In this document: in pieces, positions 1 to 64,000 of the stretch
Numbering within the stretch: the first letter of the stretch is position 1
Layout of the letters: each line of letters starts with the position of its first letter
Position numbers and translations under genes: made by a program
The notes under the pieces: model-generated
What the model saw: the letters and a program-made list of their open reading frames with translations, nothing else
The model's database searches: none
Told to the model about the DNA's origin: nothing
Source of the DNA: Flavobacteriales bacterium
GTDB taxonomy: Bacteria; Bacteroidota; Bacteroidia; Flavobacteriales_F; PHOS-HE28
DNA length: 64,000 bases
NCBI GenBank assembly: GCA_044347005.1
Contig: JBIIYD010000001.1
Coordinates: 6,158 to 70,157 of the forward strand
Direction: 5' to 3'

Positions 1-1
1 C

Positions 2-862
2 GCGCGTCCCTTCGCCACGCACCACAACGCACTGGACGTTCCTTTCTTCCTGCGCATCGCCAACGAGCTCTATCTCAAGCGCCTTATCGTGGGCGGCTTC
101 GATGGCGTGTTCGAATTCAGCCGCAACTTCCGCAACGAGGGCATGGACCGCACCCACAACCCGGAGTTCACGGTGATGGAGCTGTACGTGGCCTACAAGG
201 ATTACCACTGGATGATGGACTTCATCGAGGGCGTGTTCCGTCAGGTTGCCACGGCCGCCAACGGCACTCCCACGGCACAGTTCCAGGGTAAGTCCATCGA
301 CTTCGGCCAGCCCTTCAAGCGCATCACCATGTGCGGCGCCATCGAGGAGAAGATCGGACTGAACGTGCTCGATATGGAGGAAGAGGACGTCCGTGCGCTG
401 TGCATGAAGCACAAGATCGAAGTGGCGCCAAGCATGGGCAAAGGCAAGCTCATCGACGAGCTCTTCAGCGAACTGGTGCAACCCGAATTGATCCAGCCGA
501 CGTTCGTCATGGACTTCCCGCTGGAGATGAGCCCGCTCTGCAAGAAGCACCGCGACGATGATCGACTCACGGAGCGTTTCGAGCTCTACGTGGCAGGCTT
601 CGAGGTGGGCAACGCGTACAGTGAATTGAACGACCCTATCGATCAGCGCGAACGTTTCGAAGAGCAACTGAAGTTGATGGAACGCGGCGATGACGAGGCC
701 ATGTTCATCGACCAGGATTTCCTGCGTGCCCTGGAGTACGGCATGCCGCCTACCTCAGGCATCGGCATAGGCATGGACCGCCTGGTGATGCTGCTTACCG
801 ACAACCCTGCGATCCAGGAGGTGCTGCTGTTCCCGCAGATGAGGCCGGAGAAATTCGAATAA
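2..862 (+). CDS. lysS: Lysine--tRNA ligase (class II), C-terminal portion; the 5' end lies upstream of the window
   Basis: The frame is open from nt 2 (ARPFATHHNALDVPFFLRIANELYLKRLIVGG...). Diagnostic class-II LysRS segments: FEFSRNFRNEG, MELYVAYKDY, GIGIGMDRLVMLLT. Stop at 860-862. Confidence 0.9.
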   Translation, partial: ARPFATHHNALDVPFFLRIANELYLKRLIVGGFDGVFEFSRNFRNEGMDRTHNPEFTVMELYVAYKDYHWMMDFIEGVFRQVATAANGTPTAQFQGKSIDFGQPFKRITMCGAIEEKIGLNVLDMEEEDVRALCMKHKIEVAPSMGKGKLIDELFSELVQPELIQPTFVMDFPLEMSPLCKKHRDDDRLTERFELYVAGFEVGNAYSELNDPIDQRERFEEQLKLMERGDDEAMFIDQDFLRALEYGMPPTSGIGIGMDRLVMLLTDNPAIQEVLLFPQMRPEKFE

Positions 863-863
863 G

Positions 864-1388
864 TCAGAGCGCGACCCGCCAAACCATCGCTGGCGTACCA
901 CGATGCACGGTGTCCTTTTCGAAGGCCATTCCATTGCGCTTTGCCACGGCCTGACTCGCGAAATTCTCGTGGTCGATCAGCGAGATCACGGATGGCACAA
1001 GTTGGTGGTGCTGTGCGAATTCTTTGCACGCGATGGCCGCTTCCGTAGCATAACCCTTTCCCCATGCGGACGGCAGAAGGTGGTAACCGATCTCCAGTTC
1101 ATCCACGCCATCCACGACCTGGGTCAACAGTCCGATCATGCCCACGGGCTTGCCAGTGGCTTGTTCGATGATGGCGTTCAGCCCCGAACCGTCGGTGACA
1201 CGGCGGTCCATGCTGCGTTGGATGAATTCGCGGCAACTTGCTTCGCTGCCTACAACGAGCGACATGAAGCGGATGGCCTCGGCGCTGTTGATGTACTCCA
1301 TCCACCAGGAAAGATCATCCATGCTGGTATGGCGGAAGACGAGCCGCTCGCTGGTGACACCGTGCGTGGAGGGGATGCGCTGGATCAT
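864..1388 (-). CDS. GNAT family N-acetyltransferase (RimJ/RimL-like)
   Basis: 174 aa. Acetyl-CoA binding-like core VGMIGLL...WGKGYATEA. Its stop overlaps the start of the downstream gene by 4 nt. Confidence 0.7.
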   Translation of the reverse strand: MIQRIPSTHGVTSERLVFRHTSMDDLSWWMEYINSAEAIRFMSLVVGSEASCREFIQRSMDRRVTDGSGLNAIIEQATGKPVGMIGLLTQVVDGVDELEIGYHLLPSAWGKGYATEAAIACKEFAQHHQLVPSVISLIDHENFASQAVAKRNGMAFEKDTVHRGTPAMVWRVAL

Positions 1389-2566
1389 TGTTCACGCATA
1401 TACTGTTTCCAATTCAACACACGAATACCGTCGCGGGGTGGGCCATCGGACCCGGAGTAGACCAATGCGCACTCCACCTTGCGGGGGTAGAGTTCGCGGT
1501 ACTTGTGCAGGCTGTTGAACATTGCCGACGTGATGGTGGAACCGCTCTTGATCTCGGTGAGCTTCCGTGTTGGTCCATCTTCGAGAAGATCGATCTCGAC
1601 GCCATGGCTGTCACGCCAGAAGTACAGGTTGGGCCGTCGTCCCTTGTTGAGAGCGGCTTTGTAGCGGTCCACGATGATCGCGTTCTCGAAGAGTGCTCCG
1701 CGCGCCCAGTGGCGTGCAAGGTCATCGGGAGTTTGTAGGCCGAGCAGTGCGCAAGCCAGACCCGTGTCGGAGAAGTAGAGCTTGGGCGACTTCACCAGCC
1801 GCTTGGTGAAATTCTCGAAATGGGGCTGGAGTTTGAAGACGATGTAACTCGTCTCGAGCACACTCATCCAGCTATTGATCGTGTTCGCGTCCACCCCCAC
1901 TTCCGTGGCCACGGATGCTTGGTTCCATAGCTGGCCGATGCGGCCTGCAGCGATCTGGATGAACTTGCTGAACAAGCTCACGTTACGAAGGTCGATCACT
2001 TGTCTGACGTCACGCTCCACATAGGTCTGGATGTAGCTCAGCAGCCAGGGTGCCGGGTCGCGGGGTTGTTCATACAGCCGCGGATAGCCGCCCCGAAAGA
2101 TCCATTGGTCCACATTGTCCGGCAGCAGGCCAGCGGCATCCAACTCAGCGGCACTCAACGGCAACAGCTCCTGTATGTATGTTCTGCCGGCCAGCGATTG
2201 ACTTACCTGTCTCAACAGCATAAGGTTGTGTGATCCGGTAAGCACGTAGTGGCCATTACCACCCAGTTCATCCACCCGCACTTGGATGTAGGAAAGCAGG
2301 TCGGGTGCATGCTGCACCTCATCGATGATCAACTGCGGACCGTAATGGTCCAAGAATCCGACCGGGTCCTCTATGGCCTGGGTTCGATGGTCCAACTGTT
2401 CCAAGTTCACATAGCTCCATTCCGGAAGAACGTCGCGCGCCAATGTGGTCTTACCGGCTTGCCGCGGACCCATCAGGGTTACCACCGGCATTTCGGCCAC
2501 GCCCTTCAATAACAAATGTGCCTGATCGCGAGGAAGTTTGTTCACCGCGTAGTGAGATTTGTTCAA
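1385..2566 (-). CDS. AAA-family ATPase with C-terminal DUF4143-like domain
   Basis: Walker A GPRQAGKTT and Walker B LIIDEVQ. Common Bacteroidota ATP-binding protein architecture. The listed start is a TTG; an internal ATG (MPVVTL...) is an alternative. Confidence 0.7.
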   Translation of the reverse strand: MNKSHYAVNKLPRDQAHLLLKGVAEMPVVTLMGPRQAGKTTLARDVLPEWSYVNLEQLDHRTQAIEDPVGFLDHYGPQLIIDEVQHAPDLLSYIQVRVDELGGNGHYVLTGSHNLMLLRQVSQSLAGRTYIQELLPLSAAELDAAGLLPDNVDQWIFRGGYPRLYEQPRDPAPWLLSYIQTYVERDVRQVIDLRNVSLFSKFIQIAAGRIGQLWNQASVATEVGVDANTINSWMSVLETSYIVFKLQPHFENFTKRLVKSPKLYFSDTGLACALLGLQTPDDLARHWARGALFENAIIVDRYKAALNKGRRPNLYFWRDSHGVEIDLLEDGPTRKLTEIKSGSTITSAMFNSLHKYRELYPRKVECALVYSGSDGPPRDGIRVLNWKQYMREQ

Positions 2567-2598
2567 ATATAGAGTACAACTTCAGAATTACACAAACA
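2564..2598 (-). promoter_or_regulatory. Putative Bacteroidota sigma-A type promoter (-33 TTTG / -7 TAtaTTTG) for the ATPase gene
   Basis: The reverse complement of the AT-rich intergenic region reads ...gtgTTTGtgtaattctgaagttgtactcTAtaTTTGaac, with ~21 nt spacing between the two elements. Confidence 0.3.
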
Positions 2599-2644
2599 CA
2601 TTGTAAGTAATTGATATCCTAACCTTTGCGTTCGTGTAAGGGTA

Positions 2645-4522
2645 TTACTCCACCCGCTCCACCTTCTCCATCACATCCCCCACCTGTAACCGCCACACCA
2701 CGTCCATACCCTCCACCACCTCGCCGAAACGTGTGTAGCGACCATCCAGGTGCGGGGTGGCGCTGTGCGTGATGAAGAACTGGCAGCTCTCGGTATCCCT
2801 TCCGGCGGAAGCAAGGCCGATCGATCCCGCCGTGAACAGCTTGCGGCCGATCTCCGTGCGCAGGGTATAGGGCATGCCGCCATATCCATCGCCGCGCGGG
2901 CAACCACCCTGCACCACGAAGTTGGGCACCAGACGGTGGAAGGCCTTGCCGTTGTAGTAGCCTGCCGTTACGAGCGAATCGAAGGCGAGGCTGCTGCCTG
3001 GGCAGTCGTTGACATCGGTAGCGAGGATGACGGAGCCTTTAGTCGTGGTGATCCGGTAGCGCTGGCCCTGTGGAAGGGCTCGGAGCTTTTCCTTGTCGAT
3101 GGGGTGGTTGAAGGGTGGCGCTTGCTGGGTTGGCGGGGGAAGGCCATCGCGCTTTGCGGCCACGTTGGCCAGCAGGATCCGAGCCTCCAGATCACGAATG
3201 GGCAGAAGCGCGGACAAGGCCCAGGACTCCGTTTCCCGATCGAACAACAGACCGATGGCCTCGGGGTCTTCTTCCAAGAGCAGTTCGGCGGCGGCACAGA
3301 TCAGCCCTTCATCACGGGTGCGGATGGCACTGCGCACCACCTCGCCAAGTTGGCTGTACCGTGCCGCTGGATCGGCATAACGTGAACGCATCATGATCTC
3401 CCGAACGATGCGTACCGCACCTTGGAAGGCGGCCTGTTTCAGCGGAGCCGGTTCGCTGCTGCGCAGCACGAAGAGCAATCCCTGCAGCGTTTCGTCCCGC
3501 GGTGCCCGGGAGTAGGAACCGAGTACTTCGGCACGTTGGTAGGTCGAAAGTTTTCCGGCGACCAATCGCTCCATGGCCACGCCGGCCTTCCCAGCCATGT
3601 CTTCATCGCCGTGCTGCATGGCAAGACCAAGCAACGCGATCCGTGTGTTGGTGTCGGCCACTTGGGTTTCCCACCTCAGGCACCGGTCGGCATCCAGATC
3701 GGATCGTTGTTGAAGGAAGTCCATGGCGACCGTGGACATTGCAGGGTCGGACAGGGCGTGCAACAGCAGTTCCTGGTCGCTCACCGCATCCCAAGCAACA
3801 AGGACGCGCAACGCATTCACCCGCTCCGCGTATGCACCTGTCCCCAAGGCGATCGCACGCAACTCCGGTGTGTTCGCCAGTGGATCAAGGTGCTTCATGA
3901 TGAGCAGGAGCAGTGCACGCACTTCGGCGTCCCCGCTCCGCATCAGTTCTTGTAGTTCGGTGGTCCATCCGGCGAAGGTGGTGTCCGGCAAGCGCCGTAA
4001 CGCATCCGCAGCTCTTGCCCGGTCCTGCCCGCTGCTGCTTTGCAGGAAGTGGATGATGGCCTGCGGGTCCTTCAGCATCCCCTTGCGCTGCATGGCCAGG
4101 AAGGAAGCACTGAGGTAGGCGCGTTGCACAGTGCTGTCGCGTTCATTGATCGCCAATTCGGCCATGCGTTCGATGGTGAGGCTGTCCGCCACAAAGCCCA
4201 GCGCGAAGACAGCGGCTGCGCGCACATTCGCGGAGGTATCTCCCAACGCACCCATCAGACAAGGGATCCCCGAGGTGTCCTGCACACTGGCGAATGCAAG
4301 CGCTGCCGCATCGCGCACTTCTGATGCCTCGTGCTTCAGCAGCGCGCAGAGCGCATCGGTATCGCGGTGTTCCTGGGCCTCAAGTATGGGCCAAAGGCGT
4401 TCATCGGCCCAGCGGTTGGGTGGAGCTTCGGGTGTACCTGGTCCTGGAACCTCGCACGCTGCAAGGAATGCAAAACCCAATACGAGGATGATGTAGCGTA
4501 TCACCCCACGAAGATCATTCAT
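2645..4522 (-). CDS. HEAT/PBS-lyase repeat protein fused to a C-terminal cyclophilin-type peptidyl-prolyl isomerase domain
   Basis: 625 aa. Signal-peptide-like N-terminus and repeated helical HEAT-like units. The C-terminus carries FHRLVPNFVVQGGCP...GSIGLASAGRDTESCQFFITH, a cyclophilin signature. Confidence 0.75.
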   Translation of the reverse strand: MNDLRGVIRYIILVLGFAFLAACEVPGPGTPEAPPNRWADERLWPILEAQEHRDTDALCALLKHEASEVRDAAALAFASVQDTSGIPCLMGALGDTSANVRAAAVFALGFVADSLTIERMAELAINERDSTVQRAYLSASFLAMQRKGMLKDPQAIIHFLQSSSGQDRARAADALRRLPDTTFAGWTTELQELMRSGDAEVRALLLLIMKHLDPLANTPELRAIALGTGAYAERVNALRVLVAWDAVSDQELLLHALSDPAMSTVAMDFLQQRSDLDADRCLRWETQVADTNTRIALLGLAMQHGDEDMAGKAGVAMERLVAGKLSTYQRAEVLGSYSRAPRDETLQGLLFVLRSSEPAPLKQAAFQGAVRIVREIMMRSRYADPAARYSQLGEVVRSAIRTRDEGLICAAAELLLEEDPEAIGLLFDRETESWALSALLPIRDLEARILLANVAAKRDGLPPPTQQAPPFNHPIDKEKLRALPQGQRYRITTTKGSVILATDVNDCPGSSLAFDSLVTAGYYNGKAFHRLVPNFVVQGGCPRGDGYGGMPYTLRTEIGRKLFTAGSIGLASAGRDTESCQFFITHSATPHLDGRYTRFGEVVEGMDVVWRLQVGDVMEKVERVE

Positions 4523-4531
4523 TCATGCACT

Positions 4532-4609
4532 GTACCGTCGACCCATTGGGTCGACTTGCCTGACATTCATTGGTGGAATTCGAAAGTCGACCCAATGGGT
4601 CGACGGTAC
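4532..4609. repeat. REP-like element: perfect 24-nt inverted repeat (gtaccgtcgacccattgggtcgac / gtcgacccaatgggtcgacggtac) with ~30-nt spacer
   Basis: Read directly from the sequence. Intergenic, between the DUF1232 gene end and the HEAT gene start. Related copies at 6759-6824 and 38767-38815. Confidence 0.8.
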
Positions 4610-4635
4610 AGTACCAATGCCAACGATGTGCGTGG

Positions 4636-4860
4636 CTACCGCCCGACCCCGAAATCCACCGCCCGGTAACGCATGAACACCCATGTGAAGTCCCACCCAT
4701 GATAGCGCAGCGCCCCCAGCAATACCATCGTGGCCGTGGCCTCATCGATGTTGCCGAATAGCGGGATGTTGTCCGGGAGGAACTCGAACACACCAAAGGT
4801 GGGATTGAGCAGGTACAAGAGGGCCAGCAGGCCGGCGAGGGTGACGAGAAGGGGCTTCAT
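4636..4860 (-). CDS. Small DUF1232-family (YkvA-like) membrane protein
   Basis: 74 aa from an internal Met of the long ORF (MKPLLVTLAGLLALL...FLPDNIPLFGNIDEATATMVLLGAL). The PDxIP..G..DD-like motif is typical of DUF1232. Confidence 0.5.
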   Translation of the reverse strand: MKPLLVTLAGLLALLYLLNPTFGVFEFLPDNIPLFGNIDEATATMVLLGALRYHGWDFTWVFMRYRAVDFGVGR

Positions 4861-5029
4861 GGTGCAGGTCGTTGTTCGGAGATCGATGGTCGTTGGTCGG
4901 GGCCTGGTGCCACTTACCCAAGTGAGTGAAGCGTTGGTGCCCTGTGGGTTCAAGCGTGGCGTCATTGTCGTGTCATACGCAACGCGACAGAGGTACCCGA
5001 AGGTATGGAGCGGGGTAACTTCGCCGCCC

Positions 5030-6718
5030 ATGACACCGATCGCGTACCGCCTGCCTGCACTGACATTCCTGCTGCTTCCGCTGTTCGTCGCAGCACAAAT
5101 GTTGCCCGACTCCTTGGCCATTGCCCGAATGACCGCCGATGTGCAGTACCTCGCCAGCGACTCGCTCGAAGGACGCGAAGCGGGCACGCCCGGCGAACGC
5201 TTGGCCGCTGAATACATCGCGGCGGAGTTCGCACGGCTGGGCCTGAAGCCGAAGGGCAACATGGGGTCGTACTTGCAGGCTTTCACCTTCCAGGCGCCGC
5301 CGGTAGCGGGACCGAACAGCACCCTGCAGATCGGCCGCAGCACGCTGAAGTCCGAGGACTATTACCCCGTATCGATGTCGGCCAGCGGCGTTGCGCGCGG
5401 CAAAGTGGTGAAGGTGGAATTCGGCATACACGCCCCCGAACTGGACTACAACAACTACGCAGGGCTGAAACTCGAGGGCAACATCGCGGCCATGCTCATC
5501 AGCTCGCCGGACGGCATTCATCCGCATAGCAAGTACCTGGCCTACCACGAACTGAAAGGCCGCATCGAGGAGGCTGTGAAGCGCGGCGCCGTGGGTGTGG
5601 TGCTGTATAACGAGGACGAGAACACCGAAGCACCCAGTGCCGAGTTGCGCGCCAAGGTGCAGCCCCTGAGCGTTCCGGTCGTCTTCCTCAGCAAGGCCGA
5701 TCACCACGACCTGCTGATCGACGGCAATCCCTGCGTGATCACAGCGGACATCAAGCGCGAGGAACGCACGGCCTACAACGTGGTGGGCCTGCTGGACAGC
5801 GGCGCGGGCCGCACCACCGTGGTGGGCGCACACTACGACCACCTGGGCTGGGGCGGCGAAGGCAGCCGTCACCGGGGCGAAAAGGCCATCCACCACGGTG
5901 CCGACGACAACGCCAGCGGTACGGCGGTGTTGATGCAGTTGGCGCGGGATCTGGCCTCCGCTTCGACTCCGCTCAGCGAAGATGCAAGTAGTTCCAACCA
6001 CCTCTTCATCGCCTTCAGCGGCGAGGAGAAAGGGCTGTACGGCTCGAACTACTGGACCAAGAACAGCACTTTCCCTTTGGACAGCATCAATTACATGATC
6101 AACCTGGACATGGTGGGCATGCTGGACAGCGTGGGCAGCATCGGCATCAACGGTGTCGGCACCTCGCCAAGCTGGAGCGTGGTGGATAGCGTGAAAGCCG
6201 GAGAACTCACCATCAAGAGCACCTTGGGCGGCATCGGCAGCAGCGACCACACCAGCTTCTACCTGCAGGACATCCCGGCCATCCACTTCTTCACCGGCAC
6301 CCACGAGCACTACCACAAACCCAGCGACACCTGGGAAAACCTCAACTACCCCGGCATGCTGCGGGTAACGCGCTACATCGAGGATCTGATGGCCCGCCTC
6401 GATGGCCGTGGCGAACTGGAATTCACCAAGACCGAGGAGGAGAACGCGGCCGCCACACCGCGCTTCAAGGTGACCATGGGTGTGGTGCCCGACTACATGT
6501 TCAGCGGCACCGGCATGCGAATCGATGGCGTTACCGAAGGCAAACCCGCCGAAGCCGCCGGGCTGAAGAAGGGCGATGTGGTGCTGCGCATCGGTGCAGT
6601 GGACGTGCCCGACATGATGGGCTACATGAAGGCCCTGGGCCAATTCAACAAGGGCGATACGGCACCGGTGAAGATCCTGCGGGATGGGAAGGAGGTGATG
6701 GTTGAGGTGACGTTCTGA
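5030..6718 (+). CDS. M28-family zinc aminopeptidase with PA and C-terminal PDZ domains (secreted)
   Basis: Signal peptide MTPIAYRLPALTFLLLPLFVAAQ. M28 motifs VGAHYDHLGWG and HHGADDNASG. C-terminal PDZ (AAGLKKGDVVLRIGAVDV). The upstream ORF extension is likely spurious. Confidence 0.8.
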   Translation: MTPIAYRLPALTFLLLPLFVAAQMLPDSLAIARMTADVQYLASDSLEGREAGTPGERLAAEYIAAEFARLGLKPKGNMGSYLQAFTFQAPPVAGPNSTLQIGRSTLKSEDYYPVSMSASGVARGKVVKVEFGIHAPELDYNNYAGLKLEGNIAAMLISSPDGIHPHSKYLAYHELKGRIEEAVKRGAVGVVLYNEDENTEAPSAELRAKVQPLSVPVVFLSKADHHDLLIDGNPCVITADIKREERTAYNVVGLLDSGAGRTTVVGAHYDHLGWGGEGSRHRGEKAIHHGADDNASGTAVLMQLARDLASASTPLSEDASSSNHLFIAFSGEEKGLYGSNYWTKNSTFPLDSINYMINLDMVGMLDSVGSIGINGVGTSPSWSVVDSVKAGELTIKSTLGGIGSSDHTSFYLQDIPAIHFFTGTHEHYHKPSDTWENLNYPGMLRVTRYIEDLMARLDGRGELEFTKTEEENAAATPRFKVTMGVVPDYMFSGTGMRIDGVTEGKPAEAAGLKKGDVVLRIGAVDVPDMMGYMKALGQFNKGDTAPVKILRDGKEVMVEVTF

Positions 6719-6758
6719 TCGGGGGCATCCCGCAAATTCCACCCGTGCCTCCGGCAGC

Positions 6759-6824
6759 GTCGACCCGGAGGGTCGACATTTGGATCCCTTACCAATGCAC
6801 CGTATGTCGACCCAATGGGTCGAC
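6759..6824. repeat. REP-like element pair (gtcgacccggagggtcgac hairpin + gtcgacccaatgggtcgac, with taccaatgc)
   Basis: Same core as 4532-4609. Intergenic, between the M28 peptidase and gpsA. Confidence 0.75.
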
Positions 6825-6877
6825 GCTACAGGTGCATCGCACAAGCCTTGGCGGAACATGAACGATCTTCACGCCCG

Positions 6878-7900
6878 ATGACCACCACCACACAACGCAT
6901 TGCCGTGATCGGCGCCGGTAGCTGGGGCACGGCCCTGGTGAAACTGCTTTCGGCCAACCTGCCTGCCGGACAGGCAGGCGCGCCCCAGGTGGGCTGGTGG
7001 GTGCGTCGACAGGAAACCATCGACCACATCCGCAAATACGGCCACAATCCGGACTACATCAGCGCGGCGCAGTTCGATGTGGAACGGTTGGCCATGAGCA
7101 GCGACATCCACACCGTGGTGAAGAACGCGGACATCCTGGTGATCGCCGTGCCCAGTGCATTCGTGCAAGCCACCATGGACCTGCTGGAACCCGATGCGCT
7201 GAAGGGCAGGACGGTGTTCAGCGCCGTGAAAGGCATCGTGCCCTCCACCAACCAGATCGTGGGCAGCTACCTCTTCGAACACAAGGGTGTGGCCGAGGGC
7301 GATTTCGGGGTGATCTGCGGTCCCTGCCACGCCGAGGAGGTGGCCATGGAACGCCTCAGCTACCTCACCATCGCGAGCCAGAACGCAGCGACCGCCGCCG
7401 CCATGGGCCAGGCCCTCAACGGGCGTTTCATGAAGACCACGTTGAGCGACGACATATACGGCACCGAGTACGCCGCGATCCTCAAGAACGTGATCGCCGT
7501 TTGCGCGGGCATCAGCGTGGGCCTCGGTTACGGCGACAACTTCCGCGCGGTGCTGGTGAGCCGTGCCATCCAGGAGATCGAGCGCTTCGTAACGGCCGTT
7601 CATCCGATCGCCCGCGACATCAACGAACCGGCCTACCTCGGTGACCTATTGGTAACGGCCTACTCCACCTTCAGCCGCAACCGCGAGTTCGGCACCATGG
7701 TGGGCAAGGGCTACAGCGTGCGCGCCGCACAGCTGGAAATGAACATGGTGGCCGAAGGCTACCACGCCGTGAAATGCGTTCACGAGATCAACGCCAAGCT
7801 GGGCGTGGACATGCCGATCACGGAGACCACCTACCGGATCCTATACGAGAAGATGGCGCCGATGATGGAGATGCGCCTGCTGAGCGACCGATTGGCCTGA
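6878..7900 (+). CDS. gpsA: NAD(P)H-dependent glycerol-3-phosphate dehydrogenase
   Basis: N-terminal Rossmann IAVIGAGSWGTAL and the conserved GpsA core. Start taken at MTTTTQRIAVIG. Confidence 0.9.
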   Translation: MTTTTQRIAVIGAGSWGTALVKLLSANLPAGQAGAPQVGWWVRRQETIDHIRKYGHNPDYISAAQFDVERLAMSSDIHTVVKNADILVIAVPSAFVQATMDLLEPDALKGRTVFSAVKGIVPSTNQIVGSYLFEHKGVAEGDFGVICGPCHAEEVAMERLSYLTIASQNAATAAAMGQALNGRFMKTTLSDDIYGTEYAAILKNVIAVCAGISVGLGYGDNFRAVLVSRAIQEIERFVTAVHPIARDINEPAYLGDLLVTAYSTFSRNREFGTMVGKGYSVRAAQLEMNMVAEGYHAVKCVHEINAKLGVDMPITETTYRILYEKMAPMMEMRLLSDRLA

Positions 7901-7901
7901 G

Positions 7902-8519
7902 CTACTCCTCGAGCTCCAGCCCAACGAGCACATTGTGCGGCCGATAAGTGCCCGCAACGGGATCGTACAGTTCGCGTACCTCGTAGCTGAAGGTGCCTTT
8001 CAGCCCGGTGGCATCCGCGCCGGCCAACAGGTCGGCATTGGCGAAATGCTCCAGCCGAAGGAGTTCCACCGTACGGCCCGAAACGTCCTTCACGAGCACG
8101 GTGGAGAACTGGCGATCGCGCAGGCCGGTGACCGAACCGGTCACGGTGGCAATGGTGGCGGACTCCGTGATGGTGGTTTCCTCCGTTCCCTGCATCTCGG
8201 CCACGATCTCCAAAAAGCCGGGGCACACGCCCACCAGACGCATGCCCACCAGTTCGCCGAGCTTTTCCCCGGCCCCGGCGTCCAGGCGGGTCAGGTCCAC
8301 CTTGTACTGTTTGCGCAGTTCCTTTTCGTAGGGCGCCGCCGCCTTCATCATGCACAGGCCCAATTGCATTTGCAAGGCTTCCCCCTTGATCTCGCTGCGG
8401 TCCAGCGCGTTCAGGCATTCGCAGGTCCCTTCGGCAATACGGTCCAGCACATCCTGGGCTTGTGCGGCCACGGTAACGAACAAGGCGAAAACGAGGAGGA
8501 GGGAGCGAACGCTGTGCAT
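7902..8519 (-). CDS. Hypothetical secreted protein
   Basis: Signal peptide MHSVRSLLLVFALFVTVAAQAQ. No recognisable domain. Confidence 0.5.
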   Translation of the reverse strand: MHSVRSLLLVFALFVTVAAQAQDVLDRIAEGTCECLNALDRSEIKGEALQMQLGLCMMKAAAPYEKELRKQYKVDLTRLDAGAGEKLGELVGMRLVGVCPGFLEIVAEMQGTEETTITESATIATVTGSVTGLRDRQFSTVLVKDVSGRTVELLRLEHFANADLLAGADATGLKGTFSYEVRELYDPVAGTYRPHNVLVGLELEE

Positions 8520-8740
8520 GGGAAAACGGGCTTCGGTCCGAAATTACAGCAAGAGCCTGTTCAGGATCTCTTGAATGATGGGCTCCGAGCCTATTTTTTG
8601 CTGAGGCGAAGCCGGAAAATTTTCGCGTAGCGGTGCCTACGGGAACATTTTCCGGGGAAGCATCGGCGGAAAAGAGGCCGGAGAGCGCATTTGAAGAGAT
8701 CCTAAAGAGGCTCTACTGCCCCGAACTTTGGCCCGGCACC

Positions 8741-8980
8741 ATGAGCAGCACGATCCGACTTCACTGGGATTTTTTCGGCCCCGATGCGCCCACGACCGCA
8801 GCGCACTTCCTCCACCACCTGGACCAGTTCTGTGCACGTGAAGGCATCTCGGGCTACCGGCATTGGGTGTCGGACCAGACCATTCGCTCCACGGCCGTCA
8901 TGGAATGCGACGAGCGATACCTGAAGGTGCTGCGCGATGCGCTGCGGCCCGTTCGCGGGGAACGGGTGCTGGAGGAATAG
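8741..8980 (+). CDS. Hypothetical small protein (start uncertain; ORF open from 8633)
   Basis: ORF only. No motif recognised. Confidence 0.3.
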   Translation: MSSTIRLHWDFFGPDAPTTAAHFLHHLDQFCAREGISGYRHWVSDQTIRSTAVMECDERYLKVLRDALRPVRGERVLEE

Positions 8981-8985
8981 GCGGA

Positions 8986-10587
8986 TCAGCGCACGAAACG
9001 GACGGTCCTTCGCAGTTCCCCGGCACGCAACTCCACCAGGTATGCTCCCGGCGCCAGATCGCGCACATCGGCCTGCATGCGCTGCGAACCGGCGATCATG
9101 CGTGCTGCGAAGAGCTGCCGCACCTGCCGGCCGCTGCTGTCCAACAGCAGCACCTCCGCCTGGGCTGCCACCGGAAGGTCGATCGTGATGAAGAGTTCCC
9201 CGCTGCCGGGCACCACGCTCAGCTGCAGTGCTTCGCGCCCCTCGGTCAGCGGGTCCTGCGAACCCGTGGTCGCGTCGCGCACCAGCAACACGCGGAACAC
9301 GCGCGTGCTGGCATCGCTTTGTGTGCCGTTGTTGATGAAGAAGATGTTGCGCGCGGTGCTCTGGATGCCGCCTACGATGTGCCCCACCACTACGGTATCG
9401 CCCACAAGGGCATCAAGGTCCACGATGGCATCGGAGATCATCGGGGTCGCGGGTTCGTGCAGGAACTCGGCCCCGGCACCCAAGAGCGCGGGCATTTCGC
9501 CGATGGCCACCTCTTCCATACTGCCGTCGGCTTCGCGCGCCACCCGGCTGATGGTGTTCACGAAGGGCACGTTCACATCATCGATGAGCTGGTCGTTCGC
9601 ATCGAAGTAGTACCGACCGATGCCACCGAAGAACACGGTGCTCATGCGGTTGTCCGCCTGGGCGTATGCCGGCATATGCGCGCCGTGGTACTGGTTCAAC
9701 AACTGTTCGAAATCCGGCACTACCGTGTGATCGGTGGCCGTGATATCCACCGTGTTCAACCAGGGAATGTTGGAGGCGTACTGGAACACCCCGGAGAATG
9801 CCGTGTAACCGGGTGTGCCATCGGGGAAGATCTGCGCCACCAGGTTGTAGTCGCGGCGGTGCAACTCGACGGTATCGACCACCTCGGTGAAGTCGACGAT
9901 GGACAGCGCGGTGCCATCATCGGCAATGCCGAAGCGACGGATGGCGTTCGTGTACTCCTGCACGAAGCCCGGCCCGAAGTCGGGACCTTGGGGGTTGTAG
10001 CGGCCAATGAACCGCTGGCCACCCACCAACAGGAAGCGGTCGCCCAAGCGGCCCAGATATCCGCCTGTTACCGCCATGCGTTCATCGGCAATGGAACGGA
10101 AATACGGGGTGATCGGCTGGCCGTTCTTGATGGCCGCAATGGCGCCGGGAACGTCGACCGCGGTAAGGCGCGGGTGGGTGATGTGGTCGTTGGCGGTGGC
10201 CGAAAATCCGTAGCCCCCGATGATGTACAAGGTGCCTCCCATCTGTTCGAACTCCATGTTGGTGCATTGCAGTTGCTGGTACACCGCAGCGGGCAGGCTG
10301 CTCATGGAAGCGCTCCACACCTGCTGCGTTGTGGGGTCCACAACATAGGCGCTGGTGTTGTTGTCCGCCGCCAGGAAAGCCGCAAAGGGTTGGCGTTGGT
10401 GCAAGCCATCGGTGCGCCCCCCGATCAGTAACCACTCGCCGTTGTGCTGGCCCCAGGCGAAGGATTGCAGGCCGGGCATGCCGGGAATGGTGAGCTCCTG
10501 CAGTACGATGCGCCGATCGCCCAGGTCCTGGGCGAAGAGGGTGGCCGTAGAAAATCCGAAGGCAACGAACAGGAGACGCATGGACAT
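8986..10587 (-). CDS. Secreted protein with Kelch/beta-propeller-like repeats and a T9SS C-terminal sorting domain
   Basis: Signal peptide MSMRLLFVAFGFSTATLFAQ. The C-terminal ~80 aa (LSVVPGSGELFITIDLP...LLDSSGRQV...LAPGAYLVEL) match the type-A Por secretion-system CTD pattern. Confidence 0.7.
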   Translation of the reverse strand: MSMRLLFVAFGFSTATLFAQDLGDRRIVLQELTIPGMPGLQSFAWGQHNGEWLLIGGRTDGLHQRQPFAAFLAADNNTSAYVVDPTTQQVWSASMSSLPAAVYQQLQCTNMEFEQMGGTLYIIGGYGFSATANDHITHPRLTAVDVPGAIAAIKNGQPITPYFRSIADERMAVTGGYLGRLGDRFLLVGGQRFIGRYNPQGPDFGPGFVQEYTNAIRRFGIADDGTALSIVDFTEVVDTVELHRRDYNLVAQIFPDGTPGYTAFSGVFQYASNIPWLNTVDITATDHTVVPDFEQLLNQYHGAHMPAYAQADNRMSTVFFGGIGRYYFDANDQLIDDVNVPFVNTISRVAREADGSMEEVAIGEMPALLGAGAEFLHEPATPMISDAIVDLDALVGDTVVVGHIVGGIQSTARNIFFINNGTQSDASTRVFRVLLVRDATTGSQDPLTEGREALQLSVVPGSGELFITIDLPVAAQAEVLLLDSSGRQVRQLFAARMIAGSQRMQADVRDLAPGAYLVELRAGELRRTVRFVR

Positions 10588-10647
10588 GGGTTGAAGACCA
10601 AAGGTCCTGCACGGACCGGGACGACTTGGTGAGACAAGTCACATAGG

Positions 10648-11667
10648 CTACGCCGCAAGTACGAAATCCACGCCCTCCACCAACCCGCGCCCCGCCAGGA
10701 AGCCCGCGATCCTATCTCCAGTACCCCGCTGACTGATGAAGCTCACCACGAAGGCCTCGCCAGCAGGCGGCAATTCCAAGTGTGGGATGAAGGAACGGCC
10801 CGGCACCCCGCTTCCCTTCACGTCGGTGTAAGCATGCACCGCGATGCCGTCCGCCTCCAACAGCGCCGCCCGCTGCTGACACAAGGCACTGGTGCCCGCG
10901 ATGATCATGGGACGGCCGTTCAACTTCCGATGCAACCACTTCGCGAGCCACTTCACCTTGGTGCTGAAAAAGGCATCCACGCTGTAGTTGGGGTGTGTGC
11001 GGCTTAGGCGATGCGCATGGTCGTTCCAGGTGAGCAGTTCCTCGGGCAGCTTCGCGAAACGCACTCCGGCTTCCATCCAACGCAACCAGAGTTCGTGGTC
11101 CTCGGGGAGCGGTCCTGTATCGTATCCGCCGTGTTGCTCCACCAGTTCGCGGCGGAACAGCACCGTGGGGTGCGCAAGGGGCGCGTCCACGAAGCGCTTC
11201 ACGTAGTGCTCGTGCGGGGAAAGGAGGTTGTTCTGCCACTGCACGAAGGCCTGCATGCCGCGGCTCTCTGGCACACTGCTGGCGAAGGCGGTGCGTGTGC
11301 CCAGCACGCCGATCTCCGGATGCGCGTCGAGGTAGGCCACTTGTTCCGCCAGGCGCTCCGCGTGACTGATGTCGTCGGCATCCATGCGGGCGATGTAGCG
11401 GCCTTGCGCACGGGCCACTCCCGTGTTCAGTGCGTGTGCGATGCCGATGCGGGGTTCGTGCAGGATGCGTATTCGTGGATCGCGCTCGGCCCAGCGTTGC
11501 GCGATAGTCGGACTTTCATCGGTGCGTGCCTGCACCGGGCTTGCCCCGGTGTTGTCGATCAGCAAGAGCTCCCATTCCGTGTAGGTCTGGGCGAACATGC
11601 TCGCGATGGCCGCATCCAGCGTCGCCGCGGCGTTGCGGAAGGGTAGCAGGATGGAGACCGGGAGCAT
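10648..11667 (-). CDS. Family 2 glycosyltransferase
   Basis: VSILLPFRNAAATLDAAIASMFAQTY...LLIDN...RMDADD (GT-A DxD). Confidence 0.75.
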   Translation of the reverse strand: MLPVSILLPFRNAAATLDAAIASMFAQTYTEWELLLIDNTGASPVQARTDESPTIAQRWAERDPRIRILHEPRIGIAHALNTGVARAQGRYIARMDADDISHAERLAEQVAYLDAHPEIGVLGTRTAFASSVPESRGMQAFVQWQNNLLSPHEHYVKRFVDAPLAHPTVLFRRELVEQHGGYDTGPLPEDHELWLRWMEAGVRFAKLPEELLTWNDHAHRLSRTHPNYSVDAFFSTKVKWLAKWLHRKLNGRPMIIAGTSALCQQRAALLEADGIAVHAYTDVKGSGVPGRSFIPHLELPPAGEAFVVSFISQRGTGDRIAGFLAGRGLVEGVDFVLAA

Positions 11668-11670
11668 GGT

Positions 11671-12189
11671 TCAGCGTTCCTTGAACAGCTTGGCCAATTC
11701 CTTGGCGGCCTCAGCGCGTTCCCGGGCACGACCCACGCGCAGCGCGTCCGACAAGGCGAGCATGGCATACAAGCGCGCGTCCTCCATGGCCGCTTCCGGC
11801 ACGCCGGGATACAGTGGCGCAATGGCCTGACCCTGTGCGTTGCCCTTTGCCGATGGCCAGACATAGGCATCATCGCTCAGGAAGCGTTCGCGCAACGCCG
11901 GTGCCGAGTGGGCCGTTGGCACGCCGCGCACCAGTCCGCCCGGCCGCACCGGGTACACATACGGCAACCCGTTCCGAAGGAAATCGAGCAGGGAAGCGCG
12001 CACCACTTTTCGTTTCGTGCCATCGAGCAGGCCGGCCAACACCGAGCGGGACAATGAATTGCTCACCTCGGCCGGACTCAAGCGAAGCGAGGCCGCCAAG
12101 TCCTTGGCAAGCCAGGGCTCCTTGCCCAAGGCCACGATCTTCAACAGCACCACCACATCCTGTGGCCGCATTTCTCCGGAAGTCTTCAT
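11671..12189 (-). CDS. Hypothetical protein, possibly winged-helix; operonic with the upstream GT2
   Basis: 172-aa ORF. Its start is adjacent to the GT2 stop. Confidence 0.4.
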   Translation of the reverse strand: MKTSGEMRPQDVVVLLKIVALGKEPWLAKDLAASLRLSPAEVSNSLSRSVLAGLLDGTKRKVVRASLLDFLRNGLPYVYPVRPGGLVRGVPTAHSAPALRERFLSDDAYVWPSAKGNAQGQAIAPLYPGVPEAAMEDARLYAMLALSDALRVGRARERAEAAKELAKLFKER

Positions 12190-12282
12190 GATTCACGATT
12201 CATGAATTGCAAATATAGTGCAGCCGCCTGTTTTCACGGAACATGCAATAACCCGACGCATTGCACGCATGATGCAACACCC

Positions 12283-13536
12283 TCACTCCCGCCCATACAC
12301 CACCAAACACTCCTTCGTCAGCGGCCACCACGGCAGTGCACGGTTCTCCTTCTTGAAGCCTTTCACCTGGCCGATGCAGGCCACCCAAGTGACGTCCAGC
12401 TCGGGTACGTGGTACATGTTCACGCCGAAGAAGCCGCTGTGGCCGATCATCGTAAGCGAGTCCAGGCCGGTGACACCCGAGGGTTTTGCATCGAAGCGGT
12501 ACACTTCGACGCCGAGCGCGTACTCGGGTGAATGGCGCGTAAGCATCGCGTCCAAGGTGGCCGGTTCGCGGAACAGTTCGCCCTTGGCCAGGCCGGTGAT
12601 GAAGCGCGCCAGATCCGCCGTGCTGGTGATGATGCCGCCGCCGCCGAACTCCACCGAGGGGTGCAGCTTGTCCGTTACACTGCGGCGACCGTGGTACTGG
12701 TGCATCATGTGGGTGTAGCTGCTGTCCCAACTGTCGGTCCAGGTGTCGCGCAGGCCCAGCGGCGTGCAGATGCGCTCCTGCAACTGCACGTTCAGGGAAG
12801 CGCCCCCCACCTGCTCCACCAACAAGGCCAGCAGCAGGTAACCCGTGTCCGTATAGTGGTAGCGGCTGCCCGGCACGGCTGTTTTGCGCTTGGCCATGCC
12901 ATGTCGCTCGTAAGCCCGCAGGATCTCGGTGGTGGTGTGCGCCTTGCTCGGCCGCAGTTGCGTGCGCAACAGGAAACGCCAGTCGTCGAAGATGTAGTCG
13001 CTGAGCCCGCCGGTATGCGCCAGCAGTTGCCGCACAGTAATGGTGTGGCCCAGGTCCTCGCCCTTCACCCGCACCAAGGGACGCACCAGCGCATCCGGCA
13101 GGTAGCGCACCACCGCACTGTCCAGACCGACGCGGCCTTCCTCCACCAGCTGCATCACCAGCACGGCCACGAAGGTCTTGGCCACGCTCGCCGTTTTGAA
13201 GCGGTATCCGGCAGGGTTGGTCGTATCCCGCCTGCTCACCTGGCCCAGCGCTCCATCGAAGCGGTAGTGCTGGCCGTAGCGGAAGTGGAACTGGAAGTTG
13301 TGCCGCTTGTGCCTGCCGGGTGGTTCCATCCAACTGGCCATTCGCTCCCAGGCCAGGGAGTCGAGGGCAGCGCGGTGGGCATCCTGGCCGTTTGCGGAAG
13401 GCAGCAGGAGGTGGAGCGCCAGCACCAGCAAGCAGCCCGCCCGGACCAGCCGGACACGCGGGCGGATGCACCAAGGTGGTGGGGGGGGCGAAGGGCCGAC
13501 CAGCATGGCAGCAAGATAGCCCAGCGCAGGCACCAT
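12283..13536 (-). CDS. Serine hydrolase of the beta-lactamase / penicillin-binding family
   Basis: SxxK motif ASVAKTF. Signal-peptide-like RVRLVRAGCLLVLALHLLLPSANG. The start could instead be 13506. Confidence 0.7.
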   Translation of the reverse strand: MVPALGYLAAMLVGPSPPPPPWCIRPRVRLVRAGCLLVLALHLLLPSANGQDAHRAALDSLAWERMASWMEPPGRHKRHNFQFHFRYGQHYRFDGALGQVSRRDTTNPAGYRFKTASVAKTFVAVLVMQLVEEGRVGLDSAVVRYLPDALVRPLVRVKGEDLGHTITVRQLLAHTGGLSDYIFDDWRFLLRTQLRPSKAHTTTEILRAYERHGMAKRKTAVPGSRYHYTDTGYLLLALLVEQVGGASLNVQLQERICTPLGLRDTWTDSWDSSYTHMMHQYHGRRSVTDKLHPSVEFGGGGIITSTADLARFITGLAKGELFREPATLDAMLTRHSPEYALGVEVYRFDAKPSGVTGLDSLTMIGHSGFFGVNMYHVPELDVTWVACIGQVKGFKKENRALPWWPLTKECLVVYGRE

Positions 13537-13667
13537 GCCCTGGACCGGGAAATCCTCGCGCACCAGACCGATGCGCCTGTCCCTTGCACGGATGTCGAAG
13601 AGGCAAGGCGACCACCGCCCGTGGGGCATGGAGTGCAGCACCGCATGCCACCCGTACTTTTGCGGCC

Positions 13668-14000
13668 ATGGCAAAAAAGGCTGCTCCTCCCTCCCCGATC
13701 ATTCCGTCCGCGTTGGAGTTGCACGACGAGGCCGAGAACCGCCAGTTCGTTACGCGGGTGGACGGCCTGCGCGCCACCGTGGAATACGACCGCGACGGGG
13801 AGCGGATCTTCCTCACCGGGCTCAACATCCCCAAAAGCCTGCAGCCCTTGGGCCTCGGCGATGCCCTGCTGGAAAGGGTGCTCACCCATGTGGAAGAGCA
13901 GAAGTGGAGGCTCATTCCCACCCACCCGGCCATCAAGGACTACCTGCGCACCCACACGGCTTGGCAGCGGTTGTTGTTGAAGGGGGTGCAGTTGCGGTGA
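13668..14000 (+). CDS. Small GNAT-fold acetyltransferase (YjdJ-like, GNAT_2 type)
   Basis: 110 aa, MAKKAAPPSPIIPSALELHDEAENRQFV...DGERIFLTGLNIPKSLQPLGLGDALLERVLTHV. Confidence 0.6.
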   Translation: MAKKAAPPSPIIPSALELHDEAENRQFVTRVDGLRATVEYDRDGERIFLTGLNIPKSLQPLGLGDALLERVLTHVEEQKWRLIPTHPAIKDYLRTHTAWQRLLLKGVQLR

Positions 14001-14024
14001 GGGGGCGCTGAGGCAGGGACTCGA

Positions 14025-15002
14025 ATGCCTGTCGCCGACCCGCCTGCTATCTTCCGCCTCATGTCAGCGGCTTCGCTTCCCGACTACCTGCGCCTCAAGC
14101 AAGGTGGCGGCAACGCGCCGCATAAGCCGATCATGCTGCTGGCCGTGCTTCGTGCCTTCGACGAAGGACTGATCATCGAGAACCGCATCGAACCTTCCGC
14201 TGAGCTGATCAATCTCTTCAATGGCTACTGGCAAGCGCTGGTGCCAACCGAAAGGCCTCAAGGCCGCTTCCATTATCCCTTCTTCTACCTAAAGAACGAA
14301 CGCTCCGGCCTGTGGACACTGCACACCCTGCCCGGGTTTGAACGTGCGCTTACACGTGGCCGCGACATCAAAAGCCTTGGCGCCCTCACCAATTTCGAGG
14401 CCTATGCCACTCTGCGCGATGATGTGTACCAACGGTGGCTCAACCCTGAATATCGCGTCGCCGCTCGTCTTGCACTAATGGCCCACTATTTCAATGGCCA
14501 GGCTCTGCCGCTCACTCTGACCGACCACCTGCGCGAGATCGAACAGCAGATCGTACACGACAGCCCTGAGACATACAAGGCCCGACAGCACCAGCTGATC
14601 CAGGTCGAAGAGGAGGAAGAACAGATCCTGCGAGGTGCCGCTTTCAAACGCAAGATCCCCGAGCTCTACGAGTACCGCTGCGCCATCACCGGACTACGGG
14701 TCCAGAACCGACGAGCCGTCAACCTCATCGATGCCTGCCACATCGTACCCTGGGCCGATTCCTTCGACGATACCATCAGCAACGGCATCGCGCTCTGCCC
14801 CAACATGCACCGCGCCTTCGACCGTGGGCTCATCAGCATCGCCGCTGACCACTCGGTACTGGTGGCCCCGGACCTCCTGGAAAGCGCGAGCAGCCATGCC
14901 ATCCGCCCCTTCGCAGGCAAGCGCCTGATGTTGCCCAACGAGAAACGCCATTGGCCCGCACCGGAGAATCTGGCTCGGCATCGGGAGCGGTGGGGGTACT
15001 AA
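14025..15002 (+). CDS. HNH_2-family endonuclease with a ~200-aa N-terminal accessory domain (restriction-endonuclease-like)
   Basis: C-terminal HNH module YRCAITGLRV...NLIDACHIVPW...NGIALCPNMHRAFDRGLISI (HNH_2 pattern). The N-terminal domain (HKPIMLLAVL...FHYPFFYLKN...WTLH) is of the kind seen in modification-dependent restriction enzymes. Confidence 0.75.
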   Translation: MPVADPPAIFRLMSAASLPDYLRLKQGGGNAPHKPIMLLAVLRAFDEGLIIENRIEPSAELINLFNGYWQALVPTERPQGRFHYPFFYLKNERSGLWTLHTLPGFERALTRGRDIKSLGALTNFEAYATLRDDVYQRWLNPEYRVAARLALMAHYFNGQALPLTLTDHLREIEQQIVHDSPETYKARQHQLIQVEEEEEQILRGAAFKRKIPELYEYRCAITGLRVQNRRAVNLIDACHIVPWADSFDDTISNGIALCPNMHRAFDRGLISIAADHSVLVAPDLLESASSHAIRPFAGKRLMLPNEKRHWPAPENLARHRERWGY

Positions 15003-15044
15003 CCAACTATTCGCGATCAAACGATCACATTTGCGAGATACAAG

Positions 15045-16976
15045 ATGCGAAGCACCCCAGGAGCAATAGATGGAGAAGGATTTGGCTGGGCAGGTAACTT
15101 CCCTGTATTGAAAGGTGCCACACTTAGCGAAGTTGTAAACGCGCTCATGAGCTTTGTGCGAGACGCTACTCCAGAGCAGATCCGTGCGTGGAACAGTTCC
15201 ATCCCTTTAGTACAGATCGAAGCGGGTAAGGTGCTCGATATTCAACCTTCTTCGAAAGAGTATGGCGCAGTGTTCGAGTACACGATGCCATACAGCCAAA
15301 GGAGGGTTGATGTGATCCTGCTTATCTCAGGGGCAGTTCTTGTTGTGGAACTGAAAGGGGACAGTAATACACGACAAGGTGACATCGAACAGATGGCAGA
15401 CTATGCCCGTGGGCTATATACGAATCATACTCTTTGCGGAGAAGACGGAGTTCGTGTACATGCACTTCTGGTGTCATACGGTATGCCAAGTGCGGAACGC
15501 AAAGAAGAGTGGTACACGCTGACCAACATAGACAAGCTGCATGAAGAGGTCATGCGGTTCGACCAACCAGAGAGAGCTTCGCCAATACCCCTTGATCGTT
15601 TTCTGCACCAAGAAAATCACCAACCTCCTCCTTCGCTGGTCCAAGCTGTTAGGGCGTACTTCTCTAAACAAGAATTGCCTAGGATCAAGCGCATTGATGA
15701 TGTCACTGGCGATGCGTTGAAGTCCGTGATAAGCGAGATACGTGAGACTCATTCAGCCAAACGGCGCAAGCTGATCCTTGTGAGCGGAGTACCCGGGGCT
15801 GGCAAGACCTACGTTGGACTCCAGATCGCACACGAGCATTTCCTCGATGACCTCTCGGAGGTAATGGAGAGCGGGTCGAAGCCATCCGCCCCTGCTGTAT
15901 TCCTCTCCGGTAACAAGCCGCTCGTGGACGTTCTTCAATACGAGATGCGAAGAGCCGGTGGTGATGGAAAAGTTTTCGTGCAGAATGTGAAAGACTTTGT
16001 GAAGCGCTACTCGACCAAGAAGGCGGTTGTCCCACCTCACCACGTTCTGATCTTTGATGAGGCTCAGCGTGCGTGGGATGCCAAGCGTGTTAAGGCGAAG
16101 CATGATGATGTGCATGCCGTTTCCGAACCTGAGTCATTCATCCGATTCGCCAGTCGTATTCCTGCGTGGTCCGCTGTTATCGGATTGATCGGCGAAGGGC
16201 AACAGATCTACACCGGTGAAGAAGGGGGAATGGACCTTTGGGCTGAGGCTATTCAGAACGGGGGTGAACAGTGGGATGTAGTCGGCCCGCCTCAATTCCA
16301 ATCCATATTTCGATCACGGGGTTTAGCGTACACACCTATTGCTCCTTTACACCTTGCGCGTTCCGTTCGTTTCCATTTCGCTCATGGCCTTAGTGAATGG
16401 TCAGGGGGAGTGGTCGATGGTCACCTAAGTACAGGAGAACTATCCCTTATGGTCGACCACCTTTGGCAGCAGGGGTACCAGATCCGCATTACGCGCAACC
16501 TACATAAGGCTAAAGAGTTTCTTTGGGAGAAGTACCGACTACAGCCGGACGCTCGCTACGGGATGCTCACCGGTGGACGCGACAAGGGTCTGCAAGATCT
16601 TGACTTGAACAAAGTGAACACGCGAACATTCCGTGCAGGTCCGTGGTACGCTGACCCCGAAAGTTCTCCCAGTTCATGCAGGCGCCTCACAGATGCGATC
16701 ACGGAATTCTCCGCACAAGGCCTTGAGCTGGATCATGCACTCTTGGTCTGGGGAACCGACTTGATCCGCAAAGCAGGGGTATGGGATGATGCACTCGCAA
16801 TGCGCTATCTCCGCAAAGGCGATGTGGCTGATCCACTCCAGCTTAGATTGAATGCTTATCGGGTCTTGCTAACACGTGGACGTGAAGGTGTGCTGATCTG
16901 TATCCCCCAACAGATAGCCGAATTGGACGAGACATTCGACTTCCTCATGGCAGCCGGATGTCGTCCGTTGGAGTGA
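15045..16976 (+). CDS. NERD/PD-(D/E)xK nuclease fused to a DUF2075 (Schlafen group-3-like SF1) P-loop ATPase/helicase
   Basis: N-terminal RRVDVILLISGAVLVVELKG (D...ExK). Walker A VSGVPGAGKTYVG. DEAQ box VLIFDEAQRAW. Noticeably lower GC than the flanks. Confidence 0.8.
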   Translation: MRSTPGAIDGEGFGWAGNFPVLKGATLSEVVNALMSFVRDATPEQIRAWNSSIPLVQIEAGKVLDIQPSSKEYGAVFEYTMPYSQRRVDVILLISGAVLVVELKGDSNTRQGDIEQMADYARGLYTNHTLCGEDGVRVHALLVSYGMPSAERKEEWYTLTNIDKLHEEVMRFDQPERASPIPLDRFLHQENHQPPPSLVQAVRAYFSKQELPRIKRIDDVTGDALKSVISEIRETHSAKRRKLILVSGVPGAGKTYVGLQIAHEHFLDDLSEVMESGSKPSAPAVFLSGNKPLVDVLQYEMRRAGGDGKVFVQNVKDFVKRYSTKKAVVPPHHVLIFDEAQRAWDAKRVKAKHDDVHAVSEPESFIRFASRIPAWSAVIGLIGEGQQIYTGEEGGMDLWAEAIQNGGEQWDVVGPPQFQSIFRSRGLAYTPIAPLHLARSVRFHFAHGLSEWSGGVVDGHLSTGELSLMVDHLWQQGYQIRITRNLHKAKEFLWEKYRLQPDARYGMLTGGRDKGLQDLDLNKVNTRTFRAGPWYADPESSPSSCRRLTDAITEFSAQGLELDHALLVWGTDLIRKAGVWDDALAMRYLRKGDVADPLQLRLNAYRVLLTRGREGVLICIPQQIAELDETFDFLMAAGCRPLE

Positions 16977-17036
16977 GCCGATCTGGTCAGTCAACATTCC
17001 CTGGCATTTTCGGTCAAGGTTCCGTACCCTGGTCGA

Positions 17037-17285
17037 ATGCTTACCGACAAGGAATACGTCATTCGCCTCAACAGCTTCGATCTGGGGCAACTCATCGATG
17101 GCTTGGAGGTTCGTGCCCGTGCGTGGCGCGATACGGCAACCTACCTGCACACCGGCGAAGTACCAAGCGCGGACTTCGTGATGGAGGAGTGCCGTGATGC
17201 GGAGGAAGCTGAGCGGCTGGCCGAGCACTATGAGCGGATCAGGGATCTCATTCACCTGCAACAGAAGGAGCAGGACCGGGCATGA
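17037..17285 (+). CDS. Hypothetical small acidic protein (orfA), co-directional with the DUF2075 gene
   Basis: 82-aa ORF 60 nt after the upstream stop. Its stop overlaps the next start (ATGA). Confidence 0.4.
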   Translation: MLTDKEYVIRLNSFDLGQLIDGLEVRARAWRDTATYLHTGEVPSADFVMEECRDAEEAERLAEHYERIRDLIHLQQKEQDRA

Positions 17286-17629
17286 ATCCGCGCTATCGGC
17301 GGGAACTGGTCCGGTTGGGCTTTACCATCCCCGAGGAGGCTACCTACGTTGTCCATTGCATGTGGCGGCCACCCAAGGGCCAATGGCCTGCGCTGGGTGC
17401 TCGTCCGCGACCTGTATGGGTGCAGCTCAACGACACCGGAGACCATCGATCGGCTGCGATCGAGGCTTGCTTGTTCTTGATCGCACAGCATCGCGGGAAG
17501 GCGACAGCTTTATCGGTAATGGCCGACAACTGCCATCCCCAGATCATCAACGACGTGTGTTTCGACTGGAACTGGTATGACGGGGTGGTCACGTTCGGGG
17601 CTGAGGTGGTGGAAGTAATATGGTCATGA
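17282..17629 (+). CDS. Hypothetical small protein (orfB), translationally coupled to orfA
   Basis: 115-aa ORF. ATGA overlap with orfA. Confidence 0.4.
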   Translation: MNPRYRRELVRLGFTIPEEATYVVHCMWRPPKGQWPALGARPRPVWVQLNDTGDHRSAAIEACLFLIAQHRGKATALSVMADNCHPQIINDVCFDWNWYDGVVTFGAEVVEVIWS

Positions 17630-17822
17630 CCGCGAGTTCGCGCGAGCGATCGCAGCGGAAAGCCCACAGCCGACTGAGGCACGAGGGCGGCGAGGACTTT
17701 CCTACGGCAAGCAGGCTTGCAGCTAATAGCCTGACCGCCGTCAGGCAGGCACCCAAGCCCCCCTTCACGATCCTTAACGCCCCACCGCACCCACCCGCGC
17801 CCAAAGCCCGCTATGTTCGGGC

Positions 17823-19022
17823 ATGCCAATGCGCTACCTGCTGCCTGCGCTGCTCTTGTGGGCCTGTACCAACGGAGGCGCGGCACGTCCGCAAGAGGCG
17901 GAGGCCACGGCGCCCACGGAGCGCTACCGGCTGGAGGCGGCGGACCTACGCGTTTGGCGCACGGTGGATACCACGGAGGCAGAAGCCCGGGCGGATTTGG
18001 CCTGCCTGCGGCGCTTCTTCGTGAACAAGCTGGACAGCGGCGCAGCGCAGGACTTCTGGTGGCGGCCGGATGTGGAGCTCTACGTGCGGCCCTATGAGGA
18101 CCTGCTGTACACCGAGTACGACAGCGAGGCGCGCCTGCGCTACCTGCCCACGCTGATGGAGCGGCGCCCGTTGCCCGATGGCACCCGGCTGCTGCGCGTG
18201 AAGTGGGCCGCCCCGGACAGCACGGGCAGGGCGGAGGAGGTTCGGCAGGTCTTCGACTTCCTTGCGCGCGACACGCCCGAGGGCACGCGCCTGGCGATGC
18301 CGCTGGCGTGGAACACCGCCACATGGCCGCGGCACCAGGTGGGACCGATCGGCTACATCGTGTCCCCCGAGCGGCGTTTCGACCCTGCCGTGGCCCGTGC
18401 GCAGGAGCAGGACGTGGAGGCGCTGGGGCGCTTCTTCGGCATCTCGCCCTTCCCCCTTACGTACTACAGCTTCAAGGACCCGGCGGACCTGTTCCGGGCG
18501 CGGGGCTTCCTGGTACACCCGGCGATGTACGCGCACGCCACGGGCGGTCGGCTGGACCATGGTGGGCAGGTGTACGCGGGCAACAACAGCGAACGCTACA
18601 CCCACGAGATCGTACACGCCTTCATTTTCCGCAGCCTGGGCCGCAAGGGCATGGACCTGCTGCACGAAGGACTGGCCACCTGGCTGGGTGGCAGCAACGA
18701 GCACCCCTATGCCTGGCACCGCGCACAACTGCAGCGCATGCTGGCCGAGCAACCCGACCGTGACCTGCGACAGGACCTGAACGTGTACAACAGCGACTAT
18801 TACGCGGACGAGACCAACGTGGCCTACACCATTGGCGCCTTGGTGGTGGAGCACATCCTGCGCACGGCGGGTAAGGAGGCCCTCTTCGCGCTCTTCGCCG
18901 AGGAACACACGGACCTGAGCGCCTTGGAACAGCACGGCATCCGCGAGGTGGAGATCAATGGGTGGGTGCGGGCGGCGCTGGCGAAGGAGGCGTTGCGATC
19001 AGATGATCAGAAAATGAGATGA
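17823..19022 (+). CDS. Putative secreted/lipoprotein zinc metallopeptidase-like protein (HExxH)
   Basis: Signal peptide LLPALLLWACTNG. HEIVH motif (YTHEIVHAF). Confidence 0.55.
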   Translation: MPMRYLLPALLLWACTNGGAARPQEAEATAPTERYRLEAADLRVWRTVDTTEAEARADLACLRRFFVNKLDSGAAQDFWWRPDVELYVRPYEDLLYTEYDSEARLRYLPTLMERRPLPDGTRLLRVKWAAPDSTGRAEEVRQVFDFLARDTPEGTRLAMPLAWNTATWPRHQVGPIGYIVSPERRFDPAVARAQEQDVEALGRFFGISPFPLTYYSFKDPADLFRARGFLVHPAMYAHATGGRLDHGGQVYAGNNSERYTHEIVHAFIFRSLGRKGMDLLHEGLATWLGGSNEHPYAWHRAQLQRMLAEQPDRDLRQDLNVYNSDYYADETNVAYTIGALVVEHILRTAGKEALFALFAEEHTDLSALEQHGIREVEINGWVRAALAKEALRSDDQKMR

Positions 19023-19131
19023 TCAGAAAATGGCGCTGGGCGATGCAGTGCCTGTAGGCTACGCACCACCCCCGACCGAAGCGCGCATTCGATCTTCTGA
19101 TCATCTGATCATCTCATTTTCTGATCCTCTC
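18997..19131. repeat. ~130-bp imperfect inverted repeat built from GATCAGATGATCAGAAAATGAGATGATCAG units
   Basis: Left arm gatcagatgatcagaaaatgagatgatcagaaaatg. Right arm cattcgatcttctgatcatctgatcatctcattttctgatc. Directly precedes the PIN toxin gene. Confidence 0.75.
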
Positions 19132-19143
19132 AGGATCGCCCCC

Positions 19144-19587
19144 CTACCGCTTCCTTTTCACCAACCTCAGCGCCTGCTTCGCGCTCAGCCGTTTTACGCC
19201 GATGTGGCCGTCGTAGTCGGGGTCGCGGCTTACGATGGCGTCGAGGGTTCCGGCGGAAACCACGGCCCAGTATTGGGCGCCGTCCTCCAGGTCACCGAAA
19301 GTGCTACCCGCGCTCTGCAGGAAGTGGTTCGCATCCAAGGGCACCAGCTCCACACAGGCCAACAGATCTTCAAGGGTGCGACGGACGTGCTCGCGCAGGA
19401 GGCCCTTCTTAGCTGCATCCTTGCGCTGCAGGTGGTAAAGCACAATGCCGATACTGAGGGAGGTGGTGAGCAACTTCACTTGCCGTTGTTCCCCCAGGGC
19501 CAATAGAAGCAGCGCCTCCTCGGGGTCATGCGGGCGTTCGAGGATGGCATCCAGCAAGATGTTGGCGTCCACGAAGAGCCGCATCAT
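19144..19587 (-). CDS. vapC: PIN-domain toxin (VapC-like)
   Basis: MMRLFVDANILLDAIL. PIN acidic residues. ATGA overlap with the upstream antitoxin. Confidence 0.8.
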   Translation of the reverse strand: MMRLFVDANILLDAILERPHDPEEALLLLALGEQRQVKLLTTSLSIGIVLYHLQRKDAAKKGLLREHVRRTLEDLLACVELVPLDANHFLQSAGSTFGDLEDGAQYWAVVSAGTLDAIVSRDPDYDGHIGVKRLSAKQALRLVKRKR

Positions 19588-19874
19588 GCGCGGTCCTGTT
19601 TTTCGCGCTTACGGCGCTCGTAGGCCTTGGTCTTGCGCAATTCCGCACCGCCGCGGTCATCGGCCTCGAAGTCGGCTTCGGTGACATGCTTGGCCCAGAA
19701 CCCACGCCATTTCAGGATGTTAGCCTCACTTTCTCCTTCTGGGGTGGGTTGTTCGTCGCTCTTGTCGGCAAGGTTCTCCACCAGTTCGCTGATGCTCTTG
19801 CCTTTGCGAGCGCTGGCCTTGCGGAGCATGGCCACCTTGCGCCGGTCGATGCTGAGGGTGAGCTTGGTCTTCAT
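19584..19874 (-). CDS. Type II antitoxin partner of the PIN toxin (copy 1)
   Basis: 96 aa, basic N-terminus MKTKLTLSIDRRKVAMLRKASARKGKSISELV. Overlaps the toxin start. Confidence 0.7.
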   Translation of the reverse strand: MKTKLTLSIDRRKVAMLRKASARKGKSISELVENLADKSDEQPTPEGESEANILKWRGFWAKHVTEADFEADDRGGAELRKTKAYERRKREKQDRA

Positions 19875-19946
19875 GCATTGTCCGCCGAAGCTTTAGCGTA
19901 GGCGGGGGTATTGCGAAGTTACGTGTCCGGTGATACGTATACTGGA

Positions 19947-20279
19947 TCAGATCAGGGATCTGGGATCTTTCCGTTCGCTTGGGAATTGGGCGGGGTGCTT
20001 ACCACTGGCCTTCTGCATTCGCTCGTAGGCCTTGGTCTTCCGCAATTCGGCGCCGGCCCGGTCATCGGCCTCGAAATCGGCTTCGGTGACATGCTTGGCC
20101 CAGAATCCACGCCACTTGAGGATGTTGTGCTCGCCTTCTCCTTCTGGGGTGGGTTGCTCTTCACTCTTGTCGGCGAGGTTCTCCACCACATCGCTGATGC
20201 TCTTGCCTTTACGCGCGCTGGCCTTGCGCAGCATGGCCACCTTGCGCCGGTCGATACTGAGGGCGAGCTTGGTCTTCAT
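19947..20279 (-). CDS. Orphan tandem duplicate of the antitoxin (copy 2); divergent C-terminus, no cognate toxin
   Basis: Near-identical to copy 1 up to ...RKTKAYER. It then reads through into GATC-repeat sequence where copy 1 overlaps the PIN start. Confidence 0.6.
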   Translation of the reverse strand: MKTKLALSIDRRKVAMLRKASARKGKSISDVVENLADKSEEQPTPEGEGEHNILKWRGFWAKHVTEADFEADDRAGAELRKTKAYERMQKASGKHPAQFPSERKDPRSLI

Positions 20280-20432
20280 GCATTGTCCGCCGAAGCTTGT
20301 GCGTAGGCGGGGTATCACGAAGATACGTGTGCGGTGATACGTACGCAGATCTGATCATCCCATTTCTGATCGGAGCATCTATATCGGGTAACGGGTCCGC
20401 TACCGTAGCTTTGGTTTCCATTGCAGTAACCG

Positions 20433-20669
20433 ATGAGCACCGACAGCATGCGCATGGAATTGATCCGCTGGCTGAGCCAGTTGGATGACAAGGGGCTGCT
20501 TGCTTCCCTGCTCCACTTCAAGCAGGCCAACGAGTCCCATGACTGGTACGACAGCCTGACCGCTGAGCAACAAGCTGCCATTGCCGAGGGCGAAGCGGAC
20601 ATCAAGGCTGGTCGCGTGCGTTCTTCCGCGGAAGTGTGGGAAAAGTATGGCCGCACTCCGAAGAGTTGA
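20433..20669 (+). CDS. Type II antitoxin (ParD/RelB-like, addiction-module component)
   Basis: 78 aa. Overlaps the downstream ParE/RelE gene. An alternative start is at 20454. Confidence 0.65.
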   Translation: MSTDSMRMELIRWLSQLDDKGLLASLLHFKQANESHDWYDSLTAEQQAAIAEGEADIKAGRVRSSAEVWEKYGRTPKS

Positions 20670-20940
20670 GTGGTCCGCCCGAGCGGAACGCGACTTGGAC
20701 CGGCTTTACGCCTTCGGGCTGGAGCGCTGGACCAAACGCGAGGCCGACCATTTGCTGGATATGGTGCAGGAGTTCGAAGCACTGATCGCGCGTTGGCCGA
20801 ACGGCTTCAAGCGTTCGCAACGCAACAAGCATCATCGGCTGGGCTTCGTTCACCGCAACACATCGGCGGTGTACCGCGTGTATCGCGACCGGGTGGTGAT
20901 CGTGACCATGTTCGACAATCGCGCCGATACCGCGTGGTGA
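20647..20940 (+). CDS. parE: ParE/RelE-family toxin
   Basis: MAALRRVEWSARAERDLDRLYAFGLERW...VYRVYRDRVVIVTMFDNR, the typical ParE/RelE fold pattern. Confidence 0.75.
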   Translation: MAALRRVEWSARAERDLDRLYAFGLERWTKREADHLLDMVQEFEALIARWPNGFKRSQRNKHHRLGFVHRNTSAVYRVYRDRVVIVTMFDNRADTAW

Positions 20941-20972
20941 AGAGTCCGATCATCTGATCGGCCTCGCGTCGG

Positions 20973-22775
20973 CTACTCCCCGCTCGCAAGCCCCCTCATC
21001 ACCACCTCCGCCTTTTTCGCGCCCACCTCGGCCACCACATCCTCGGGCATGGCTTCGCGGATGCCTTTGATGCTGCCAAAGCGTTTGAGGAGTTTCTGGG
21101 CGGTACCGGGGCCGATGCCGGGGATCTCCTCCAGGCCGGTGCGCACGATGCGTTTGCTGCGTTTGCCACGATGGTGCGTGATGCCGAAGCGGTGCGCCTC
21201 GTTGCGCATGTGTTGGATGACCTTGAGGCTGCTGCTGCGCTTGTCGATGTGCAGCGGGTACGGATCGCCGGGGAAGTAGATCTCCTCCAGCTTCTTGGCG
21301 ATGCCGATGATGGCGATCTTGCCGCGTAGACCGAGCCGGTCCAGCGCTTCGAGGGCGGCACTGAGCTGGCCCTTGCCACCATCGATGACGATGAGCTGGG
21401 GCAATGGTTCGCCTTCGGTGACGAGCCTGCTGTAGCGGCGCTCCACGGCCTCGGTCATGCTGGCGAAATCGTCCGGCCCTTCCACCGTGCGGATGTTGAA
21501 GTGGCGGTAGTCCTTCTTGCTGGGCTTGGCGTCCTTGAACACCACGCAGGCGCTCACGGGGTCCGTGCCCTGGGTGTTGCTGTTGTCGAAGCACTCGATG
21601 TGGCGCGGCAATTCGTTGAGGCGCAGGTCCTGCTTGAGTTGCTCGAGCGTGCGCGTGGTGGCACCCTCGGGGTCGGTGAGCTTCTCCTGCTTCTGCTTGT
21701 CCAGCATGAAGTAGCGCACGTTGCGTTCGCAAAGTTCCAGGAGTTTCAGCTTGTCGCCGCGTTGGGGCACGGTGAAGCTGAGGCCGGGCACCTCGATCTC
21801 GGGGTCGAAGGGCACGATGGCCTCGGGTGCGAGGCTGTGGTAGCGGGTGCGCAGTTCGGCGATGGCGAGTTGCAGCATCTCCACATCGCTTTCCTCCAGG
21901 CGGCGCTTCAGTTCGATGGTGATGCCATGCACCACGGCGCCGTCGATCACGCGCATGTAGTTGACGTAGGTGCTGGCGGGGTCGCTCACCAGGCCGTAGA
22001 TGTCCACGTCGCCGATGTCGGGGTTCACCACGATGCTCTTGCTGTGGTAGCTCTCCAGCCGGTCGATCTTCTGGCGGTATTCCTCGGCGGCCTCGAACTC
22101 GAGCTTTTCCGCGTGGGCGTGCATCAGGGGCTTCATCACCTTCAGCAGGCCGCTCACACGCCCCTTCACGATCTCGCGCACCTGCACCATGTTGGTGGTG
22201 TACTCGGCTTCGTCCTGCAGGCCTTCGCAAGGGCCTTTGCAGTTGCCGATGTGGTACTCCAGGCAGCGTTTGAACTTCTTCTGCTCGATGTTCTTGGGCG
22301 AGAGATCGTAGTTGCAGGTGCGCAGTTTGTAAAGCTTGTGTACCAGGCCCAGCACGGTCTTCATGGTGCGCACGCTGGCGTATGGGCCGAAGTATTCGCT
22401 GCCGTCGTGCTCCGGGTTTCGCATGCCTTCCACGCGGGGAAAACGTTCGTTGCGGATGCGGATGAAGGGGAAGCTCTTGTCGTCGCGCAGCAGGATGTTG
22501 TAGCGCGGCTGGTGCTCCTTGATCAGCGAGTTCTCCAGCAGCAGCGCCTCGAATTCGGTGGGCACATGGATGACGCGCAGGTCCACGATCTTGCGGACGA
22601 GCAGGCGTGTCTTGCCGTCGAAGTGTTCCTTGGCGAAATAGCTGCCCACGCGGTTGCGCAGGTCCTTGGCCTTGCCCACGTAGAGGATGACACCTTCGGC
22701 ATCGAAGAACTGGTACACGCCGGGTGTGTGCGGCAACAGGCGGACCTTTTCGCGGACGTCGAGGGGGGAGGACAC
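20973..22775 (-). CDS. uvrC: Excinuclease ABC subunit C
   Basis: GIY-YIG N-terminus HTPGVYQFFDAEGVILYVGKAKDLRNRV. UvrC homology region. C-terminal HhH. Confidence 0.95.
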   Translation of the reverse strand: MSSPLDVREKVRLLPHTPGVYQFFDAEGVILYVGKAKDLRNRVGSYFAKEHFDGKTRLLVRKIVDLRVIHVPTEFEALLLENSLIKEHQPRYNILLRDDKSFPFIRIRNERFPRVEGMRNPEHDGSEYFGPYASVRTMKTVLGLVHKLYKLRTCNYDLSPKNIEQKKFKRCLEYHIGNCKGPCEGLQDEAEYTTNMVQVREIVKGRVSGLLKVMKPLMHAHAEKLEFEAAEEYRQKIDRLESYHSKSIVVNPDIGDVDIYGLVSDPASTYVNYMRVIDGAVVHGITIELKRRLEESDVEMLQLAIAELRTRYHSLAPEAIVPFDPEIEVPGLSFTVPQRGDKLKLLELCERNVRYFMLDKQKQEKLTDPEGATTRTLEQLKQDLRLNELPRHIECFDNSNTQGTDPVSACVVFKDAKPSKKDYRHFNIRTVEGPDDFASMTEAVERRYSRLVTEGEPLPQLIVIDGGKGQLSAALEALDRLGLRGKIAIIGIAKKLEEIYFPGDPYPLHIDKRSSSLKVIQHMRNEAHRFGITHHRGKRSKRIVRTGLEEIPGIGPGTAQKLLKRFGSIKGIREAMPEDVVAEVGAKKAEVVMRGLASGE

Positions 22776-22835
22776 GGGTCAAAGATCGGGCTTGGGCTGC
22801 GCCCGTGATGATCCGTAATTGATCTAAGCTGGGTA

Positions 22836-22970
22836 GAGTGGCGAGTGGCGAGTGCTCGGCCCGATGGGCCATCGCAGCGAGTGGCGAGTAAATGCCCCTT
22901 ACCGGCGCTTATCGCCTGGGGCATTTACTCGCTACTCGCCCACTCGTCACTCGCCACTCTCTCCCCTACC
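22836..22970. repeat. ~135-nt imperfect palindrome composed of CGAGTGG / CCACTCG heptamer repeats with a central hairpin
   Basis: gagtggcgagtggcgagtg...gcgagtggcgagtaaatgcccc | ttaccggcgcttatcgcct | ggggcatttactcgctactcgcccactcgtcactcgccactc. Lies in the divergent uvrC-lpxD promoter region. Confidence 0.75.
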
Positions 22971-22991
22971 TTGGCGCCATACTTCCCACCC

Positions 22992-24011
22992 ATGCAATTC
23001 ACCGCTACCCAGATCGCGCAACTCCTCCATGGCACCGTGGAAGGCGATCCCAACGCAACCGTAAACAAGCTCTCGAAGATCGAGGAGGGTGGCGAAGGCT
23101 CCCTGTCCTTCCTCGCCAACCCCGCTTACACGCAGTACGTGTACGGGACCACCGCCAGCGTGGTGATCATCGGGCAGGCCTTCGAACTGACGGCCCCGGT
23201 GAAGACCACCTTGGTGCGCGTGGCCGATGCTCAGGGCGCTTTCGCGAAGGTGCTGGCCATGTACAACACCATCAAACTGGACAAGAAGGGCATCTCGCCC
23301 CAAGCGGTCATTGAGGACAGTGCGACCTACGGGAAGGACTGCTACATCGGCGCGTTGGCCTACATCGGTGCGAATGCGAAGCTGGGCAACAATGTGAAGA
23401 TCTACCCACACGCCTATATCGGTGACAACGTGACCATCGGCGACAACACCACCGTGTTCGCCAACGTGACGATCTATTCGGATTGTGTGGTGGGCGCCAA
23501 CTGCATCATCCACAGCGGCACGGTGATCGGCAGCGATGGCTTCCGCTTTGCCACAGGCCCCAATGCAGCGGAGAAGATCCCGCAGATCGGCAACGTGGTG
23601 ATCGAGGACGATGTGGAGATCGGTGCCAACTGCGCCATCGATCGCGCCACGCTCGGCAGCACCATCCTGCGGCGTGGTGTCAAGTTCGATAACCTGATCC
23701 ACATCGCACACAACGTGGAGGTGGGCGAGAACACCTACTACGCGGCAGGCGGCGTGGTGGCCGGCAGCACCAAGATCGGGAAGAACTGCATGTTCAGCGG
23801 GCAGGTGGGCATCATCGGTCACCTGAAGATCGCCGATGGTACCATCATCGCGGCGCAGAGCGGGATCAGCAAGGACACCAAGCCCGGCGAGGCTTACATG
23901 GGTTCGCCAGCATGGGAGGCCAGCAAGTACCGCAAGAGCTACATCCACTTCCGCAACCTGGACCGCATCGTGGATCGGTTGGACAAGCTGGAGAAGAGCG
24001 TGAAGGGCTGA
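22992..24011 (+). CDS. lpxD: UDP-3-O-acylglucosamine N-acyltransferase
   Basis: Left-handed beta-helix hexapeptide repeats and LpxD N-terminal domain (MQFTATQIAQLLHGTVEGD). Confidence 0.9.
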   Translation: MQFTATQIAQLLHGTVEGDPNATVNKLSKIEEGGEGSLSFLANPAYTQYVYGTTASVVIIGQAFELTAPVKTTLVRVADAQGAFAKVLAMYNTIKLDKKGISPQAVIEDSATYGKDCYIGALAYIGANAKLGNNVKIYPHAYIGDNVTIGDNTTVFANVTIYSDCVVGANCIIHSGTVIGSDGFRFATGPNAAEKIPQIGNVVIEDDVEIGANCAIDRATLGSTILRRGVKFDNLIHIAHNVEVGENTYYAAGGVVAGSTKIGKNCMFSGQVGIIGHLKIADGTIIAAQSGISKDTKPGEAYMGSPAWEASKYRKSYIHFRNLDRIVDRLDKLEKSVKG

Positions 24012-24024
24012 GCGGGGGCGGGAC

Positions 24025-24561
24025 TCAATGTCCTCCGTCCTGGTCCAACAGCTGGTCCGTTTCCTCCTTGAGCTGGTCGAGCACGTCCTTCACCCACTTG
24101 GTCTCCCCGAGCGCGGGTAGCACCAAGGGCGCCGCAGCGCGCACCGGGCCGAACAGAGCGGAGCCTTCACGCGCTTCGCGGGAGGGCATCGAACCCGAGC
24201 TCCAGCCCATGAGCAGGTTGCACACGATGCTTACCGTGAACACGGACCGCAACACGCCGAAGGCGATCCCTGCGAGCTTGTTCGGCAGTTCCAACTGCGC
24301 CAGGTCGATCATGGTGGTCAACACGCGCGCCAGGAGATGTACGGCCAGCAGCACCAGCACGAAGGTGGCCAGAAAGGAAAGTGCTTCGTTGTCCGCACCC
24401 AGGCCGATGGCCTCTGCGACCCTTGCGCTGTAGCGCGCCGCCACCCAGATGCCCAATACCATGGCGATCAGCGAGCATACCTCCACGATGAAGCCACGGG
24501 AAAAGCCCTTGAACGCGGCCAAGGCGAACACAGCGAGCAACAACAGGTCCAACCAGTTCAT
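24025..24561 (-). CDS. cvpA: CvpA-family membrane protein
   Basis: MNWLDLLLLAVFALAAFKGFSRGFI... The 4-TM colicin V production protein pattern. Confidence 0.8.
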   Translation of the reverse strand: MNWLDLLLLAVFALAAFKGFSRGFIVEVCSLIAMVLGIWVAARYSARVAEAIGLGADNEALSFLATFVLVLLAVHLLARVLTTMIDLAQLELPNKLAGIAFGVLRSVFTVSIVCNLLMGWSSGSMPSREAREGSALFGPVRAAAPLVLPALGETKWVKDVLDQLKEETDQLLDQDGGH

Positions 24562-24654
24562 GGGTGCAAGATGCGCATCGATCGGCGATCGCAGCGCATC
24601 GGGGTCGCTTGAGAAAGCGGTGAACGGCCGCTATCCTTGCAGGAGCAATGCGCC

Positions 24655-26394
24655 ATGGCCAAGTCCCGTAAGCACACCCCCAGGGCCACGTCCAAGGCGC
24701 GAAGCCGATCGAGCACCCCGCTCGACCCCCGGTGGTACGATGCGCTGATCGCCTTGCTGCTGGCCGCCGCAACGCTGATGGCCTATGCGCCCGCCCTGGA
24801 GAACGGCCTGGTGAACTGGGACGACAACTACTACCTCACCGACAGCCCGTACGTGAAGGACCTGGGCTGGAACGGCATCAAGGCCATCTTCACGGCCTAC
24901 CACATGGGGAACTACCACCCCTTGCCCCTGTTGAGCTACGCCATCGAGTATGCCTTCGTGGGTCTGGACCCGCGCACGATGCACACGACCAATGTGCTGT
25001 TGCATGCCATCAACACGGTGCTCGTCTTCATGCTGGGCACACGCCTGCTCGGTCTGCGCTGGGCGGGCATCATCATGGCCCTGTTGTTCGCACTGCACCC
25101 CATGCACGTGGAGTCCGTGGCCTGGCTTTCCGAACGGAAGGATGTGCTCTACACCGCGTTCTTCCTGCTCGCGCTGCTGAGCTACCTGGGGTATGTACGG
25201 TCCGGTGCCCTCCGCTCCTACCTGCTGACCTTGGTCTTCTTCGCCTTGGCCCTGCTCTCCAAATCGGCCGCGGTGGCCTTTGCGCCCCTGCTCTTCGTGG
25301 TGGACTATTTCGAAAGCCGCAAATGGGACCGGAGGCTGCTGCTGGAAAAGCTGCCGTTCTTCGCCTTGGCCCTGGTGTTCGGCATCGTGGCGCTCGCCTC
25401 GCAAAAGACCGCGATGGAAGCCTCCTTCGCACCACAGTTCCCCTTGTGGCAGCGGCCCCTGATCGTGGGTTATGCCTTGGGCTACTACCTCCTCAGCTTC
25501 GTGTGGCCGTTCCGGCTCAGCGCCATCCACCCTTACCCGGCGCTGCCCGGCGAAGGACTACAGGCATACCTGCTGCCGGCCACGGCGGTATTCGTGCTCG
25601 CGCTCGCATCGGTCGTCCTGTTGCTGCGCTTTCCCGCCCACCGCCGCATCGTCATCACCAGCGTATTGTTCTTCCTGCTCACCATTGCCACGGTATTGCA
25701 GGTCATCCCCGTTGGCCGGGCGATCATGGCCGAACGCTATACCTACGTGCCGTACATCGGTCTTTCTCTGCTGGTGGCGCACGGCATTCTGGCGCGCTGG
25801 AATGCACCCGGTAACGTGTGGGTCCGTCGCGGACCTGCGATGGTTCTGGCGGTACTGCTGATGGCCTATACGGTGCAGACCCGCGAACGCATCCCGGTCT
25901 GGCGAACAAGCTTCACGCTGTTCGACGACGTGTTGCGCACCTACCCCGAGGACGGCCTGATCTACTACAACCGCGGGCTTACCTACTACTACCAAGGCGA
26001 CCACAAGCGTGCGATCCAGGACTACGATGCGTGCATCCGGTACCGGCCGGAACAGGGTTCGGCGTATTTCAACCGCGGGCTGGCCTACAAGGAACTGGGC
26101 GACATGCAGGCGGTGGTGCGCGATATGGACGCCGCCATCGCACACAGCGAACGCAAGGGTGAGGCCTACCAGAACAGGGGCAATGCCAAGGCCATGATGA
26201 AGGACTACGCCGGTTCCATCGCCGACCTCGACAGCGCCTTGGTATTCCTGCCGAACGACACGGCCATCCTGATGAACCGGGGTCTCAGCAAACTGTTTTC
26301 GGGGCAGGCCGACGCAGCCTGTGCGGATTGGCGCCTGTCACAAGCCGCTGGCAGCAGGCAGGCGGCCCGTTTGGTGGCCGAGCGCTGTCCTTGA
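24655..26394 (+). CDS. Polytopic membrane protein with C-terminal TPR repeats (TMTC/PMT-like GT-C architecture)
   Basis: N-terminal loop NWDDNYYLTDSPYV and multiple TM helices. C-terminal TPR units (YYNRGLTYYYQGDHKRAIQDYD...). Confidence 0.7.
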   Translation: MAKSRKHTPRATSKARSRSSTPLDPRWYDALIALLLAAATLMAYAPALENGLVNWDDNYYLTDSPYVKDLGWNGIKAIFTAYHMGNYHPLPLLSYAIEYAFVGLDPRTMHTTNVLLHAINTVLVFMLGTRLLGLRWAGIIMALLFALHPMHVESVAWLSERKDVLYTAFFLLALLSYLGYVRSGALRSYLLTLVFFALALLSKSAAVAFAPLLFVVDYFESRKWDRRLLLEKLPFFALALVFGIVALASQKTAMEASFAPQFPLWQRPLIVGYALGYYLLSFVWPFRLSAIHPYPALPGEGLQAYLLPATAVFVLALASVVLLLRFPAHRRIVITSVLFFLLTIATVLQVIPVGRAIMAERYTYVPYIGLSLLVAHGILARWNAPGNVWVRRGPAMVLAVLLMAYTVQTRERIPVWRTSFTLFDDVLRTYPEDGLIYYNRGLTYYYQGDHKRAIQDYDACIRYRPEQGSAYFNRGLAYKELGDMQAVVRDMDAAIAHSERKGEAYQNRGNAKAMMKDYAGSIADLDSALVFLPNDTAILMNRGLSKLFSGQADAACADWRLSQAAGSRQAARLVAERCP

Positions 26395-26510
26395 ACGCCG
26401 CTGTTCCGTGCGAAAGGAGGAACTTCGCCCCCCGTTCCGTCCTCCCACCTCCAAACAACGCACCTCCCTTGGACCTGGCATTCGAAAAACGCTGGCGCGA
26501 CCTGGTCGCG

Positions 26511-26804
26511 ATGCTCTCCGAACGCTTCGATGCCGGCACGTTGGACCTGAACGCGATCCTGTTCCTGGTGGGTGTTCAGGAATTGGGGCAGCACGCCCGC
26601 GAGTTCAAGAAGGACGAGAAGGTGGCGCTTATGCACATCGCCATCTGCGTGCTGCTGATGCCTTACGGGTACTACCGGGAACTGGGGCGCGATGCCGATG
26701 GCTGGCCGCACTTCGAACGGGTGAAGGACCTGCCGGCCTTGGGGCCCGACGAGCAGGAGCGCTTGATGAAGGAGGCGCTATTGGCCTACTTCGAGCGGGA
26801 TTGA
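26511..26804 (+). CDS. Hypothetical protein (may start upstream with a non-ATG codon)
   Basis: ORF only. Confidence 0.3.
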   Translation: MLSERFDAGTLDLNAILFLVGVQELGQHAREFKKDEKVALMHIAICVLLMPYGYYRELGRDADGWPHFERVKDLPALGPDEQERLMKEALLAYFERD

Positions 26805-26813
26805 GGTGTTCCC

Positions 26814-27203
26814 TTAGATGGGCAGCAGGATCACCTTCTCCTTGTTTTCCTCCTCTTCCAGGATCTTGATGATGCCCGCACCGGCAAGGGTGTCCTTGGT
26901 GGCGAGGATATCCAGCACCGCGAACCCGGCCTGTCCTTGCTTGTAGAAGTCGGTGTAGTCGAACTCCACCTGGCCCGCCGAGTTGGTGACGCCCTCCTTG
27001 TTCAGCCGGGTCGGGTCGCCCAAGGGGAAGGAAGGGTTCGCGTACAGCTTCACCGTAACACCGGGAACCACCTGATCCGCCTGGTTCTTAACGATGATGA
27101 TCGCTGTGGTGGGCTTCTCCTTGTTGCATGCGGCGAACACAACGGCCGATAAGGCAACGACCACGGTGTTGACAAGGATGCGGCGGATCACGGGTAGGGA
27201 CAT
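26814..27203 (-). CDS. Hypothetical lipoprotein
   Basis: Signal peptide plus lipobox VFAAC. Confidence 0.5.
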   Translation of the reverse strand: MSLPVIRRILVNTVVVALSAVVFAACNKEKPTTAIIIVKNQADQVVPGVTVKLYANPSFPLGDPTRLNKEGVTNSAGQVEFDYTDFYKQGQAGFAVLDILATKDTLAGAGIIKILEEEENKEKVILLPI

Positions 27204-27263
27204 TGGGTTACTTTTGAGGCCCTGTTGAAAAGCGGTATTCAGCCCTCCAACAATGGGTTCCGG

Positions 27264-27983
27264 ATGTCAAATGTAATCAAGCGCGGTACTTCCAAGCAAT
27301 GCTGGCCGGCGATGCTGCTGGCCCTTTGCATGTGCGCTTCGTCCACGATGCTACAGGCCCAGGCCCCGGCAGGGGGTAAGCGGCCCTTGGTGGAAGTGCG
27401 TACCGAGGTGGGAACACTGGTGATCGCCCTGCACAACGAAACACCCGTGCACCGCGACAACTTCCTGAAGCTGGTGCGGGAAGGCGCATACGACGGATTG
27501 CTCTTTCACCGTGTGATGCAAGGCTTCATGGTACAAGGCGGCGACCCCGATAGCCGGGAACCCGCCGCAGGGGCCATGCTGGGTACCGGCGATCCCGGCT
27601 ACACCTTGCCGGCCGAGATCGTGCCCGGCCTGGTGCACACCCGTGGAAGCGTGGCCGCTGCCCGGCAGGGCGATAGCGTGAACCCGGACAAGCGGTCCAA
27701 CGGCATGCAGTTCTACATCGTACTGGGACGCACTTACGAAAAGGAGGACCTTGACCGCATGGTACAGCGCGCCCTGCAATACGGCGATACCGTGGTGTAC
27801 ACCGAGGCCAATGTGAACGACTACGCGCGTGAGGGCGGAGCGCCACAACTCGATGGGGCCTATACCGTATTCGGCGAAGTGGTCGACGGTCACGAAGTGA
27901 TCGATGCACTGGCCGCCGTGGCCTGCAACGCGCAGGACCGCCCCTTGAAAGACATACGAATGTTCATGCGCATCTTGGAATGA
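27264..27983 (+). CDS. Cyclophilin-type peptidyl-prolyl cis-trans isomerase (secreted)
   Basis: FHRVMQGFMVQGGDP and signal peptide. Confidence 0.85.
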   Translation: MSNVIKRGTSKQCWPAMLLALCMCASSTMLQAQAPAGGKRPLVEVRTEVGTLVIALHNETPVHRDNFLKLVREGAYDGLLFHRVMQGFMVQGGDPDSREPAAGAMLGTGDPGYTLPAEIVPGLVHTRGSVAAARQGDSVNPDKRSNGMQFYIVLGRTYEKEDLDRMVQRALQYGDTVVYTEANVNDYAREGGAPQLDGAYTVFGEVVDGHEVIDALAAVACNAQDRPLKDIRMFMRILE

Positions 27984-29044
27984 GCTTGTTGGAACGCATC
28001 GAGGCACTGGAAGCGGAAGTCGCTGCCGCAACAGCCGGAAACCCGGAAGAGGTGGAACGCATCAGGTTGGCCCTGCTGGGGCGCAACGGCTCCATCACGG
28101 CCTTGTTCGAGGATTTCAAGCAAGTGCCACCGGAGCAGAAGCGCGCCCTGGGGCAACGCATGAACGTGCTGAAGCAAGCCGCGCAGGGCCGGGTGGACGA
28201 GCTGAAAGCCGCTGCCGACCAAGGTGGTGCCAACGGATCCGGACCGTCCCTGGACGGCAGCATGCCCGGCATAACGAGCCACACCGGCAGCCTGCATCCG
28301 ATCACCATCGTGCGGCAACGCATCGTGGAGATCTTCGCACGCATCGGTTACACGGTGAGCCAGGGTCCCGAGGTGGAGGACGACCACCACAACTTCAGCG
28401 CGCTCAACTTCCCCCCGGACCACCCTGCCCGCGACATGCAGGACACGTTCTTCGTTCGCTCGAACAACGACGAACGAACAACGAACAACGAACAACTCGC
28501 CCTCCGCACCCACACCAGCAGCGTGCAGGTCCGTGTGATGGAAAGCGGCAAGCCACCCTTTCGCACCATCAGCCCGGGGCGCGTGTACCGCAACGAGGCC
28601 ATCAGTGCCCGTGCCCACTGCATGTTCCACCAGGTGGAAGCCCTGTACGTGGACAAGAACGTGAGCTTCGCCGAGTTGAAAGGAACGCTGGACTACTTTA
28701 CCAAGAGCCTCTTCGGACCGGAGGTATCGATCCGCATGCGGCCCAGCTACTTCCCGTTCACCGAACCCAGCGCCGAGGTGGACATGAGCTGCACCATCTG
28801 CGGCGGTCCCGGCTGCAACGTGTGCAAACACAGCGGCTGGGTGGAGATCATGGGCTGCGGCATGGTGGACCCGGCCGTGCTCTCCAACTGCGGCATCGAC
28901 CCCGATGTGTACAGTGGCTTCGCGCTCGGCATGGGCGTGGAACGTATCGCGCAATTGCTCTACCGGGTGCCCGACCTGCGGCTCTATTGGGAGAACGACG
29001 TTCGTTTCCTCGACCAGTTCACGGCCGGTACGTTCAGGAATTGA
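27980..29044 (+). CDS. pheS: Phenylalanine--tRNA ligase alpha subunit
   Basis: Class II motifs. Contains an unusual in-frame insertion SNNDERTTNNEQ encoded by ACGAACA repeats. Confidence 0.95.
   Translation: MSLLERIEALEAEVAAATAGNPEEVERIRLALLGRNGSITALFEDFKQVPPEQKRALGQRMNVLKQAAQGRVDELKAAADQGGANGSGPSLDGSMPGITSHTGSLHPITIVRQRIVEIFARIGYTVSQGPEVEDDHHNFSALNFPPDHPARDMQDTFFVRSNNDERTTNNEQLALRTHTSSVQVRVMESGKPPFRTISPGRVYRNEAISARAHCMFHQVEALYVDKNVSFAELKGTLDYFTKSLFGPEVSIRMRPSYFPFTEPSAEVDMSCTICGGPGCNVCKHSGWVEIMGCGMVDPAVLSNCGIDPDVYSGFALGMGVERIAQLLYRVPDLRLYWENDVRFLDQFTAGTFRN
28461..28496 (+). repeat. Heptanucleotide microsatellite (ACGAACA-like units) inside the pheS coding sequence
   Basis: cgaacaacgacgaacgaacaacgaacaacgaacaa. 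Confidence 0.8.
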
Positions 29045-29119
29045 ACATTTGGGCCATGTTCTGCGCAGCGCTGACCTTGCCCTTCTACCATTTGCCGCTT
29101 GCCGGTCGGTGCACCCAGG

Positions 29120-30403
29120 ATGAGTGCCCTGCATAGCCCCGTCCTGATCATCGGTGGCGGTCCGGGTGGCTGTGCCGCAGCGCTGCAGCTCGCCAAACGC
29201 GGCGTGCCTGCCGTGCTCGTGGAGAAGGCGGTATTCCCACGCGATAAGGTGTGCGGCGATGCCCTCAGCGGCAAGGTGATGCGCACCTTGGAAAGGCTCG
29301 ACCCTGTGCTGGCGGCCCAGGTGAATTCCGATGCCCACCGCATGCCCAGTTGGGGCGTGGTGTTCGTGGCACCCGGCGGCAAGGCCTTGCGCGTTCCATT
29401 CAGCCGCGAGACCGGCATCGGCGAAGCACCCGGAGCCATCCTCCCGCGCCTGGACTTCGACAACATCCTGTTCCAGAAAGCGAAGGTGACACCAGGCATC
29501 ACCGTCCTGGAAGGCATCGTTGCCAAGACCTTCGAGCGCACCAAGGGTGGTTGGCTGGTAACGTTGGAAGGTGGCGATCGAGCATCGAACATCGGTCAAC
29601 GAACGATATCCAGTCCCCTCGTCCTCGATGCCAGCGGTGCCAACTCGCACTTCGCACGCCACGTGGCCGGGCTGGGCTTGGAGCCGCGCCACCATGCGGC
29701 CGGTGTGCGCGCGTACTACACGGGTGTGAAGGAACTGGACCAGCAGGGCTTCATCGAGCTGATCTTCCTGAAGGAACTGCTGCCCGGCTACCTCTGGGTG
29801 TTCCCGCTGCCCGATGGACGCGCCAATGTTGGCCTTGGGCTGCGCAGCGATGTGGTGAAGAAACGGCGCGTGGACCTGAAGGCGGTCCTACTGCAACTGC
29901 TCGCCGAGCACCCGGCGCTGAAGGAGCGCTTCGCCCACGCCACCCTGGATGGTCCTGTGCAAGGCATGGGCTTACCGCTTGCCAGCAAGCGCCGCAAACT
30001 CAGCGGCGATGGCTACCTGCTGATCGGCGATGCCGGGCACCTCATCGACCCCTTCACGGGCGAAGGCATCAGCCATGCGATGATCAGCGGAGTACATGCA
30101 GCGGATGTTGCTTGCGAAGCATTGGAAAGAACATCACAGCAAAGCGTTGTCCCGCACTCCCTTCTCCGCGACTACGACGCCCGGGTCTGGCGCCGCCTTG
30201 GTCAGGAGCTCGCGATAAGCACCCGCCTGCAACAGCTCGCCGACAAGCCCTGGCTTTTCGACTTCGTGGTGGATCGAGCTACGAAGAACCCCGCGCTTGC
30301 GGACACGATCAGTAGCATGTTCACCGACCTGGACCTGCGGGCGAAGCTGAAGAAGCCGGGCTTCTACATGGACCTGGTGTTGGGGCGCAAGCTCAGTGCT
30401 TGA
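29120..30403 (+). CDS. FAD-dependent oxidoreductase of the geranylgeranyl reductase family
   Basis: VLIIGGGPGGCAAA...GDALSG. GGR-family length and motifs. Confidence 0.8.
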   Translation: MSALHSPVLIIGGGPGGCAAALQLAKRGVPAVLVEKAVFPRDKVCGDALSGKVMRTLERLDPVLAAQVNSDAHRMPSWGVVFVAPGGKALRVPFSRETGIGEAPGAILPRLDFDNILFQKAKVTPGITVLEGIVAKTFERTKGGWLVTLEGGDRASNIGQRTISSPLVLDASGANSHFARHVAGLGLEPRHHAAGVRAYYTGVKELDQQGFIELIFLKELLPGYLWVFPLPDGRANVGLGLRSDVVKKRRVDLKAVLLQLLAEHPALKERFAHATLDGPVQGMGLPLASKRRKLSGDGYLLIGDAGHLIDPFTGEGISHAMISGVHAADVACEALERTSQQSVVPHSLLRDYDARVWRRLGQELAISTRLQQLADKPWLFDFVVDRATKNPALADTISSMFTDLDLRAKLKKPGFYMDLVLGRKLSA

Positions 30404-30445
30404 TCGTTCGGGCCGAACGGTTTCCAGCACTTACGTGCAACAGGG

Positions 30446-31390
30446 CTACTGGACCGGAGAATCCACCAAGCGGATCGAGATCGCGTGATGGTCCGATAAG
30501 TGCTCGTGCTTGGGCGACCAGGGCGATGTGATGAAATGGAGCACCCATTCAACGGTGAGCTTCAAGTTGCTGTCGCGGCGCTCGGGCTCACGCACCAAGG
30601 CATGGTCCAGGAGCTTGATGTCGCCCCTGCTGCGCTTGTTCACCAAGGTGTTGAACGGACCGCCCCAGGTCGAAAAAGGCATGCCCGCACGCTCCGACTT
30701 TTCCGAGCGGCACATCACGCCATCCCTTGCCTTCAGCACATCCAGCATGGCCTCGTAGGCCTCCACGTCCTGCTGATCGGTGTTGAGGTCGCCGGCCACC
30801 ACCTGCCGCACACCGGGTCGGGCATGCGCTTCCAGCAGGTCCAGGATCTGCCGGTACTGACGCTCGCGCACCGCTTGCTGCCGGGGGCCTTTTGTGGACT
30901 GCAAATGGGTGTTCACCACCTGGGTGGTTCGTTCGCCTTGGGTAAGTTCAACGAGTACCGCACCCTTGGCCGCACGACGGTCGATGCCCATGCTGGCAAC
31001 GAAGGTGATCGCCTCCACATTGTCGATCGGGATGCGGCTCAGCACCCAAAGCCCGCTGTTGAAGAGGCGTCCGTTCCCGACCGGCAGCACCTCGTAGGGA
31101 TAGGCTCCGTCCAAGGCTTTACGGAGGATCTTCCGGCTCTTCCGACCAAAAGCCTCCTGGAAGAGCAGGACATCGTGGTCCGAGCACTTCAGTATTTCCC
31201 CGATGTGCCTGGCCCGCTTCAGTTGCCCGTTCCAGAAAAGCGCCGCCGGGCGCATGTAGATGTTCCAACAGAGCACGTCCAGGCTTTGCGCGGGTGCATC
31301 ATCCTGGGCCCGCAACGGGGAGCCCCCGATGAGGAGGACGCCCAGGACGACCATTGTCGCGATTTGCCTCGATGCAGCTTTCGTGCCCAT
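30446..31390 (-). CDS. Endonuclease/exonuclease/phosphatase (EEP) family protein, secreted
   Basis: LCWNIYMRP...LLFQEAF...DHHAI (EEP catalytic residues). Confidence 0.7.
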   Translation of the reverse strand: MGTKAASRQIATMVVLGVLLIGGSPLRAQDDAPAQSLDVLCWNIYMRPAALFWNGQLKRARHIGEILKCSDHDVLLFQEAFGRKSRKILRKALDGAYPYEVLPVGNGRLFNSGLWVLSRIPIDNVEAITFVASMGIDRRAAKGAVLVELTQGERTTQVVNTHLQSTKGPRQQAVRERQYRQILDLLEAHARPGVRQVVAGDLNTDQQDVEAYEAMLDVLKARDGVMCRSEKSERAGMPFSTWGGPFNTLVNKRSRGDIKLLDHALVREPERRDSNLKLTVEWVLHFITSPWSPKHEHLSDHHAISIRLVDSPVQ

Positions 31391-31587
31391 GCCTTTCGTG
31401 CGTTCAGCCTCCCGTTCAACGACAGAGTGCCTCGATCGTCCGCGCGATCGGGCCGAAGGGCATCTACCGGTCTGCCCGGATTGAACCACCTGCCGTGCGC
31501 GTCTCCAGAGCCTCCAATATAGGGTGTAACGCGTTCTGTCTGCGGATGTTCCTTAGGAGCGGCCGCACAAGACCCCAGTGAGCCTTT

Positions 31588-33009
31588 TCAAGCCGGGCTC
31601 AACTTCATCATGTTCGCCATGCCCTGCTCGGCGATCGGCATGCTGGCGATGTTCACCACCAGGTCCCCTTTCTGCACATGCTCCTTGCGCCGCAGGATGT
31701 GCTTGATGTCGGCAATGGTGTGGTCCGTGCTCACGGTCTTGTCGTAATACTCGGCACGCACCCCCCAGACCAGATTGAGCATGGTGAGCAAGCGCTTGTT
31801 GCTGGTGAAGGCGAAGATGTGCGCCTTGGGTCGCATGCTGCTGATCTTGAACGCGGTGTAGCCACTGTGCGTCATGGTCACAATAGCCTTGATGTCGATG
31901 GCGGCGGCCATGCGCACACTGGCCATGCAGATCGAATCGGTCACCATGCGTTCGTCCTGCCCCAACTCGGGCTCAGGCACGTTGTACATGGTCTCGCTCT
32001 TCTCCATTTCGCGCAGGATCTTGTTCATGGCCTTCACCACTTCCACGGGGAACTTGCCCACGCTGGTCTCTGCGCTCAACATCACGGCATCGGCATGGTC
32101 GAGCACGGCGTTGGCCACGTCGTTCACCTCTGCCCGTGTGGGGGTGATGTTGGTGATCATGCTCTCCATCATCTGCGTGGCCACGATCACCGGGCGATGC
32201 TGGGCAAGGCAGCGGCGAATGATGTCCTTCTGCACCAAAGGCACCTGCTCCATGGGGATCTCCACGCCAAGGTCGCCCCGCGCGACCATGAGCGCATCGC
32301 TCTCGCGGATGATCTCATCGATCTCCAGCAGCGCTTCGGGCTTCTCGATCTTGGCCACCACACGCGCGTGCTTCTCGCGCTCGTAGATGATGTGCTTCAG
32401 TTCGATGATGTCGCGGGCACTGCGTACAAAGCTCAGTCCCACCCAATCCACATCGTGCTCCAAAGCGAACTCCAGGTCCACCTTGTCCTTCTCGGTCAAG
32501 CAGGGCAGGCTGATCTTGGTATTGGGCAGGTTGAGACCCTTGTTGGAACTGAGCATGCCCCCGTGTACGACCTTGGTGGTCACCGTGGTCTTTCCATCGG
32601 TGGCCGTCACTTGTAGCTTCAGCTTGCCATCGTCCAGCAATACCAGTTCGCCCTTCTTGATGTCCTTGGGGAACTGTTGGTAGGTGGTGCTAACGATGCC
32701 GGGGCGTCCTTTCACGGGATCGGTGGTGATCACCAGTTCGGCACCTTCCACCAGTTCGATGGGGCCGTCCTCCATTTCGCCCACCCGCATCTTGGGTCCC
32801 TGCAGGTCTGCCAGGATGGCCGTGGTCAGGTCGAGCTCCTCGTTCAGCTCGCGAATGGTGCGGATGAGTTCGGCATAGAAAGCGTGGTTGCCATGGCTGA
32901 AGTTCAGGCGGCATACGTCCATGCCTTCGAGCATGAGGGCACGCAGTACTTCCTTGGATGATGAAGCGGGTCCGATGGTGGCGACGATCTTGGTCTTCGG
33001 GTCGGTCAT
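31588..33009 (-). CDS. pyk: Pyruvate kinase
   Basis: MTDPKTKIVATIGPAS...MVARGDLGVEIP. Confidence 0.95.
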   Translation of the reverse strand: MTDPKTKIVATIGPASSSKEVLRALMLEGMDVCRLNFSHGNHAFYAELIRTIRELNEELDLTTAILADLQGPKMRVGEMEDGPIELVEGAELVITTDPVKGRPGIVSTTYQQFPKDIKKGELVLLDDGKLKLQVTATDGKTTVTTKVVHGGMLSSNKGLNLPNTKISLPCLTEKDKVDLEFALEHDVDWVGLSFVRSARDIIELKHIIYEREKHARVVAKIEKPEALLEIDEIIRESDALMVARGDLGVEIPMEQVPLVQKDIIRRCLAQHRPVIVATQMMESMITNITPTRAEVNDVANAVLDHADAVMLSAETSVGKFPVEVVKAMNKILREMEKSETMYNVPEPELGQDERMVTDSICMASVRMAAAIDIKAIVTMTHSGYTAFKISSMRPKAHIFAFTSNKRLLTMLNLVWGVRAEYYDKTVSTDHTIADIKHILRRKEHVQKGDLVVNIASMPIAEQGMANMMKLSPA

Positions 33010-33428
33010 GTGAGGTCTGAAAGGAGTTTGTGCCCGGTGCGGATACGCTCGAAAGGCAGGGGAAAAGCTGTGAGTACGAATTCCGAACGGCGCACCCGAT
33101 CGATCAGGTCGGGGTCACGCTCGGCCAGGGCATTGTCCACCACGAGAAAATAATCGGCCTGGCGTTGGTCGCGGATCAGGACACCATCGCTGCCGTGGTT
33201 GTTCACCAGCAAATAACGGCCCTCCTGCCCGGGCTCCTCGTGGCTGAACACGGTGAAGCGGGTGGTGCGGCCTTGCACCTCTTCGGTGATGTCACCGTTG
33301 CAACGGCTCAATTCCAGACCCATGGACCTGTTGAGCGACCAGCAGAGGCGGTAATCGTTCACGTGGCTGCTGATCCCGATAACGGTCACTTCGGGGTCGG
33401 GGTCCAGATCGAGCTTGAGCTTGGCCAT
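33006..33428 (-). CDS. IPExxxVZ-family protein (Bacteroidota-specific)
   Basis: MAKLKLDLDPD...VIGISSHVNDYRLCWSLN. Overlaps the pyk start. Confidence 0.6.
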   Translation of the reverse strand: MAKLKLDLDPDPEVTVIGISSHVNDYRLCWSLNRSMGLELSRCNGDITEEVQGRTTRFTVFSHEEPGQEGRYLLVNNHGSDGVLIRDQRQADYFLVVDNALAERDPDLIDRVRRSEFVLTAFPLPFERIRTGHKLLSDLT

Positions 33429-33515
33429 GTCGGGTCTTCGCATCCCATTCCGGGATCGCGTGACACGCCTCAAAGGTAGCCACGCCGCATGGCGCTCGGG
33501 AGCGTGACCAAAGGC

Positions 33516-34343
33516 TTAACGTTCGGCGCCCTCCGTTGCGCCGCCACCGCGCTTGGTGCGGTACCGGCGCGACCTCCCTCTCGCGGCGACAGCCTCGGTG
33601 GCCGGAGCAGGCGCTGGTGCGGCCTTGGGCTTGCGGCTGCGCATCCCCATGAACGCGCTTTGTGCGGCATCCTGTTCGGCGGCCTTCTTGCTGATGCCAC
33701 GGCCCGTGCCACGCACTGCGCCGTCGATGTGCACCTCGGCCATGTAGGTCTTTCCGCGGCCGTGGGCGTTCTCCTCGCGCACCACGAATTCCACTTTCCG
33801 CCGCCGTTTCTGGCCCCACTCCAGCAGGCGGCTCTTACCGTCCTTGTCCTCCTTGGCCACTTCTTCCAAGTCCACATGCGCCAGCAGGAGCTTCACCACC
33901 ACCTTGCGCGTGCGATCGAACCCTTTGTCCAGGAACAGCGCCCCGATCAGGGCTTCCAGGGCGTTGCCGGGCACCGACGATTCCTGGGTGCGCGCCACAT
34001 TGCTTTCCATGACCCGCTCGATCGCGATCCGTTTGGCCAGGCTGTTGAGCTGTGTGCGGCTCACCAGCTTGCTGCGCATGCGGGTCAGGAACCCTTCGCC
34101 TTTGTCCGGGTAGCGGTTGAAGAGCATTTCCCCGATGACTGCATCGAGGATGGCATCGCCCAGGAACTCCAGGCGCTCGTTGTCCGGCAGGTCGGGACGG
34201 TCATCGGCCACGGCACTGCTGTGCCGCAGGGCCTGGCGGTACAGGGGCAGATCGCCGGGCGTCAGGTGCAGGGTCTGCCGACACCATGCCCGTACCCGGC
34301 GTTCTTCGGGATCACGGGCGCGGCTGAACAGGCTGCGGAACAA
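33516..34343 (-). CDS. rnc: Ribonuclease III
   Basis: NERLEFLGDAILDAVIGEMLF (catalytic ERLEFLGD) plus C-terminal dsRBD and a basic tail. No in-frame ATG downstream of fabF; a TTG at 34343 is the likely start. Confidence 0.8.
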   Translation of the reverse strand: MFRSLFSRARDPEERRVRAWCRQTLHLTPGDLPLYRQALRHSSAVADDRPDLPDNERLEFLGDAILDAVIGEMLFNRYPDKGEGFLTRMRSKLVSRTQLNSLAKRIAIERVMESNVARTQESSVPGNALEALIGALFLDKGFDRTRKVVVKLLLAHVDLEEVAKEDKDGKSRLLEWGQKRRRKVEFVVREENAHGRGKTYMAEVHIDGAVRGTGRGISKKAAEQDAAQSAFMGMRSRKPKAAPAPAPATEAVAARGRSRRYRTKRGGGATEGAER

Positions 34344-34348
34344 GGGGA

Positions 34349-35599
34349 TCAGCTGTACTTGCGGAAGACCACCGAGGTGTTGTGCCCGCCGAATCCGAAC
34401 GTGTTGCTCAGGGCGGCGTTCACGGTGCGCTTCTGCGCTTGGTTGAACGTGAAGTTCAACTTCGGATCGATCTCGGGATCGTCCGTGAAATGGTTGATCG
34501 TAGGCGGCACCACCCCGGTGTGGATGGCCATGATGGCGGCCACTCCTTCCACAGCGCCCGCGCCGCCGAGCAAGTGCCCGGTCATGCTCTTGGTGGCGCT
34601 GATGTTGAGGTTGTAGGCATGTTCGCCGAAGAGGCGCTGGATGGCCTTCACCTCCTGCGGATCGCCGATGGGCGTGCTGGTGCCGTGGGTGTTGATGTAG
34701 TCGATCTCCGTGGGCGCGATGCCGGCATCCCGCAACGCGAACTTCATGCACAGCTCTGCTCCCAGCCCTTCGGGGTGCGGCGCTGTGATGTGGAAGGCAT
34801 CGCTGCTCATGCCACCGCCGATGACCTCGGCGTAGATCTTGGCACCGCGGGCCAGGGCATGTTCGAGGTCTTCGAGGATGAGGGCCGCACCGCCTTCGCC
34901 CAGCACGAATCCATCGCGGTCCTTGTCGTAGGGGCGCGATGCCGTTGCGGGATCGTCGTTGCGCGTGCTCATGGCGTGCAGGGCATTGAAGCCCCCGACA
35001 CCGGCCTCGTAGATCGCGGCCTCGCTACCTCCCGTTACCACGGCCACACAGGTGCCCAGGCGGATGTAGTTGAAGGCATCGATCATGGCGTTGTTGCTGC
35101 TGGCGCAAGCGCTGGCCGTGACGTAGCTGGGACCGTGCAGCACATGCCGCATGCTGATGAGGCCCGCCGCGCTGTCGGCGATCATCTTGGGGATGAAGAA
35201 GGGGTTGAAACGCGGGGTTCCATCGCCCTTGCCGAAGTTGATGCACTCGTCCTGGAAGGTCTTCAGTCCGCCGATGCCGCTGCCCCAGATAACGCCGATG
35301 CGTTCACGGTCGACCTTCTCCAGGTCGAGCCCCGAATCCTTCATGGCCTCGTCCGCGCACACCACAGCGAACTGGGTGTAGGGGTCCATCTTCCGCGCTT
35401 CCTTGCGGTCCATGAACGCCTCGGGGTCGAAGCCCTTCACCTCGCAGGCGAAACGGGTCTTGAACTTGGAAGCGTCGAAGCGGGTGATGGGCGCAGCGCC
35501 GCTGGTGCCACTTACCAACCCGTCCCAATACGCCTGAAGGGTATTGCCAAGGGGAGTAAGCGCACCCAGACCTGTAACGACGACGCGCCTGAGCTGCAT
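34349..35599 (-). CDS. fabF: Beta-ketoacyl-ACP synthase II
   Basis: Full-length KAS II, Cys-His-His triad context. Confidence 0.95.
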   Translation of the reverse strand: MQLRRVVVTGLGALTPLGNTLQAYWDGLVSGTSGAAPITRFDASKFKTRFACEVKGFDPEAFMDRKEARKMDPYTQFAVVCADEAMKDSGLDLEKVDRERIGVIWGSGIGGLKTFQDECINFGKGDGTPRFNPFFIPKMIADSAAGLISMRHVLHGPSYVTASACASSNNAMIDAFNYIRLGTCVAVVTGGSEAAIYEAGVGGFNALHAMSTRNDDPATASRPYDKDRDGFVLGEGGAALILEDLEHALARGAKIYAEVIGGGMSSDAFHITAPHPEGLGAELCMKFALRDAGIAPTEIDYINTHGTSTPIGDPQEVKAIQRLFGEHAYNLNISATKSMTGHLLGGAGAVEGVAAIMAIHTGVVPPTINHFTDDPEIDPKLNFTFNQAQKRTVNAALSNTFGFGGHNTSVVFRKYS

Positions 35600-35623
35600 C
35601 CGGTAGGTCCTCGCGGACCGGGT

Positions 35624-35860
35624 TTACTTCGCGTTCTTCTCGACGTAGTCCACAGCCTGACCCACGGTCTGGATCTTCTCGGCCTGGTCGTCGGGAATGG
35701 CGATGTTGAATTCCTTCTCGAACTCCATGATGAGTTCGACGGTATCGAGGCTGTCAGCGCCAAGGTCGTTCGTGAAGCTCGCCTCGGGCGTTACCTCGGC
35801 TTGGTCCACTCCGAGCTTGTCCACGATGATGGCGATGACCCTTGACTTGATATCCGACAT
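35624..35860 (-). CDS. acpP: Acyl carrier protein
   Basis: [12 protein letters not shown] (phosphopantetheine Ser). Confidence 0.9.
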
Positions 35861-35924
35861 AGCAGTTCGTTGTTGGTTGAACAGGCTGCAAAGGAAAGAC
35901 ATTTTCCACTTGCACAACCCCGGG

Positions 35925-36596
35925 CTACAGGAACGGCACCAGGACCTGCCCCAGCGACTTGCGCCGCAGCGCGGGAACCGTGCACCCCGGCGCAGGCAAC
36001 CCCATGGGTATCAGCAGGAAAGGCCGCTCATTCTCCGGCCGGCCCAGCACTTGTGACAGAAAGTTCATGGGGCTTGGCGTGTGGGTCAAGGTGGCCAGGC
36101 CTGCGTTGTGGGCGGCCGCCAGCAACATGCCCGTTGCGATGCCCACGCTCTCCTGCACATAGTAGTTGGGATGTTTGCTGGCGTCCGCCTCGTATTCGTA
36201 GGCCCGTTTGAAGACCACCACCAGCCAGGGCGCGGTCTCCAGGAATGGCTTCTGCCAGTCGGTGGCGAAGGGCTTCAGGTCCTCCAGCCACTCTTCGCTC
36301 ATGCGCCCGCCGTAGTTGATGCGCTCCTCCTCCTCGGCCGCTTCGCGGATGCGGCGTTTCAGATCGGCATTGCCTACTACACAGAAGGTCCACGGTTGTT
36401 TGTGGGCGCCGCTGGGGGCCGTGCTGGCCGCGCGCACCACCTCGGCGATCACTTCGTAAGGAACCGGGTCGGCGCTGAAATGGCGCACACTGCGGCGCCG
36501 GTCCAACATGGCGTGGAACGCCTTGGCGCGATCGAGCATCTCCGCCTCCGGATAGCGCATGAAGTCGAAGGCGATGTGCGTGTGTTCTGCGTGCAT
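35925..36596 (-). CDS. Nitroreductase-family protein
   Basis: RRSVRHF...PSGAHKQPW (nitroreductase fold motifs). Confidence 0.75.
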
Positions 36597-36636
36597 GGTT
36601 CCCGTGGATCAGGACGAAAGATCGCACCTTCGCAGC

Positions 36637-37197
36637 ATGAAGCGCATCGCCATCCTTGCAAGCGGCTCCGGCACCAACGCCCAGCGGCTGATGGAGCACT
36701 TCGCCGGAAGCAGCATTGCCGAGGTGGTGTTGATCGGCAGCGACCAGGCCACGGCCGGTGTGCTGCAACGCGCCTGGGATATGGGCGTGCCCAGCTACCT
36801 CTTCAACGGCGCACAACTGAAGGACGGCACCCTGCTCCGCGAGCTACAAGGCCAACGCATTGACCTGTTGGTACTGGCGGGTTTCATGCGCCTGATCCCT
36901 GCCGAGTTGGTGCAGGCCTTTCCGCAACGCATCCTCAACATACACCCCGCGCTGTTGCCCAAGTACGGCGGCAAGGGCATGTACGGCATGCACGTACACC
37001 GCGCGGTGATCGCTGCCGGCGAAAGCGAAAGCGGTATCACCATCCATTACGTGAACGAACGCTACGACGAGGGCGAACACCTCTTCCAAGCCAGCTGCCC
37101 CGTACTACCGGAGGACACGCCGGATAGCCTTGCGGAGCGGATCCATGGCTTGGAGCATGCGCATTATGCGCGGGTGGTGGAGAAGGTGGTGGCATAA
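36637..37197 (+). CDS. purN: Phosphoribosylglycinamide formyltransferase
   Basis: MKRIAILASGSGTN...ILNIHPALLP. Confidence 0.9.
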   Translation: MKRIAILASGSGTNAQRLMEHFAGSSIAEVVLIGSDQATAGVLQRAWDMGVPSYLFNGAQLKDGTLLRELQGQRIDLLVLAGFMRLIPAELVQAFPQRILNIHPALLPKYGGKGMYGMHVHRAVIAAGESESGITIHYVNERYDEGEHLFQASCPVLPEDTPDSLAERIHGLEHAHYARVVEKVVA

Positions 37198-37212
37198 GAT
37201 CCCTGAGCGACC

Positions 37213-37974
37213 CTACCACCCGCTCACCAGCAACCTCCTCGCCCCGTTGATTCCGCATTTCTGGTACTGGTCATAAGCCTTCGCAGCCCGCTCACGAATG
37301 CTTTCGTTGGGTTCGCGGGCCACCCAGCCGTTGAGGGCCGCTTTCAGGGTGTAGGCCTCTGGTGCCATGAGTCCGGTGGTCCAGAGCAGGGGTTTGGCGC
37401 CAGTGCTGCGCAGGGGTTCCGCGAAGTAGCGCTTGCTGATGCAGGCCAGGATGATGGTCTCGCGCGTGCCATGACCGGTGGTGGGGAATTCCTTGTCGAG
37501 GGTGAAGTCCATCAGGCCATCGTGCCCCACGTAGGCGATGAGTTGCGCGGCACCACCGGCCTTGATCACGGTGCCATCCGCCGTGATCTTCAGGGGACCA
37601 GCACCGCTGGCGAAGCGCAGGAGGTCTTCGGTGGCCTCGCGGATGTTGCGGCCATCGTAGGCATCGGCCACCAGGTACACGGCGCTGTCCTTGTGTTTCC
37701 AAACCGCGCGGTCCAGGATGTGGACTTCGGTCGCGGGAGTACTTGCCACCCTGATCCATTCCGCCGAACGATCGAAATGCGTTTTCACGCCATAGCCCGC
37801 ACCCCAGTAGAGGTTGGTGCTGGCCTTCTGCCCATTGCCGATACCCGGCGGCACTTTCACGATGCCTTGGTGTTCGTTGTCGCAGAGTGCGACTAGCACG
37901 TGGATGACACGGGGTTGGGCTTGCAGGCACAAGGCCGAAAGCAGGTAAAGGAGGGTCGGGAGCGTTCTGCGCAT
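37213..37974 (-). CDS. Hypothetical secreted protein
   Basis: Signal peptide MRRTLPTLLYLLSALCLQAQ. An alternative overlapping frame (37292-38131) was judged less likely. Confidence 0.45.
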   Translation of the reverse strand: MRRTLPTLLYLLSALCLQAQPRVIHVLVALCDNEHQGIVKVPPGIGNGQKASTNLYWGAGYGVKTHFDRSAEWIRVASTPATEVHILDRAVWKHKDSAVYLVADAYDGRNIREATEDLLRFASGAGPLKITADGTVIKAGGAAQLIAYVGHDGLMDFTLDKEFPTTGHGTRETIILACISKRYFAEPLRSTGAKPLLWTTGLMAPEAYTLKAALNGWVAREPNESIRERAAKAYDQYQKCGINGARRLLVSGW

Positions 37975-38097
37975 GTGCAGGGAATGCCTGGAGGCTGGTT
38001 CTGTAACGATGGGGGCAGGTCCTTTGGTGTCGACCCGAACCTGAGCGGTTCCACCCATCTCCCCTCCCGCATCGCACCTTTGCACATAAGCTGTAAG

Positions 38098-38140
38098 GAC
38101 ATCTCCACATTTCGGAATTCTTCATCTCCACATCTCCATC
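38098..38140 (+). promoter_or_regulatory. Tandem CATCTCCACAT repeats immediately upstream of the marC start codon
   Basis: ggacatctccacatttcggaattcttcatctccacatctccatcATG. The same motif family occurs at 55747-55778 and 56286-56368. Confidence 0.5.
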
Positions 38141-38749
38141 ATGTTCGACCTCGTCCAGATCGGTAAAGCCTTCCTCGTGCTATTCGCGGTGATCGATATC
38201 GTGGGCGGCATCCCCATCATTCTTGAAGTCCGTAAAAAGGCCGGCAAGATCTACCCGGCGCGCGCCACGCTGGTGAGCTTGGCCATTATGGTCACCTTCC
38301 TCTATGTGGGCGAGACCATCCTCGGGTTCCTGGGCCTCGACGTGAACTCCTTCGCCGTTGCCGGTTCGTTCGTGCTGTTCTTCATCGCCTTGGAAATGAT
38401 CCTGGGGGTGAAGCTTTTCAAGGAGGACACCAGTGCCCCGGGCCTCACCCCGCCGGAGGAGGATAACAAGATCTACAGCATCGTACCCCTTGCCTTTCCG
38501 GTGATCGCCGGTGCGGGCACCATCACCACCATCCTCTCCTTGCGTGCCGAGATCGAACGGCCGAACATCCTGGCGGCCATCGTGCTGAACATGGTGGTGG
38601 TGGTCGTCGTGCTGCTACTCACCAACCGCATCGAACGCCTGCTGGGCCGGGTAGGCCTGATCGTGCTGCGTAAGGCTTTCGGGATCATCCTGCTGGCCAT
38701 AGCAGTGAAGCTGTTCGCGGGGAATATCACGTATTTGTTCCCGCATTAG
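38141..38749 (+). CDS. marC: MarC/UPF0056-family membrane protein
   Basis: MFDLVQIGKAFLVLFAVIDIVGGIPI. Confidence 0.8.
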   Translation: MFDLVQIGKAFLVLFAVIDIVGGIPIILEVRKKAGKIYPARATLVSLAIMVTFLYVGETILGFLGLDVNSFAVAGSFVLFFIALEMILGVKLFKEDTSAPGLTPPEEDNKIYSIVPLAFPVIAGAGTITTILSLRAEIERPNILAAIVLNMVVVVVVLLLTNRIERLLGRVGLIVLRKAFGIILLAIAVKLFAGNITYLFPH

Positions 38750-38766
38750 GGGAAGGATAAGGTGGC

Positions 38767-38815
38767 GTACCGTAAGTCGACCCAGTGGCTCCGATAAATA
38801 TCGGAGGACGGTACA
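38767..38815. repeat. Degenerate REP-like element (gtaccgtaagtcgacccagtgg...ggacggtac) with an internal ctccgata/atcggag hairpin
   Basis: Shares the gtaccgt-gtcgaccc and cggtacag ends with the 4532 and 6759 elements. Confidence 0.6.
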
Positions 38816-38886
38816 GTTACCCTGTGGGACTTTTCATGGAGTAAGGAGATGGTACACCGACGTTCGTGCGATCTACATTCGCGGCG

Positions 38887-39363
38887 ATGCACGTAACGAT
38901 CCATACGGACGGCGCTGCCAGCGGCAATCCGGGCCCCGGGGGCTATGGCGCTGTGCTGGAGGCGGGCAAATACCGCAAGGAATTGTGGGGAGGATTCCGT
39001 CGCACCACCAACAACCGCATGGAACTGCTGGCGGTGATCGTGTCGCTGGAGGCGCTTAAGAACCCCGGCATGGAGGTGACCGTGGTGAGCGACAGCAAGT
39101 ACGTGGTGGATGCGGTGGAGAAGGGCTGGGTGTTCGGCTGGGAGAAAAAGGGCTACGCCAAGAAGGCGAACCCCGACCTCTGGAAACGTTTTCTGGTGGT
39201 GTACCGCAAGCACAAGGTGAAGTTCCAGTGGGTGCGCGGGCACAACGGCCACCCTTTGAACGAACTGTGCGATCGATTGGCCGTGGCGGCCAGCCAGCAA
39301 AAGGAGCTGGAGGTGGACGCGGGCTATGAGGCACAAGCGGCTGGTGGGATCTTCGAGGAATAA
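38887..39363 (+). CDS. rnhA: Ribonuclease HI
   Basis: [17 protein letters not shown]...NNRMEL...[18 protein letters not shown]. Confidence 0.9.
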
Positions 39364-39566
39364 CAAGATCAACGCAAAGGCACAGAGGGGACGCAGAGGG
39401 CGCCGAGCTTAGGACGCAAACCATCCAAAGCAATTGGCATTCCTCCTGCGCCTGTGTCTATGATCCTGGCCTTTGAGTTCTCTGCGCACTCTGCGCCTCT
39501 ACCCTCTGCGTTGCGTCTTTCCTCAAGCACGCACCATTTCCGGTCCGGATACCGAACTTCGCCCCC

Positions 39567-40079
39567 ATGGCCAAGCAACTGTTCGCCACTGTCAACGGCG
39601 CCGAAGGCGAGATCGTCCTGGAGCGCGCCAGCCCGCATGCCCCTTGGACCCTTGCGGGCGAAGGGCCGGCCGACCTGGTGCGCACGGGGCCCTCGCAATT
39701 CAGCCTGGTGCGCAATGGCAAGAGCCACCGTGTGCTGGTGCTGAAGGAGGACCGTGAGAACAACACGGTGCGCATGCGCATCGGAGGAGCGACCTACACG
39801 GTGAAGTTGCAGGATGAACACAGCCGCCTGATGCAGACCCTCGGACTGGAGAAGACCGGTCCGAAACTGCGGGAGATCAAGGCCCCGATGCCCGGCCTGG
39901 TGCTCAAGATCCTGGTGAAGCCCGGGGATGTGGTGAAGAAGAACGACCCGGTGCTGGTGCTGGAGGCCATGAAGATGGAGAACGTGATCAAGTCACCGGG
40001 TGATGCCGTGGTGAGCGCCGTGTCCGCCGAGCAGGGCAAAGCCGTGGAAAAGGGCCACCTGCTGATCAGCTTCGAGTAG
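39567..40079 (+). CDS. Biotin/lipoyl attachment protein (BCCP-like)
   Basis: LVLEAMKMEN (biotinyl-lysine motif). Confidence 0.75.
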   Translation: MAKQLFATVNGAEGEIVLERASPHAPWTLAGEGPADLVRTGPSQFSLVRNGKSHRVLVLKEDRENNTVRMRIGGATYTVKLQDEHSRLMQTLGLEKTGPKLREIKAPMPGLVLKILVKPGDVVKKNDPVLVLEAMKMENVIKSPGDAVVSAVSAEQGKAVEKGHLLISFE

Positions 40080-40235
40080 GCTTAGGTCGACCTGGCGATC
40101 TCGTTCGTTACCTCTCCAAGTTCGTAGAGCACCGCAACTCGCTTGCACCGGCGTCCGCTTCGTACCTCGCGGCGACAAGCCAGTGCGACCGCAGGTGCGA
40201 TCTTTACACCCCCGCCTAACCCGGGTACAAGACAG

Positions 40236-40640
40236 ATGCGAAAGGACATCCATACGCCCAAGGTGGAAGGCGTTGCCATGGCGGTGGTGCGCGAAAAGGA
40301 CGAAGAAGGGGAGGACGCTTGGTACGTCTATGTGGTGAACCAGCAGGACGTGGCCTTGGAAAAAGTGCTTGTCAGCTCGCGGGGTTACGGCGAGCTGGAT
40401 GGCGAAACGCGCAAGACCAGCGAGATGAGGCACTTCCTGGACACCCTGGAACCACGCAGCTGGGCCAAGATCGAGCGTATCGTGGAGGATGTCTTCGGGC
40501 TGAACAACCAGTATTGGCTGAGCTTCTACATCGGCTCAACACTGCACGACAAGAAGTACATCTTTCTCCCGGACAGCATCCAGGAGGACAATTTCACGGA
40601 GATCCCGCTGATGAACATGCGGGGCGTCATGATCGGATAA
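40236..40640 (+). CDS. Hypothetical protein
   Basis: ORF with a plausible Met start. No domain recognised. Confidence 0.4.
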   Translation: MRKDIHTPKVEGVAMAVVREKDEEGEDAWYVYVVNQQDVALEKVLVSSRGYGELDGETRKTSEMRHFLDTLEPRSWAKIERIVEDVFGLNNQYWLSFYIGSTLHDKKYIFLPDSIQEDNFTEIPLMNMRGVMIG

Positions 40641-40734
40641 AAGGCAAGCTTGTCGCTGATCTTGGAACGACCCTTCCTCGTGCGCATATTTGGAACGCGA
40701 GACCTCATCGTGCAACACGAACCAGCGACCCACC

Positions 40735-41463
40735 ATGCGCACCGACACCGCCCGCGACATTACCAAGATCCTGTTCCTGGATATCGAGACCGTGCCGCAG
40801 CACTACCGCTGGGACGACCTGGACGAGCGCAGCGCCAAGCTCTTCAGCGACAAGACCCGTTTCGAGCAGGAGCGCGGCAGCAAGAGCGCCGAGGAGATCT
40901 ACGGCGAGAAGGGCGGCATCCTGGCGGAGTTCGGGAAGATCATCTGCATCGGCGTGGGAAGTCTGCGGAGCGAAGGCGATAGGCATGGCCTGCGCGCAAC
41001 CTCTTTCCACGGCGATGATGAACGCGATGTGTTGCAACGTTTCGTGGACCTGCTGGACAAGCACTACCACAGCGACGAGCACTGGCTCTGCGGCCACAAC
41101 GGCAAGGAATTCGACTTCCCTTACATCGCACGCCGTTGCGTGGTGCATGGCATCAAGCTGCCCAAGCTGTTGAACATCGCAGGGCTGAAGCCCTGGGAGG
41201 TGGGCCATCTGGACACCATGAACCTATGGAGCTTCGGCGATCGTAAGGCATACACTTCGCTGGCCCTGCTCACGCACATCCTGGGTATTCCAACGCCCAA
41301 GGACGACATCAGCGGTGCCGATGTGGCGCGGGTGTACTACGAGGACAAGGACCTGGAACGCATCGCCACCTATTGCAAGAAGGACGTGGTGGCCACCGCC
41401 CAACTCTACCTGCGCCTTACGGGCAAGGGCCTGGTGCCCGATGAACACATCACCCTGGTTTGA
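40735..41463 (+). CDS. Predicted 3'-5' exonuclease of the RNase H-like fold (PolB-exonuclease-related)
   Basis: ILFLDIETVP...HNGKEFDFPYI...YCKKDV (DEDD-like acidic residues). Confidence 0.65.
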   Translation: MRTDTARDITKILFLDIETVPQHYRWDDLDERSAKLFSDKTRFEQERGSKSAEEIYGEKGGILAEFGKIICIGVGSLRSEGDRHGLRATSFHGDDERDVLQRFVDLLDKHYHSDEHWLCGHNGKEFDFPYIARRCVVHGIKLPKLLNIAGLKPWEVGHLDTMNLWSFGDRKAYTSLALLTHILGIPTPKDDISGADVARVYYEDKDLERIATYCKKDVVATAQLYLRLTGKGLVPDEHITLV

Positions 41464-43175
41464 CCTCGTTGGAACAGCCCCTTCTTGATGTCCGCGACCT
41501 GACGGTGCGCTTCGGCGACAGCGTGGTGGTGGACGCCATCTCCTTCGCACTGCGCAGCGGCGAATGCCTGGGGCTGGTAGGCGCCAGCGGAAGCGGCAAA
41601 AGCGTGACCTCCCTCGCCTTGATGGGCCTCTTGGACAAGCGCCACGCCCACTCCACAGGACGAGCCCTGCTGAGCACCGATGCGGGAACGGTGGATCTGA
41701 TCGCCTTGGACGATGAGGCCATGCGCCGCCACCGCGGAAACGACCTCGCCATGGTGTTCCAGGAACCCATGACGGCGTTGGACCCCGTGTACACCGTGGG
41801 CGAACAGGTGGCCGAAGCGATCCGTCTGCACCTGAAGTTGGACAAGGCAAAAGCGCGCCAGCGGGTGGTGGAACTCTTCACCGAAGTGCAACTGCCCGAG
41901 CCTGCTGCGCTGTATGACCGCTATCCGCACCAACTGAGCGGCGGCCAGAAGCAGCGCGTGGTGATCGCCCTGGCGTTGAGCTGCTCACCGAAGGTGTTGA
42001 TCTGCGATGAACCCACGACCGCGCTGGATGTGCTGGTGCAACGCGAGGTGCTCGATCTATTGAAAGCCCTTCGGAAGAAGTTCAACATGGGCATGCTCTT
42101 CATCACCCACGATCTAGGCGTGGTGCGCGAAGTGGCCGACCGTGCCCTGGTGATGCACAAGGGTCGCGTGGTGGAGGATGCCTCCGTGGAGGAACTCTTC
42201 CGCGCACCGAAACACCCCTACACACAAGGTTTGATCGCGTGCAGACCCGACCCTGAGCAGCACCCGAGGCGACTGCTCACCGTGGACGATGTGATGCGCG
42301 CCGCTGCCGAACCCACGGGAACTATCCCTAACGTACCGGTTGTGACACGCGAGGAACGTATCGCCCATGTACAACACCTGATGCAGCAGGAACCTCTGCT
42401 GCGGGTGGAAGGGCTCAACAAATCGTACCCCGGGGCCAAGGGATTGTTCCGCAAGGCGAAGGACGATGCGCACATCCTGCACGACCTGTCCTTCGCGGTA
42501 TACCCCGGCGAAACGCTGGGCCTGGTGGGCGGAAGCGGAAGCGGCAAGACCACGCTTGGGCGCAGCATCCTGCGTTTGATCGAGCCCACTTCCGGCAACG
42601 TGTTCTACAAGGGCCGCGACCTCACCACCTTGAGCGCGGAAGAGATGCGCCGCCTGCGTCGCGAGTTGCAGATCATTTTCCAGGACCCCTACTCCAGCTT
42701 GAATCCCCGGATCACCGTGGGGGGCGCCATTGCCGAAGCGATGCAGGTGCATGGCCTGGGTGGCGACGATCGCGGAAGGCGTTCGAAGATCACCGCTCTG
42801 TTGGAACGTGTAGGTCTGGAAGCCTCGCACTATGACCGTTTCCCGCACCAGTTCAGCGGCGGGCAGCGCCAACGGATCGTGATCGCGCGGGCCATCGCCT
42901 TGGAACCGCGTTTGGTGGTGTGCGATGAAAGTGTCGCGGCGCTGGATGTAAGCGTGCAGGCCCAGGTGCTCAACCTGCTCAACGAGTTGAAGGAGGAGCA
43001 TGGCCTCACCTACCTCTTCATCAGCCACGACCTCAACGTGGTGAAGTATTTCTGCGACCGGATCCTGGTGTTGGAGAAAGGGCGGCAAGCCGAATTGGGG
43101 CTGTCGGATGCGGTGTACGATGATCCAAAAGCGACCTACACGCGTTCGTTGATCGAGGCGATACCGGGGCGGTGA
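41460..43175 (+). CDS. ABC transporter ATP-binding protein with two fused NBDs (Dpp/Opp/GsiA-type)
   Basis: Two Walker A sites (GASGSGKS, GGSGSGKT). Two signatures (LSGGQKQR, FSGGQRQR). TTG start overlapping the exonuclease stop. Confidence 0.85.
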   Translation: MTSLEQPLLDVRDLTVRFGDSVVVDAISFALRSGECLGLVGASGSGKSVTSLALMGLLDKRHAHSTGRALLSTDAGTVDLIALDDEAMRRHRGNDLAMVFQEPMTALDPVYTVGEQVAEAIRLHLKLDKAKARQRVVELFTEVQLPEPAALYDRYPHQLSGGQKQRVVIALALSCSPKVLICDEPTTALDVLVQREVLDLLKALRKKFNMGMLFITHDLGVVREVADRALVMHKGRVVEDASVEELFRAPKHPYTQGLIACRPDPEQHPRRLLTVDDVMRAAAEPTGTIPNVPVVTREERIAHVQHLMQQEPLLRVEGLNKSYPGAKGLFRKAKDDAHILHDLSFAVYPGETLGLVGGSGSGKTTLGRSILRLIEPTSGNVFYKGRDLTTLSAEEMRRLRRELQIIFQDPYSSLNPRITVGGAIAEAMQVHGLGGDDRGRRSKITALLERVGLEASHYDRFPHQFSGGQRQRIVIARAIALEPRLVVCDESVAALDVSVQAQVLNLLNELKEEHGLTYLFISHDLNVVKYFCDRILVLEKGRQAELGLSDAVYDDPKATYTRSLIEAIPGR

Positions 43176-45029
43176 TCAAGGTACTGCGCGGTGCACCGCC
43201 GTTCGCAGCTGGAGGTCGCGCAGTCGGAAACCGGTTCCGGACAAATTCCAGAGGTAGAGTTTGTTCCTGACCGCCCCGTTCCTTGGTGGAATGCGCATCC
43301 GGATGCTGAACGGACCTTCCTCCAAGGTGTTGGACCAGTAGCTCAATTGGCCATGGTCCGCATCCTCGGTGAAGACCAGGTTCGTAGCACCCTTCCGTTC
43401 GCCATCCCAGGCGATGGACCCCGTGATGAGCAGTTCCGCATACAGCATGCCCGGCACATCCACCGGCAGGTCATTGACCTCGAACGGGAACTCGTTCGCC
43501 CCGAAACACCATCCACCTCCAGCACAGGCCAGCGTGTCCTTGCGGTGCGTGAAGGGCAGCGATCCAGAGAGCCCTTGTTGGAAGAGCACCTTCTCTTCCA
43601 CCGTGCGCTGGCCATCGAATCGCTCGAAGAGGAACACCTCGAAGGCATGCCCGCCCAGCACCTCCATGCGCTCATCGGGAACCAACAGTTCGATCAGGCG
43701 CAGCGTGGTGTCCTGCAGCAGCCGCTCCAACGGCACCCCTGCTTCATTGGGGCCGAAATGGGCATCCCAGACCAGCAGGTCCCCGGGCTGCAGGCCATCA
43801 TCCGGCATCGACTTCCAGGCGCGCTGCGTATCGAAGGGGTCCAGGTCCGCGCGGTAGGCCACATACGGATGGAAATAGATCACCCGTTGGTGGTCCACCG
43901 CTAGCTCCTTTACGCGATCGCCAACGCGGTCCAGGAAGCGTTGATAGGCACCGGCCTGCACCGGAAGTGCCTGCGCGGCAAGCAGGGCCTGCGCGGCAAG
44001 CACGACATACGCTCCCGAGAGTACCAGCCCGACGACCACAGCGACCAAGCGCCCTCCGCTGAGCAAATGCCAGGCACGCGCAAGCACCCACAACGCGAAC
44101 AGCACCAGCAAGGGCATCGAAGTGGCCAGAACGCGCAACAGGCCCAGGGAGCCTTTGGCACCCTGCCACCAGAGCAGGGAGTGTACCACAAGGATGCCCA
44201 CTGCCGGCAGCAGGGCAAGGAGCACCAGGACCCTACGTCGCGTGGCCATGCCGGCGTCCATCGGATGCAGCATGGGAAGTACCAACAAGGATGCACCGAG
44301 CAGGACCAGCAGCGGTATACCGTAAACCAGTTCCGGATGTTGAACGAAATGGGTGAGCGTGCCGCTGCCGTAAATGGCTTCGGCCCCGGTGTAAGGATCG
44401 CGGGTGAACGCCCAGAAGGGTTCGCCCCAGACCAGGGCACCGACCACGGCGTAGATCACATGGCCCACGGCCAACAAGGGAAGCGCATTCCATTGCCGTT
44501 GGAGCGCGAGCCAACCCACCAGCAAGGGAACGACCACGATGTACTCGGGCCGTACAAAAGGCATGAGCGATGCCATCAGGGCGGCCGTGCGATAACGAGC
44601 GTGGTAGCAGGCCAGGACGACCAAGGTCGCAAGCAACCCGAAGAGCACCTCGGTCATGCCTTCCAGCACCATGGTGCCGTACACGGGGACCAACAGCAGG
44701 GCCGGTGCGAACAACCACCGCGACCAAGCAGCCGTGTCCTTGAGCATGCGGTCCGCCGCCCAGGCGGTGGCCACGAAACACAAGGCGTTGAACAGCGTCA
44801 TGCCCCAATGCCCGAGTTGGGCGAAGGGCGAGGCGAGGAGCGTGAACAGCGGCTTGCCCCAATGGTCGAGCAACAGTTCGGGGTGCGCCCACGAATAGCG
44901 GGCGATCTGGTAGTGCAGCACACCATCGCCGCTCTCGAGGATCCCCGGCGACAAGAGCCTGAGCACCACTGCCGCGGCCGCCCAGGTCACCCACCAAAAA
45001 GCAATAGATGCGGTACGTGGTCGTTCCAT
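43176..45029 (-). CDS. Polytopic membrane protein with large C-terminal extracytoplasmic domain (GT-C-like; paralogue of the 49467-51539 gene)
   Basis: ~11 predicted TM helices. C-terminal domain ends ...[11 protein letters not shown], as does the paralogue. Confidence 0.55.
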   Translation of the reverse strand: MERPRTASIAFWWVTWAAAAVVLRLLSPGILESGDGVLHYQIARYSWAHPELLLDHWGKPLFTLLASPFAQLGHWGMTLFNALCFVATAWAADRMLKDTAAWSRWLFAPALLLVPVYGTMVLEGMTEVLFGLLATLVVLACYHARYRTAALMASLMPFVRPEYIVVVPLLVGWLALQRQWNALPLLAVGHVIYAVVGALVWGEPFWAFTRDPYTGAEAIYGSGTLTHFVQHPELVYGIPLLVLLGASLLVLPMLHPMDAGMATRRRVLVLLALLPAVGILVVHSLLWWQGAKGSLGLLRVLATSMPLLVLFALWVLARAWHLLSGGRLVAVVVGLVLSGAYVVLAAQALLAAQALPVQAGAYQRFLDRVGDRVKELAVDHQRVIYFHPYVAYRADLDPFDTQRAWKSMPDDGLQPGDLLVWDAHFGPNEAGVPLERLLQDTTLRLIELLVPDERMEVLGGHAFEVFLFERFDGQRTVEEKVLFQQGLSGSLPFTHRKDTLACAGGGWCFGANEFPFEVNDLPVDVPGMLYAELLITGSIAWDGERKGATNLVFTEDADHGQLSYWSNTLEEGPFSIRMRIPPRNGAVRNKLYLWNLSGTGFRLRDLQLRTAVHRAVP

Positions 45030-45076
45030 GGATGCCCAAAGATGGCGTTCTTCGCACTTCGCGCCACGCGCTTTCC

Positions 45077-46366
45077 ATGACAAGCACCGTGATCCCTTCA
45101 CGATCGGCACAACGGACCGGCCGGGCACTGGCGACCGCGCTGTTCCTGATCACCTTCTTCGTGGGCTGGTATGCGAATGCGTACCGCTTGGATGGTATCC
45201 TGACGCACGGCAGCGACCCCTGGGGCTATTACCAGTTCCTTCCGGCCCTGCTGGGCACGCATGAATGGCTGCACCTGCCGTGGGCCCACGTGCTCGAGAA
45301 CGGCAATTCCATCAGCCTGTTCTCCATGGGAACGGCCATCCTCATGCTGCCCTTTTTCCTGCTGGGTGCCTTGGTGGCGAAGGGCTTGGGCATGCCGGTG
45401 GACGGCTACTCGCTGCCATTCGTGTTCGCACAATTCGCGGCAGCGGCGTTCTACGTTGCGGCCGCTTGTCGACTGCTCTACCATGCCCTTCGCAGGCGTT
45501 TCCCGGCGCGGGTCGCCCTGGTCGTGCCGCTGGTGGTGTACGGCGCCACCAACCTGTTCTTCTACTGCACGCACGAGCCGGGGATGTCGCACGTGTACGC
45601 CTTCTTCCTGTTCGCCTGGCTCTACTACCTCACCGTGCGCATGCTCGAACAAGCACGTGCCGATCGCTTGATCGCGTTGTTCGTGTGTGCGGCCTTGATC
45701 GTTCTGGTCCGGCAATTGAATGCCGTCGCCCTCCTGTTCCCATTGCTGTACGGTGCGCCCTGGCGTGAAGCGCTGCGCCTCCGTTGGCAATGGCTCCGCC
45801 GTTTTCCGGTGGCCGGGGTCACCGGTCTTCTGCTGGCCATCGCATTGGTTGGCCCACAACTGTACTACTGGCATCGGGTAACGGGTGAATGGCTCGTCTT
45901 CACCTATGGCAAGAAAGGGGAAGGATTCACCTGGGCGGAACCCCACCTTTGGGAAGTGCTCTTCAGCCACCAGAACGGGTGGTTCGTCTACACCCCCATC
46001 ATGCTGTTCACCATGGCCGTCCTACTGGTGCGCTCGGTGCGGAACACGACGGACATGCGGCTGGTACTCTTCATCTGGGCGGTGACCTGGTACGTGTATT
46101 CCAGCTGGTGGAGCTGGTGGCTGGGCGGATCCTTCGGTCACCGTGGCTTCATCGAGCATTACGCGTTCCTGTCCATTCCACTGGCCTGGGGCTTGGAGCG
46201 GCTCTTCCGGCGGGGTGTCCTGGTGCGCGATATCGGCACCGCGGCACTGGGCCTGTTCGTGTTCTTCAGCATGCGGCTGACCTTCCTCTACCATTGGCCG
46301 TGGGAAGGGCCGGAATGGAACTGGCAGAAACTCATCGCCATATGGGAACTCGCTTTCACGGGCTGA
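45077..46366 (+). CDS. Polytopic membrane protein (GT-C-like)
   Basis: Hydrophobic throughout. SWWSWWLGGSFGHRGF motif. Confidence 0.5.
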   Translation: MTSTVIPSRSAQRTGRALATALFLITFFVGWYANAYRLDGILTHGSDPWGYYQFLPALLGTHEWLHLPWAHVLENGNSISLFSMGTAILMLPFFLLGALVAKGLGMPVDGYSLPFVFAQFAAAAFYVAAACRLLYHALRRRFPARVALVVPLVVYGATNLFFYCTHEPGMSHVYAFFLFAWLYYLTVRMLEQARADRLIALFVCAALIVLVRQLNAVALLFPLLYGAPWREALRLRWQWLRRFPVAGVTGLLLAIALVGPQLYYWHRVTGEWLVFTYGKKGEGFTWAEPHLWEVLFSHQNGWFVYTPIMLFTMAVLLVRSVRNTTDMRLVLFIWAVTWYVYSSWWSWWLGGSFGHRGFIEHYAFLSIPLAWGLERLFRRGVLVRDIGTAALGLFVFFSMRLTFLYHWPWEGPEWNWQKLIAIWELAFTG

Positions 46367-48672
46367 AGGTGGCCCTGGTGGCGTTGGGGGCATTGGGCTT
46401 CCTGGCGCTGTTCCACCCTGCCTTGATACAGGCCCCCGGTGCTACGCTCTTCCGGGGCAGTGGCGATGGGCTGAAGAACTACTTCGTCTTCGGCTACCAC
46501 CTGAAGCACGACAGCAGCTACATGCAGTTCGAGGGGATGAACCACCCCTTCGGCGAACAGATCGGCTATCCGGATGCGCAGCCTGCTCTGGTGAACGCGG
46601 CAAAGCTGGCTTCCGGCCTGTTCCCCGCGTTGCGCAATGAAAGCGTGGCCATTATCAACCTCGCTGTTCTCGTGGGCTGGTTGCTCACGGCGGTTTCCAT
46701 CTACCTGTTGCTCCTGTATTTCGGGGTCTATTGGGCCTATGCGGCGATCGGCGGGATCGCGCTCATGGCTCTTTCGCCCCAAGCGCTACGCATGGTGGCG
46801 GGCCATCACGGCCTGACCTATGGTTGGGCCATCGTGTTGCCGGTGTTGAGCTACCTGCGGGTGCGCACCGGACAATGGCCATGGCGTGCCGCTATTGGTG
46901 GTGCGGTACTGTTGCTGCTGGGCATCCAGCTGCACCAATACACGGGCATGATCGCACTGGCCCTGCTGGGGGTGCTCTTCCTGTTGGACCGCCCTGTGCA
47001 TACCCTGCTCGGCGAGCCGCAGCGGGCAAAGGCACTGCTGCTGCTCTTGTGCGCCCCGGTGTTCGCCTACCTCTTGATACAGGGCCTTAGCGATCACCAC
47101 ACCGGCCGCACGGACAAGCCGCTGGGCTTCTTCGATTACCGCACGGACCGTCATGGCATACTTGCCCCCTATGCCCATTATGGCGACCCCCTGGCCCAGC
47201 GCATAGTTCCCCTTGACGGACCTGCGGACCTTGAGGCGTCCACCTACCTGGGCCTGGCGGTTCTGCTTGCCGCGGCCGTGTTGTTCATGGTGGCCTCGAT
47301 CCTGCTGCTGCGTCCCACCCTACTGCGCGAGCACGGTACGGGTTGGCCCCGCAGGCTCACGCTGCTGGTGCTGGCAGCTATGGTACTGCTGGCTTTCGCC
47401 GTGGGCGTGCCCTTCTCCTCCGCAAGAGGCTGGCTGCCATGGTCGGTGCCCTTCATCGGCCAATTCCGCTCACCGGGGCGGTTCGGTTGGGCGGCCTACT
47501 ACATGTTCGGCATAGCCGCGATCTACAGTGCCTGGTGGCTGTGGCAGCAGGCCCGAGGAATGGCCCGCTGGCCCGCAGCGCTGTATGCCGCGCTGATCCC
47601 GGCGCTCTACCTCTATCAAGGGACTTACTTGCATACGGCCATTGCACAGGAGATCCATGGCGATCGCAATGTGCTCCATCCCGACCTGCTCACTGCGGAA
47701 GAGAAAGCGCTCATCGAGGCGGCGAGCCGGACACCGTACAGGGCCATGGTGGCGGTGCCCCACTTCCTGAACGGATCGGACGAGCTGTTGCTCCTGCCGG
47801 ACGAGCCCACCATGCGTTCCGCGCTCACCCTCGCCTACCACACGGGTATTCCGCTGATGTCATCCAACCTGGCCCGCACCAGCGTTACGGAAACCTTCCA
47901 ACAGCTGGGCGTCTTCAACGCACCGTGGTATCCACGGCCCATTGCTGCGCGCTTCGCGCCGGACGACCGGATCCTGTTGGTCCGGGGGGCCGAGCCAGGC
48001 AGCGCCTTCGAGGCAGCGCATTTCGCAAGGGCGGAGCCGCTGATCACCGCAGGGGGTGTGGAGCTGCGCAGCATCCGGGCATCGGAGCTCTTCCTGGACC
48101 GAAGGGCCGAACTGTTCGCCGAGTTGGAAAGCACGTACAGCGACACGACCCGCGATGGGGGGTGGCAAGTGCTGCCATCCGCAGCTCCCTTCCATTTCCA
48201 GGACCACGAGGACCGGCCTTCACCATTGGCGTATCGCGGAAAGGGCGCCTATCAGGGCGTGCACGGCGAGTTCAATGTGGTGGCCTCGGTACCGCCCGGC
48301 ACCCTGCAGGAGGGCGAGCACATCGCTTCGTTCTGGGTCCATAACAAGGGCCCCTTGCGGCTGCATACGTTGGTCTGCATTACGCAGCAGGCACTGGATG
48401 CGCCCCAGGACGAATGGATCAGTTGTGGCGATACCCGCTTTTCACGCGTGGTGAACGGCGATTGGTCGCTCTTCGAGTTGCGCTTCAGCGTGGACCGATC
48501 GCAGGACCATTTCGGCATCAAGTTGAAGGGCGCCGACCATTACCGCGATACCATCACCGTGGACGAGGTCTTGATCCGCCCGGCGGATGCGCTGGTGTTC
48601 CGCGTGTTGGAACGTGATGCGCAGGGGATCAGGGCTGTGCACTACAATGGGCACTACCTGCAGCGCCCGTGA
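46342..48672 (+). CDS. Polytopic membrane protein with C-terminal soluble domain (YfhO/GT-C-like)
   Basis: Start MGTRFHG overlaps the previous stop. N-terminal TM bundle plus ~350-aa C-terminal domain. Confidence 0.5.
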   Translation: MGTRFHGLKVALVALGALGFLALFHPALIQAPGATLFRGSGDGLKNYFVFGYHLKHDSSYMQFEGMNHPFGEQIGYPDAQPALVNAAKLASGLFPALRNESVAIINLAVLVGWLLTAVSIYLLLLYFGVYWAYAAIGGIALMALSPQALRMVAGHHGLTYGWAIVLPVLSYLRVRTGQWPWRAAIGGAVLLLLGIQLHQYTGMIALALLGVLFLLDRPVHTLLGEPQRAKALLLLLCAPVFAYLLIQGLSDHHTGRTDKPLGFFDYRTDRHGILAPYAHYGDPLAQRIVPLDGPADLEASTYLGLAVLLAAAVLFMVASILLLRPTLLREHGTGWPRRLTLLVLAAMVLLAFAVGVPFSSARGWLPWSVPFIGQFRSPGRFGWAAYYMFGIAAIYSAWWLWQQARGMARWPAALYAALIPALYLYQGTYLHTAIAQEIHGDRNVLHPDLLTAEEKALIEAASRTPYRAMVAVPHFLNGSDELLLLPDEPTMRSALTLAYHTGIPLMSSNLARTSVTETFQQLGVFNAPWYPRPIAARFAPDDRILLVRGAEPGSAFEAAHFARAEPLITAGGVELRSIRASELFLDRRAELFAELESTYSDTTRDGGWQVLPSAAPFHFQDHEDRPSPLAYRGKGAYQGVHGEFNVVASVPPGTLQEGEHIASFWVHNKGPLRLHTLVCITQQALDAPQDEWISCGDTRFSRVVNGDWSLFELRFSVDRSQDHFGIKLKGADHYRDTITVDEVLIRPADALVFRVLERDAQGIRAVHYNGHYLQRP

Positions 48673-48675
48673 CCA

Positions 48676-49386
48676 TCAAAGGCCGTATTTCACAATGCAC
48701 CAGATCGCGCGGAAACCGTCCTTCCAGCCGATCTTCTTGCCTTCGGCATAGGTACGTCCGTAGTAGCTGATGCCTACTTCGTAGATCCGGATGTCCTTGA
48801 TGCGCGCGAGTTTCGCAGTGACCTCGGGCTCGAAGCCGAAACGCTTCTCCTGCAGCTTCAGGCCTTTTGCGATATCGCTTCGGATCAGCTTGTAGCAGGT
48901 CTCCATGTCCGTGAGGTTCAAGTTGTTGAACGCGTTGGACAGGAAGGTGAGGAAAGCGTTACCGATGCTATGCCAGAAGAAGAGGATGCGGTGCGGGTGG
49001 TGGCCCATGAACCGGGATCCGTAGACCACATCGGCGAAGCCCTCGACCACGGGCCGCAACAGGTCATTGTATTCCCGTGGATCGTATTCCAGGTCGGCGT
49101 CCTGCACCAGCAGGTAATCGCCTGTGGCCTCCTGTATACCGCGGTGGATAGCCGCGCCCTTGCCCATGTTCTTCGGCTGCTGATAGAACCGGATGCCCAT
49201 TTCAGGATGGGAGGCCATGTAGTGCTCCACAGCCTGCACGGTGCCATCCTTGGACCCGTCGTTCACGATCACCACCTCCTTCTTGATGCCGTGGTCCAGC
49301 ACCACGTTGCGCACCTTGTCCAGGATCAGGTGTATGGTCCGCTCCTCGTTGTAGGCGGGGATGATGATGGAAAGCGTTTGGACCAT
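48676..49386 (-). CDS. GT2 polyprenyl-phosphate sugar synthase (Dpm1/GtrB/ArnC-like)
   Basis: [11 protein letters not shown]...[11 protein letters not shown]...DADLEYDP (DxD). Confidence 0.8.
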
Positions 49387-49466
49387 GCAACCGATGCGAC
49401 TAAAAGGAAGTGGGCGAAGATAGAGCGATGCGGTGGGTGCGGGATCACGCACTGCAATGCTTCCCA

Positions 49467-51539
49467 CTAGGGTATCGGCCCATTGCCTTCGCCCATCATC
49501 ACCCTTCTCACCTCCACCTTGAGCCCTTCGAAGGAGAACGGTTTCCCACTGCGGTTCCACAAGTAGAGCTTATTGCGCACTTCATAGGGGTGGCGCAACA
49601 GCATCCAACGGAACTCGAACGGGCCTTCGACCAAGCGCTTGCCCTCATTGCTGATCTGGCCGTTCGCATCGTTCTCGGCGAGGATCAACAAACTTTCATC
49701 CGTAGCCAGGGCGCCGTCCATGTGGAACACGCCCCGTACGATGACCTCCGTGCGCAAAACCTGCTTACCATAAGCTGGCAGCTCGTCCATTTCCAGCGGG
49801 TATTCGCCACTGCCGAAACACCATCGGGCGGCACCCGCTCCCTCGCATGGAATGGTATCGACCCGAGCCTTCACCGCAGGGTGCAGCGGACTTCCTGCTG
49901 CGAGCACCAAGTCGTTCTCCTCGGTCTCGGGTCCCTTGTACAGGTCGTAGATGCGGACCCATTTGTGGCGAGTGATGGGACGATCCAAGTAGGGCTTCAC
50001 CACGGGGTCCTCCAGCCAGCGGTCCTCGGCGAACATGAGGTAACGTGCCCCCCGAGCAATGAGCCGTTCGAAGGTGGCGGGGTCGCTCCAGTCATTGCCA
50101 TAGTTGGTATAGCCCTTCCGGCCCATGAGGTACAACGACCCATTGATGGTGATGTCGTCGAGGAAGATGACCAGTTCGTCGCGACCGATGCCCAACGAGT
50201 CCAGCACCGGCCCCATGTCCAGCGTGCTCCGGATGCCATAATAGTCGGTCGCGCTCCAGAAGGGCAGCTCGTGCTCGTGGTAAAGGGGCAGGATCTTCTT
50301 GGTATCCACCGGCTCGAAGACCGTGTACCGCATGGTCATGTTGGTGGCCGCATACGCCACATTGAAGACCAGGAGCGCGCTGAAGGCCACCTTTAGCCAG
50401 CGTGCATGGAACAGGTCCGGATGATCGCGTCGCAACCACCAGAGGTAGGTGGCCCACAGCACCAGCAGTGCGATCATCGGGTTGATGAAGTAGTAGTCGT
50501 GGCTGTCCAGCGAATGGAACCACAGCAGGGTGTACGCCACCACGCCCAATAGAAGCAAGGCATTGAGCAGGGCCACCGGCCAGGGGAGGCGCCTTGCGTT
50601 GACCAGCAAGGCCACGAAGGCCACGCCCAGAGCGACCCACACCGAGGTGTCGAAGATCTGGAACACGAGGATCCGCTTGGCGAAGGTCCATGCGCGCTCC
50701 ACCTCTTCCGCCGTCATTTCCCAGATCGGCCAGATGTTGTTGAAGGTGTAGCGCCCGTTGTGTTCATTGTTGTACGCTTCGGCGTGGACGTACCAGGCCA
50801 GCACGGCCAGCAATGCAACGGCGATGGAGGACCAGCCCAGGCGCGGCGGAGGGAGCAGATCGCGGTACGAGCCAAAAGCCTTGGGCACCACGGTGGCCAG
50901 GGCCAGCATGGCCATGATCGCCACGAGGCTGATGCCGGCGCTGACCTTGAGCAAGGTGGCCAGGGCGAAGAAGGCCATGGCCCACAGCCACCAACGCCGC
51001 TGGTGCTCCTGCCCATAACGCACCAGGAAGTACCAGCCGATCAACACCAGGTCGAATGCGGGAACGTCCGTCAGGAACCCCACGCTGTAGTAAACCAGGA
51101 CCGGCGAAGTGAACAACAGCAGGGCCGTACAAAGCGCCCAGAAATCACTTTGCAGCAAGCGGCGCAGGGTGTGGAAGAAGGCCCAGGTGGCCATGAAGTG
51201 CAGCAGGATGCCGAACAGACGGTAGGCGAATTCGCTCTGCCCGGTGATCTTCCACACCTGGCCCATGGCCCAGTAGATCAAGGGGAATTCGCCTGCACTG
51301 TTGCCGGAGGTGCCGTCATCGCCGATGCGCGCATGGATCTCAGGCTCGAAAAAGCCACGGTCGCCAGTGTGGTAGTTCTCGGTAATGGAGAGGCAATCCG
51401 CCTGGCGCCAGAGGTGGTAGGGATAGGGTCGGGTATTCAGGATGCGGCCGCCTTCGTAGACCGAGAACATCAGGACGAACCCCAGCACGAGCATCCAGCC
51501 CGGGCCGATCCGTTGATGGAACGCGCGCAAGGTCCGCAT
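49467..51539 (-). CDS. Polytopic membrane protein (GT-C-like; paralogue of 43176-45029)
   Basis: N-terminal loop [15 protein letters not shown]-terminus ...[15 protein letters not shown]. Confidence 0.55.
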
Positions 51540-51550
51540 GGTCGCGCAGC

Positions 51551-52207
51551 TCAGAAACTCATTTCGGGAACGACCCCTTCCACCACCAACCTCCCTTCGG
51601 TCTTCGAAACGATCTCTTCAACACTGACCCCCGGTGCGCGTTCCAGCAGCTTGAAGCCCTCGGGGGTGATGTCGAAAACGCCGAGGTCGGTCACCACTTT
51701 CTTCACGCAACCCACACCGGTAAGGGGCAGCGAACAGCGCTTCAGCAGCTTGCTCTCGCCCGCCTTGTTGGCGTGCATCATAACCACGATGATGTTGTCG
51801 GCACTGGCCACCAGGTCCATGGCACCACCCATGCCCTTCACCATTTTGCCCGGGATCTTCCAGTTCGCGATGTCGCCGTTATCGGCCACCTCCATGGCAC
51901 CGAGCACGGTGAGTTGCACATGCTGCCCGCGGATCATGGCGAAGCTGGTGGCACTGTCGAAAATGCTGCTGCCGGGCAACAACGTCACGGTCTGTTTGCC
52001 GGCATTGATCAGGTCGGCATCCTCCTCCCCTTCCCACGGAAAGGGACCCATGCCCAGTATGCCGTTCTCGCTCTGCAGCACCACGTTGATGCCTTCGGGG
52101 ATGTAGTTGGCAACCAGGGTCGGTATGCCGATGCCGAGGTTCACGTAGTAGCCGTCCTTCAACTCGCGCGCAATGCGCCTGGCCATCTGGTCCTTGTCGA
52201 GTGCCAT
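51551..52207 (-). CDS. scoB: 3-oxoacid CoA-transferase subunit B
   Basis: GIGIPT...SENG (catalytic Glu context). Full length. Confidence 0.9.
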
Positions 52208-52210
52208 GAT

Positions 52211-53980
52211 CTATTCCTTCGCTTGGGTTTCCGGGGCGTTCCGTTGCAGGATGTGCAGGCGCGCCTTCTGCAAGGAAAGCGGCACCCGCGCTGGGTTCCA
52301 AATGTAGATCGCCACACGTTGCGCCTCCACCGGTATCGGCGGCAATACGTGGGTAATGCGCAAGGGCAGGCCCTGCCGCCCGCGTGGATACTGCCCGATC
52401 GACCGGGAACCGTAGTAGGCGTGTCCCATGTCCGCGTTGTTCACTTCCACGACCAGGAACGGACCTTCGGCAGGCCTTCGATCCAGCAGCAGCACCCCGC
52501 TGAGGTCGAACGAAAGCGCACGTCCCGTGAGTGTCGCGGTGGCCGGTAGCGGCAGTTCCCGGTATTCGGCATCGGAGGTGGCGAACGAAATGCTGGTATC
52601 CAGGACGGTCGTGGTGCTGTGCGCCGCATTGCGGACCATCAGGGTCAAGCCACCCGGACCTTCCAGCACGGTATGGAATCGTGTGGAAGCGTCATCGGCC
52701 TGCCACCGGGAAACCAGCAGCAGGTCCGCTTCTTCCAAGGCAATGTGGTCGGTCTGAAGGGTCGTCAGCGGCTCTTGGTCGAACAGGCGTCCGTATTCCC
52801 ACGAAGGCATTTGCCGCACTCCGCCTCCAACAACGAGGCCCCGCCCCGCCTGCTGTTGGCGAAGAAGCACCTCCGCTTCGAATTTCGGGGGTATGGCGCC
52901 ATCGCCCGAGGAACGGGTGGTACCCACATGGATCCCGAGCACCATGTGAAGCGCGGGAAGCAACAGCAACAGCGCCAGCCAACGGCGATGAGCGCCAGCA
53001 ACGATGGCCCGGTCCAACGCAAGGCCCCAGCCCAGCAGGAACAAGGGCAACCACGGAAGCGCGTCGTGGACCAGGTCAGTGGGTGCTTGGAAGGCGAAAT
53101 ACAACGAGGGCCACCCAACGAGCAATGCGAGCGTGGACAACAACACCGTGCGTGGCCCACCGCCGGAATACGGCCCCCCAACGAGCCCGAGCCATGCCAT
53201 GCAACCTAAGGACAGCACGAGCGACCATACAAGCCATTGTGCGTGTGTCGCAAAGACCAGGTCCATCCACGTTCGGAGCTTTTCGGCTACGTACCATTCG
53301 GCATCCGTGCCCTTCGCGTCGAAGCCCATGTGGAGCAACAGCCCGGAGAGGACCGCCACCAAGGCCCAGGTCCCCAGTCTTGTCCACCGATCGGCAGCAC
53401 CCGAACGAAGCACCACCACAAGCACCGCCAATTCGCCCACCAGCCACAAAGGCTGCATGGCCGTTGCGGAAAAAGCCACGGCCACGAAGGCGAGCGCGGC
53501 CCGGAGCACGTGACGCGAACCGGGTTCATGGGGTATGCGGCCCAGGTGCCAGAGCGCCATGAAGGTGAACGCCATGGCCAGTGACTGCCCGCCCGCCAGG
53601 GCGAACATTTCCACTGCAAAGGGCATGAGCAGGAGCGCGATCCACAGGCACCAGCGGAGCAGCACATCCTGCACGAGACCGCCCAAGCGGAAGGCATATC
53701 CGGCAAAGAGCACGAAGGCCAACAACGAGAGGACCCGCTGGGGGAACAGGGCCGGACCCACCAGCGCGGTGGAGACCATGGCCCACCAACCGGACAAAGG
53801 ATGGTCAATGGGCTGTACAGCGGGCTGTACCCAGGCGAAAAAGCGCAAGGCCTCCTCGTGGGTGATGGGTACCACGAATGCGCGCACCACCAGGTGAACG
53901 GCCATCAATGCTGCCAGCGCCGCGAAAAGCAGCGCCTGCATGCGTGTGGTCGGCTCCGTGGGCCTGAACGTGTCGGTCAT
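52211..53980 (-). CDS. Polytopic membrane protein (GT-C-like paralogue)
   Basis: Start taken at MTDTFRP, which overlaps the upstream stop by 4 nt. The long ORF extension upstream is likely spurious. Confidence 0.5.
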   Translation of the reverse strand: MTDTFRPTEPTTRMQALLFAALAALMAVHLVVRAFVVPITHEEALRFFAWVQPAVQPIDHPLSGWWAMVSTALVGPALFPQRVLSLLAFVLFAGYAFRLGGLVQDVLLRWCLWIALLLMPFAVEMFALAGGQSLAMAFTFMALWHLGRIPHEPGSRHVLRAALAFVAVAFSATAMQPLWLVGELAVLVVVLRSGAADRWTRLGTWALVAVLSGLLLHMGFDAKGTDAEWYVAEKLRTWMDLVFATHAQWLVWSLVLSLGCMAWLGLVGGPYSGGGPRTVLLSTLALLVGWPSLYFAFQAPTDLVHDALPWLPLFLLGWGLALDRAIVAGAHRRWLALLLLLPALHMVLGIHVGTTRSSGDGAIPPKFEAEVLLRQQQAGRGLVVGGGVRQMPSWEYGRLFDQEPLTTLQTDHIALEEADLLLVSRWQADDASTRFHTVLEGPGGLTLMVRNAAHSTTTVLDTSISFATSDAEYRELPLPATATLTGRALSFDLSGVLLLDRRPAEGPFLVVEVNNADMGHAYYGSRSIGQYPRGRQGLPLRITHVLPPIPVEAQRVAIYIWNPARVPLSLQKARLHILQRNAPETQAKE

Positions 53981-55806
53981 TCGTGGTCCGGGGTCAGGGT
54001 TTGTTTTCCGACACGCCCGTCGACCATGGCGATCGGTCGATGGTCGGGGTTCCAAAAGTAGAGGACGCGGGTGTCGGCATCGGGCACGGCAGGCATCCTC
54101 ACGAGCAAGCGCAGGCGCTCTCCGTTCCAGTGCGGTGAAATGCTCGCTATCCGGGTGGTGTGGTAGTGCAACAGTTCCTCGCCCAGCTTCTGCTCCACCA
54201 CCAGATGCAGATCGAGGAACGACGCACCCGAGGCCAGGGAACACTCCACGGTGAACAAGAAGTCGACGCTGCCATCCGACCCCTCCGAACGCCACAATTC
54301 CAGGAACTCGCGGTCGCTTTGGGCGAACGAGAACGTGGACCATTGCACGGGCCCGAGGACCAGCGGGGAAGCGCGTTCCAGCAGATGCAGGCCAGGACCG
54401 GGTGCAACGTCCACTTCGCGGTAGCCCACGAGCGCCTGCTCCAGAAAACGCTCGTCCACGATCCGGATGTCGGTAGGGGCGTTGGGAAAGCCTTGTGCAT
54501 CGGGTGGGTTCAGCACAACACCCTGCAGGCGTGCCGCGTAAGGCAGCGCCAAGGCGAGCTGGTGGTACGTGCCTATCGTAAGTGGTCGATCGACACCGGC
54601 CTGACGTTCACCGATCCACTGAACGAAGCGGGCGGGTACCGATTGTTCTGGCCATAGGACCGTATGGTCCAGGTTCGCCGTGATCACACTGCGAAAAGGC
54701 AGTACCAGCAGGATGGCCGCAGCCCAACGCCACCGTAGGTCGGTGCTGGCCAACGCATCCGCAGCGAATGCCAGGAGCAGGATGGCCAGAGGAAGCAAAT
54801 GGAGGGCGGCACGGTCCTCCGGGTAATTGACGCCAAGGACCAAGGCCATTCCGATGCGGCTGGCCACATCGGCCCAAAGCAGGAATGCGACCAACAACAA
54901 GGGCGTTCGCCATGTGCGGCCCACCAACAAGGCCATACTGGCCGCGATGACCGCCATGGCCGAAACGATGAGCAAGGCGGGGTGCAGGCCACCGAGCACG
55001 TACTTGGACAACGACGAAAGGGTCACCGCAACGAACCCGTCCAACGAGCCGTGGTACAGCAGCCCCCTACGCTTCATTTCCCACGAAAGCAGGATACCCA
55101 CGAGCAAGGGGAGCAAGCCCAACAGGACCCAAAGGATGAAGGAGCGAACAGGGAAGCGACCCGCGCTACGCCCGCGCCGTACGAGGTCGAAGGCCAGAAG
55201 CGCTACGACCATGGCCCACAGCGGCACCATGGAAAGCACGGCGAAGTCGGCCAGCGCGAGGCCGATCAGGATCCGTGCAAGATGCTTGTCCGATGGAAGA
55301 GCGCGATAGCGCAGCATACCATCCACCGCAAAGGCGAGAAAAGCCATGCCTAAACCATATCCACGGAACAGGGAAAAGAACTCGAGCAGGAAAGGACAAG
55401 CGAGCAAGGCCGACCACATGCACCAGCGCACGAGCCGGTCCTGCAACAGGAGGCCGACCCGGTACACCGACCATGCGTAAATGGGAAAGGCCAATACACT
55501 GCCCACCCTTGAACCAAAGAGCGAAAGCCCCCAGAACTTGTACCCCAGCACCCCGATGGCCGAACTCAGGAAGTGGTTGCCGGCGTCCCAGAGCGCCACG
55601 TAGGGTAGAAAAGTCCCTCGCTCAAGGAACCAATAGAGCGAAGTGCTTTCGTCATGCACCCAAGGGACAAGTGCTGCACGCAGAATGACGTAAGTCCATA
55701 TGACCGAGGCAATGGTTACGAACGCCTTTCGTTCACCGGAACTTCCAATGTGGAAATGAACGGATGTGGAGATGTGGGCTGCCGACACGCGATCTGCGAG
55801 GTTCAC
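53977..55806 (-). CDS. Polytopic membrane protein (GT-C-like paralogue); N-terminal ~20 codons overlap a repeat and may not be coding
   Basis: Hydrophobic multi-TM ORF. C-terminus ...VLYFWNPDHRP resembles the KLYLWN paralogues. Confidence 0.45.
   Translation of the reverse strand: MNLADRVSAAHISTSVHFHIGSSGERKAFVTIASVIWTYVILRAALVPWVHDESTSLYWFLERGTFLPYVALWDAGNHFLSSAIGVLGYKFWGLSLFGSRVGSVLAFPIYAWSVYRVGLLLQDRLVRWCMWSALLACPFLLEFFSLFRGYGLGMAFLAFAVDGMLRYRALPSDKHLARILIGLALADFAVLSMVPLWAMVVALLAFDLVRRGRSAGRFPVRSFILWVLLGLLPLLVGILLSWEMKRRGLLYHGSLDGFVAVTLSSLSKYVLGGLHPALLIVSAMAVIAASMALLVGRTWRTPLLLVAFLLWADVASRIGMALVLGVNYPEDRAALHLLPLAILLLAFAADALASTDLRWRWAAAILLVLPFRSVITANLDHTVLWPEQSVPARFVQWIGERQAGVDRPLTIGTYHQLALALPYAARLQGVVLNPPDAQGFPNAPTDIRIVDERFLEQALVGYREVDVAPGPGLHLLERASPLVLGPVQWSTFSFAQSDREFLELWRSEGSDGSVDFLFTVECSLASGASFLDLHLVVEQKLGEELLHYHTTRIASISPHWNGERLRLLVRMPAVPDADTRVLYFWNPDHRPIAMVDGRVGKQTLTPDHE
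55747..55778. repeat. Inverted copy of the CCACATCTCCACAT motif (left arm flanking the four-helix-bundle gene)
   Basis: aatgtggaaatgaacggatgtggagatgtggg is the reverse complement of cccacatctccacatccgttcatttccacatt. It matches sequence at 56286-56350. Confidence 0.7.
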
Positions 55807-56216
55807 TGGACCTTGTTCATACGCGCCTTGATGATGATGCTTGCAAGGATGTTCCGGATGCTCTGTAGGTCCTCCAGCATTCCTTCCTCATAAGGAAGCT
55901 CATCCGCGTACTTGCATAGTTTTAGCCAGAACCGTGTTTCGCTGGCTTCCTTGGCGGAGACCTTCATCTTGTGGATGAAGTCATCGCGACTCTCCGCATC
56001 CTGGGCCTCATGCACATTGGCTCCGATGGATGTGCCGCATTTGAAGAGTTGCCGCGAAGCATCATACCAGCCCGAATCACGCAAGCCTTTGCTGAAGCGG
56101 ACCACACGTAGTGCGAATTCAAAACTCTTGTCAACGATCAAATTGCCAGTGGTCCGGTCAAAACCATATTCCGCAGGTCCTTCTTGAAATTCCCAAGTAT
56201 CCTGGTTGTTGTCCAT
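55803..56216 (-). CDS. Four-helix-bundle protein (TIGR02436 / '23S rRNA intervening-sequence protein', Avd-like family)
   Basis: FEFALRVVRFSKGL...CGTSIGANVHEAQDAES...SAKEASETRFWL matches the family pattern. Confidence 0.75.
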   Translation of the reverse strand: MDNNQDTWEFQEGPAEYGFDRTTGNLIVDKSFEFALRVVRFSKGLRDSGWYDASRQLFKCGTSIGANVHEAQDAESRDDFIHKMKVSAKEASETRFWLKLCKYADELPYEEGMLEDLQSIRNILASIIIKARMNKVQ

Positions 56217-56285
56217 CGGTCATGGTGTTGGTTGCTCATGGAACAGGACCCTGACCCACCCCGCGATCACCACCCTCTCCGGGAT

Positions 56286-56368
56286 CCCACATTTTCACAT
56301 CTCCACATCCCCCCTCATTTCCACATCCACCTCACATCTCCACATCCTCTCATCTTCACATCTTCTTC
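56286..56368. repeat. Array of ~6-8 pyrimidine-rich CACATCYC repeats (right arm) between scoA and the four-helix-bundle gene
   Basis: cccacattttcacatctccacatcccccctcatttccacatccacctcacatctccacatcctctcatcttcacatcttc. Confidence 0.75.
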
Positions 56369-57054
56369 CGTACCGTACGCTGTTCAATGCGCTTCTCGTA
56401 CTGCTCGCCTTGGAAGATCCGTTGCACGAAGATCCCTGGGGTATGGATCTCGTTCGGGTGCAATTCACCGGGCTCCACCAACTCCTCGACCTCGGCTACC
56501 GTGATGGTACCGGCCATGGCCATCATGGGGTTGAAGTTTCGGGCCGTGTCCTTGAACACGAGGTTGCCGAAGCGGTCCCCTTTCCATGCCTTCACCAAAG
56601 CGAAGTCTGCACGGAGCCATTGTTCCATCACGTACATCTTGCCGTGGAACTCGCGGGTCTCCTTGCCTTCGGCCACTTCGGTGCCATAGCCCGCAGGGGT
56701 GAAGAAGGCGGGAATGCCCGCACCTCCTGCACGGCATCGCTCGGCCAAGGTGCCTTGCGGGATCAGCTCCACTTCCAGCTCGCCGCTCAGCATCTGGCGT
56801 TCGAACTCGGCGTTCTCGCCCACGTAACTGCTGATCATCTTGCGGATCTGCTTCGTCTGCAGCAGCAGGCCCAGGCCGAAATCGTCCACACCCGCGTTGT
56901 TGCTGATGCACGTAAGCCCTTTCACGCCTTTACGCACCAGTGCGGCGATGCTGTTCTCCGGGATGCCGCACAGTCCAAAGCCCCCGACCATCAGCGTCAT
57001 GTTGTCCTGTATCCCTTCGAGCGCCACCTCGGCGTTGGCCACCACCTTGTTCAT
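56356..57054 (-). CDS. scoA: 3-oxoacid CoA-transferase subunit A
   Basis: [33 protein letters not shown]. Full-length subunit A. Confidence 0.9.
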
Positions 57055-57122
57055 TTCGATCGCGTTTTGAAGCGCGGCGAAGATAGGCGGCTGCAACAGG
57101 AGACCACAGGAGACGGCTGGGA

Positions 57123-59534
57123 CTAGTCCCAGTTCGGACTGCCGCTCGGGGCTGCGCCGCCCTTGGCCCGTTGGCGGCAATCGATGCTGGCCGGATCGAA
57201 GTCCTTCGGCTTTTCGAAGTCGCCGGTACTGATCTCGATGGTGGGGTCGGCGTAGACCTTGTTCATGTAGTAGCCGTAGATCGGCAAGGCCATGTTGGCG
57301 CCCTGTCCCTTGTCCGTGGAACTGAAACGCACACTTCGGTCATCGGCACCCGTCCACACCCCGGTGACCAGGTCCGGGGTTATGCCGATGAACCAACCGT
57401 CGGAGTTGTTCTGTGTGGTGCCGGTCTTGCCTGCCGTGGGGAACTTGATGTTGGCGTAGCGTTGCCTGCTACCCCAGCTGGTGCGTAGGCGCAGGCCGGT
57501 GCCCACCACCTTGCCGGTACTGGGGTTGTAGGCGCCATCGGTAACCCCTTTCAGCATCTTGAGCATGGTGTAGGCGGTAACCTCATCGAGCGCCTCGTAG
57601 GTCTTGGGCGACACATCGTAGATGGTGTTGCCGTTCTTGTCCTCGATCCGGGTAAAGACGATGGGTTCGATGAAGACCCCTTGGTTGGCGAACGAGGCGA
57701 AGGCCCCGGTCATCTCCATCAGCGTTAGGTCGGCCACGCCCAGACACAATGATGGAACGGCTTCAAGCGGACTCTTCACGCCCATGTGCCGGGCGAGAAC
57801 GGTGACCGCCTGTGGGCCGTACTGCTTCATGAGCCATGCCGTGATGGTGTTCATGGAATTGGCCAAGGCATACTCCACGGTGACCATGCCACCGTAAACC
57901 GCATCGCTGTTCTGGGGGCACCAGTCGGGCTGGCCCGGCGGCATTTCGAAGCACACCTTCTGGTTGGGCAGTTCGCGGCAGGGGTCCATGCCTTCGCGGA
58001 TGGCCGTGGCGTAGACGAAAGGCTTGAAGGTGGACCCCACTTGGCGACGCGCTTGCTCCACGTGGTCGTACTGGAAGTGCCGGAAGTCGATGCCGCCCAC
58101 CCAGGCTTTCACGAAGCCCGTGCGCGGGTCCATGCTCAACAGTCCGCTCTGCAGGAAGCTCTTGTAGTAGCGGATCGAATCCATCGGGCTCATCACCGTA
58201 TCCACCTCGCCCTTCCAGGTGAACACCCGCATTTTCGCGGGTTTCTCGAACTCCTTCGGGATGTCCTCCTCCTTCACGTAGGGCCAATAGTGGTCGCAGC
58301 CCCCTTTGTCCGGCCGGCAATGGTAGTGTTCCGATCCTTCGTGTTGGACGCGCTCGATATACCGCGCAGGGCGTTCACAGTTGCCGCACTGCTTGCCGGA
58401 AAGGATGCGGAAACGCACGCTTCGTTTCATGGCCGTGTTCAGGATGCCATCTATCTCCTCCTGGCTTACGCGGTGGTCGAAGGGCCTGTTCTTCTTCCGG
58501 GCGATGTCCTTGAAGAAGTCGGGCTGCAACTCCGAGGCCAGGTGCTCCTTCAGGCCCCATTCGCCGTACTGCTGCATGCGCCGGTCCAGCGTGGAATAGA
58601 TGCGCAGGCCATCGGTGTAGATGTCGTAGGGCGAGCCATCGGCCTTGGCGATCTTGTAATTGCCCTTGTCGTCCTTTTCGCTGAGGAGGGCTTGGAGCTT
58701 GGCACGCAGCACTTCGCGGAAGTAGGGTGCCGGTCCTTCGGTATGGTCCACACGCTGAAAACGCAGGCCCAGCGGCAGCACCTTCAAGGAATCGTATTCC
58801 GCCGTGGAAAGGAACCCGTTCTTGCGCATCTGGTCCAGCACCACCATGCGGCGGGTCATGGTGGTATCGGGCCTGCGCAAGGGGTTGAAGAGCGCCGGGT
58901 TCTTGCACATGCCCACCAGCATGGCCGCCTCTTCGATGCGCAACGAGTCGGGCGTGGTGTTGAAGTAGACCCGCGCCGCACTGTTGATACCCACCGCCTG
59001 GTTGATCCAGTCGAAGCGGTTGAGGTACATCGCGATGATCTCGTCCTTGGTGTACTGCCGTTCCAGTTTGGCGCTGATGATCCACTCCTGGAATTTCTGG
59101 AAGGTGCGTTTGATGAAGTTGGACGAGCGGTCCGTGAAAAGCATCTTGGACAGCTGCTGCGTGAGCGTGCTGGCCCCACCTTTCTTGCCTAAGAAGACCG
59201 CAGCACGCAAAGTGCCCCGGAGGTCTATGCCGCTATGTTCCCGGAAGCGCTCATCCTCGGTGGCGATCAAGGCGTTCACCACGTTCGGGCTGATGCGGTC
59301 GTAGGTGACGGGGATCCTGTTCTCGCGGTAGTACTGGCCCATCTGGCTGCCATCGCTGAAGAGCACGGCCGTAGCCAGATCACTGCGCGGATTCTCGAGG
59401 TCCTCGGTACCCGGCAGGTCGCTGTTGGCCGCAATGGTCAGCAGCAGGGCCATGGCCAGCACCGGTGACAACACCAGTCCCCACCACAACACATACCATT
59501 TGCGGGGCTTATTGCTCTGCTTGCGTTCGGCCAT
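57123..59534 (-). CDS. mrcA: Penicillin-binding protein 1A (bifunctional transglycosylase/transpeptidase)
   Basis: GT51 motifs ([20 protein letters not shown]). Transpeptidase SxxK/KTG context. Confidence 0.9.
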
Positions 59535-59650
59535 CGGGCGGTGAAATTACCGGTGCGGGCGGTGTTGCTGGTGTATGGTTCGGGTCTGCCTTATCAACAA
59601 CGGAGGATCCACTCGCTACAGCGATCCACAAGGCCCAGGAGAGTAAGCCC

Positions 59651-60127
59651 CTACTTGGACCTCTCGACGCTGACGCCGACATCGAGCACTCCGGCCAGTT
59701 CCTCCGTGCGCATGGCTTGTTCCAAGCGTACGGTATAACGCCCGGAAGCCGGGAACCTATTGCCCGACCGGTAGAGCACATGGGCTTGGTAACGGTCGGC
59801 GAAGATGAATCCGAGGCCTTTCCCGAACCACTTACCGGTAGGGTCCGCCAGTAGGCATTCGATCGTGTCGCGCATGTGGCGCCCGTCAGGGCCGTGCAGG
59901 TCCACGAACAGGAAGAGGTCGCTGAACGGGTACTCGCCGGTGTGCCGGATGTCGATGAACAGGTCGTGCTTGTTCACCGTATCCGTCATTTCGAAGGCGA
60001 ATTCGGGCTTGAATTCGCGGTTCCAAGCCGCTCCCTGCACCGGAACATCGGCTTGGAAGACCACATTGTCCGCACAGCTGGAGAACAGGCACGCGATCCC
60101 GATCGCACCGACTTGGATCCCTTTCAC
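59651..60127 (-). CDS. gldH: Gliding motility lipoprotein GldH
   Basis: Lipobox LFSSC. Family-typical length. Conserved position downstream of the PSP1 gene and upstream of PBP1A. Confidence 0.75.
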   Translation of the reverse strand: MKGIQVGAIGIACLFSSCADNVVFQADVPVQGAAWNREFKPEFAFEMTDTVNKHDLFIDIRHTGEYPFSDLFLFVDLHGPDGRHMRDTIECLLADPTGKWFGKGLGFIFADRYQAHVLYRSGNRFPASGRYTVRLEQAMRTEELAGVLDVGVSVERSK

Positions 60128-61578
60128 GAAGCTTGGGGATTGGGTGATCCATCGCCCCCGGGGCGATCGCCCTTACCCCGGCCTCGACCGCGGTTGCGGC
60201 GACGTTTTGCCGCATCGCCCCCGGCGCCACCCTCGGCGGGGCGCTGCCCTCCTTCCACGGGTCTTCCTTCGGGGCGTGGTGCACGTGCCTCACGCGGTGC
60301 GCTCCCCTCCGGACGAGGAGGGCGCTGTTCCCGGGGCCGCTCGCCGCCTTCGGGGCGGGGCCCGCCTTGCGGGCGGGGCGCACGGGCCTCGCGCGGAGCA
60401 TCCGGTCCACCGGGCTCAGGACGGCGATCGCGGTCCCTTCCCGGCTTGTTCTTCGAACGTTTCTTCCCGCTCTTCGCCTTGCTATCGAAGCGTGTCAGCT
60501 CATCCTGGCCCACCACGTTCTCGTAATCCGGGCCTTTCACGGCGGGCTTCGGCTCATCGGCCATGTTCAGGTCCACCTCGGGGATGATGCCTTCCTTGTT
60601 CTGGGCAAGGATCTCGCGCACCTTCTCGACCGGGAACCCGGCCATGATGAAGGGAGAACCGGGCATCTTGAAACCGTACCACATGCGGTCCGTGAAGATG
60701 TCGGTCTTCATGTGGGTGCCGGTGCCCTGCATGGTCTTCAGCTTGGCGTTCTGGCTGGGGTAGCTCTTGATCGCCTCGATGTACATGTCCAGCTCGTAGT
60801 TCAGGCAGCACTTCAGTTTGCCGCACTGGCCCGCGAGTTTCTGCGGATTGAGCGCCAACTGCTGGTAGCGCGCCGCGCTGGTGGTAACACTGCGGAAATC
60901 GGTGAGCCAGGTGCTGCAGCACAGCTCGCGGCCGCAACTGCCGATGCCTCCGATGCGGCCCGTCTCCTGCCGCGTACCGATCTGCTTCATCTCCACCCGC
61001 ACCTTGAAACGGTCGGCCATGGTGCGCACGATACCGCGGAAGTCGATGCGGTCTTCGGCCACGTAGTACAGGGTGGCCTTGGTGCCGTCGGCCTGGTACT
61101 CAACGTCGGTCACCTTCATGTCCAGGCGCGCATCGCGCACCATGTTGCGGGCGGCGAACATGGTCTCGTCCTCCTGCTTGCGGGCGGCGTGCCAGCGGTC
61201 TATCTCCTCCTGTGTACTCTTGTGCAGGATCTTCCGCAGGTCATAGGTATCAGGGGCCACCTTGCGGCGCTCCATCTGGGCGCGCACCAGTTCACCGGTC
61301 AGGCTAACCATGCCGATGTCGTGTCCAGGTGCCGCATCCACGGTCACCAGGTCGCCGGGCATCAACTGCAAACCGCTGCTATTGCGGTAGAAGGCCTTGC
61401 GGGTGTTCTTGAAGCGTACCTCCACGCCCTCGAAGGGCTGTTGAGCATTGGGGATGGGCACACCGTCCAGCCAGTCGAACACCCCCAACTTGTTGCAGCC
61501 ACTGCTGCTGCAGTAGCCATTGCTCTTGCACCCGGCCGGTTTTCCGTCCGCTCCACTGCTACATCCTGTACACGCCAT
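60124..61578 (-). CDS. PSP1-domain protein (RicT-like) with Arg/Pro-rich repetitive C-terminal tail
   Basis: PSP1 core (GIGSCGRELCCSTWL, Cys-rich N-terminus). The tail carries repeated APREARAPRPEG units. Confidence 0.85.
   Translation of the reverse strand: MACTGCSSGADGKPAGCKSNGYCSSSGCNKLGVFDWLDGVPIPNAQQPFEGVEVRFKNTRKAFYRNSSGLQLMPGDLVTVDAAPGHDIGMVSLTGELVRAQMERRKVAPDTYDLRKILHKSTQEEIDRWHAARKQEDETMFAARNMVRDARLDMKVTDVEYQADGTKATLYYVAEDRIDFRGIVRTMADRFKVRVEMKQIGTRQETGRIGGIGSCGRELCCSTWLTDFRSVTTSAARYQQLALNPQKLAGQCGKLKCCLNYELDMYIEAIKSYPSQNAKLKTMQGTGTHMKTDIFTDRMWYGFKMPGSPFIMAGFPVEKVREILAQNKEGIIPEVDLNMADEPKPAVKGPDYENVVGQDELTRFDSKAKSGKKRSKNKPGRDRDRRPEPGGPDAPREARAPRPQGGPRPEGGERPREQRPPRPEGSAPREARAPRPEGRPVEGGQRPAEGGAGGDAAKRRRNRGRGRGKGDRPGGDGSPNPQAS
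60180..60430. repeat. GC-rich imperfect tandem repeats encoding the PSP1 RP-rich tail
   Basis: Repeated ccccggggcg/cgcgg units visible in the DNA. Protein-level PRPEG/APREARAPRP repeats. Confidence 0.55.
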
Positions 61579-61672
61579 GTCCTTGTGCCTGTGCCCCTTA
61601 GGTCGCTGGGCAAGGTGCGAAGATAGTCGGGGTTCGTAGGGGTGTGAAATTTCACGCCCCTACGAACCCCAC

Positions 61673-62794
61673 CTACCGTCCCTTCCTCAACAACCCCATC
61701 ATCCTGTAACTCATATCCATGAACAGCAGCTTGGGGTTGGCGTTGCGCTCGATGTGGATGTGGGCCGTCTCCAATTCACTGCGGATGCCGCCCACGTTCT
61801 GCTCGGTGAGCAAGGTGCTGAACTTGGTAACGAACTCCTGCTCCAGCCCGAAGGTGCGCACCAGCTCGGGCACCTGCTGCCACTGGAAGATGCACTGTCG
61901 GATCAGGTACAGGCCGTAGCGCATCAGGGACTTCTGTTTCTCGCGACCCATCTTCTGGAACTGCTCCCCGAACTCGGCCACCGTGGCCACTTGCGCAGCA
62001 TAGCAGGCACGCAGCCAGTCGCGGAAGAAGACGAAAAGCTCCTCCTCCCCTTTCTCGGCGATGTCCACCGCTTCCAGCAGATCGCCTTCGCTGCGCAGGG
62101 CCATGTTCATGGCTTCCTCGCCGGGCAGTTCCGGGAATCGCTGGCGCAGCACCTCGGCCACTTCCGTGGGGCGCAGCGCGGGCACTTTCACCAACTGGGT
62201 GCGGCTGATGATGGTGGCCAGGAGCTGGTCGGCATCGTTGCTTACCATTAGAAAGACCGTGTTCGGCTCGGGCTCTTCCAGCACTTTCAGCAGTTTGTTG
62301 GCAGCTGGAGGGTCCATCAGTTCAGGCAACCAGATCAGCATCACCTTGTAGCCACCGCGGAAGGACTTCAGCGTGAGCTTGCGCTGGATCTCCTGGGCGA
62401 TATCCACCCCCATGCGCAGCTGCTTGTTTTCACTGTCCAGCTGATCGCGCCAGAGGTCGAAGTCGGCGTATGGTTCCTGCCGCACCATGGCCCGCCAGGT
62501 GGGTACGAAGGGTTCGCACACTTTCACTTTATCGGTGAAGAAGACCGGGAACGCGAGGTGCATGTCCGGGTGCTCCAGCTTTGCCATTTGCAGACAGGCC
62601 GGGCAGGTGCTGCAGGCATCCACCACATCGGGGTTCTCGCACAGCAGATACTGCGCGTAAGCCAGGGCCAGCGGCAGATTGCCACAGCCACGAGGCCCCA
62701 TGAAGAGCTGCGCATGGGCCACCCGCCCTTCGCGGATGTTGCCGATGAGCTTGGCCTTCAGGGTGGCGTGACCGATGATCTGGGAAAACCTCAC
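61673..62794 (-). CDS. holB: DNA polymerase III subunit delta'
   Basis: GPRGCGNLPLALAYAQYLLC...CSTCPAC (zinc module). Confidence 0.85.
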   Translation of the reverse strand: MRFSQIIGHATLKAKLIGNIREGRVAHAQLFMGPRGCGNLPLALAYAQYLLCENPDVVDACSTCPACLQMAKLEHPDMHLAFPVFFTDKVKVCEPFVPTWRAMVRQEPYADFDLWRDQLDSENKQLRMGVDIAQEIQRKLTLKSFRGGYKVMLIWLPELMDPPAANKLLKVLEEPEPNTVFLMVSNDADQLLATIISRTQLVKVPALRPTEVAEVLRQRFPELPGEEAMNMALRSEGDLLEAVDIAEKGEEELFVFFRDWLRACYAAQVATVAEFGEQFQKMGREKQKSLMRYGLYLIRQCIFQWQQVPELVRTFGLEQEFVTKFSTLLTEQNVGGIRSELETAHIHIERNANPKLLFMDMSYRMMGLLRKGR

Positions 62795-62848
62795 TGATGT
62801 GGATGTGGACCCCTCGACTTCGGTTGGGGTAATGGGTGTGCTGTTGGA

Positions 62849-64000
62849 TCAGGTGGTCAGTTGTCCGAGGCGGGCTTCGAGGGCTGCGATCTTGGCTTCG
62901 GCGTCAGCTTTTTTCTTGCGTTCAGTTTCAAGCACGGCGGGAGGTGCCCCGGCCACGAAACGTTCGTTGCCCAGCTTTTTCTCCACGCTGGCGAGGAAAC
63001 CGCGCAGGTGGTTCAGTTCGGTTTCGGCCTTCTTCACCTCGGCATCCACATCGATGTTGCCACCGAGGTCGATGGCGTATTCGGTGGTGCCCACCAGGAA
63101 GGTGACCGCTCCTTGCGCTGTGCTTTCACTACGGCTGATGGCGCTGACGTTGGCGAGCTTGTTCACCAGTGCTCCCACCGCATCACGCATAGGCACGGCG
63201 GACTTCACCAACACTTCGAGTGGCTCCTTCGGGCTCATGCCTCGCTCGTTGCGCGTGTTGCGGACAGCGCTCACCAGGTCGAAGGCGTGTTGCACTTCAG
63301 CTTCGAGATTCGCGTCGCCTTCGCCGCCTTTCGGCCATGGCGCGATGATGATGTCCTCCCCTGTTTTCCGCTCGCGGAGCAGGTGCCACACCTCCTCGCT
63401 GAGGAAGGGCATGAAGGGATGCAACAATTTCATCACCTCCTCGAAGATGGCCACCGTGGCTTCGTAGGTCTGGCGGTCGATCGGCTCGGCCACACCTTCG
63501 CCAGCTTCGTTCTTTACGAAGCCGGTCTTAACGCTTTCCAGGTACCAGCTGCAGAGATCGTCCCACACCAGTTTGTAGGTGGCCATGAGCGCTTCGCTGA
63601 TGCGGAACTGCGTGAAGAGTCCGTCGATCTCCGCCGTACCGCGCGCAACACGGCTCTGCATCCACGCGACGGCTGCAGCGGATGATGCCGGTTGCGGGCG
63701 ATCATCAACACTCCAACCCTTCACAAGGCGGAACGCGTTCCAGATCTTGTTGCTGAAGTTGCGGCCCTGTTCGCAGAGCGAATCATCGTAAGGCAGGTCA
63801 TTGCCCGCCGGACTGGTAAGCAGCATGCCCACGCGCACGCCATCGGCTCCGAACTTCTCGATCAGCTCCAGCGGGTCCGGACTATTGCCCAGGCTCTTGC
63901 TCATCTTGCGACCCAGCTTGTCGCGCACGATGCCCGTGAGGTACACGTTCTTGAACGGCACCTCCTGCTTGTACTCCATGCCCGCCATGATCATGCGCGC
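62849..64000 (-). CDS. valS: Valine--tRNA ligase, C-terminal portion (the gene's 5' end lies beyond the window edge)
   Basis: KMSKSLGN motif, anticodon-binding domain and C-terminal coiled coil. The frame is open to nt 64000. Confidence 0.9.
   Translation of the reverse strand, partial: ARMIMAGMEYKQEVPFKNVYLTGIVRDKLGRKMSKSLGNSPDPLELIEKFGADGVRVGMLLTSPAGNDLPYDDSLCEQGRNFSNKIWNAFRLVKGWSVDDRPQPASSAAAVAWMQSRVARGTAEIDGLFTQFRISEALMATYKLVWDDLCSWYLESVKTGFVKNEAGEGVAEPIDRQTYEATVAIFEEVMKLLHPFMPFLSEEVWHLLRERKTGEDIIIAPWPKGGEGDANLEAEVQHAFDLVSAVRNTRNERGMSPKEPLEVLVKSAVPMRDAVGALVNKLANVSAISRSESTAQGAVTFLVGTTEYAIDLGGNIDVDAEVKKAETELNHLRGFLASVEKKLGNERFVAGAPPAVLETERKKKADAEAKIAALEARLGQLTT

Follow-up and report, generated by a model that had tools for sequence, protein, structure and literature searches.

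A probable variable nuclease slot with three separable modules, including a candidate accessory gene pair, in a defence/toxin-antitoxin island of a Flavobacteriales bacterium

The window (the whole stretch of 64,000 nucleotides analysed here) harbours four co-directional, tightly spaced genes, which raise the question of whether they form one undescribed nuclease-helicase defence operon, as the first-pass annotation proposed, or separate units that share a position. The coordinates of the four genes, the intergenic gaps of 42 nt (P1-P2) and 60 nt (P2-P3), and the 4-nt ATGA overlap shared by P3 and P4 were all reproduced:

14025-15002, plus strand: P1, 325 aa
15045-16976, plus strand: P2, 643 aa
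17037-17285, plus strand: P3, 82 aa
17282-17629, plus strand: P4, 115 aa

The anatomy of the locus is modular, with P1, P2 and P3-P4 as its parts, and the region is probably a nuclease slot of variable content that holds these three separable modules, within a defence/toxin-antitoxin island on the high-GC chromosome of an uncultured member of the Bacteroidota. The four genes are of the defence type, as was expected, and their setting is a variable island. The flanking genes had been described as unrelated housekeeping and metabolic functions, which is contradicted by PIN/DUF6364 and ParE toxin-antitoxin genes at the right flank and a homologue of PADLOC PDC-M21A at the left flank. The core had also been called compositionally foreign. 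This holds for P2 (GC 0.526, GC3 0.526) and fails for P1, P3 and P4 (GC3 0.69-0.73); the GC of the window is 0.614. The proposal of an undescribed four-gene operon is not supported, since P1 matches the known SBD-HNH type IV class, P2 is catalogued as the single-gene candidate PDC-S41, and the gene sets are separable. P1 and P2 appear to be further members of known or catalogued kinds, and the new element is the P3-P4 module, presumably an accessory.

Two domains were identified in P1:

about 14097-14456 (aa 25-144), plus strand: SBD-like domain, matching SBDHga of PDB 8h0l
14679-14840 (aa 219-272), plus strand: HNH_2 domain

P1 possesses the HNH_2 endonuclease domain predicted for it (Pfam HNH_2, residues 219-272, E 1.1e-13), including the C-terminal HNH nuclease motif CHIVPW...NGIALCPNMHRAFD. 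Homologues of P1 begin at the equivalent of M13 (14061). The NCBIfam model NF045808 PT-DNA_restrict matches nearly the full length of the protein (aa 24-321, E 2.8e-29). As judged by sequence, P1 is a divergent relative and not an equivalog, its 102.1 bits being below the curated cutoff of 180 bits. PDB 8h0l (SBDHga) was aligned to aa 25-144 with phmmer (4e-7), and the HNH of 6yex and of TagI also matched P1 in the PDB sequence search. At the sequence level, the cavity residues H33, K34, Y84 and P85 align with H25, K26, L75 and P76 of SBDHga, and the SBD feature of a hydrophobic cavity is present, to which helix A2 contributes His/Lys and helix A4 a Tyr or Leu followed by Pro. Similar to the SBD-HNH type IV enzymes ScoMcrA, SprMcrA and EcoWI, and to SBDHga (8H0L), P1 shows the same domain order, the His-Lys/Tyr-Pro cavity positions and a C-terminal HNH_2, but it differs in its score (102 vs 180 bits) and in the fifth cavity position, which is Tyr and not His or Ala. 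P1 resembles phosphorothioate-dependent type IV restriction endonucleases of the stand-alone kind; SBD-HNH enzymes are active alone (PMC7461809).

Four motifs of P2 are invariant in 22 homologues:

15306-15356, plus strand: PD-(D/E)xK-like motif D89...E102-x-K104, invariant in 22 homologues
15786-15809, plus strand: Walker A GVPGAGKT (aa 248-255)
16056-16067, plus strand: Walker B DEAQ (aa 338-341)
aa 608-615, plus strand: LLTRGREG

All strings quoted earlier for P2 were found, namely VDVILL (aa 88-93), VVELK (aa 100-104), GVPGAGKT and DEAQ, and its description as a DUF2075/Schlafen-group-3 ATPase is in agreement with the match to Pfam SLFN-g3_helicase/DUF2075 (PF09848, residues 241-621, E 2.4e-53). 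The annotation of a NERD/PD-(D/E)xK nuclease stood in part: the PD-(D/E)xK-like motif is present, with D89, E102 and K104 each invariant among the 22 homologues, but Pfam NERD gave no match at E<=0.1. For the N-terminal nuclease, Pfam could not detect PDDEXK either, the PDB sequence search returned no match, and the sce7726 model matched P2 weakly (0.031). PADLOC PDLC05014 PDC-S41, itself a candidate family from guilt-by-embedding, matches P2 over its full length (1.7e-104, with aa 39-642 aligned to positions 31-653 in a model of length 657). More than 7000 homologues of P2 were found, in many phyla.

A protein combining an N-terminal nuclease with DUF2075, named 'Nhi-like', defends as a single gene (Millman et al. 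2022 preprint; Bari preprint). The Nhi-like protein of Millman et al. shares no sequence identity with Nhi, and phages evade Nhi-like defence by losing a DNA methylase of their own. P2 likewise joins an N-terminal PD-(D/E)xK-type motif to a DUF2075 SF1-like helicase within a single chain, but it differs from Nhi in that the PADLOC Nhi model matched the P-loop only and not significantly (E 0.048), and homology to S. epidermidis Nhi was not found. PADLOC could not detect signatures of Septu, Gabija or Hachiman (PtuA/B, GajA, HamA/B) in the four proteins, apart from GajB at E 0.046 over the P-loop. The earlier statement that the genes match no named multi-gene system is supported, as PADLOC matched GajB, Nhi, IetA and Cas3b each at E ~0.05. 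P2 is predicted to be a single-polypeptide PD-(D/E)xK-motif and DUF2075 helicase, of the PADLOC candidate family PDC-S41 and of Nhi-like architecture.

The comparison of loci indicates how loosely these genes are joined. P3 and P4 are both missing in 76 of the 80 P2 homologue loci, and P2 differs from the usual PDC-S41 gene in adjoining a pair that is absent from 95% of the homologues. A full-length P1-like gene is missing in 77 of the 80 and present in the other three. Loci with all four genes (L001, L097, L180-181) belong to one close clade, in which P2 is at least 74% identical.

The position of P2 corresponds to an exchanged segment:

15003-16997, plus strand: swapped cassette, from the P1 stop codon to the P3 promoter-like motif, GC 0.524, delimited by synteny with locus L086

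According to tblastx, the window is syntenic with L086 over 9184-24005, and tblastx synteny together with junction alignments placed 6770-7585 of L086 as the counterpart of 15014-16998. L086 possesses P1, P3 and P4 without P2, and at the P2 position it encodes an HNH_2 protein of 266 aa on the minus strand. P2 is therefore a swapped-in cassette, since L086 holds an opposite-strand HNH_2 gene in exactly that segment. The swap is also supported by the GC3 of 0.53 in P2 versus ~0.7 in the neighbouring genes. C-terminal remnants of the 266-aa HNH_2 gene were found upstream of P2 homologues in L001, L021, L005, L106-108 and L162. In relatives, the same position is occupied by XRE+DUF2075 (L095), HNH_2 (L086, L081, L187) or P2 (L001, L097). 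The cassette boundary falls within a few nucleotides of a CCTGGC motif, and cassette exchange is rapid relative to P3 divergence. P1 is also facultative, as L081 and L187 carry P3 without P1.

P1 and P2 could still be read as a two-gene modification-dependent restriction system, with an SBD-HNH reader/nuclease and a helicase motor in a McrBC-like manner and with P3-P4 separate. A full-length SBD-HNH-like gene lies directly upstream of DUF2075, co-directionally, in Opitutaceae L004 (overlapping ORFs) and Balneolaceae L072, which together with the clade of the window makes three phylogenetically independent adjacencies. Lutz et al. (2019) saw modification-dependent enzymes next to DUF2075 and hypothesised such a pairing for the McaZI group, where a modification-reader nuclease gene is immediately upstream of DUF2075 as in P1-P2, L004 and L072; because of these adjacencies and that pairing, cooperation of P1 and P2 keeps some plausibility. 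Nhi-like defence also appears modification-sensitive. However, the McaZI pairing, itself a hypothesis, is of DUF3427-DUF3883 with DUF2075, SBD-HNH enzymes work alone, and P2 has its own nuclease motif. P1 also adjoins opposite-strand HNH_2 or XRE+DUF2075 cassettes (L086, L089, L116, L122, L095), and the P2 cassette joined the locus after P1. A two-gene system of P1 and P2 is on balance unlikely.

The small ORFs of 82 and 115 aa, P3 and P4, are real genes as had been claimed, with protein-level conservation in many loci and a retained overlap. P3 is acidic (pI 4.7; family median 4.7), and the search in Pfam, PADLOC, NCBIfam and PHROG returned zero matches. Its homologues form 1250 clusters (493 representatives at 50% identity). 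The AF2 model is a two-helix hairpin (pLDDT 94), for which structure comparison gave no informative match, the hairpin being a generic helical one; this model, the lack of any match to an HTH family and the pI of 4.7 give no indication of an HTH protein.

The neighbourhood of P3 was surveyed in 83 dereplicated instances, 73 of them classifiable, on short metagenomic contigs found by P3-derived peptide patterns, a census that divergent P3 clades may escape. In all 73 classifiable loci the 5′ neighbour of P3 could be recognised as one of six types of gene, none being left unclassified, and in 70 of the 73 it is a nuclease. HNH_2 genes account for thirty-four loci (PADLOC PDLC04132, 1e-85), DUF2075 genes for twenty-nine (PDC-S41, 1e-238 to 1e-280) and NOV_C genes for four (PDC-S36, 7e-108); the remaining six comprise three HNH genes and three PqiA-like insertions. 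Nuclease remnants are present further out in the three loci without a flanking nuclease. Seven independent contig look-ups agree with the census, and the coupling of the small ORFs to a nuclease position, suggested at first from one locus, proved to be a genuine linkage. Different nuclease families adjoin P3 proteins of 85-92% mutual identity, and the adjacency holds in non-syntenic contexts and in different phyla. PDC-S36 / PD-T4-1 (NOV_C/DUF3883) and the PADLOC 'HNH' PDLC04132 are alternative occupants of the slot elsewhere and are absent from the window; since NOV_C and HNH occupants adjoin P3, its association is not restricted to DUF2075 proteins. Conversely, P3 is dispensable for the PDC-S41 nuclease family, because most PDC-S41 genes lack it.

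P4 is an alpha/beta protein, translationally coupled to P3 via the ATGA overlap. P3 has at least three non-homologous downstream partners (P4, P4b and P4c), and the 4-nt overlap with the partner is kept in both P3 clades. At least nine distinct natural P3-P4b fusions were found (hhalign probability 99.8%). P4 in the window has a pI of 6.4 and is not acidic, versus about 4.2 for P4b. This arrangement recalls a type II toxin-antitoxin-like addiction module, with P3 as antitoxin and P4 as toxin, that would hitch-hike with mobile nuclease genes or stabilise them: both genes are small and overlap, the would-be antitoxin comes first, the downstream partners vary and share no homology, P3 is acidic with a palindrome or repeat in its promoter region, and further toxin-antitoxin genes lie alongside. 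Nevertheless, Pfam, PADLOC and NCBIfam searches revealed no homology of P3 or P4 to known toxin or antitoxin families, the fusions fit poorly with a toxin and a labile antitoxin, P4b too is very acidic, and L169 and L187 possess P3 without any P4. A nuclease beside P3 in 70 of 73 loci, with remnants in the other three, exceeds the expectation from island co-localisation. We give an autonomous addiction module a small chance. P3(-P4) also shares with C proteins, type II antitoxins and the Ocr/ArdA DNA mimics a small size, acidity, a place at the shared promoter of a nuclease, an upstream repeat or palindrome and independence of nuclease family, but P3 differs from them in lacking an HTH/RHH fold and resembles none of them in sequence or structure, and the likeness is one of functional analogy only.

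An element upstream of P3 is conserved:

16999-17032, plus strand: promoter/operator-like element CCTGGCATTTTCGG-N-TACCCTGG, defined from upstream alignments of dozens of loci

It is kept regardless of the cassette upstream, and the second P3 clade has the palindrome ACCTGGCCAGGT as its counterpart. The motif could instead be a recombination hotspot for the integration of defence cassettes, with P3-P4 unrelated in function, as the boundary coincides with CCTGGC to a few nucleotides and swaps are fast compared with P3 divergence. This is very improbable, given that P3 keeps a nuclease neighbour in non-syntenic contexts and different phyla, that integrase, tRNA and flanking repeats were looked for at the locus and none was found, and that the inserts are almost exclusively nucleases and not the full variety of defence genes. 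An obligate complex of all four gene products (an HNH nuclease and a nuclease-helicase with two small subunits) is highly doubtful as well, for despite the tight co-directional spacing, the four-gene synteny in L001, L097 and L180-181, the SBD-HNH-like genes that immediately precede DUF2075 in L004 and L072, and the pairing proposed by Lutz et al., the four-gene loci are confined to that one close clade, most P2 loci lack the other genes, L086 lacks P2 and L081 and L187 lack P1, only P2 differs in composition, and P3 retains its own promoter-like motif.

Within a variable slot, the N-terminal sulfur-binding domain of P1 would, by homology, recognise phosphorothioate-modified foreign DNA, and its C-terminal HNH would cut near the recognised modification. 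P2 recently replaced an HNH_2 gene, and it most likely finds invading, possibly modified, DNA and degrades it by means of ATP-driven translocation or unwinding. P3-P4 is a translationally coupled pair preceded by a conserved promoter-like element of its own, in which pair P3 is the constant member beside whichever nuclease cassette fills the slot and its small partners vary and are sometimes fused to it. We infer that the pair is an accessory of the adjacent nuclease, of any nuclease family, and not a catalytic partner. This acidic unit may be a safety catch or a sensor that acts at the protein level, perhaps in the manner of a DNA mimic, or a controller via the shared promoter region. Tentatively, P3 with swappable P4, P4b or P4c might define a new class of modular defence loci, in which exchangeable stand-alone nucleases (HNH_2, PDC-S41 nuclease-helicase, PDC-S36 NOV_C) share P3 as their universal safety catch or infection sensor. 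If so, P3 would be a constant small, acidic adaptor through which type IV-like nucleases become regulated systems.

The main value of the locus is the P3 family, with about 1250 clusters, annotation in none of the searched libraries and almost no occurrence without an adjacent nuclease. P3 tolerates rapid nuclease exchange among unrelated families and is naturally fused to one small partner. The PADLOC candidates PDC-S41, PDC-S36 and PDLC04132 HNH gain a common, testable accessory, and the association suggests a general mechanism by which nucleases that move horizontally could be kept safe or inducible. P3 can also serve as a genomic anchor for finding more nuclease cassettes. CCWGG occurs twice in the upstream element of P3, at 17000 and 17028, and under the tentative reading of P3 as a universal adaptor the CCWGG-containing palindrome in the promoter may couple its expression to the DNA-methylation state.

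Four forward-strand open reading frames (ORFs) are present in the window as the first-pass annotation described them, with gaps of 42 nt and 60 nt and an ATGA overlap between P3 and P4:

P1, 14025-15002, + strand, 325-aa ORF
P2, 15045-16976, + strand, 643-aa ORF
P3, 17037-17285, + strand, 82-aa ORF
P4, 17282-17629, + strand, 115-aa ORF

This observation was confirmed, while its interpretation as one undescribed nuclease-helicase operon was partly supported. The four-gene block arose by cassette exchange as a juxtaposition particular to one lineage; P1 belongs to a known kind and P2 to an already-catalogued kind, each as a new member. New here are the P3(-P4) module, for which no description was found in any library or searched literature, and its near-obligate link with exchangeable nucleases. 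The foreign composition ascribed to the core holds for P2 alone (GC3 0.53) and not for P1, P3 and P4 (0.73, 0.71 and 0.69). Genes around the block, previously taken as housekeeping, include PIN/DUF6364 and ParE toxin-antitoxin genes and a homologue of the PADLOC candidate defence family PDC-M21A; the setting is a defence/toxin-antitoxin island between a glycosyltransferase gene and uvrC.

The HNH_2 domain proposed for P1 was recovered with Pfam (E 1.1e-13). The NCBIfam model 'phosphorothioated DNA-binding restriction endonuclease' matches P1 at aa 24-321 (E 2.8e-29), with a score of 102 bits, under the curated 180-bit cutoff. Residues 25-144 match the sulfur-binding domain SBDHga (PDB 8H0L, 4e-7), and the PDB search matched the C-terminus to HNH modification-dependent enzymes (6yex, TagI). 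The sulfur cavity of SBDHga is formed by H25, K26, L75, P76 and H79 (PMC10602919). These positions correspond in the HMMER alignment to H33, K34, Y84, P85 and Y88 of P1, which therefore keeps the His-Lys and (Tyr/Leu)-Pro cavity positions; SBDSco and SBDSpr also possess Tyr at the latter. Since single SBD-HNH proteins such as EcoWI and SprMcrA suffice to restrict phosphorothioated DNA (PMC7461809), P1 is best read, from its sequence, as a divergent new member of the known stand-alone type IV class. By homology, it would cut phosphorothioated DNA.

P2 possesses the expected DUF2075 domain (Pfam SLFN-g3_helicase/DUF2075, E 2.4e-53), and all motif strings quoted for it were found. For the NERD domain also proposed, no Pfam family match was detectable. 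Residues D89, E102 and K104, Walker A and DEAQ are invariant in 22 homologues (53-98% identical). The PADLOC model PDC-S41 covers aa 39-642 (E 1.7e-104); PDC families are candidates obtained through guilt-by-embedding (bioRxiv 10.1101/2024.01.29.577857). No papers on PDC-S41 turned up in a literature search, and PDB searches with P2, single-sequence and profile, gave nothing useful. The earlier statement that the block matches no named system stood in PADLOC: Septu, Gabija, Hachiman, Nhi and Cas3 were rejected, with P-loop-level matches only (E ~0.05), including the GajB, Nhi, IetA and Cas3 models against P2 (E ~0.05 each). More than 7000 P2 homologues are spread across many phyla, as expected for a mobile defence gene. 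P2 resembles Nhi and the 'Nhi-like' protein in its layout, with DUF2075 behind an N-terminal nuclease that is putative in P2; the 'Nhi-like' protein is experimentally protective and has no sequence identity to Nhi either (Millman et al.). Loss of a phage DNA methylase allows escape from Nhi-like defence, suggesting that this defence is sensitive to modified DNA. Judging from homology, P2 would be an ATP-driven nuclease-helicase working alone, like Nhi-like.

We searched 80 genomic loci encoding P2 relatives for P1, P3 and P4. All four genes occur together only in locus L001 (P2 74% identical), P2-P3-P4 without P1 in L021, and P3-P4 divergent from a distant (29%) DUF2075 gene in L035 and L037. 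P3 and P4 are both absent from 76 of the 80. The P2 homologue of L021 (5093-7008) is split across several frames, possibly through pseudogene formation or an error in long-read assembly.

Locus L086 (908-kb contig) is syntenic with window 9184-24005 and encodes, in order, P1 (80% identical), a 266-aa HNH_2 gene on the minus strand, P3 and P4. The HNH_2 gene is replaced exactly by window 15003-16997, holding P2; homology stops at the P1 stop codon and restarts at a CCTGGC motif upstream of P3. C-terminal pieces of the displaced HNH_2 gene immediately precede P2 homologues in L001, L021, L005, L106-108 and L162. The same slot is filled by XRE plus DUF2075 genes on the opposite strand in L095, by HNH_2 in L081 (a sulfotransferase instead of P1), and by HNH_4 and HNH_2 before P3, with no P4, in L187. 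This synteny, the remnants, the other slot fillings and the low GC3 show that P2 entered the slot by a recent cassette exchange and was not P1's ancestral partner; the single-operon reading is very unlikely. A P1-P2 partnership is unlikely. In its favour, two unrelated lineages (L004, L072) have a full-length SBD-HNH-like gene immediately 5' of a DUF2075 gene, and modification-dependent enzymes occur beside DUF2075 NTPases (Lutz et al.). In L072, a 172-aa ORF (7057-7575) between these two genes resembles the N-terminus of a dnd-associated methyltransferase (TIGR04096, 3.6e-16). A mobile-element origin was not supported: P3 was not found in viral contigs, phage records or plasmids, P2, P3 and P4 had no PHROG matches, the window has no tRNA, and no repeats were found flanking the cassette. 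Rfam gave no matches in 9-24 kb of the window.

The P3 profile search returned 1250 clusters, none named or carrying a Pfam domain, and an exhaustive HMMER search gave 493 representatives at 50% identity. The profile found nothing meaningful in PDB and Pfam; the alignment returned 80 loci from metagenomes and 0 from viral contigs. We classified the gene 5' of every P3 in 83 dereplicated instances, 73 with enough sequence, a set including the window and four loci first retrieved via P2.

Genes 5' of P3 (n = 73; unclassified, 0)
HNH_2 proteins of 264-296 aa: 34, divergent, PADLOC PDLC04132 (1e-85)
Other DUF2075: 18, divergent, core PDC-S41 (1e-238 to 1e-280)
P2-clade DUF2075: 11, co-directional
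NOV_C/DUF3883 proteins: 4, divergent, PADLOC PDC-S36 (7e-108)
HNH (PF01844) proteins: 3, co-directional
PqiA-like membrane protein: 3, divergent, HNH remnants beyond in L100 and L160

Seven more P3 homologues on long contigs (Verrucomicrobiota, Bacteroidota) agree with the census. Different nuclease families adjoin P3 proteins 85-92% identical (up to 90% between HNH_2 and NOV_C loci, up to 88% between DUF2075 and HNH_2 loci); therefore the nuclease is exchanged much faster than P3 diverges. L089 (3395-3694) and L092 (1480-1779) each carry, downstream of P4, an additional divergent P3 paralogue and then a co-directional HNH_2 gene, forming two P3-nuclease units back to back.

P4 follows P3 only where P3 is at least ~60% identical to that of the window (41 loci by HMM). 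Where P3 is more distant, the gene after it, likewise overlapping by 4 nt, encodes an unrelated protein of 99 aa that is very acidic, P4b; homology with P4 was ruled out (hhalign probability 0.2%). A third partner type, P4c, occurs in L097 and L101, and P3 stands alone in L169 and L187. The exhaustive search revealed natural P3-P4b fusions with a 20-30-aa linker, spread over nine or more separate clusters at 50% identity; P4b aligns with the C-terminus of one P3 homologue, P0279, at 99.8% hhalign probability. This Rosetta-stone evidence suggests that P3 works jointly with its downstream partner. Both the fusions and the P3-only loci speak against an autonomous toxin-antitoxin module, which we consider improbable. 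Other unrelated small domains are fused to the P3 domain in P0304, P0328, P0349, P0366 and P0383, so P3 behaves as a modular domain. The fusion set includes proteins with the P3 domain at the C-terminus, and one member has a Cys-rich zinc-ribbon-like tail.

The DNA element upstream of P3 is kept whatever gene adjoins, which gives P3-P4 a conserved promoter/operator-like region of its own. In the Bacteroidota clade it reads CCTGGC(T/A)TTTCCGCC-N9-GCTAACCTGG-N5-ATG (window 16999-17032), and in a second clade CTTGCC-N11-ACCTGGCCAGGTGTATCTGCCGAG-N-ATG. The HNH_2-P3 intergenic region measures 42-120 nt, so the element region must be common to the divergent nuclease gene. A sigma-70 promoter scan, which does not cover Bacteroidota promoters, gave 0 sites. 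Two CCWGG sites lie inside the 12-bp palindrome of the second clade; the P3 promoter palindrome ACCTGGCCAGGT has two such Dcm/MvaI-type sites. Vsr mismatch endonuclease, C5 DNA methylase and MvaI/BcnI-like genes occur within a few kb of P3 in L169, L177, L178 and L183, on Verrucomicrobiota-type contigs, and a link with methylation is possible. P3 loci with other DUF2075 genes often possess an XRE gene and the perfect palindrome GTGTTCTAGTTTAGAACAC, probably the XRE operator, between XRE-DUF2075 and P3 (L035 1085-1163; L037, L095, L101, L105, L143, L177).

Beyond the modular anatomy, cassette swap, P3-nuclease linkage and P3-P4b fusions observed here, the context suggests that P3-P4 would be a nuclease-family-independent accessory. 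The pI is 4.7 for P3 (family median 4.72), ~4.2 for P4b and 6.4 for the window P4. Because P3-P4 and the nuclease do not diverge together, and because P3-P4 is acidic with no DNA-binding fold, the reading we tentatively prefer is a safety catch or sensor acting at the protein level, perhaps DNA-mimic-like, rather than a transcriptional controller, which seems unlikely. A mere hotspot marker seems very unlikely.

Elsewhere in the island, window 11671-12189 (-) encodes the 172-aa protein matching PDC-M21A, a component of a multi-gene candidate (7.9e-46), absent from L086. A 399-aa lipoprotein-like ORF (17823-19022, +) has a HEIVH (HExxH) motif and no family match; a 123-aa ORF takes its position in L086, which makes this a second variable spot. 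Nested inverted repeats of GATCAGATGATCAGAAAATGAGATGATCAGA (18997-19130; arms 27-35 nt, 80-96% complementary) separate the 399-aa gene from the PIN gene. The toxin-antitoxin cluster adjoining uvrC (19144-20940) consists of:

PIN_3 and DUF6364, 19144-19874
Second DUF6364 copy, 19947-20318
ParE-type pair, 20433-20940

Follow-up and report, generated by a model that had tools for sequence, protein, structure and literature searches.

A candidate phosphorothioate-dependent SBD-HNH restriction endonuclease in a Flavobacteriales genome

The flagged gene and its nuclease half

The window, by which we mean the whole 64-kb stretch of Flavobacteriales DNA analysed here, contains a gene known publicly just as "HNH endonuclease" or "putative restriction endonuclease" and, immediately downstream, a gene for a larger helicase protein (Table 1). 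We confirmed the former as a real, conserved gene. The strings that the earlier note quoted from it (LPDYLRLKQGGGNAPHKPIMLLAVLRAF, RFHYPFFYLKNERSGLWTLH and CHIVPW...NGIALCPNMHRAF) are all present in the open reading frame, the protein has 3025 homologues at E<=1e-5, and the identical protein occurs on 8 contigs (among them 4 places listed, 3 with DNA). The homologues are mostly 311-315 aa long and open with 'MP.A..LPDYLRL' at the position of M13, and the AlphaFold2 model gives residues 1-12 a low pLDDT (54 for residues 1-10). For these two reasons, the true start is probably M13, at the ATG at 14061, which would give a protein of 313 aa. The model as a whole has a mean pLDDT of 91.9 and a pTM of 0.87 and falls into three parts, namely, an alpha/beta N-terminal domain (approximately residues 19-155), a helical linker (156-214) and a beta-beta-alpha HNH core (236-266). 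A variable linker also joins the sulfur-binding domain (SBD) and the HNH domain in enzymes of the EcoWI type (PMC7461809).

Table 1. Features of the SBD-HNH gene and of its downstream neighbour, with coordinates in the window
Feature	Coordinates	Strand	Basis or remarks
SBD-HNH endonuclease gene, open reading frame as flagged	14025..15002	+	325 aa, ATG start
SBD, residues 13-155	14061..14489	+	phmmer, family profile, Foldseek
A31-P32-H33-K34-P35, first wall of putative sulfur cavity	14115..14129	+	N-terminus of helix 33-46; invariant in 47/47 homologues
Y84-P85-F86-F87-Y88-L89, predicted cavity floor (P85) and second wall (Y84, Y88)	14274..14291	+	Helix 83-91
W97, conserved SBD core tryptophan (ScoMcrA W175)	14313..14315	+	Invariant in 47/47 homologues
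Helical linker, residues 156-214	14490..14666	+	Helices 168-178, 181-190 and 196-214; acidic run E195-E199 (model)
HNH_2 nuclease core, residues 219-272	14679..14840	+	Pfam PF13391, PADLOC, structure matches
C-terminal extension after HNH core, residues 273-325, then stop	14841..15002	+	Conserved in family
DUF2075/SLFN-g3 helicase with probable N-terminal PD-(D/E)XK nuclease	15045..16976	+	643 aa; Pfam, PADLOC, motif

The C-terminal HNH_2 nuclease, which the earlier note had regarded as clear, was confirmed by the Pfam model PF13391 (51.3 bits against a cut-off of 21) and by the PADLOC model PDLC04132 'HNH' (E 3.3e-20), and its catalytic residues are intact. The key residues are D236, C238, H239 (the general base), N253, C258, N260, H262 and D266. 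In a sample of 47 homologues, C219, D236, C238, H239, N253 and D266 are invariant, while H262 is kept in 46 and N260 in 39. The closest structures to this half of the protein are type IV enzymes; the nuclease half matched VcaM4I (6YEX, E 1.5e-7) and TagI (6GHS, E 2.4e-4) by sequence and by fold (Foldseek E about 4e-5), and ScoMcrA was also among the Foldseek matches of the C-terminal half. The extension that follows the core is modelled with a pLDDT of 93-98 and contains the invariant residues L303, P311 and H319.

The N-terminal domain and its predicted sulfur cavity

The first 200 or so residues had been described in the earlier note as a separate and uncharacterised domain, possibly a reader of DNA modifications of the SRA or SBD kind. 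That the domain is separate is borne out by the predicted model and by the local Pfam models, none of which covers residues 1-204 (only noise, Vel1p and DnaG_DnaB_bind, was returned there), but the reader itself spans only about 145 residues, the rest being the linker. Nor is it uncharacterised. Sequence, predicted fold and the conservation of cavity residues identify the N-terminal domain as a homologue of the DNA SBD found in type IV restriction enzymes that depend on phosphorothioate (PT), and they support the proposal of a modification reader (PMC6224610, PMC10602919, PMC7461809). Crystal structures have been solved for three members of this family, and about ten of its enzymes have been tested.

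At the sequence level, the NCBIfam model NF045808, 'phosphorothioated DNA-binding restriction endonuclease', aligns with residues 24-321 over positions 13-280 of its 284 (E 2.8e-29), thus reaching into the C-terminal extension, and it is matched by all 47 sampled family members (best E 9.7e-34). The score of 102.1 bits is well under the curated cut-off of 180, which places the protein outside the narrow curated ('exception') family, though within the broader SBD-HNH kind. Some of the homologues also have a precomputed match to PF26340. Searched as a single sequence with phmmer, residues 25-144 matched the SBD-only crystal construct of the Hahella ganghwensis enzyme Hga (SBDHga, 8H0L) at E 4e-7, and a profile built from the 47 homologues matched the same structure at E 2.5e-20 and ScoMcrA at E 5.6e-5 (5ZMM) and 2.5e-4 (5ZMO). 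The SBD of SprMcrA was not matched in the single-sequence or profile searches and was recovered by fold. The structural comparison that the earlier note had suggested gave the same picture, the best PDB matches of the N-terminal domain in Foldseek being Hga 8H0L (TM 0.71-0.75, rmsd 3.5 A over approximately 145 residues), ScoMcrA 5ZMO (TM 0.62) and SprMcrA 7CCJ (TM 0.59), and the predicted model has the mostly helical fold with a two-strand sheet that marks SBDs. The identity to any crystallised SBD is 20-26%.

SRA, PUA/EVE and winged-helix readers were rejected as candidates for this domain, since the sequence and fold matches to this half of the protein are to SBDs only. The same matches led us to reject a domain that serves dimerisation only or has an unrelated fold, the outcome that the earlier note had named as speaking against its reading.

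The residues that form the sulfur cavity of characterised SBDs can be placed in the protein by alignment. H33 and K34 align with H116/R117 of ScoMcrA and with H25/K26 of Hga, the Hga pair lying on helix A2, and the stretch Y84-P85-F86-F87-Y88-L89 aligns with Y164-P165-F-W-A168-L of ScoMcrA and with L75-P76-Y-Y-H79-L on helix A4 of Hga. Their clustering into a cavity is predicted from the alignment and the helix positions. P85, like H33 and K34, is invariant in the 47 homologues, and these three are the only strictly conserved cavity residues. At position 84, 42 of the 47 have L and 4 have Y, and at position 88, 39 have H and 6 have Y, so that Y84 and Y88 depart from the family majority (L and H). 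Around the cavity, P35-I-M-L-L, F86, F87, L89 and W97 correspond to P118-V-L-L, F166, W167, L169 and W175 of ScoMcrA; P35 and W97 are invariant, and the rest show at least 90% conservation or conservative replacements in the 47 homologues. The family thereby fits the signatures of the tested PT-dependent enzymes, 'KPzzLL..PF.L.W' (PMC7461809; conserved core residues in PMC6224610) and 'HK...YP'. The DNA-backbone contacts of SBDHga are mostly not kept (R18 is replaced by Q26, H19 by G27, R70 by Q79 and S107 by G119).

The functional roles of the cavity residues have been described (PMC6224610, PMC10602919), and mutagenesis has shown that sulfur recognition depends critically on the H-K/R pair and on the proline of the floor, while the changes A168H and A168R were tolerated. 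These results bear on the possibility that the SBD fold here reads something other than PT, be it a different modification of backbone or bases, a structural feature of the DNA or simply its sequence, in which case the protein would be an HNH nuclease of type IV, or one resembling type II, with another specificity. Such a reading would fit the low identity to characterised SBDs and the score under the NF045808 cut-off, the differences from SBDHga at two of the five cavity positions (Y84 and Y88) and at most of the backbone-contact positions, and the fact that the Bacteroidota clade has no tested member. We consider it improbable, as the residues shown to be critical by mutagenesis are invariant across the family, the variable positions vary likewise in proven SBDs (Y or L at position 164 and A or H at position 168 in ScoMcrA numbering), and the linkage of some relatives to dndC and iscS, described below, points to PT. 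In Hga, the change L75Y weakened binding to GpsTTC and GpsATC, and since Y84 stands in place of L75, the enzyme may be less promiscuous than Hga.

Genomic contexts of the SBD-HNH gene

The downstream gene belongs to the DUF2075/SLFN-g3 helicases (Pfam PF09848, E 2.4e-53; PADLOC PDLC05014, PDC-S41, E 1.7e-104 over nearly the full length), with a Walker A motif, GVPGAGKT, at residue 248. Its N-terminal part has a probable nuclease motif, D89...E102-L-K104, and a weak HSDR_N match at residues 84-122. This agrees with the helicase-nuclease that the earlier note saw here, although the argument that it drew from adjacency is weak, since the two genes are neighbours in few of the related loci and their order and orientation vary. 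The architecture of an N-terminal PD-(D/E)XK-type motif and a DUF2075/SLFN-g3 helicase is like that of Nhi, Nhi-like and PDC-S41 proteins (for Nhi and Nhi-like, bioRxiv 10.1101/776245 and 10.1101/2022.05.11.491447). Apart from Walker A, no similarity to Nhi of S. epidermidis is detectable (E 0.048 for the PADLOC model Nhi), and the assignment of the N-terminal nuclease rests on the weak HSDR_N match and the motif. A PDB sequence search with the helicase gave no match, and we found no mention of PDC-S41 in the literature.

Could the two genes form one system in which the SBD-HNH protein recognises or nicks modified DNA and the helicase-nuclease translocates and degrades it? They lie on the same strand with a gap of 42 bp and no terminator-like site between them, and the same gene order is found in two relatives (L015 and L009). 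Four distant loci (L035, L065, L054 and L045) have the adjacency as well, and a second DUF2075 clade lies within two genes of the SBD-HNH gene in two more (L036 and L087), which is far above random placement. Adjacency of modification-dependent endonucleases and DUF2075 NTPases has been noted before, and cooperation was proposed (PMC6765204). The joint system is nonetheless very unlikely in our judgement. Across 80 related genome loci, a DUF2075 neighbour is present in 6 and absent in 74, and it appears in three arrangements: downstream on the same strand, upstream on the same strand and convergent. In the closest syntenic relatives (L004, L008, L010, L014 and L016), the slot is occupied by an HNH_2 gene (256 aa) in the opposite orientation. 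With a GC content of 0.526, the helicase gene lies clearly below the SBD-HNH gene (0.603) and the window (0.614), which suggests a separate acquisition. In addition, Nhi, Nhi-like and PADLOC PDC-S41 are single-gene systems, and the tested SBD-HNH enzymes act alone (PMC7461809). An obligate two-gene system was rejected on the grounds of the rare adjacency, the three arrangements, the replaced slot and the differing GC content. Scans for transcription signals in the window found no sigma-70 promoter and two terminator-like sites, both inside genes and not above the count in shuffled sequence, and the Bacteroidota -7 motif TAnnTTTG was not enriched (9 found against 7.4 expected).

The surroundings of SBD-HNH genes hold varied defence genes, such as other HNH_2 enzymes in 17 of the 80 loci and a helicase of approximately 1600 aa in 10. 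The DUF2075 neighbour is probably a separate, single-gene defence cassette in a common defence hotspot, and the locus illustrates such a hotspot, with an Nhi-like helicase-nuclease and a second HNH_2 enzyme swapped beside a resident type IV gene.

A different association was seen among more distant relatives. In Dyadobacter sp. 3J3 (L027), the SBD-HNH homologue shares 14 bp with a dndC gene of the same strand (TIGR03183, 482 bits against a cut-off of 290), and the pair has an IscS/DndA-like gene beside it. In a Mucilaginibacter MAG (L055), dndC lies immediately upstream of the SBD-HNH gene, and in a further locus (L069), the two genes stand at the ends of a tight five-gene operon. Relics of dndC lie immediately upstream in two others (L059 and L037). 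Counted over the 80 loci, an intact dndC is directly upstream on the same strand in two and in the same operon in one more, with relics in two. The arrangement of a solitary dndC with an SBD-HNH gene was observed in Dyadobacter sp. 3J3, the Mucilaginibacter MAG and a Chloroherpetonaceae MAG. This operonic joining in some Bacteroidota and Chlorobiota is of wider interest outside the window and leaves room for a PT-system-linked role of the clade. The linkage of some relatives to dndC and iscS also connects the clade with PT chemistry on grounds other than homology, a point in favour of the PT-dependent reading given below.

A dndC gene directly upstream is awkward for an enzyme that kills PT-DNA. 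It would fit with an SBD-HNH protein acting as the reader-nuclease arm of a PT modification system whose DndC-type writer is elsewhere or lost. In that case, PT would not set off cleavage. Either the SBD, bound to PT in the host's own DNA, would hold the nuclease back or steer it elsewhere (self-marking, as with partners of the DndFGH/SspE type), or the HNH domain would supply nicks while PT is being inserted. Besides the linked genes and relics, this is in line with the absence of dndB, dndD and dndE from the surrounding +-8 kb of L027 and L055, with a report that tdpC, one DndC-like gene, is enough for PT synthesis (PMC12914056), and with the intact cavity and HNH residues of the dndC-linked members (P0089). 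For the window protein we hold it unlikely. Searches by tblastn for DndC and IscS over the full 64-kb window found nothing, and Pfam annotation of approximately 4-43 kb and of ten long open reading frames of 41-64 kb contained no dnd or ssp gene. None of the 13 other loci of its sub-clade (57-82% identity, Flavobacteriales) has dndC nearby, and the dndC-linked members are just 40-43% identical to it and scattered among members with other contexts. Moreover, all tested SBD-HNH enzymes are PT-activated (PMC7461809, PMC6224610), and a low rate of dnd adjacency (<3.6%) has been described before and explained by partners that are inactive or differ in specificity. A version that concerns the clade as a whole is also quite doubtful. 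In it, Bacteroidota SBD-HNH proteins would, ancestrally or partly, be the reader and nuclease of a minimal PT module, paired with a solitary DndC that a cysteine desulfurase helps; the window copy would be an orphan or have its writer elsewhere, and self PT would gate the HNH domain rather than trigger it. For the PT-dependent reading given below, it counts that the checked parts of the window, with no dnd gene, would suit a host without local PT modification.

Proposed action and relation to known systems

The reading that we favour, with a probability of roughly 0.65, is that the protein is a stand-alone type IV (modification-dependent) SBD-HNH restriction endonuclease cutting PT-modified foreign DNA. 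It builds on domain homology, the predicted fold, the conservation of cavity and catalytic residues and the autonomy of the gene in related genomes, all computed here; inferred are the actual binding of PT, cleavage that depends on it, the sequence context and distance of the cut, and whether the host itself carries PT. The SBD identity thus lends support to modification-dependent restriction as the earlier note had conceived it, with PT-dependent cleavage as what the sequence would predict for this protein. The SBD would dock on double-stranded DNA such that the Rp sulfur of a PT linkage enters a small hydrophobic surface cavity, with P85 as its predicted floor and the methylene groups of H33, K34, Y84 and Y88 as its walls, and the ammonium group of K34 would pair with the phosphorothioate. 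Through the helical linker, the HNH_2 nuclease, of the beta-beta-alpha-metal kind and with H239 as its general base beside N253 and H262, would cut a few bp away. The DNA destroyed would be that of phages or plasmids coming from PT-writing hosts (of the dnd, ssp or brx type), and the host itself would be expected to be without PT in the recognised sequence context.

A gene with an unspecific public name can now be named as a probable PT-dependent SBD-HNH restriction enzyme, a name that predicts that this Flavobacteriales lineage excludes DNA of PT-writing donors. PT-dependent enzymes also serve as reagents in the mapping of PT sites (EcoWI-seq is one such method), and the joining of an HNH nuclease to an Hga-like SBD whose cavity has the unusual Y..Y pair might give a different sequence range.

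Compared with known systems, the protein is most likely a Bacteroidota addition to the SBD-HNH class represented by SprMcrA, EcoWI, Ksp11411I and Bsp305I (NF045808). It shares with them the N-terminal SBD, variable linker and C-terminal HNH domain in approximately 280-320 aa, an end-to-end alignment, the KPzzLL...YPF.L...W signature together with the HK and YP sulfur-recognition residues, and the occurrence as a stand-alone gene in defence islands, mostly without dnd genes nearby. Unlike the members of NF045808, it scores below the curated cut-off and comes from a Bacteroidota clade (Flavobacteriales MAGs). Among solved structures, SBDHga is nearest to the N-terminal domain, at 26% identity. 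Both have the H-K pair and the proline floor, the family consensus LPF[YF]HL equals L75-P76-Y-Y-H79-L of Hga, and the region equivalent to the short L4 loop of SBDHga aligns with a single one-residue gap. They differ in that Hga has L75 and H79 where the window protein has Y84 and Y88, and in the nuclease, which is PD-(D/E)XK in Hga and HNH here. ScoMcrA likewise has a homologous SBD, in which the cavity residues H116/R117/Y164/P165/A168 correspond to H33/K34/Y84/P85/Y88 and the core residues are shared, but at 561 aa it is larger than the window protein (313-325 aa), having in addition a head domain at the N-terminus and an SRA domain, and its HNH domain is of the classical type and aligns only marginally with the HNH_2 domain of the window protein (4.4 bits). 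For the nuclease half, VcaM4I (PUA/EVE-HNH) and TagI (SRA-HNH) are the closest, with the same order of an N-terminal reader and a C-terminal HNH_2 domain; their PUA-like and SRA readers bind flipped modified cytosines, whereas the SBD of the window protein is predicted to bind the sulfur of the DNA backbone.

Gene architecture and the N-terminal domain

Read from its ATG start, the SBD-HNH gene encodes a protein of 325 aa that contains exactly the peptide strings quoted in an earlier note on this sequence, which had proposed a separate, possibly modification-sensing N-terminal domain of about 200 residues joined to a C-terminal HNH_2 nuclease. The reading frame and the nuclease are confirmed (Pfam HNH_2, residues 219-272, scoring 51.3 bits where the cut-off is 21), and the first 200 residues have no credible Pfam match. 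The AlphaFold2 model bears out that the N-terminal part is separate but divides it into a reader domain and a helical linker. The true start is probably the ATG at 14061, giving 313 aa, because M13 is where most homologues start (MP.A..LPDYLRL) and residues 1-12 are poorly predicted in the model. The identical protein has been recorded from several metagenomes, and more than 3000 homologues (E <= 1e-5), mainly of 311-325 aa, occur in Flavobacteriales and other Bacteroidota, under names no more specific than "HNH endonuclease" or "putative restriction endonuclease."

Four independent lines, drawn from sequence comparison and structure prediction, say that the N-terminal domain is a DNA sulfur-binding domain (SBD), the module with which type IV restriction enzymes sense sulfur in phosphorothioate (PT) DNA. 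All 47 sampled homologues match NCBIfam NF045808, "phosphorothioated DNA-binding restriction endonuclease," and the window protein aligns with it through residues 24-321, over nearly the whole model length (E 2.8e-29). A single-sequence search of PDB sequences retrieved the SBD-only construct of Hga (8H0L, E 4e-7, residues 25-144); with a profile of the 47 homologues this match improved to E 2.5e-20, and the ScoMcrA SBD was also picked up (5ZMO, 2.5e-4; 5ZMM, 5.6e-5). The AlphaFold2 model from the same alignment is confident (pLDDT 91.9, pTM 0.87), and its top Foldseek matches in the PDB are the three crystallised SBDs, those of Hga (TM 0.71-0.75), ScoMcrA (0.62) and SprMcrA (0.59); for the C-terminal half the matches are HNH enzymes that depend on modification, namely TagI, VcaM4I and ScoMcrA. 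This structural comparison, suggested in the earlier note, makes its guess of a modification reader right in substance, although the domain, there called uncharacterised, is a known one in a known enzyme architecture.

Some homologues of 40% identity (P0083, P0084, P0092 and others) have a precomputed match to PF26340, which may be the Pfam SBD family; the window protein lacks this match. Searched alone against 1.84 billion representative proteins, the SBD recovered 778 clusters, most of which, at about 310-325 aa, correspond to the same SBD-HNH layout. Judged by sequence and modelled fold, the window protein, whose own NF045808 score is sub-threshold, belongs to the SBD-HNH PT-dependent restriction enzymes as a new, divergent member from the Bacteroidota.

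Features of the SBD-HNH protein and of its surroundings in the window
Feature	Position	Strand	Remarks
GNAT acetyltransferase	13668-14000		Co-directional with the SBD-HNH gene
SBD-HNH gene	14025-15002	+	Between acetyltransferase and 643-aa gene
Reader domain	residues ~13-155		AlphaFold2 model
Helical linker	residues 156-214		AlphaFold2 model
HNH core and conserved C-terminal extension	residues 215-325		AlphaFold2 model
DUF2075/SLFN-g3 helicase, 643 aa	15045-16976	+	E 2.4e-53
Small ORF, 82 aa	17037-17285	+	No Pfam, NCBIfam or PADLOC family match
Small ORF, 115 aa	17282-17629	+	No Pfam, NCBIfam or PADLOC family match
Toxin-antitoxin-like cluster	19144-20940		
PIN_3 gene	19144-19587	-	In cluster
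DUF6364 gene	19584-19874	-	In cluster; paralogous to the next
DUF6364 gene	19947-20318	-	In cluster
Small ORF	20433-20669		Upstream of ParE-like gene
ParE-like gene	20581-20940	+	In cluster

The neighbouring helicase-nuclease

The DUF2075 helicase-nuclease encoded next door was considered as an obligate partner of the SBD-HNH protein and rejected. Among 80 related loci from reference genomes, its homologue adjoins the SBD-HNH gene in six, in the same order in two, upstream on the same strand in two and convergently in two; a second DUF2075 clade lies no more than two genes away in two further loci. More often the neighbour is another HNH_2 protein whose N-terminal domain is of a different kind (17/80) or a helicase of about 1600 aa (10/80). 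In L004, the closest syntenic relative (75% identity), the acetyltransferase and uvrC flank the locus as they do here, and the slot of the DUF2075 gene is occupied by an HNH_2 gene of 256 aa on the opposite strand (L004:6949-7810). In close Flavobacteriales relatives (loci L004, L008, L010, L014, L016, L009 and L015, compared with the window) this slot, at window 15003-17036 and bounded by the SBD-HNH gene on one side and the conserved 82-aa ORF on the other, holds one of two cassettes, either the DUF2075 Nhi-like gene (+) or the 256-aa HNH_2 protein with a different N-terminal domain (-), and the two alternate within the window's own sub-clade. The GC content is 0.526 in the DUF2075 gene versus 0.603 in the SBD-HNH gene and 0.614 in the window. 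Because of the infrequent adjacency, the varying arrangement, the slot replacement and the GC difference, we regard the SBD-HNH gene as autonomous, lying next to the site at which cassettes are exchanged in a small defence hotspot, and the helicase-nuclease as a separate cassette. That DUF2075 genes recur nearby is best explained by clustering in defence islands, a pattern already described for other enzymes that depend on modification (PMC6765204).

The DUF2075 gene was probably acquired recently, as a single-gene defence. Its product carries a Walker A motif at residue 248 and a PD-(D/E)XK-like motif (D89...E102-L-K104) with a weak HSDR_N match, has the same domain layout as Nhi, a single-protein defence, and Nhi-like proteins, and is matched almost end to end by the PADLOC single-gene candidate PDC-S41 (E 1.7e-104). 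It has no sequence relative in the PDB.

Co-transcription of the five co-directional genes at 13668-17629 is possible, since no terminator-like site lies between them. A Bacteroidota-type -7 promoter motif, TACTTTTG, is found at 13655-13662 (+), just 5' of the acetyltransferase start; the -7 motif is not enriched over the whole window. The 82-aa and 115-aa ORFs overlap by 4 bp. The former is kept in 10 related loci besides the window's own genome (64-72% identity) and the latter in five of these (36-48%); in L005, the 82-aa homologue stays beside the second HNH_2 gene and not the SBD-HNH gene. Downstream of these small ORFs come the toxin-antitoxin-like genes and then uvrC.

Phosphorothioation genes in the window and in distant relatives

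No dnd or ssp genes, which write PT, were found in the Pfam annotation, which covers ~4-43 kb and, in the stretch 41-64 kb, ten long ORFs, and tblastn with DndC and IscS queries over the whole 64 kb returned nothing. This absence in the parts checked is compatible with a type IV role and says little about the remainder of the genome.

Some relatives that share about 40% identity with the window protein have a dndC context that ties the SBD-HNH clade to PT chemistry and therefore supports the SBD assignment. In Dyadobacter sp. 3J3 (L027, 6569-10392), the start of the SBD-HNH gene shares 14 bp with a genuine dndC, which scores 482 bits with TIGR03183 (cut-off 290), and an IscS/DndA-like gene adjoins. 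A Mucilaginibacter MAG (L055, 6501-8924) has dndC directly upstream of the homologue, and in a Chloroherpetonaceae MAG (L069, 3748-8930) dndC is the first and SBD-HNH the last gene of a tight operon, separated by three genes with 4-bp overlaps and no NCBIfam match (L069:5076-7947; 375, 212 and 367 aa). The dndC genes of these three loci score 440-482 bits with TIGR03183, and neither L027 nor L055 has a dndB, dndD or dndE gene within 8 kb. Relic fragments of dndC lie directly upstream in two other loci (L059, 7520-7852; L037, 7755-7862).

A solitary dndC with SBD-HNH may form a minimal PT module of writer plus reader-nuclease, so that some SBD-HNH members may be the reader-nuclease arm of such a module and not anti-PT; the adjoining or same-operon dndC of the three loci points this way, as does the report that tdpC, a single DndC-like gene, is sufficient for PT synthesis (PMC12914056). 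For the window gene this is a minority rival, because a dndC link is seen in none of the 13 other loci of its own sub-clade; dnd adjacency is, moreover, reported to be below 3.6% for predicted PT-dependent enzymes, which has been put down to differences in specificity or to partners that are inactive (PMC7461809). The type IV role remains our preferred reading of the window gene, whose interest is modest; the greatest interest lies in the pairing of a solitary dndC with SBD-HNH in distant relatives. On a Ferruginibacter MAG chromosome (OZ251999.1, ~1.266-1.299 Mb), two SBD-HNH paralogues (L064 and L070) lie ~16 kb apart, which suggests that one genome holds several PT-reader enzymes of different specificity.

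Predicted sulfur cavity, nuclease core and comparison with known enzymes

The fourth line of evidence for an SBD is the presence of the sulfur-cavity residues. Crystallography and mutagenesis have identified the residues that form this cavity in ScoMcrA (H116, R117, which is lysine in most homologues, Y164, P165 and A168; PMC6224610), SBDHga (H25, K26, L75, P76 and H79; PMC10602919) and SprMcrA (Y31, Q32, Y78, P79 and A82; PMC7470945). Alignments map these to H33, K34, Y84, P85 and Y88 of the window protein, on predicted helices 33-46 and 83-91, the counterparts of A2 and A4 in the crystal structures. Across the 47 homologues A31-P32-H33-K34-P35, P85 and W97 are invariant, and the wall positions vary (L/Y at 84, H/Y at 88) as they do among proven SBDs. 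The HNH_2 core shows no signs of decay in the same set, with C219, D236, C238, H239, N253 and D266 invariant, H262 in 46 and N260 in 39.

We propose that the SBD would dock on duplex DNA and take up the Rp sulfur of a PT linkage in a cavity floored by P85, where K34 would pair with the phosphorothioate group, and that the HNH domain, tethered by the helical linker, would then cleave close by. The enzyme would probably work as a dimer, as EcoWI does (PMC7461809). What the analysis shows is homology, predicted fold, conservation of residues and autonomy of the gene; PT binding, cleavage, its sequence context and the PT status of the host are inferred.

The motif of the window protein fits the "KPzzLL...PF.L.W" and "HK/YP" signature known from EcoWI and from further PT-dependent enzymes that have been tested (PMC7461809). 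The stretch corresponding to the short base-reading loop of the promiscuous SBDHga is of similar length, whereas in the cavity tyrosines stand where Hga has L75 and H79; since the L75Y mutation narrowed the range of Hga (PMC10602919), we infer that the window enzyme may have a narrower specificity than SBDHga.

Follow-up and report, generated by a model that had tools for sequence, protein, structure and literature searches.

The stretch of DNA analysed here, 64 kb from a Flavobacteriales bacterium and hereafter referred to as the window, carries an accessory island of 9.3 kb between two core genes, a GT2 glycosyltransferase gene and uvrC. The synteny of lpxD and uvrC is conserved among the uvrC orthologs, and orthologs of the GT2 gene, with 66-77% identity, adjoin uvrC in relatives. 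The island contains an orphan PDC-M21A gene, a beta-lactamase-family gene, an acetyltransferase gene, a four-gene cassette, a gene for a 399-aa protein without family match, a PIN/DUF6364 pair, a second copy of DUF6364 and a ParE-like gene. The cassette is composed, in this order, of genes for an SBD-HNH endonuclease and a putative nuclease-helicase, followed by two small genes, s82 and s115 (Table 1).

Table 1 Features of the island and its cassette in window coordinates.
Feature	Coordinates	Strand	Basis
GT2 glycosyltransferase, core gene on the left of the island	10648-11667	-	Pfam Glycos_transf_2, E 8e-28
Accessory island, 9.3 kb, GT2 to uvrC	11668-20972		Junction comparison with relatives
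SBD-HNH endonuclease gene, 325 aa, first gene of the cassette	14025-15002	+	Pfam HNH_2, GC3 0.733
Tract about 96-97% identical to the nearest relative, L016	14643-17100		Identity profile, mismatch positions
Replaceable slot	14924-17024		blastn of the window against L178
AT-rich spacer, 42 nt, HNH stop codon to nuclease-helicase start	15003-15044	+	42.9% GC
Putative nuclease-helicase gene, 643 aa	15045-16976	+	Pfam PF09848, PADLOC PDC-S41, invariant motifs
Non-coding element, conserved, immediately before the s82 ATG	17000-17036	+	Alignment, 10 loci
s82, small protein gene, 82 aa, predicted two-helix hairpin	17037-17285	+	AF2 pLDDT 89.7
s115, small protein gene, 115 aa, predicted alpha/beta fold	17282-17629	+	AF2 pLDDT 88.1
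32-nt element just past the s115 stop codon	17638-17669	+	Conserved in two other cassettes
uvrC, core gene on the right of the island	20973-22775	-	Pfam domains, 73-88% identical orthologs

The whole island, beyond the nuclease-helicase gene, is accessory, and it is mostly native-like in composition. The gap between uvrC and the GT2 gene, which measures 9.3 kb in the window, is 74-88 nt in two relatives (L105 and L113). A Zn-ribbon gene stands alone between uvrC and GT2 in L103, L106 and L112, and in L100, L102, L107 and L110 the site holds other toxin-antitoxin or restriction-modification cargo. Domain scans found no integrase, transposase or other mobility domain among the island genes. Furthermore, tRNA and Rfam scans of the window gave no match, and in a repeat search neither the gene nor the cassette nor the island proved to be bounded by direct or inverted repeats.

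The product of the first cassette gene resembles the type IV restriction enzymes that depend on phosphorothioate modification, and appears to be diverged from them. It matches HNH_2 of Pfam (E about 1e-13), an HNH model of PADLOC (E 3e-20) and, with E 2.8e-29 and 102 bits, which is under the 180-bit cutoff, the NCBIfam model PT-DNA_restrict. Its residues 25-144 match PDB entry 8h0l (SBDHga1, E 4e-7), and the product also matches the HNH endonuclease of entry 6yex (E 3e-6). The sequence has the motifs H33-K34 and Y84-P85; such HK and YP motifs are described as residues for sulfur recognition (PMC7461809). No dnd or ssp gene was noticed within the 64-kb window.

The second gene encodes a putative nuclease of the PD-(D/E)xK type, at the N-terminus, fused to an SF1-like helicase of the DUF2075/Schlafen-group-3 kind. 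The DUF2075 domain (PF09848) matches residues 241-621 with E 2.4e-53, and the PDC-S41 HMM matches at near full length, residues 39-642 aligning to model positions 31-653 of 657 (E 1.7e-104, 348 bits). Across 20 homologs, the putative nuclease residues D89, E102 and K104 are invariant, as are the Walker A segment [G248-T255] (GVPGAGKT) and the Walker B segment [I336-Q341] (IFDEAQ). For the N-terminal region, Pfam gave only a weak match to HSDR_N (E 0.041, residues 84-122). An earlier note on this DNA had given the gene the label 'NERD' (PF08378), which Pfam does not reproduce: there was no match to that family for the whole protein at E<=0.01 or for residues 1-239 at E<=10. In the PADLOC scan PDC-S41 was the sole match, with no Nhi model among the matches; scans of PHROGs and NCBIfam gave nothing, and a profile built from 20 homologs found no relative among the sequences of the PDB.

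The start of s115 overlaps the stop of s82 by 4 nt. No Pfam, NCBIfam, PHROG or PADLOC match was found for s82, PHROGs and NCBIfam scans gave nothing for s115, and the predicted fold of s115 had no match in the PDB or BFVD at E<=0.001. Homologs of s82 form 65 clusters and those of s115 only 10, in both cases mostly from Flavobacteriales MAGs; no relatives of either were detected outside the sampled high-GC Flavobacteriales-type MAGs. The element that precedes s82 reads CTGGC..TTT..TA.CCTGG..ATG, of which CTGGC, TA and CCT.G are invariant in 10 loci. It is kept whichever gene stands upstream, and it is 100% identical in L016. It might serve s82-s115 as a separate promoter or operator, and also as an anchor for recombination. 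A sigma-54 promoter was considered at this element and rejected, since the spacing of the -12 GC, as read from the alignment, is not the one that such a promoter needs. The 32-nt element past s115 differs by 2 mismatches from its counterpart in L038 and by 4 from that in L182/L183, and the cassette may end here on its right side. A scan of 13500-18000 for sigma-70 promoters and terminators found nothing above shuffled sequences, with a consensus that may not apply to Bacteroidota. In the spacer upstream of the nuclease-helicase gene, nothing resembled a promoter or a terminator. When the two intergenic spacers and three homologous ones were folded as RNA, there was no structure signal (z -0.9 to 0.04).

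With the 64-kb window as the only composition reference, the segment [15003-16976], which consists of the spacer and the nuclease-helicase gene, has 52.4% GC, compared with 61.7% for the remainder (z -5.3, 30 non-overlapping windows of the same length). Among all sliding windows of that length, the one with the lowest GC starts at 15001. The gene alone has 52.6% GC. Its GC1, GC2 and GC3 are 0.634, 0.418 and 0.526, respectively, while the means of the other genes are 0.632, 0.420 and 0.785 (55 crude gene calls in the window). The GC3 value corresponds to z -4.7 against these 55 calls and to -5.7 against the genes of at least 300 aa; GC1 and GC2 are at the window means and the gap is wholly synonymous. 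A CAI-like index against the window genes is 0.404 for this gene and 0.649 +/- 0.068 for the others (z -3.6), and in a scan of the window tetranucleotide divergence is maximal at 15001 (z 6.6). At fourfold-degenerate sites, the gene has frequencies of.24 A,.23 C,.23 G and.30 T, compared with.09,.43,.38 and.11 in genes outside the island [11668-20972]. The left edge of the AT-rich stretch is abrupt: at the HNH stop codon, GC measured over 60 nt drops from 0.65 to 0.47. On the right, the stretch ends at about 17100-17120, inside s82 and some 130 nt past 16976.

These data confirm that the AT-rich stretch is real. The earlier note had claimed such a stretch by eye: the computed GC, GC3, CAI-like index and tetranucleotide profiles all deviate, the third positions elsewhere are indeed GC-rich, the spacer is AT-rich, and the letters that it quoted are in place (spacer at 15003-15044, ATG at 15045). 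Its figure for the remainder of the window, a GC in the mid-60s, was too high. The crude codon-model gene caller called an antisense ORF [15753-16115] and rejected the real gene, because the codon usage of the latter is foreign; the ORF was discarded.

The nearest relative, L016, carries a nuclease-helicase gene at the same site. Outside the highly similar tract, its identity to the window falls sharply, to 50-78%, and these drops, at 14643 and 17100, are probably recombination breakpoints. Relative to L016, dS is 0.11 for the central gene, 0.84-2.0 for codons 1-225 of the HNH gene, 3.1 for codons 26-82 of s82 and 2.3 for s115; for the 3' end of uvrC, the sole core marker available there, it is 0.22. 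The right composition edge coincides with the right apparent breakpoint. However, the left edge, at 15003, is located 360 nt to the right of the left one, and there the two do not coincide. The spacer has a single mismatch to L016 (97.6% identity) and appears to travel with the central gene.

Other relatives have different genes in the same slot. A blastn alignment of the window to L178 covers only [14115-14923] and [17025-17241], with a reverse-strand HNH_2 gene between. The gene order is HNH(+), HNH(-), s82 and s128 in L178 and L179, and HNH(-), s82 and s120 in L180 and L181; related MAGs carry either another gene or no gene at all between the HNH gene and the small pair. In L013 and L038, the nuclease-helicase gene occurs but the HNH gene does not. 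The complete four-gene order is also found in L016, L011 and L018, the central gene being 83% identical in L011 and 74% in L018. In L011, L018 and every such locus, it is richer in AT than both the HNH gene and s82. The constant partner of these variable nuclease genes is s82. The cassette is a mosaic, probably formed by recombination.

The family of the central gene has members in Bacteroidota, Verrucomicrobiota, Planctomycetota, Chloroflexota, Bacillota and archaea, and Bacillus megaplasmids and viral contigs carry distant members. Plasmid and phage records yielded only relatives of 28-34% identity and no vehicle, and no donor emerged that combines higher identity with a genome of matching composition. 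The member gene has a lower GC than its flanks in 73% of 79 loci (median -4.0 points, Wilcoxon p 1.5e-7). Family-wide, the GC of the gene tracks that of the host (r 0.91, slope 0.86), and some members, such as L013, L026 and L035, equal or exceed their flanks.

We think it probable that the nuclease-helicase gene and its spacer are foreign and occupy an exchangeable slot, between the SBD-HNH gene and s82-s115, within an accessory island at a hotspot beside uvrC. Evidence independent of composition supports a horizontal origin of the central gene well: the island is missing from the uvrC-GT2 junction of relatives, the occupants of the slot vary and the family is multi-phylum. The earlier note had proposed a recent horizontal acquisition, of which the horizontal part stands but the recency does not. 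The AT-richness gives no date, because the dS of 0.11 to L016 shows the central gene to be no more diverged than the 3' end of uvrC, because the synonymous changes polarised since the split from L016 (7 AT>GC and 8 GC>AT, a test of low power with distant outgroups) show no drift towards GC, and because the family is AT-richer than its flanks in most loci.

The contrast in composition, the empty sites, the mosaic and the different occupants of the slot are observations; the direction and number of the transfers, recombination as the means of exchange and a role in defence are inferred from them. The central gene would come from a family that moves between phyla and would keep the GC of about 50-57% of the mobile gene pool; its cassette partners would be lineage-restricted and nearer to the host in composition. 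Exchange would take place by homologous recombination through anchors, namely the 3' end of the HNH gene on one side, and the element upstream of s82 together with the 5' end of s82 on the other. The composition step would be sharp and almost gene-sized because exchange runs through these conserved anchors, and the gene would still be AT-rich as nothing moved its synonymous sites to host GC after arrival. A foreign defence cassette also agrees with the identity of its genes, given by PDC-S41 and the SBD-HNH gene, and with the anti-phage activity of Nhi and Nhi-like proteins, which have the architecture predicted here. Against it, GC1 and GC2 of the central gene fit a high-GC host and not a donor of about 50% GC, the left edges of composition and recombination differ, no matching donor emerged, and the searches revealed neither an integrase or transposase nor a tRNA or bounding direct repeats. 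Moreover, with an old four-gene order and the equilibration expected after a single past insertion, continual re-assortment or selection is needed.

It is quite possible, though short of probable, that the four-gene cassette arrived as one already heterogeneous unit, with no separate acquisition of the central gene in this lineage, and that its arms were later replaced by higher-GC alleles from related genomes, which sharpened the contrast. The order of the HNH, nuclease-helicase, s82 and s115 genes, common to L016, L011 and L018, fits such an entry. In L016, the low GC runs on through s81 and s115, with GC3 of 0.65 and 0.50, compared with 0.71 and 0.69 in the window. The dS of the arms, 0.8-3.1 against 0.11 for the centre, is what arm replacement would give. 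However, the direction of exchange is not polarisable from these data, the same pattern would arise if the central tract had passed from one lineage to the other, and the left arm is not visibly AT-rich in the sampled cassettes, as GC3 of the HNH gene is 0.72-0.74 in the window, L016 and L018.

Foreign origin of the central gene could also be retained with a different account of its composition. The AT-richness might be kept by selection and owe nothing to origin or recency, AT-ending codons serving to throttle a possibly self-toxic nuclease-helicase or to keep the DNA visible to a silencing system. We regard this as unlikely, although several observations agree with it. In cassettes that are 58-98% identical, GC3 of the central gene is lower than that of s82 in 8 of 8 cases and than that of the HNH gene in 4 of 4, and only synonymous sites differ, GC1 and GC2 being at host means. 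Neutral drift to the host GC3 would predict about 79% AT>GC among the 15 polarised changes (binomial P 0.006, with the low power and distant outgroups noted above), and the left composition step lies exactly at a gene boundary, away from the apparent breakpoint. On the other hand, family GC follows the host and some members are at or above their flanks, so there is no universal requirement for AT. Fourfold sites are near uniform, with no enrichment for particular rare codons. Selection would in any case leave the evidence for horizontal origin, the empty sites and slot swapping, intact, and would change only the reason why the AT-richness persists.

That the step is an artefact of chimeric metagenome assembly or a chance fluctuation is extremely improbable: the source organism is uncultured and known from metagenome assemblies only, in which chimeras make sharp composition steps, but six other contigs, from six samples and three sources (JGI, ENA and Logan), are 99.8-100% identical across both junctions, L016, L011 and L018 have the same gene order, and the stretch, with z -4.7 to 6.6 on four measures, is the single most extreme of the window.

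The s82-s115 pair is a more interesting side result than the AT-rich gene. We suggest, tentatively and as a somewhat unlikely reading, that high-GC Flavobacteriales have an undescribed defence locus of modular build, with the pair and its upstream element as the constant core, a docking/regulatory or sensor/antitoxin module beside which recombination would exchange one nuclease effector for another. The candidates for such effectors are SBD-HNH, a reverse-strand HNH_2, close nuclease-DUF2075 proteins and 29%-identical nuclease-DUF2075 proteins. If this were true, the AT-rich tract would be the effector currently loaded beside s82-s115.

The nuclease-helicase has a counterpart of similar architecture in Nhi, which is SERP2475 of Staphylococcus epidermidis, needs both its nuclease and its helicase activities, and limits the accumulation of phage DNA (Bari et al., bioRxiv 10.1101/776245). 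A 'Nhi-like' protein has been described by Millman et al. (bioRxiv 10.1101/2022.05.11.491447), and proteins of both kinds protect against phages (bioRxiv 10.1101/776245; 10.1101/2022.05.11.491447). In each case, one polypeptide joins an N-terminal nuclease of the PD-(D/E)xK type, putative in the window protein, to a DUF2075 (PF09848) SF1 helicase, and the gene stands among defence genes. However, the window protein has no detectable Nhi sequence membership, PADLOC giving PDC-S41 only. Nhi acts alone, whereas the window gene lies between an SBD-HNH gene and two small genes. By analogy with Nhi, the nuclease-helicase would degrade invading DNA, maybe jointly with the HNH enzyme, which would sense modified DNA. 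PDC-S41, which the protein matches over its full length, is a single-gene candidate, the definition of which does not include HNH, s82 or s115 companions; a literature search for 'PDC-S41' found no paper.

The first cassette gene resembles those of the SBD-HNH enzymes SprMcrA and EcoWI (PMC7461809, PMC6224610) in that its product has an N-terminus matching a solved sulfur-binding domain, HK and YP motifs, and HNH_2 at the C-terminus. Its product is a diverged relative by score, with 102 bits against the 180-bit cutoff, and the described enzymes act alone, without an adjoining nuclease-helicase. In the McaZI group, modification-dependent restriction enzymes adjoin DUF2075 NTPases and cooperation has been proposed (PMC6765204). 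Both there and in the window, a gene for a modification-dependent endonuclease, putative in the window, stands directly beside a DUF2075 gene in a defence island; the endonuclease of the McaZI group is, however, a DUF3427-DUF3883 fusion, whereas that of the window is an SBD-HNH protein, and cooperation is hypothetical in both.

Classical compositional or defence islands at hotspots, as in the amelioration model of Lawrence and Ochman, have atypical GC3 and codon usage, core flanks and variable defence or toxin-antitoxin cargo. The window island is like them in its GC3 and codon usage, in its absence from the orthologous site of relatives, in its core-gene flanks and in its variable cargo. It differs in that it has no integrase, tRNA or direct repeats, and in that, of its 9.3 kb, a single gene carries the compositional signal. 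An AT-rich defence gene in a swappable slot is the ordinary pattern for mobile defence genes, and the window is a standard example, in which a drop in GC3 flags such a gene and empty sites and cassette swapping allow it to be checked. A caution of wider use is that AT-richness should not be taken as a sign of recency. The locus also offers a compact set of testable parts, for the cooperation of Nhi-like enzymes with modification-sensing nucleases and for the roles of the small proteins.

The AT-rich tract has a GC content of 52.4%, against 61.7% in the remaining window (z = -5.3 relative to 30 equal-length non-overlapping windows). The island that the earlier note had described at 15003-16976 is thus borne out, and the sequences quoted from it are present at their positions; GC outside it is somewhat lower than the mid-60s that had been estimated. 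The lowest-GC window of tract length begins at 15001, where the tetranucleotide divergence also has its maximum (z 6.6). The central gene has GC1/GC2/GC3 of 0.634/0.418/0.526, while the mean over the window's 55 crude gene calls is 0.632/0.420/0.785 (z = -4.7 for GC3), and the contrast is made at synonymous sites only. A CAI-like index derived from the window's own genes is 0.404 for the central gene against 0.649 +/- 0.068. Its fourfold sites are nearly unbiased (A.24, C.23, G.23, T.30), compared with A.09, C.43, G.38 and T.11 in genes outside the interval 11668-20972. The left edge of the tract is sharp and coincides with the stop codon of the HNH gene, and the right edge lies at about 17100-17120, within s82. 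There is a second, smaller compositional outlier at 55803-56216; the adjoining gene, 53977-55806, likewise has a poor codon fit.

Features of the four-gene cassette and other elements of the window (SBD, sulfur-binding domain; PDC, candidate defence system of PADLOC).
Feature	Position in window	Description
PDC-M21A gene	11671-12189 (-)	PADLOC match, E 8e-46; 3 nt from GT2 gene
SBD-HNH gene	14025-15002	sulfur-binding-domain match and HNH nuclease
Central nuclease-helicase gene	15045-16976	one ORF, 643 aa; fills the AT-rich tract
Conserved non-coding element, ~37 nt	17000-17036	directly 5' of s82 start codon
s82, small gene	17037-17285	helical hairpin in confident model
s115, small gene	17282-17629	alpha/beta fold in confident model
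32-nt sequence TCGCGCGAGCGATCGCAGCGGAAAGCCCACAG	17638-17669	just 3' of s115 stop codon
Dense inverted repeat	18997-19130	between 399-aa gene and PIN gene; arms 27-35 nt, complementarity up to 96%; 8-nt periodic unit TCTGATCA/GATCAGA
Direct duplication, 293 nt	19615-19907 and 20020-20312	91% identical; spans DUF6364 antitoxin-like gene
Smaller outlier gene	55803-56216 (-)	GC 51%, GC3 0.62; '23S rRNA-intervening sequence protein' family, E 6e-17

The cassette has a mosaic structure, and the AT-rich tract occupies a slot whose content can be replaced. Compared with L016, the nearest of the related loci, the window is 96-97% identical over 14643-17100 and 50-78% identical outside, with sharp breakpoints, and the right breakpoint coincides with the right edge of the tract. 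The synonymous divergence (dS) from L016 is 0.11 in the central gene, 0.22 at the 3' end of uvrC, 0.35 at the 3' end of the HNH gene, 0.8-2.0 in the 5' two-thirds of the HNH gene, 3.1 in the 3' part of s82 and 2.3 in s115. In L016, low GC runs on through s115 (GC3 0.50). The genes that accompany s82-s115 vary. The four-gene order is that of the window in L011 and L018; L013 and L038 have the nuclease-helicase and lack the HNH gene; L178 and L179 have an HNH ortholog and a reverse-strand HNH_2 gene; L180 and L181 have a reverse-strand HNH_2 gene alone; L182 and L183 have a split nuclease-helicase; and L052 and L054 have a DUF2075 protein, 29% identical, in divergent orientation. The nucleotide homology of L178 to the window is limited to 14115-14923 and 17025-17241, and the gap between them holds a different gene in L178 and the AT-rich tract in the window. 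In L182 (4022-5954) and L183, the nuclease-helicase is broken into two ORFs, the first of 229 aa and the second of 378 or 344 aa, which share 68% and 83% identity with the window protein; this is probably a decaying copy, behind which the s82-s116 genes are still intact.

Metagenome loci of relatives were obtained using uvrC as the anchor. In relatives with 73-81% identical UvrC, the GT2 gene follows uvrC almost immediately (gaps of 74 nt in L105 and 88 nt in L113) or after one Zn-ribbon gene (L103, L106 and L112). In the window, 9.3 kb (11668-20972) separate the two genes, and in L016 the cassette has the Zn-ribbon gene as its immediate neighbour on one side and uvrC on the other. Other loci have at this site a MazF-like toxin, identified by eye only (L102), a PIN gene (L110), a DUF6364-PIN pair (L100), or a nucleotidyltransferase and a C5 methyltransferase (L107). 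Since relatives have near-adjacent genes or other cargo where the window has 9.3 kb, the whole interval is accessory. It comprises the PDC-M21A gene, a beta-lactamase-family gene, an acetyltransferase, the cassette, a 399-aa protein without family match, a PIN/DUF6364 pair, a second DUF6364 copy and a ParE-like gene. The other genes have GC3 of 0.69-0.87, and the central gene alone is conspicuous in composition, but it is not the region's sole accessory gene. The PDC-M21A gene appears to be an orphan component, because the PDC-M21 models matched no other island protein scanned and because relatives lack it at the GT2-adjoining position. Related copies of the inverted-repeat unit are found at 20350 and 20945. 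The direct duplication gives two DUF6364 copies for one PIN toxin gene.

The best explanation, and in our judgement a likely one, is that the AT-rich tract corresponds to a promiscuous effector gene within a small defence cassette, exchanged with its pool composition retained. The effector would be exchanged through homologous recombination at conserved anchors and would keep the composition of a mobile pool (roughly 50-57% GC), and its partners would be confined to this bacterial lineage and nearer to host composition. We infer both the exchange mechanism and the defence function of the central gene. Of the 'recent horizontal acquisition' previously proposed, the horizontal part is supported by evidence independent of composition. 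However, recency is not demonstrated, because the gene is already at the same site in L016, with a divergence no greater than that of the available uvrC fragment, and because polarised synonymous changes since the L016 split lack an AT>GC excess (7 AT>GC against 8 GC>AT, at low power with distant outgroups; neutral drift to host GC3 predicts ~79% AT>GC). It is possible, with less probability, that the cassette moved as a unit and that its arms were replaced afterwards; this is a variant of effector exchange, inseparable from it without closer relatives.

Homologs of the central gene occur in many phyla, and distant ones are carried by Bacillus megaplasmids and viral contigs. Over 79 independent loci, gene GC follows flank GC (r 0.91), and it falls short of the flank value at 73% of the loci, a share that rises to 83% for hosts of at least 57% GC (median difference -4.0 points, Wilcoxon p 1.5e-7). 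The difference in the window, -9.2 points, is among the lowest 13%. The GC3 of the central gene is below that of s82 in all eight cassettes with partners and below that of the HNH gene in all four with HNH. Selection holding the gene AT-rich, for example by throttling a toxic enzyme, would fit this recurrent gap and the host-like GC1 and GC2, but is weakened by the family-wide tracking of host GC, and we consider it unlikely. That the composition step is an artefact is extremely improbable: both edges are spanned, at 99.8-100% identity, by six contigs that come from six further samples and three sources, which rules out a chimeric assembly. A 75% identical fragment of the gene on a 2-kb contig in a Planctomycetales MAG bin (L022, JAGQPF010000766.1) is either a cross-phylum transfer or a binning error.

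Neither s82 nor s115 has a family match, and the s115 model matched nothing among PDB or viral structures. The ~37-nt element is kept in 10 loci (the window, L011, L013, L016, L017, L018, L038, L178, L180 and L182) irrespective of the preceding gene, with CTGGC, TA and CCT.G invariant. Its TA..CCTGG portion, at -12 to -5 from the s82 ATG, resembles the -7 promoter box of Bacteroidota in its position; if it acts as one, the transcript would be leaderless. TCGCGCGAGCGATCGCAGCGGAAAGCCCACAG is also found behind s115 homologs in L038 (7729-7760) and L182 (6617-6648), with 2-4 mismatches in otherwise diverged cassettes, and may be a cassette end marker or a regulatory site. Very tentatively, there could be a modular defence locus, so far undescribed, that swaps nucleases around a constant core made up of s82-s115 and the upstream element.

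The central protein has a DUF2075/Schlafen-group-3 helicase domain at residues 241-621 (Pfam, E 2e-53), and PDC-S41 matches nearly its whole length (PADLOC, E 2e-104). Across 20 homologs, no variation is seen in the Walker A and Walker B motifs or in an N-terminal D89...E102-x-K104 motif. The 'NERD' label must be dropped, as the Pfam NERD model gives no match; the sole N-terminal match, a weak one (E 0.04), involves the nuclease domain found in R subunits of type I restriction systems. The SBD-HNH protein has a domain that matches the sulfur-binding domain structure 8h0l (E 4e-7) and contains HK and YP motifs, which are described for sulfur recognition (PMC7461809); its score with NCBIfam's phosphorothioate-dependent restriction enzyme model is sub-threshold (102 bits, cutoff 180). 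Its SBD part (14025-14700; L016 815-1450) has dN 0.16-0.39 and dS 0.8-2.0 relative to L016, and the HNH catalytic part is far less diverged (dN 0.013, dS 0.35), which looks like specificity-domain swapping.

The central tract matches a known kind of feature, the classical compositional island in a defence/toxin-antitoxin hotspot, although no integrase, tRNA or repeats typical of classical islands were found here. The central protein is an HMM member of PDC-S41, a single-gene candidate of which the literature searched held no mention. It has the same architecture as Nhi and 'Nhi-like' anti-phage proteins, a likeness of architecture alone, as membership of the Nhi family by sequence was not found. 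The closest described system for the upstream gene is that of the SBD-HNH phosphorothioate-dependent restriction enzymes, and, for the cassette, the closest include modification-dependent endonucleases that have been reported next to DUF2075 NTPases (PMC6765204).
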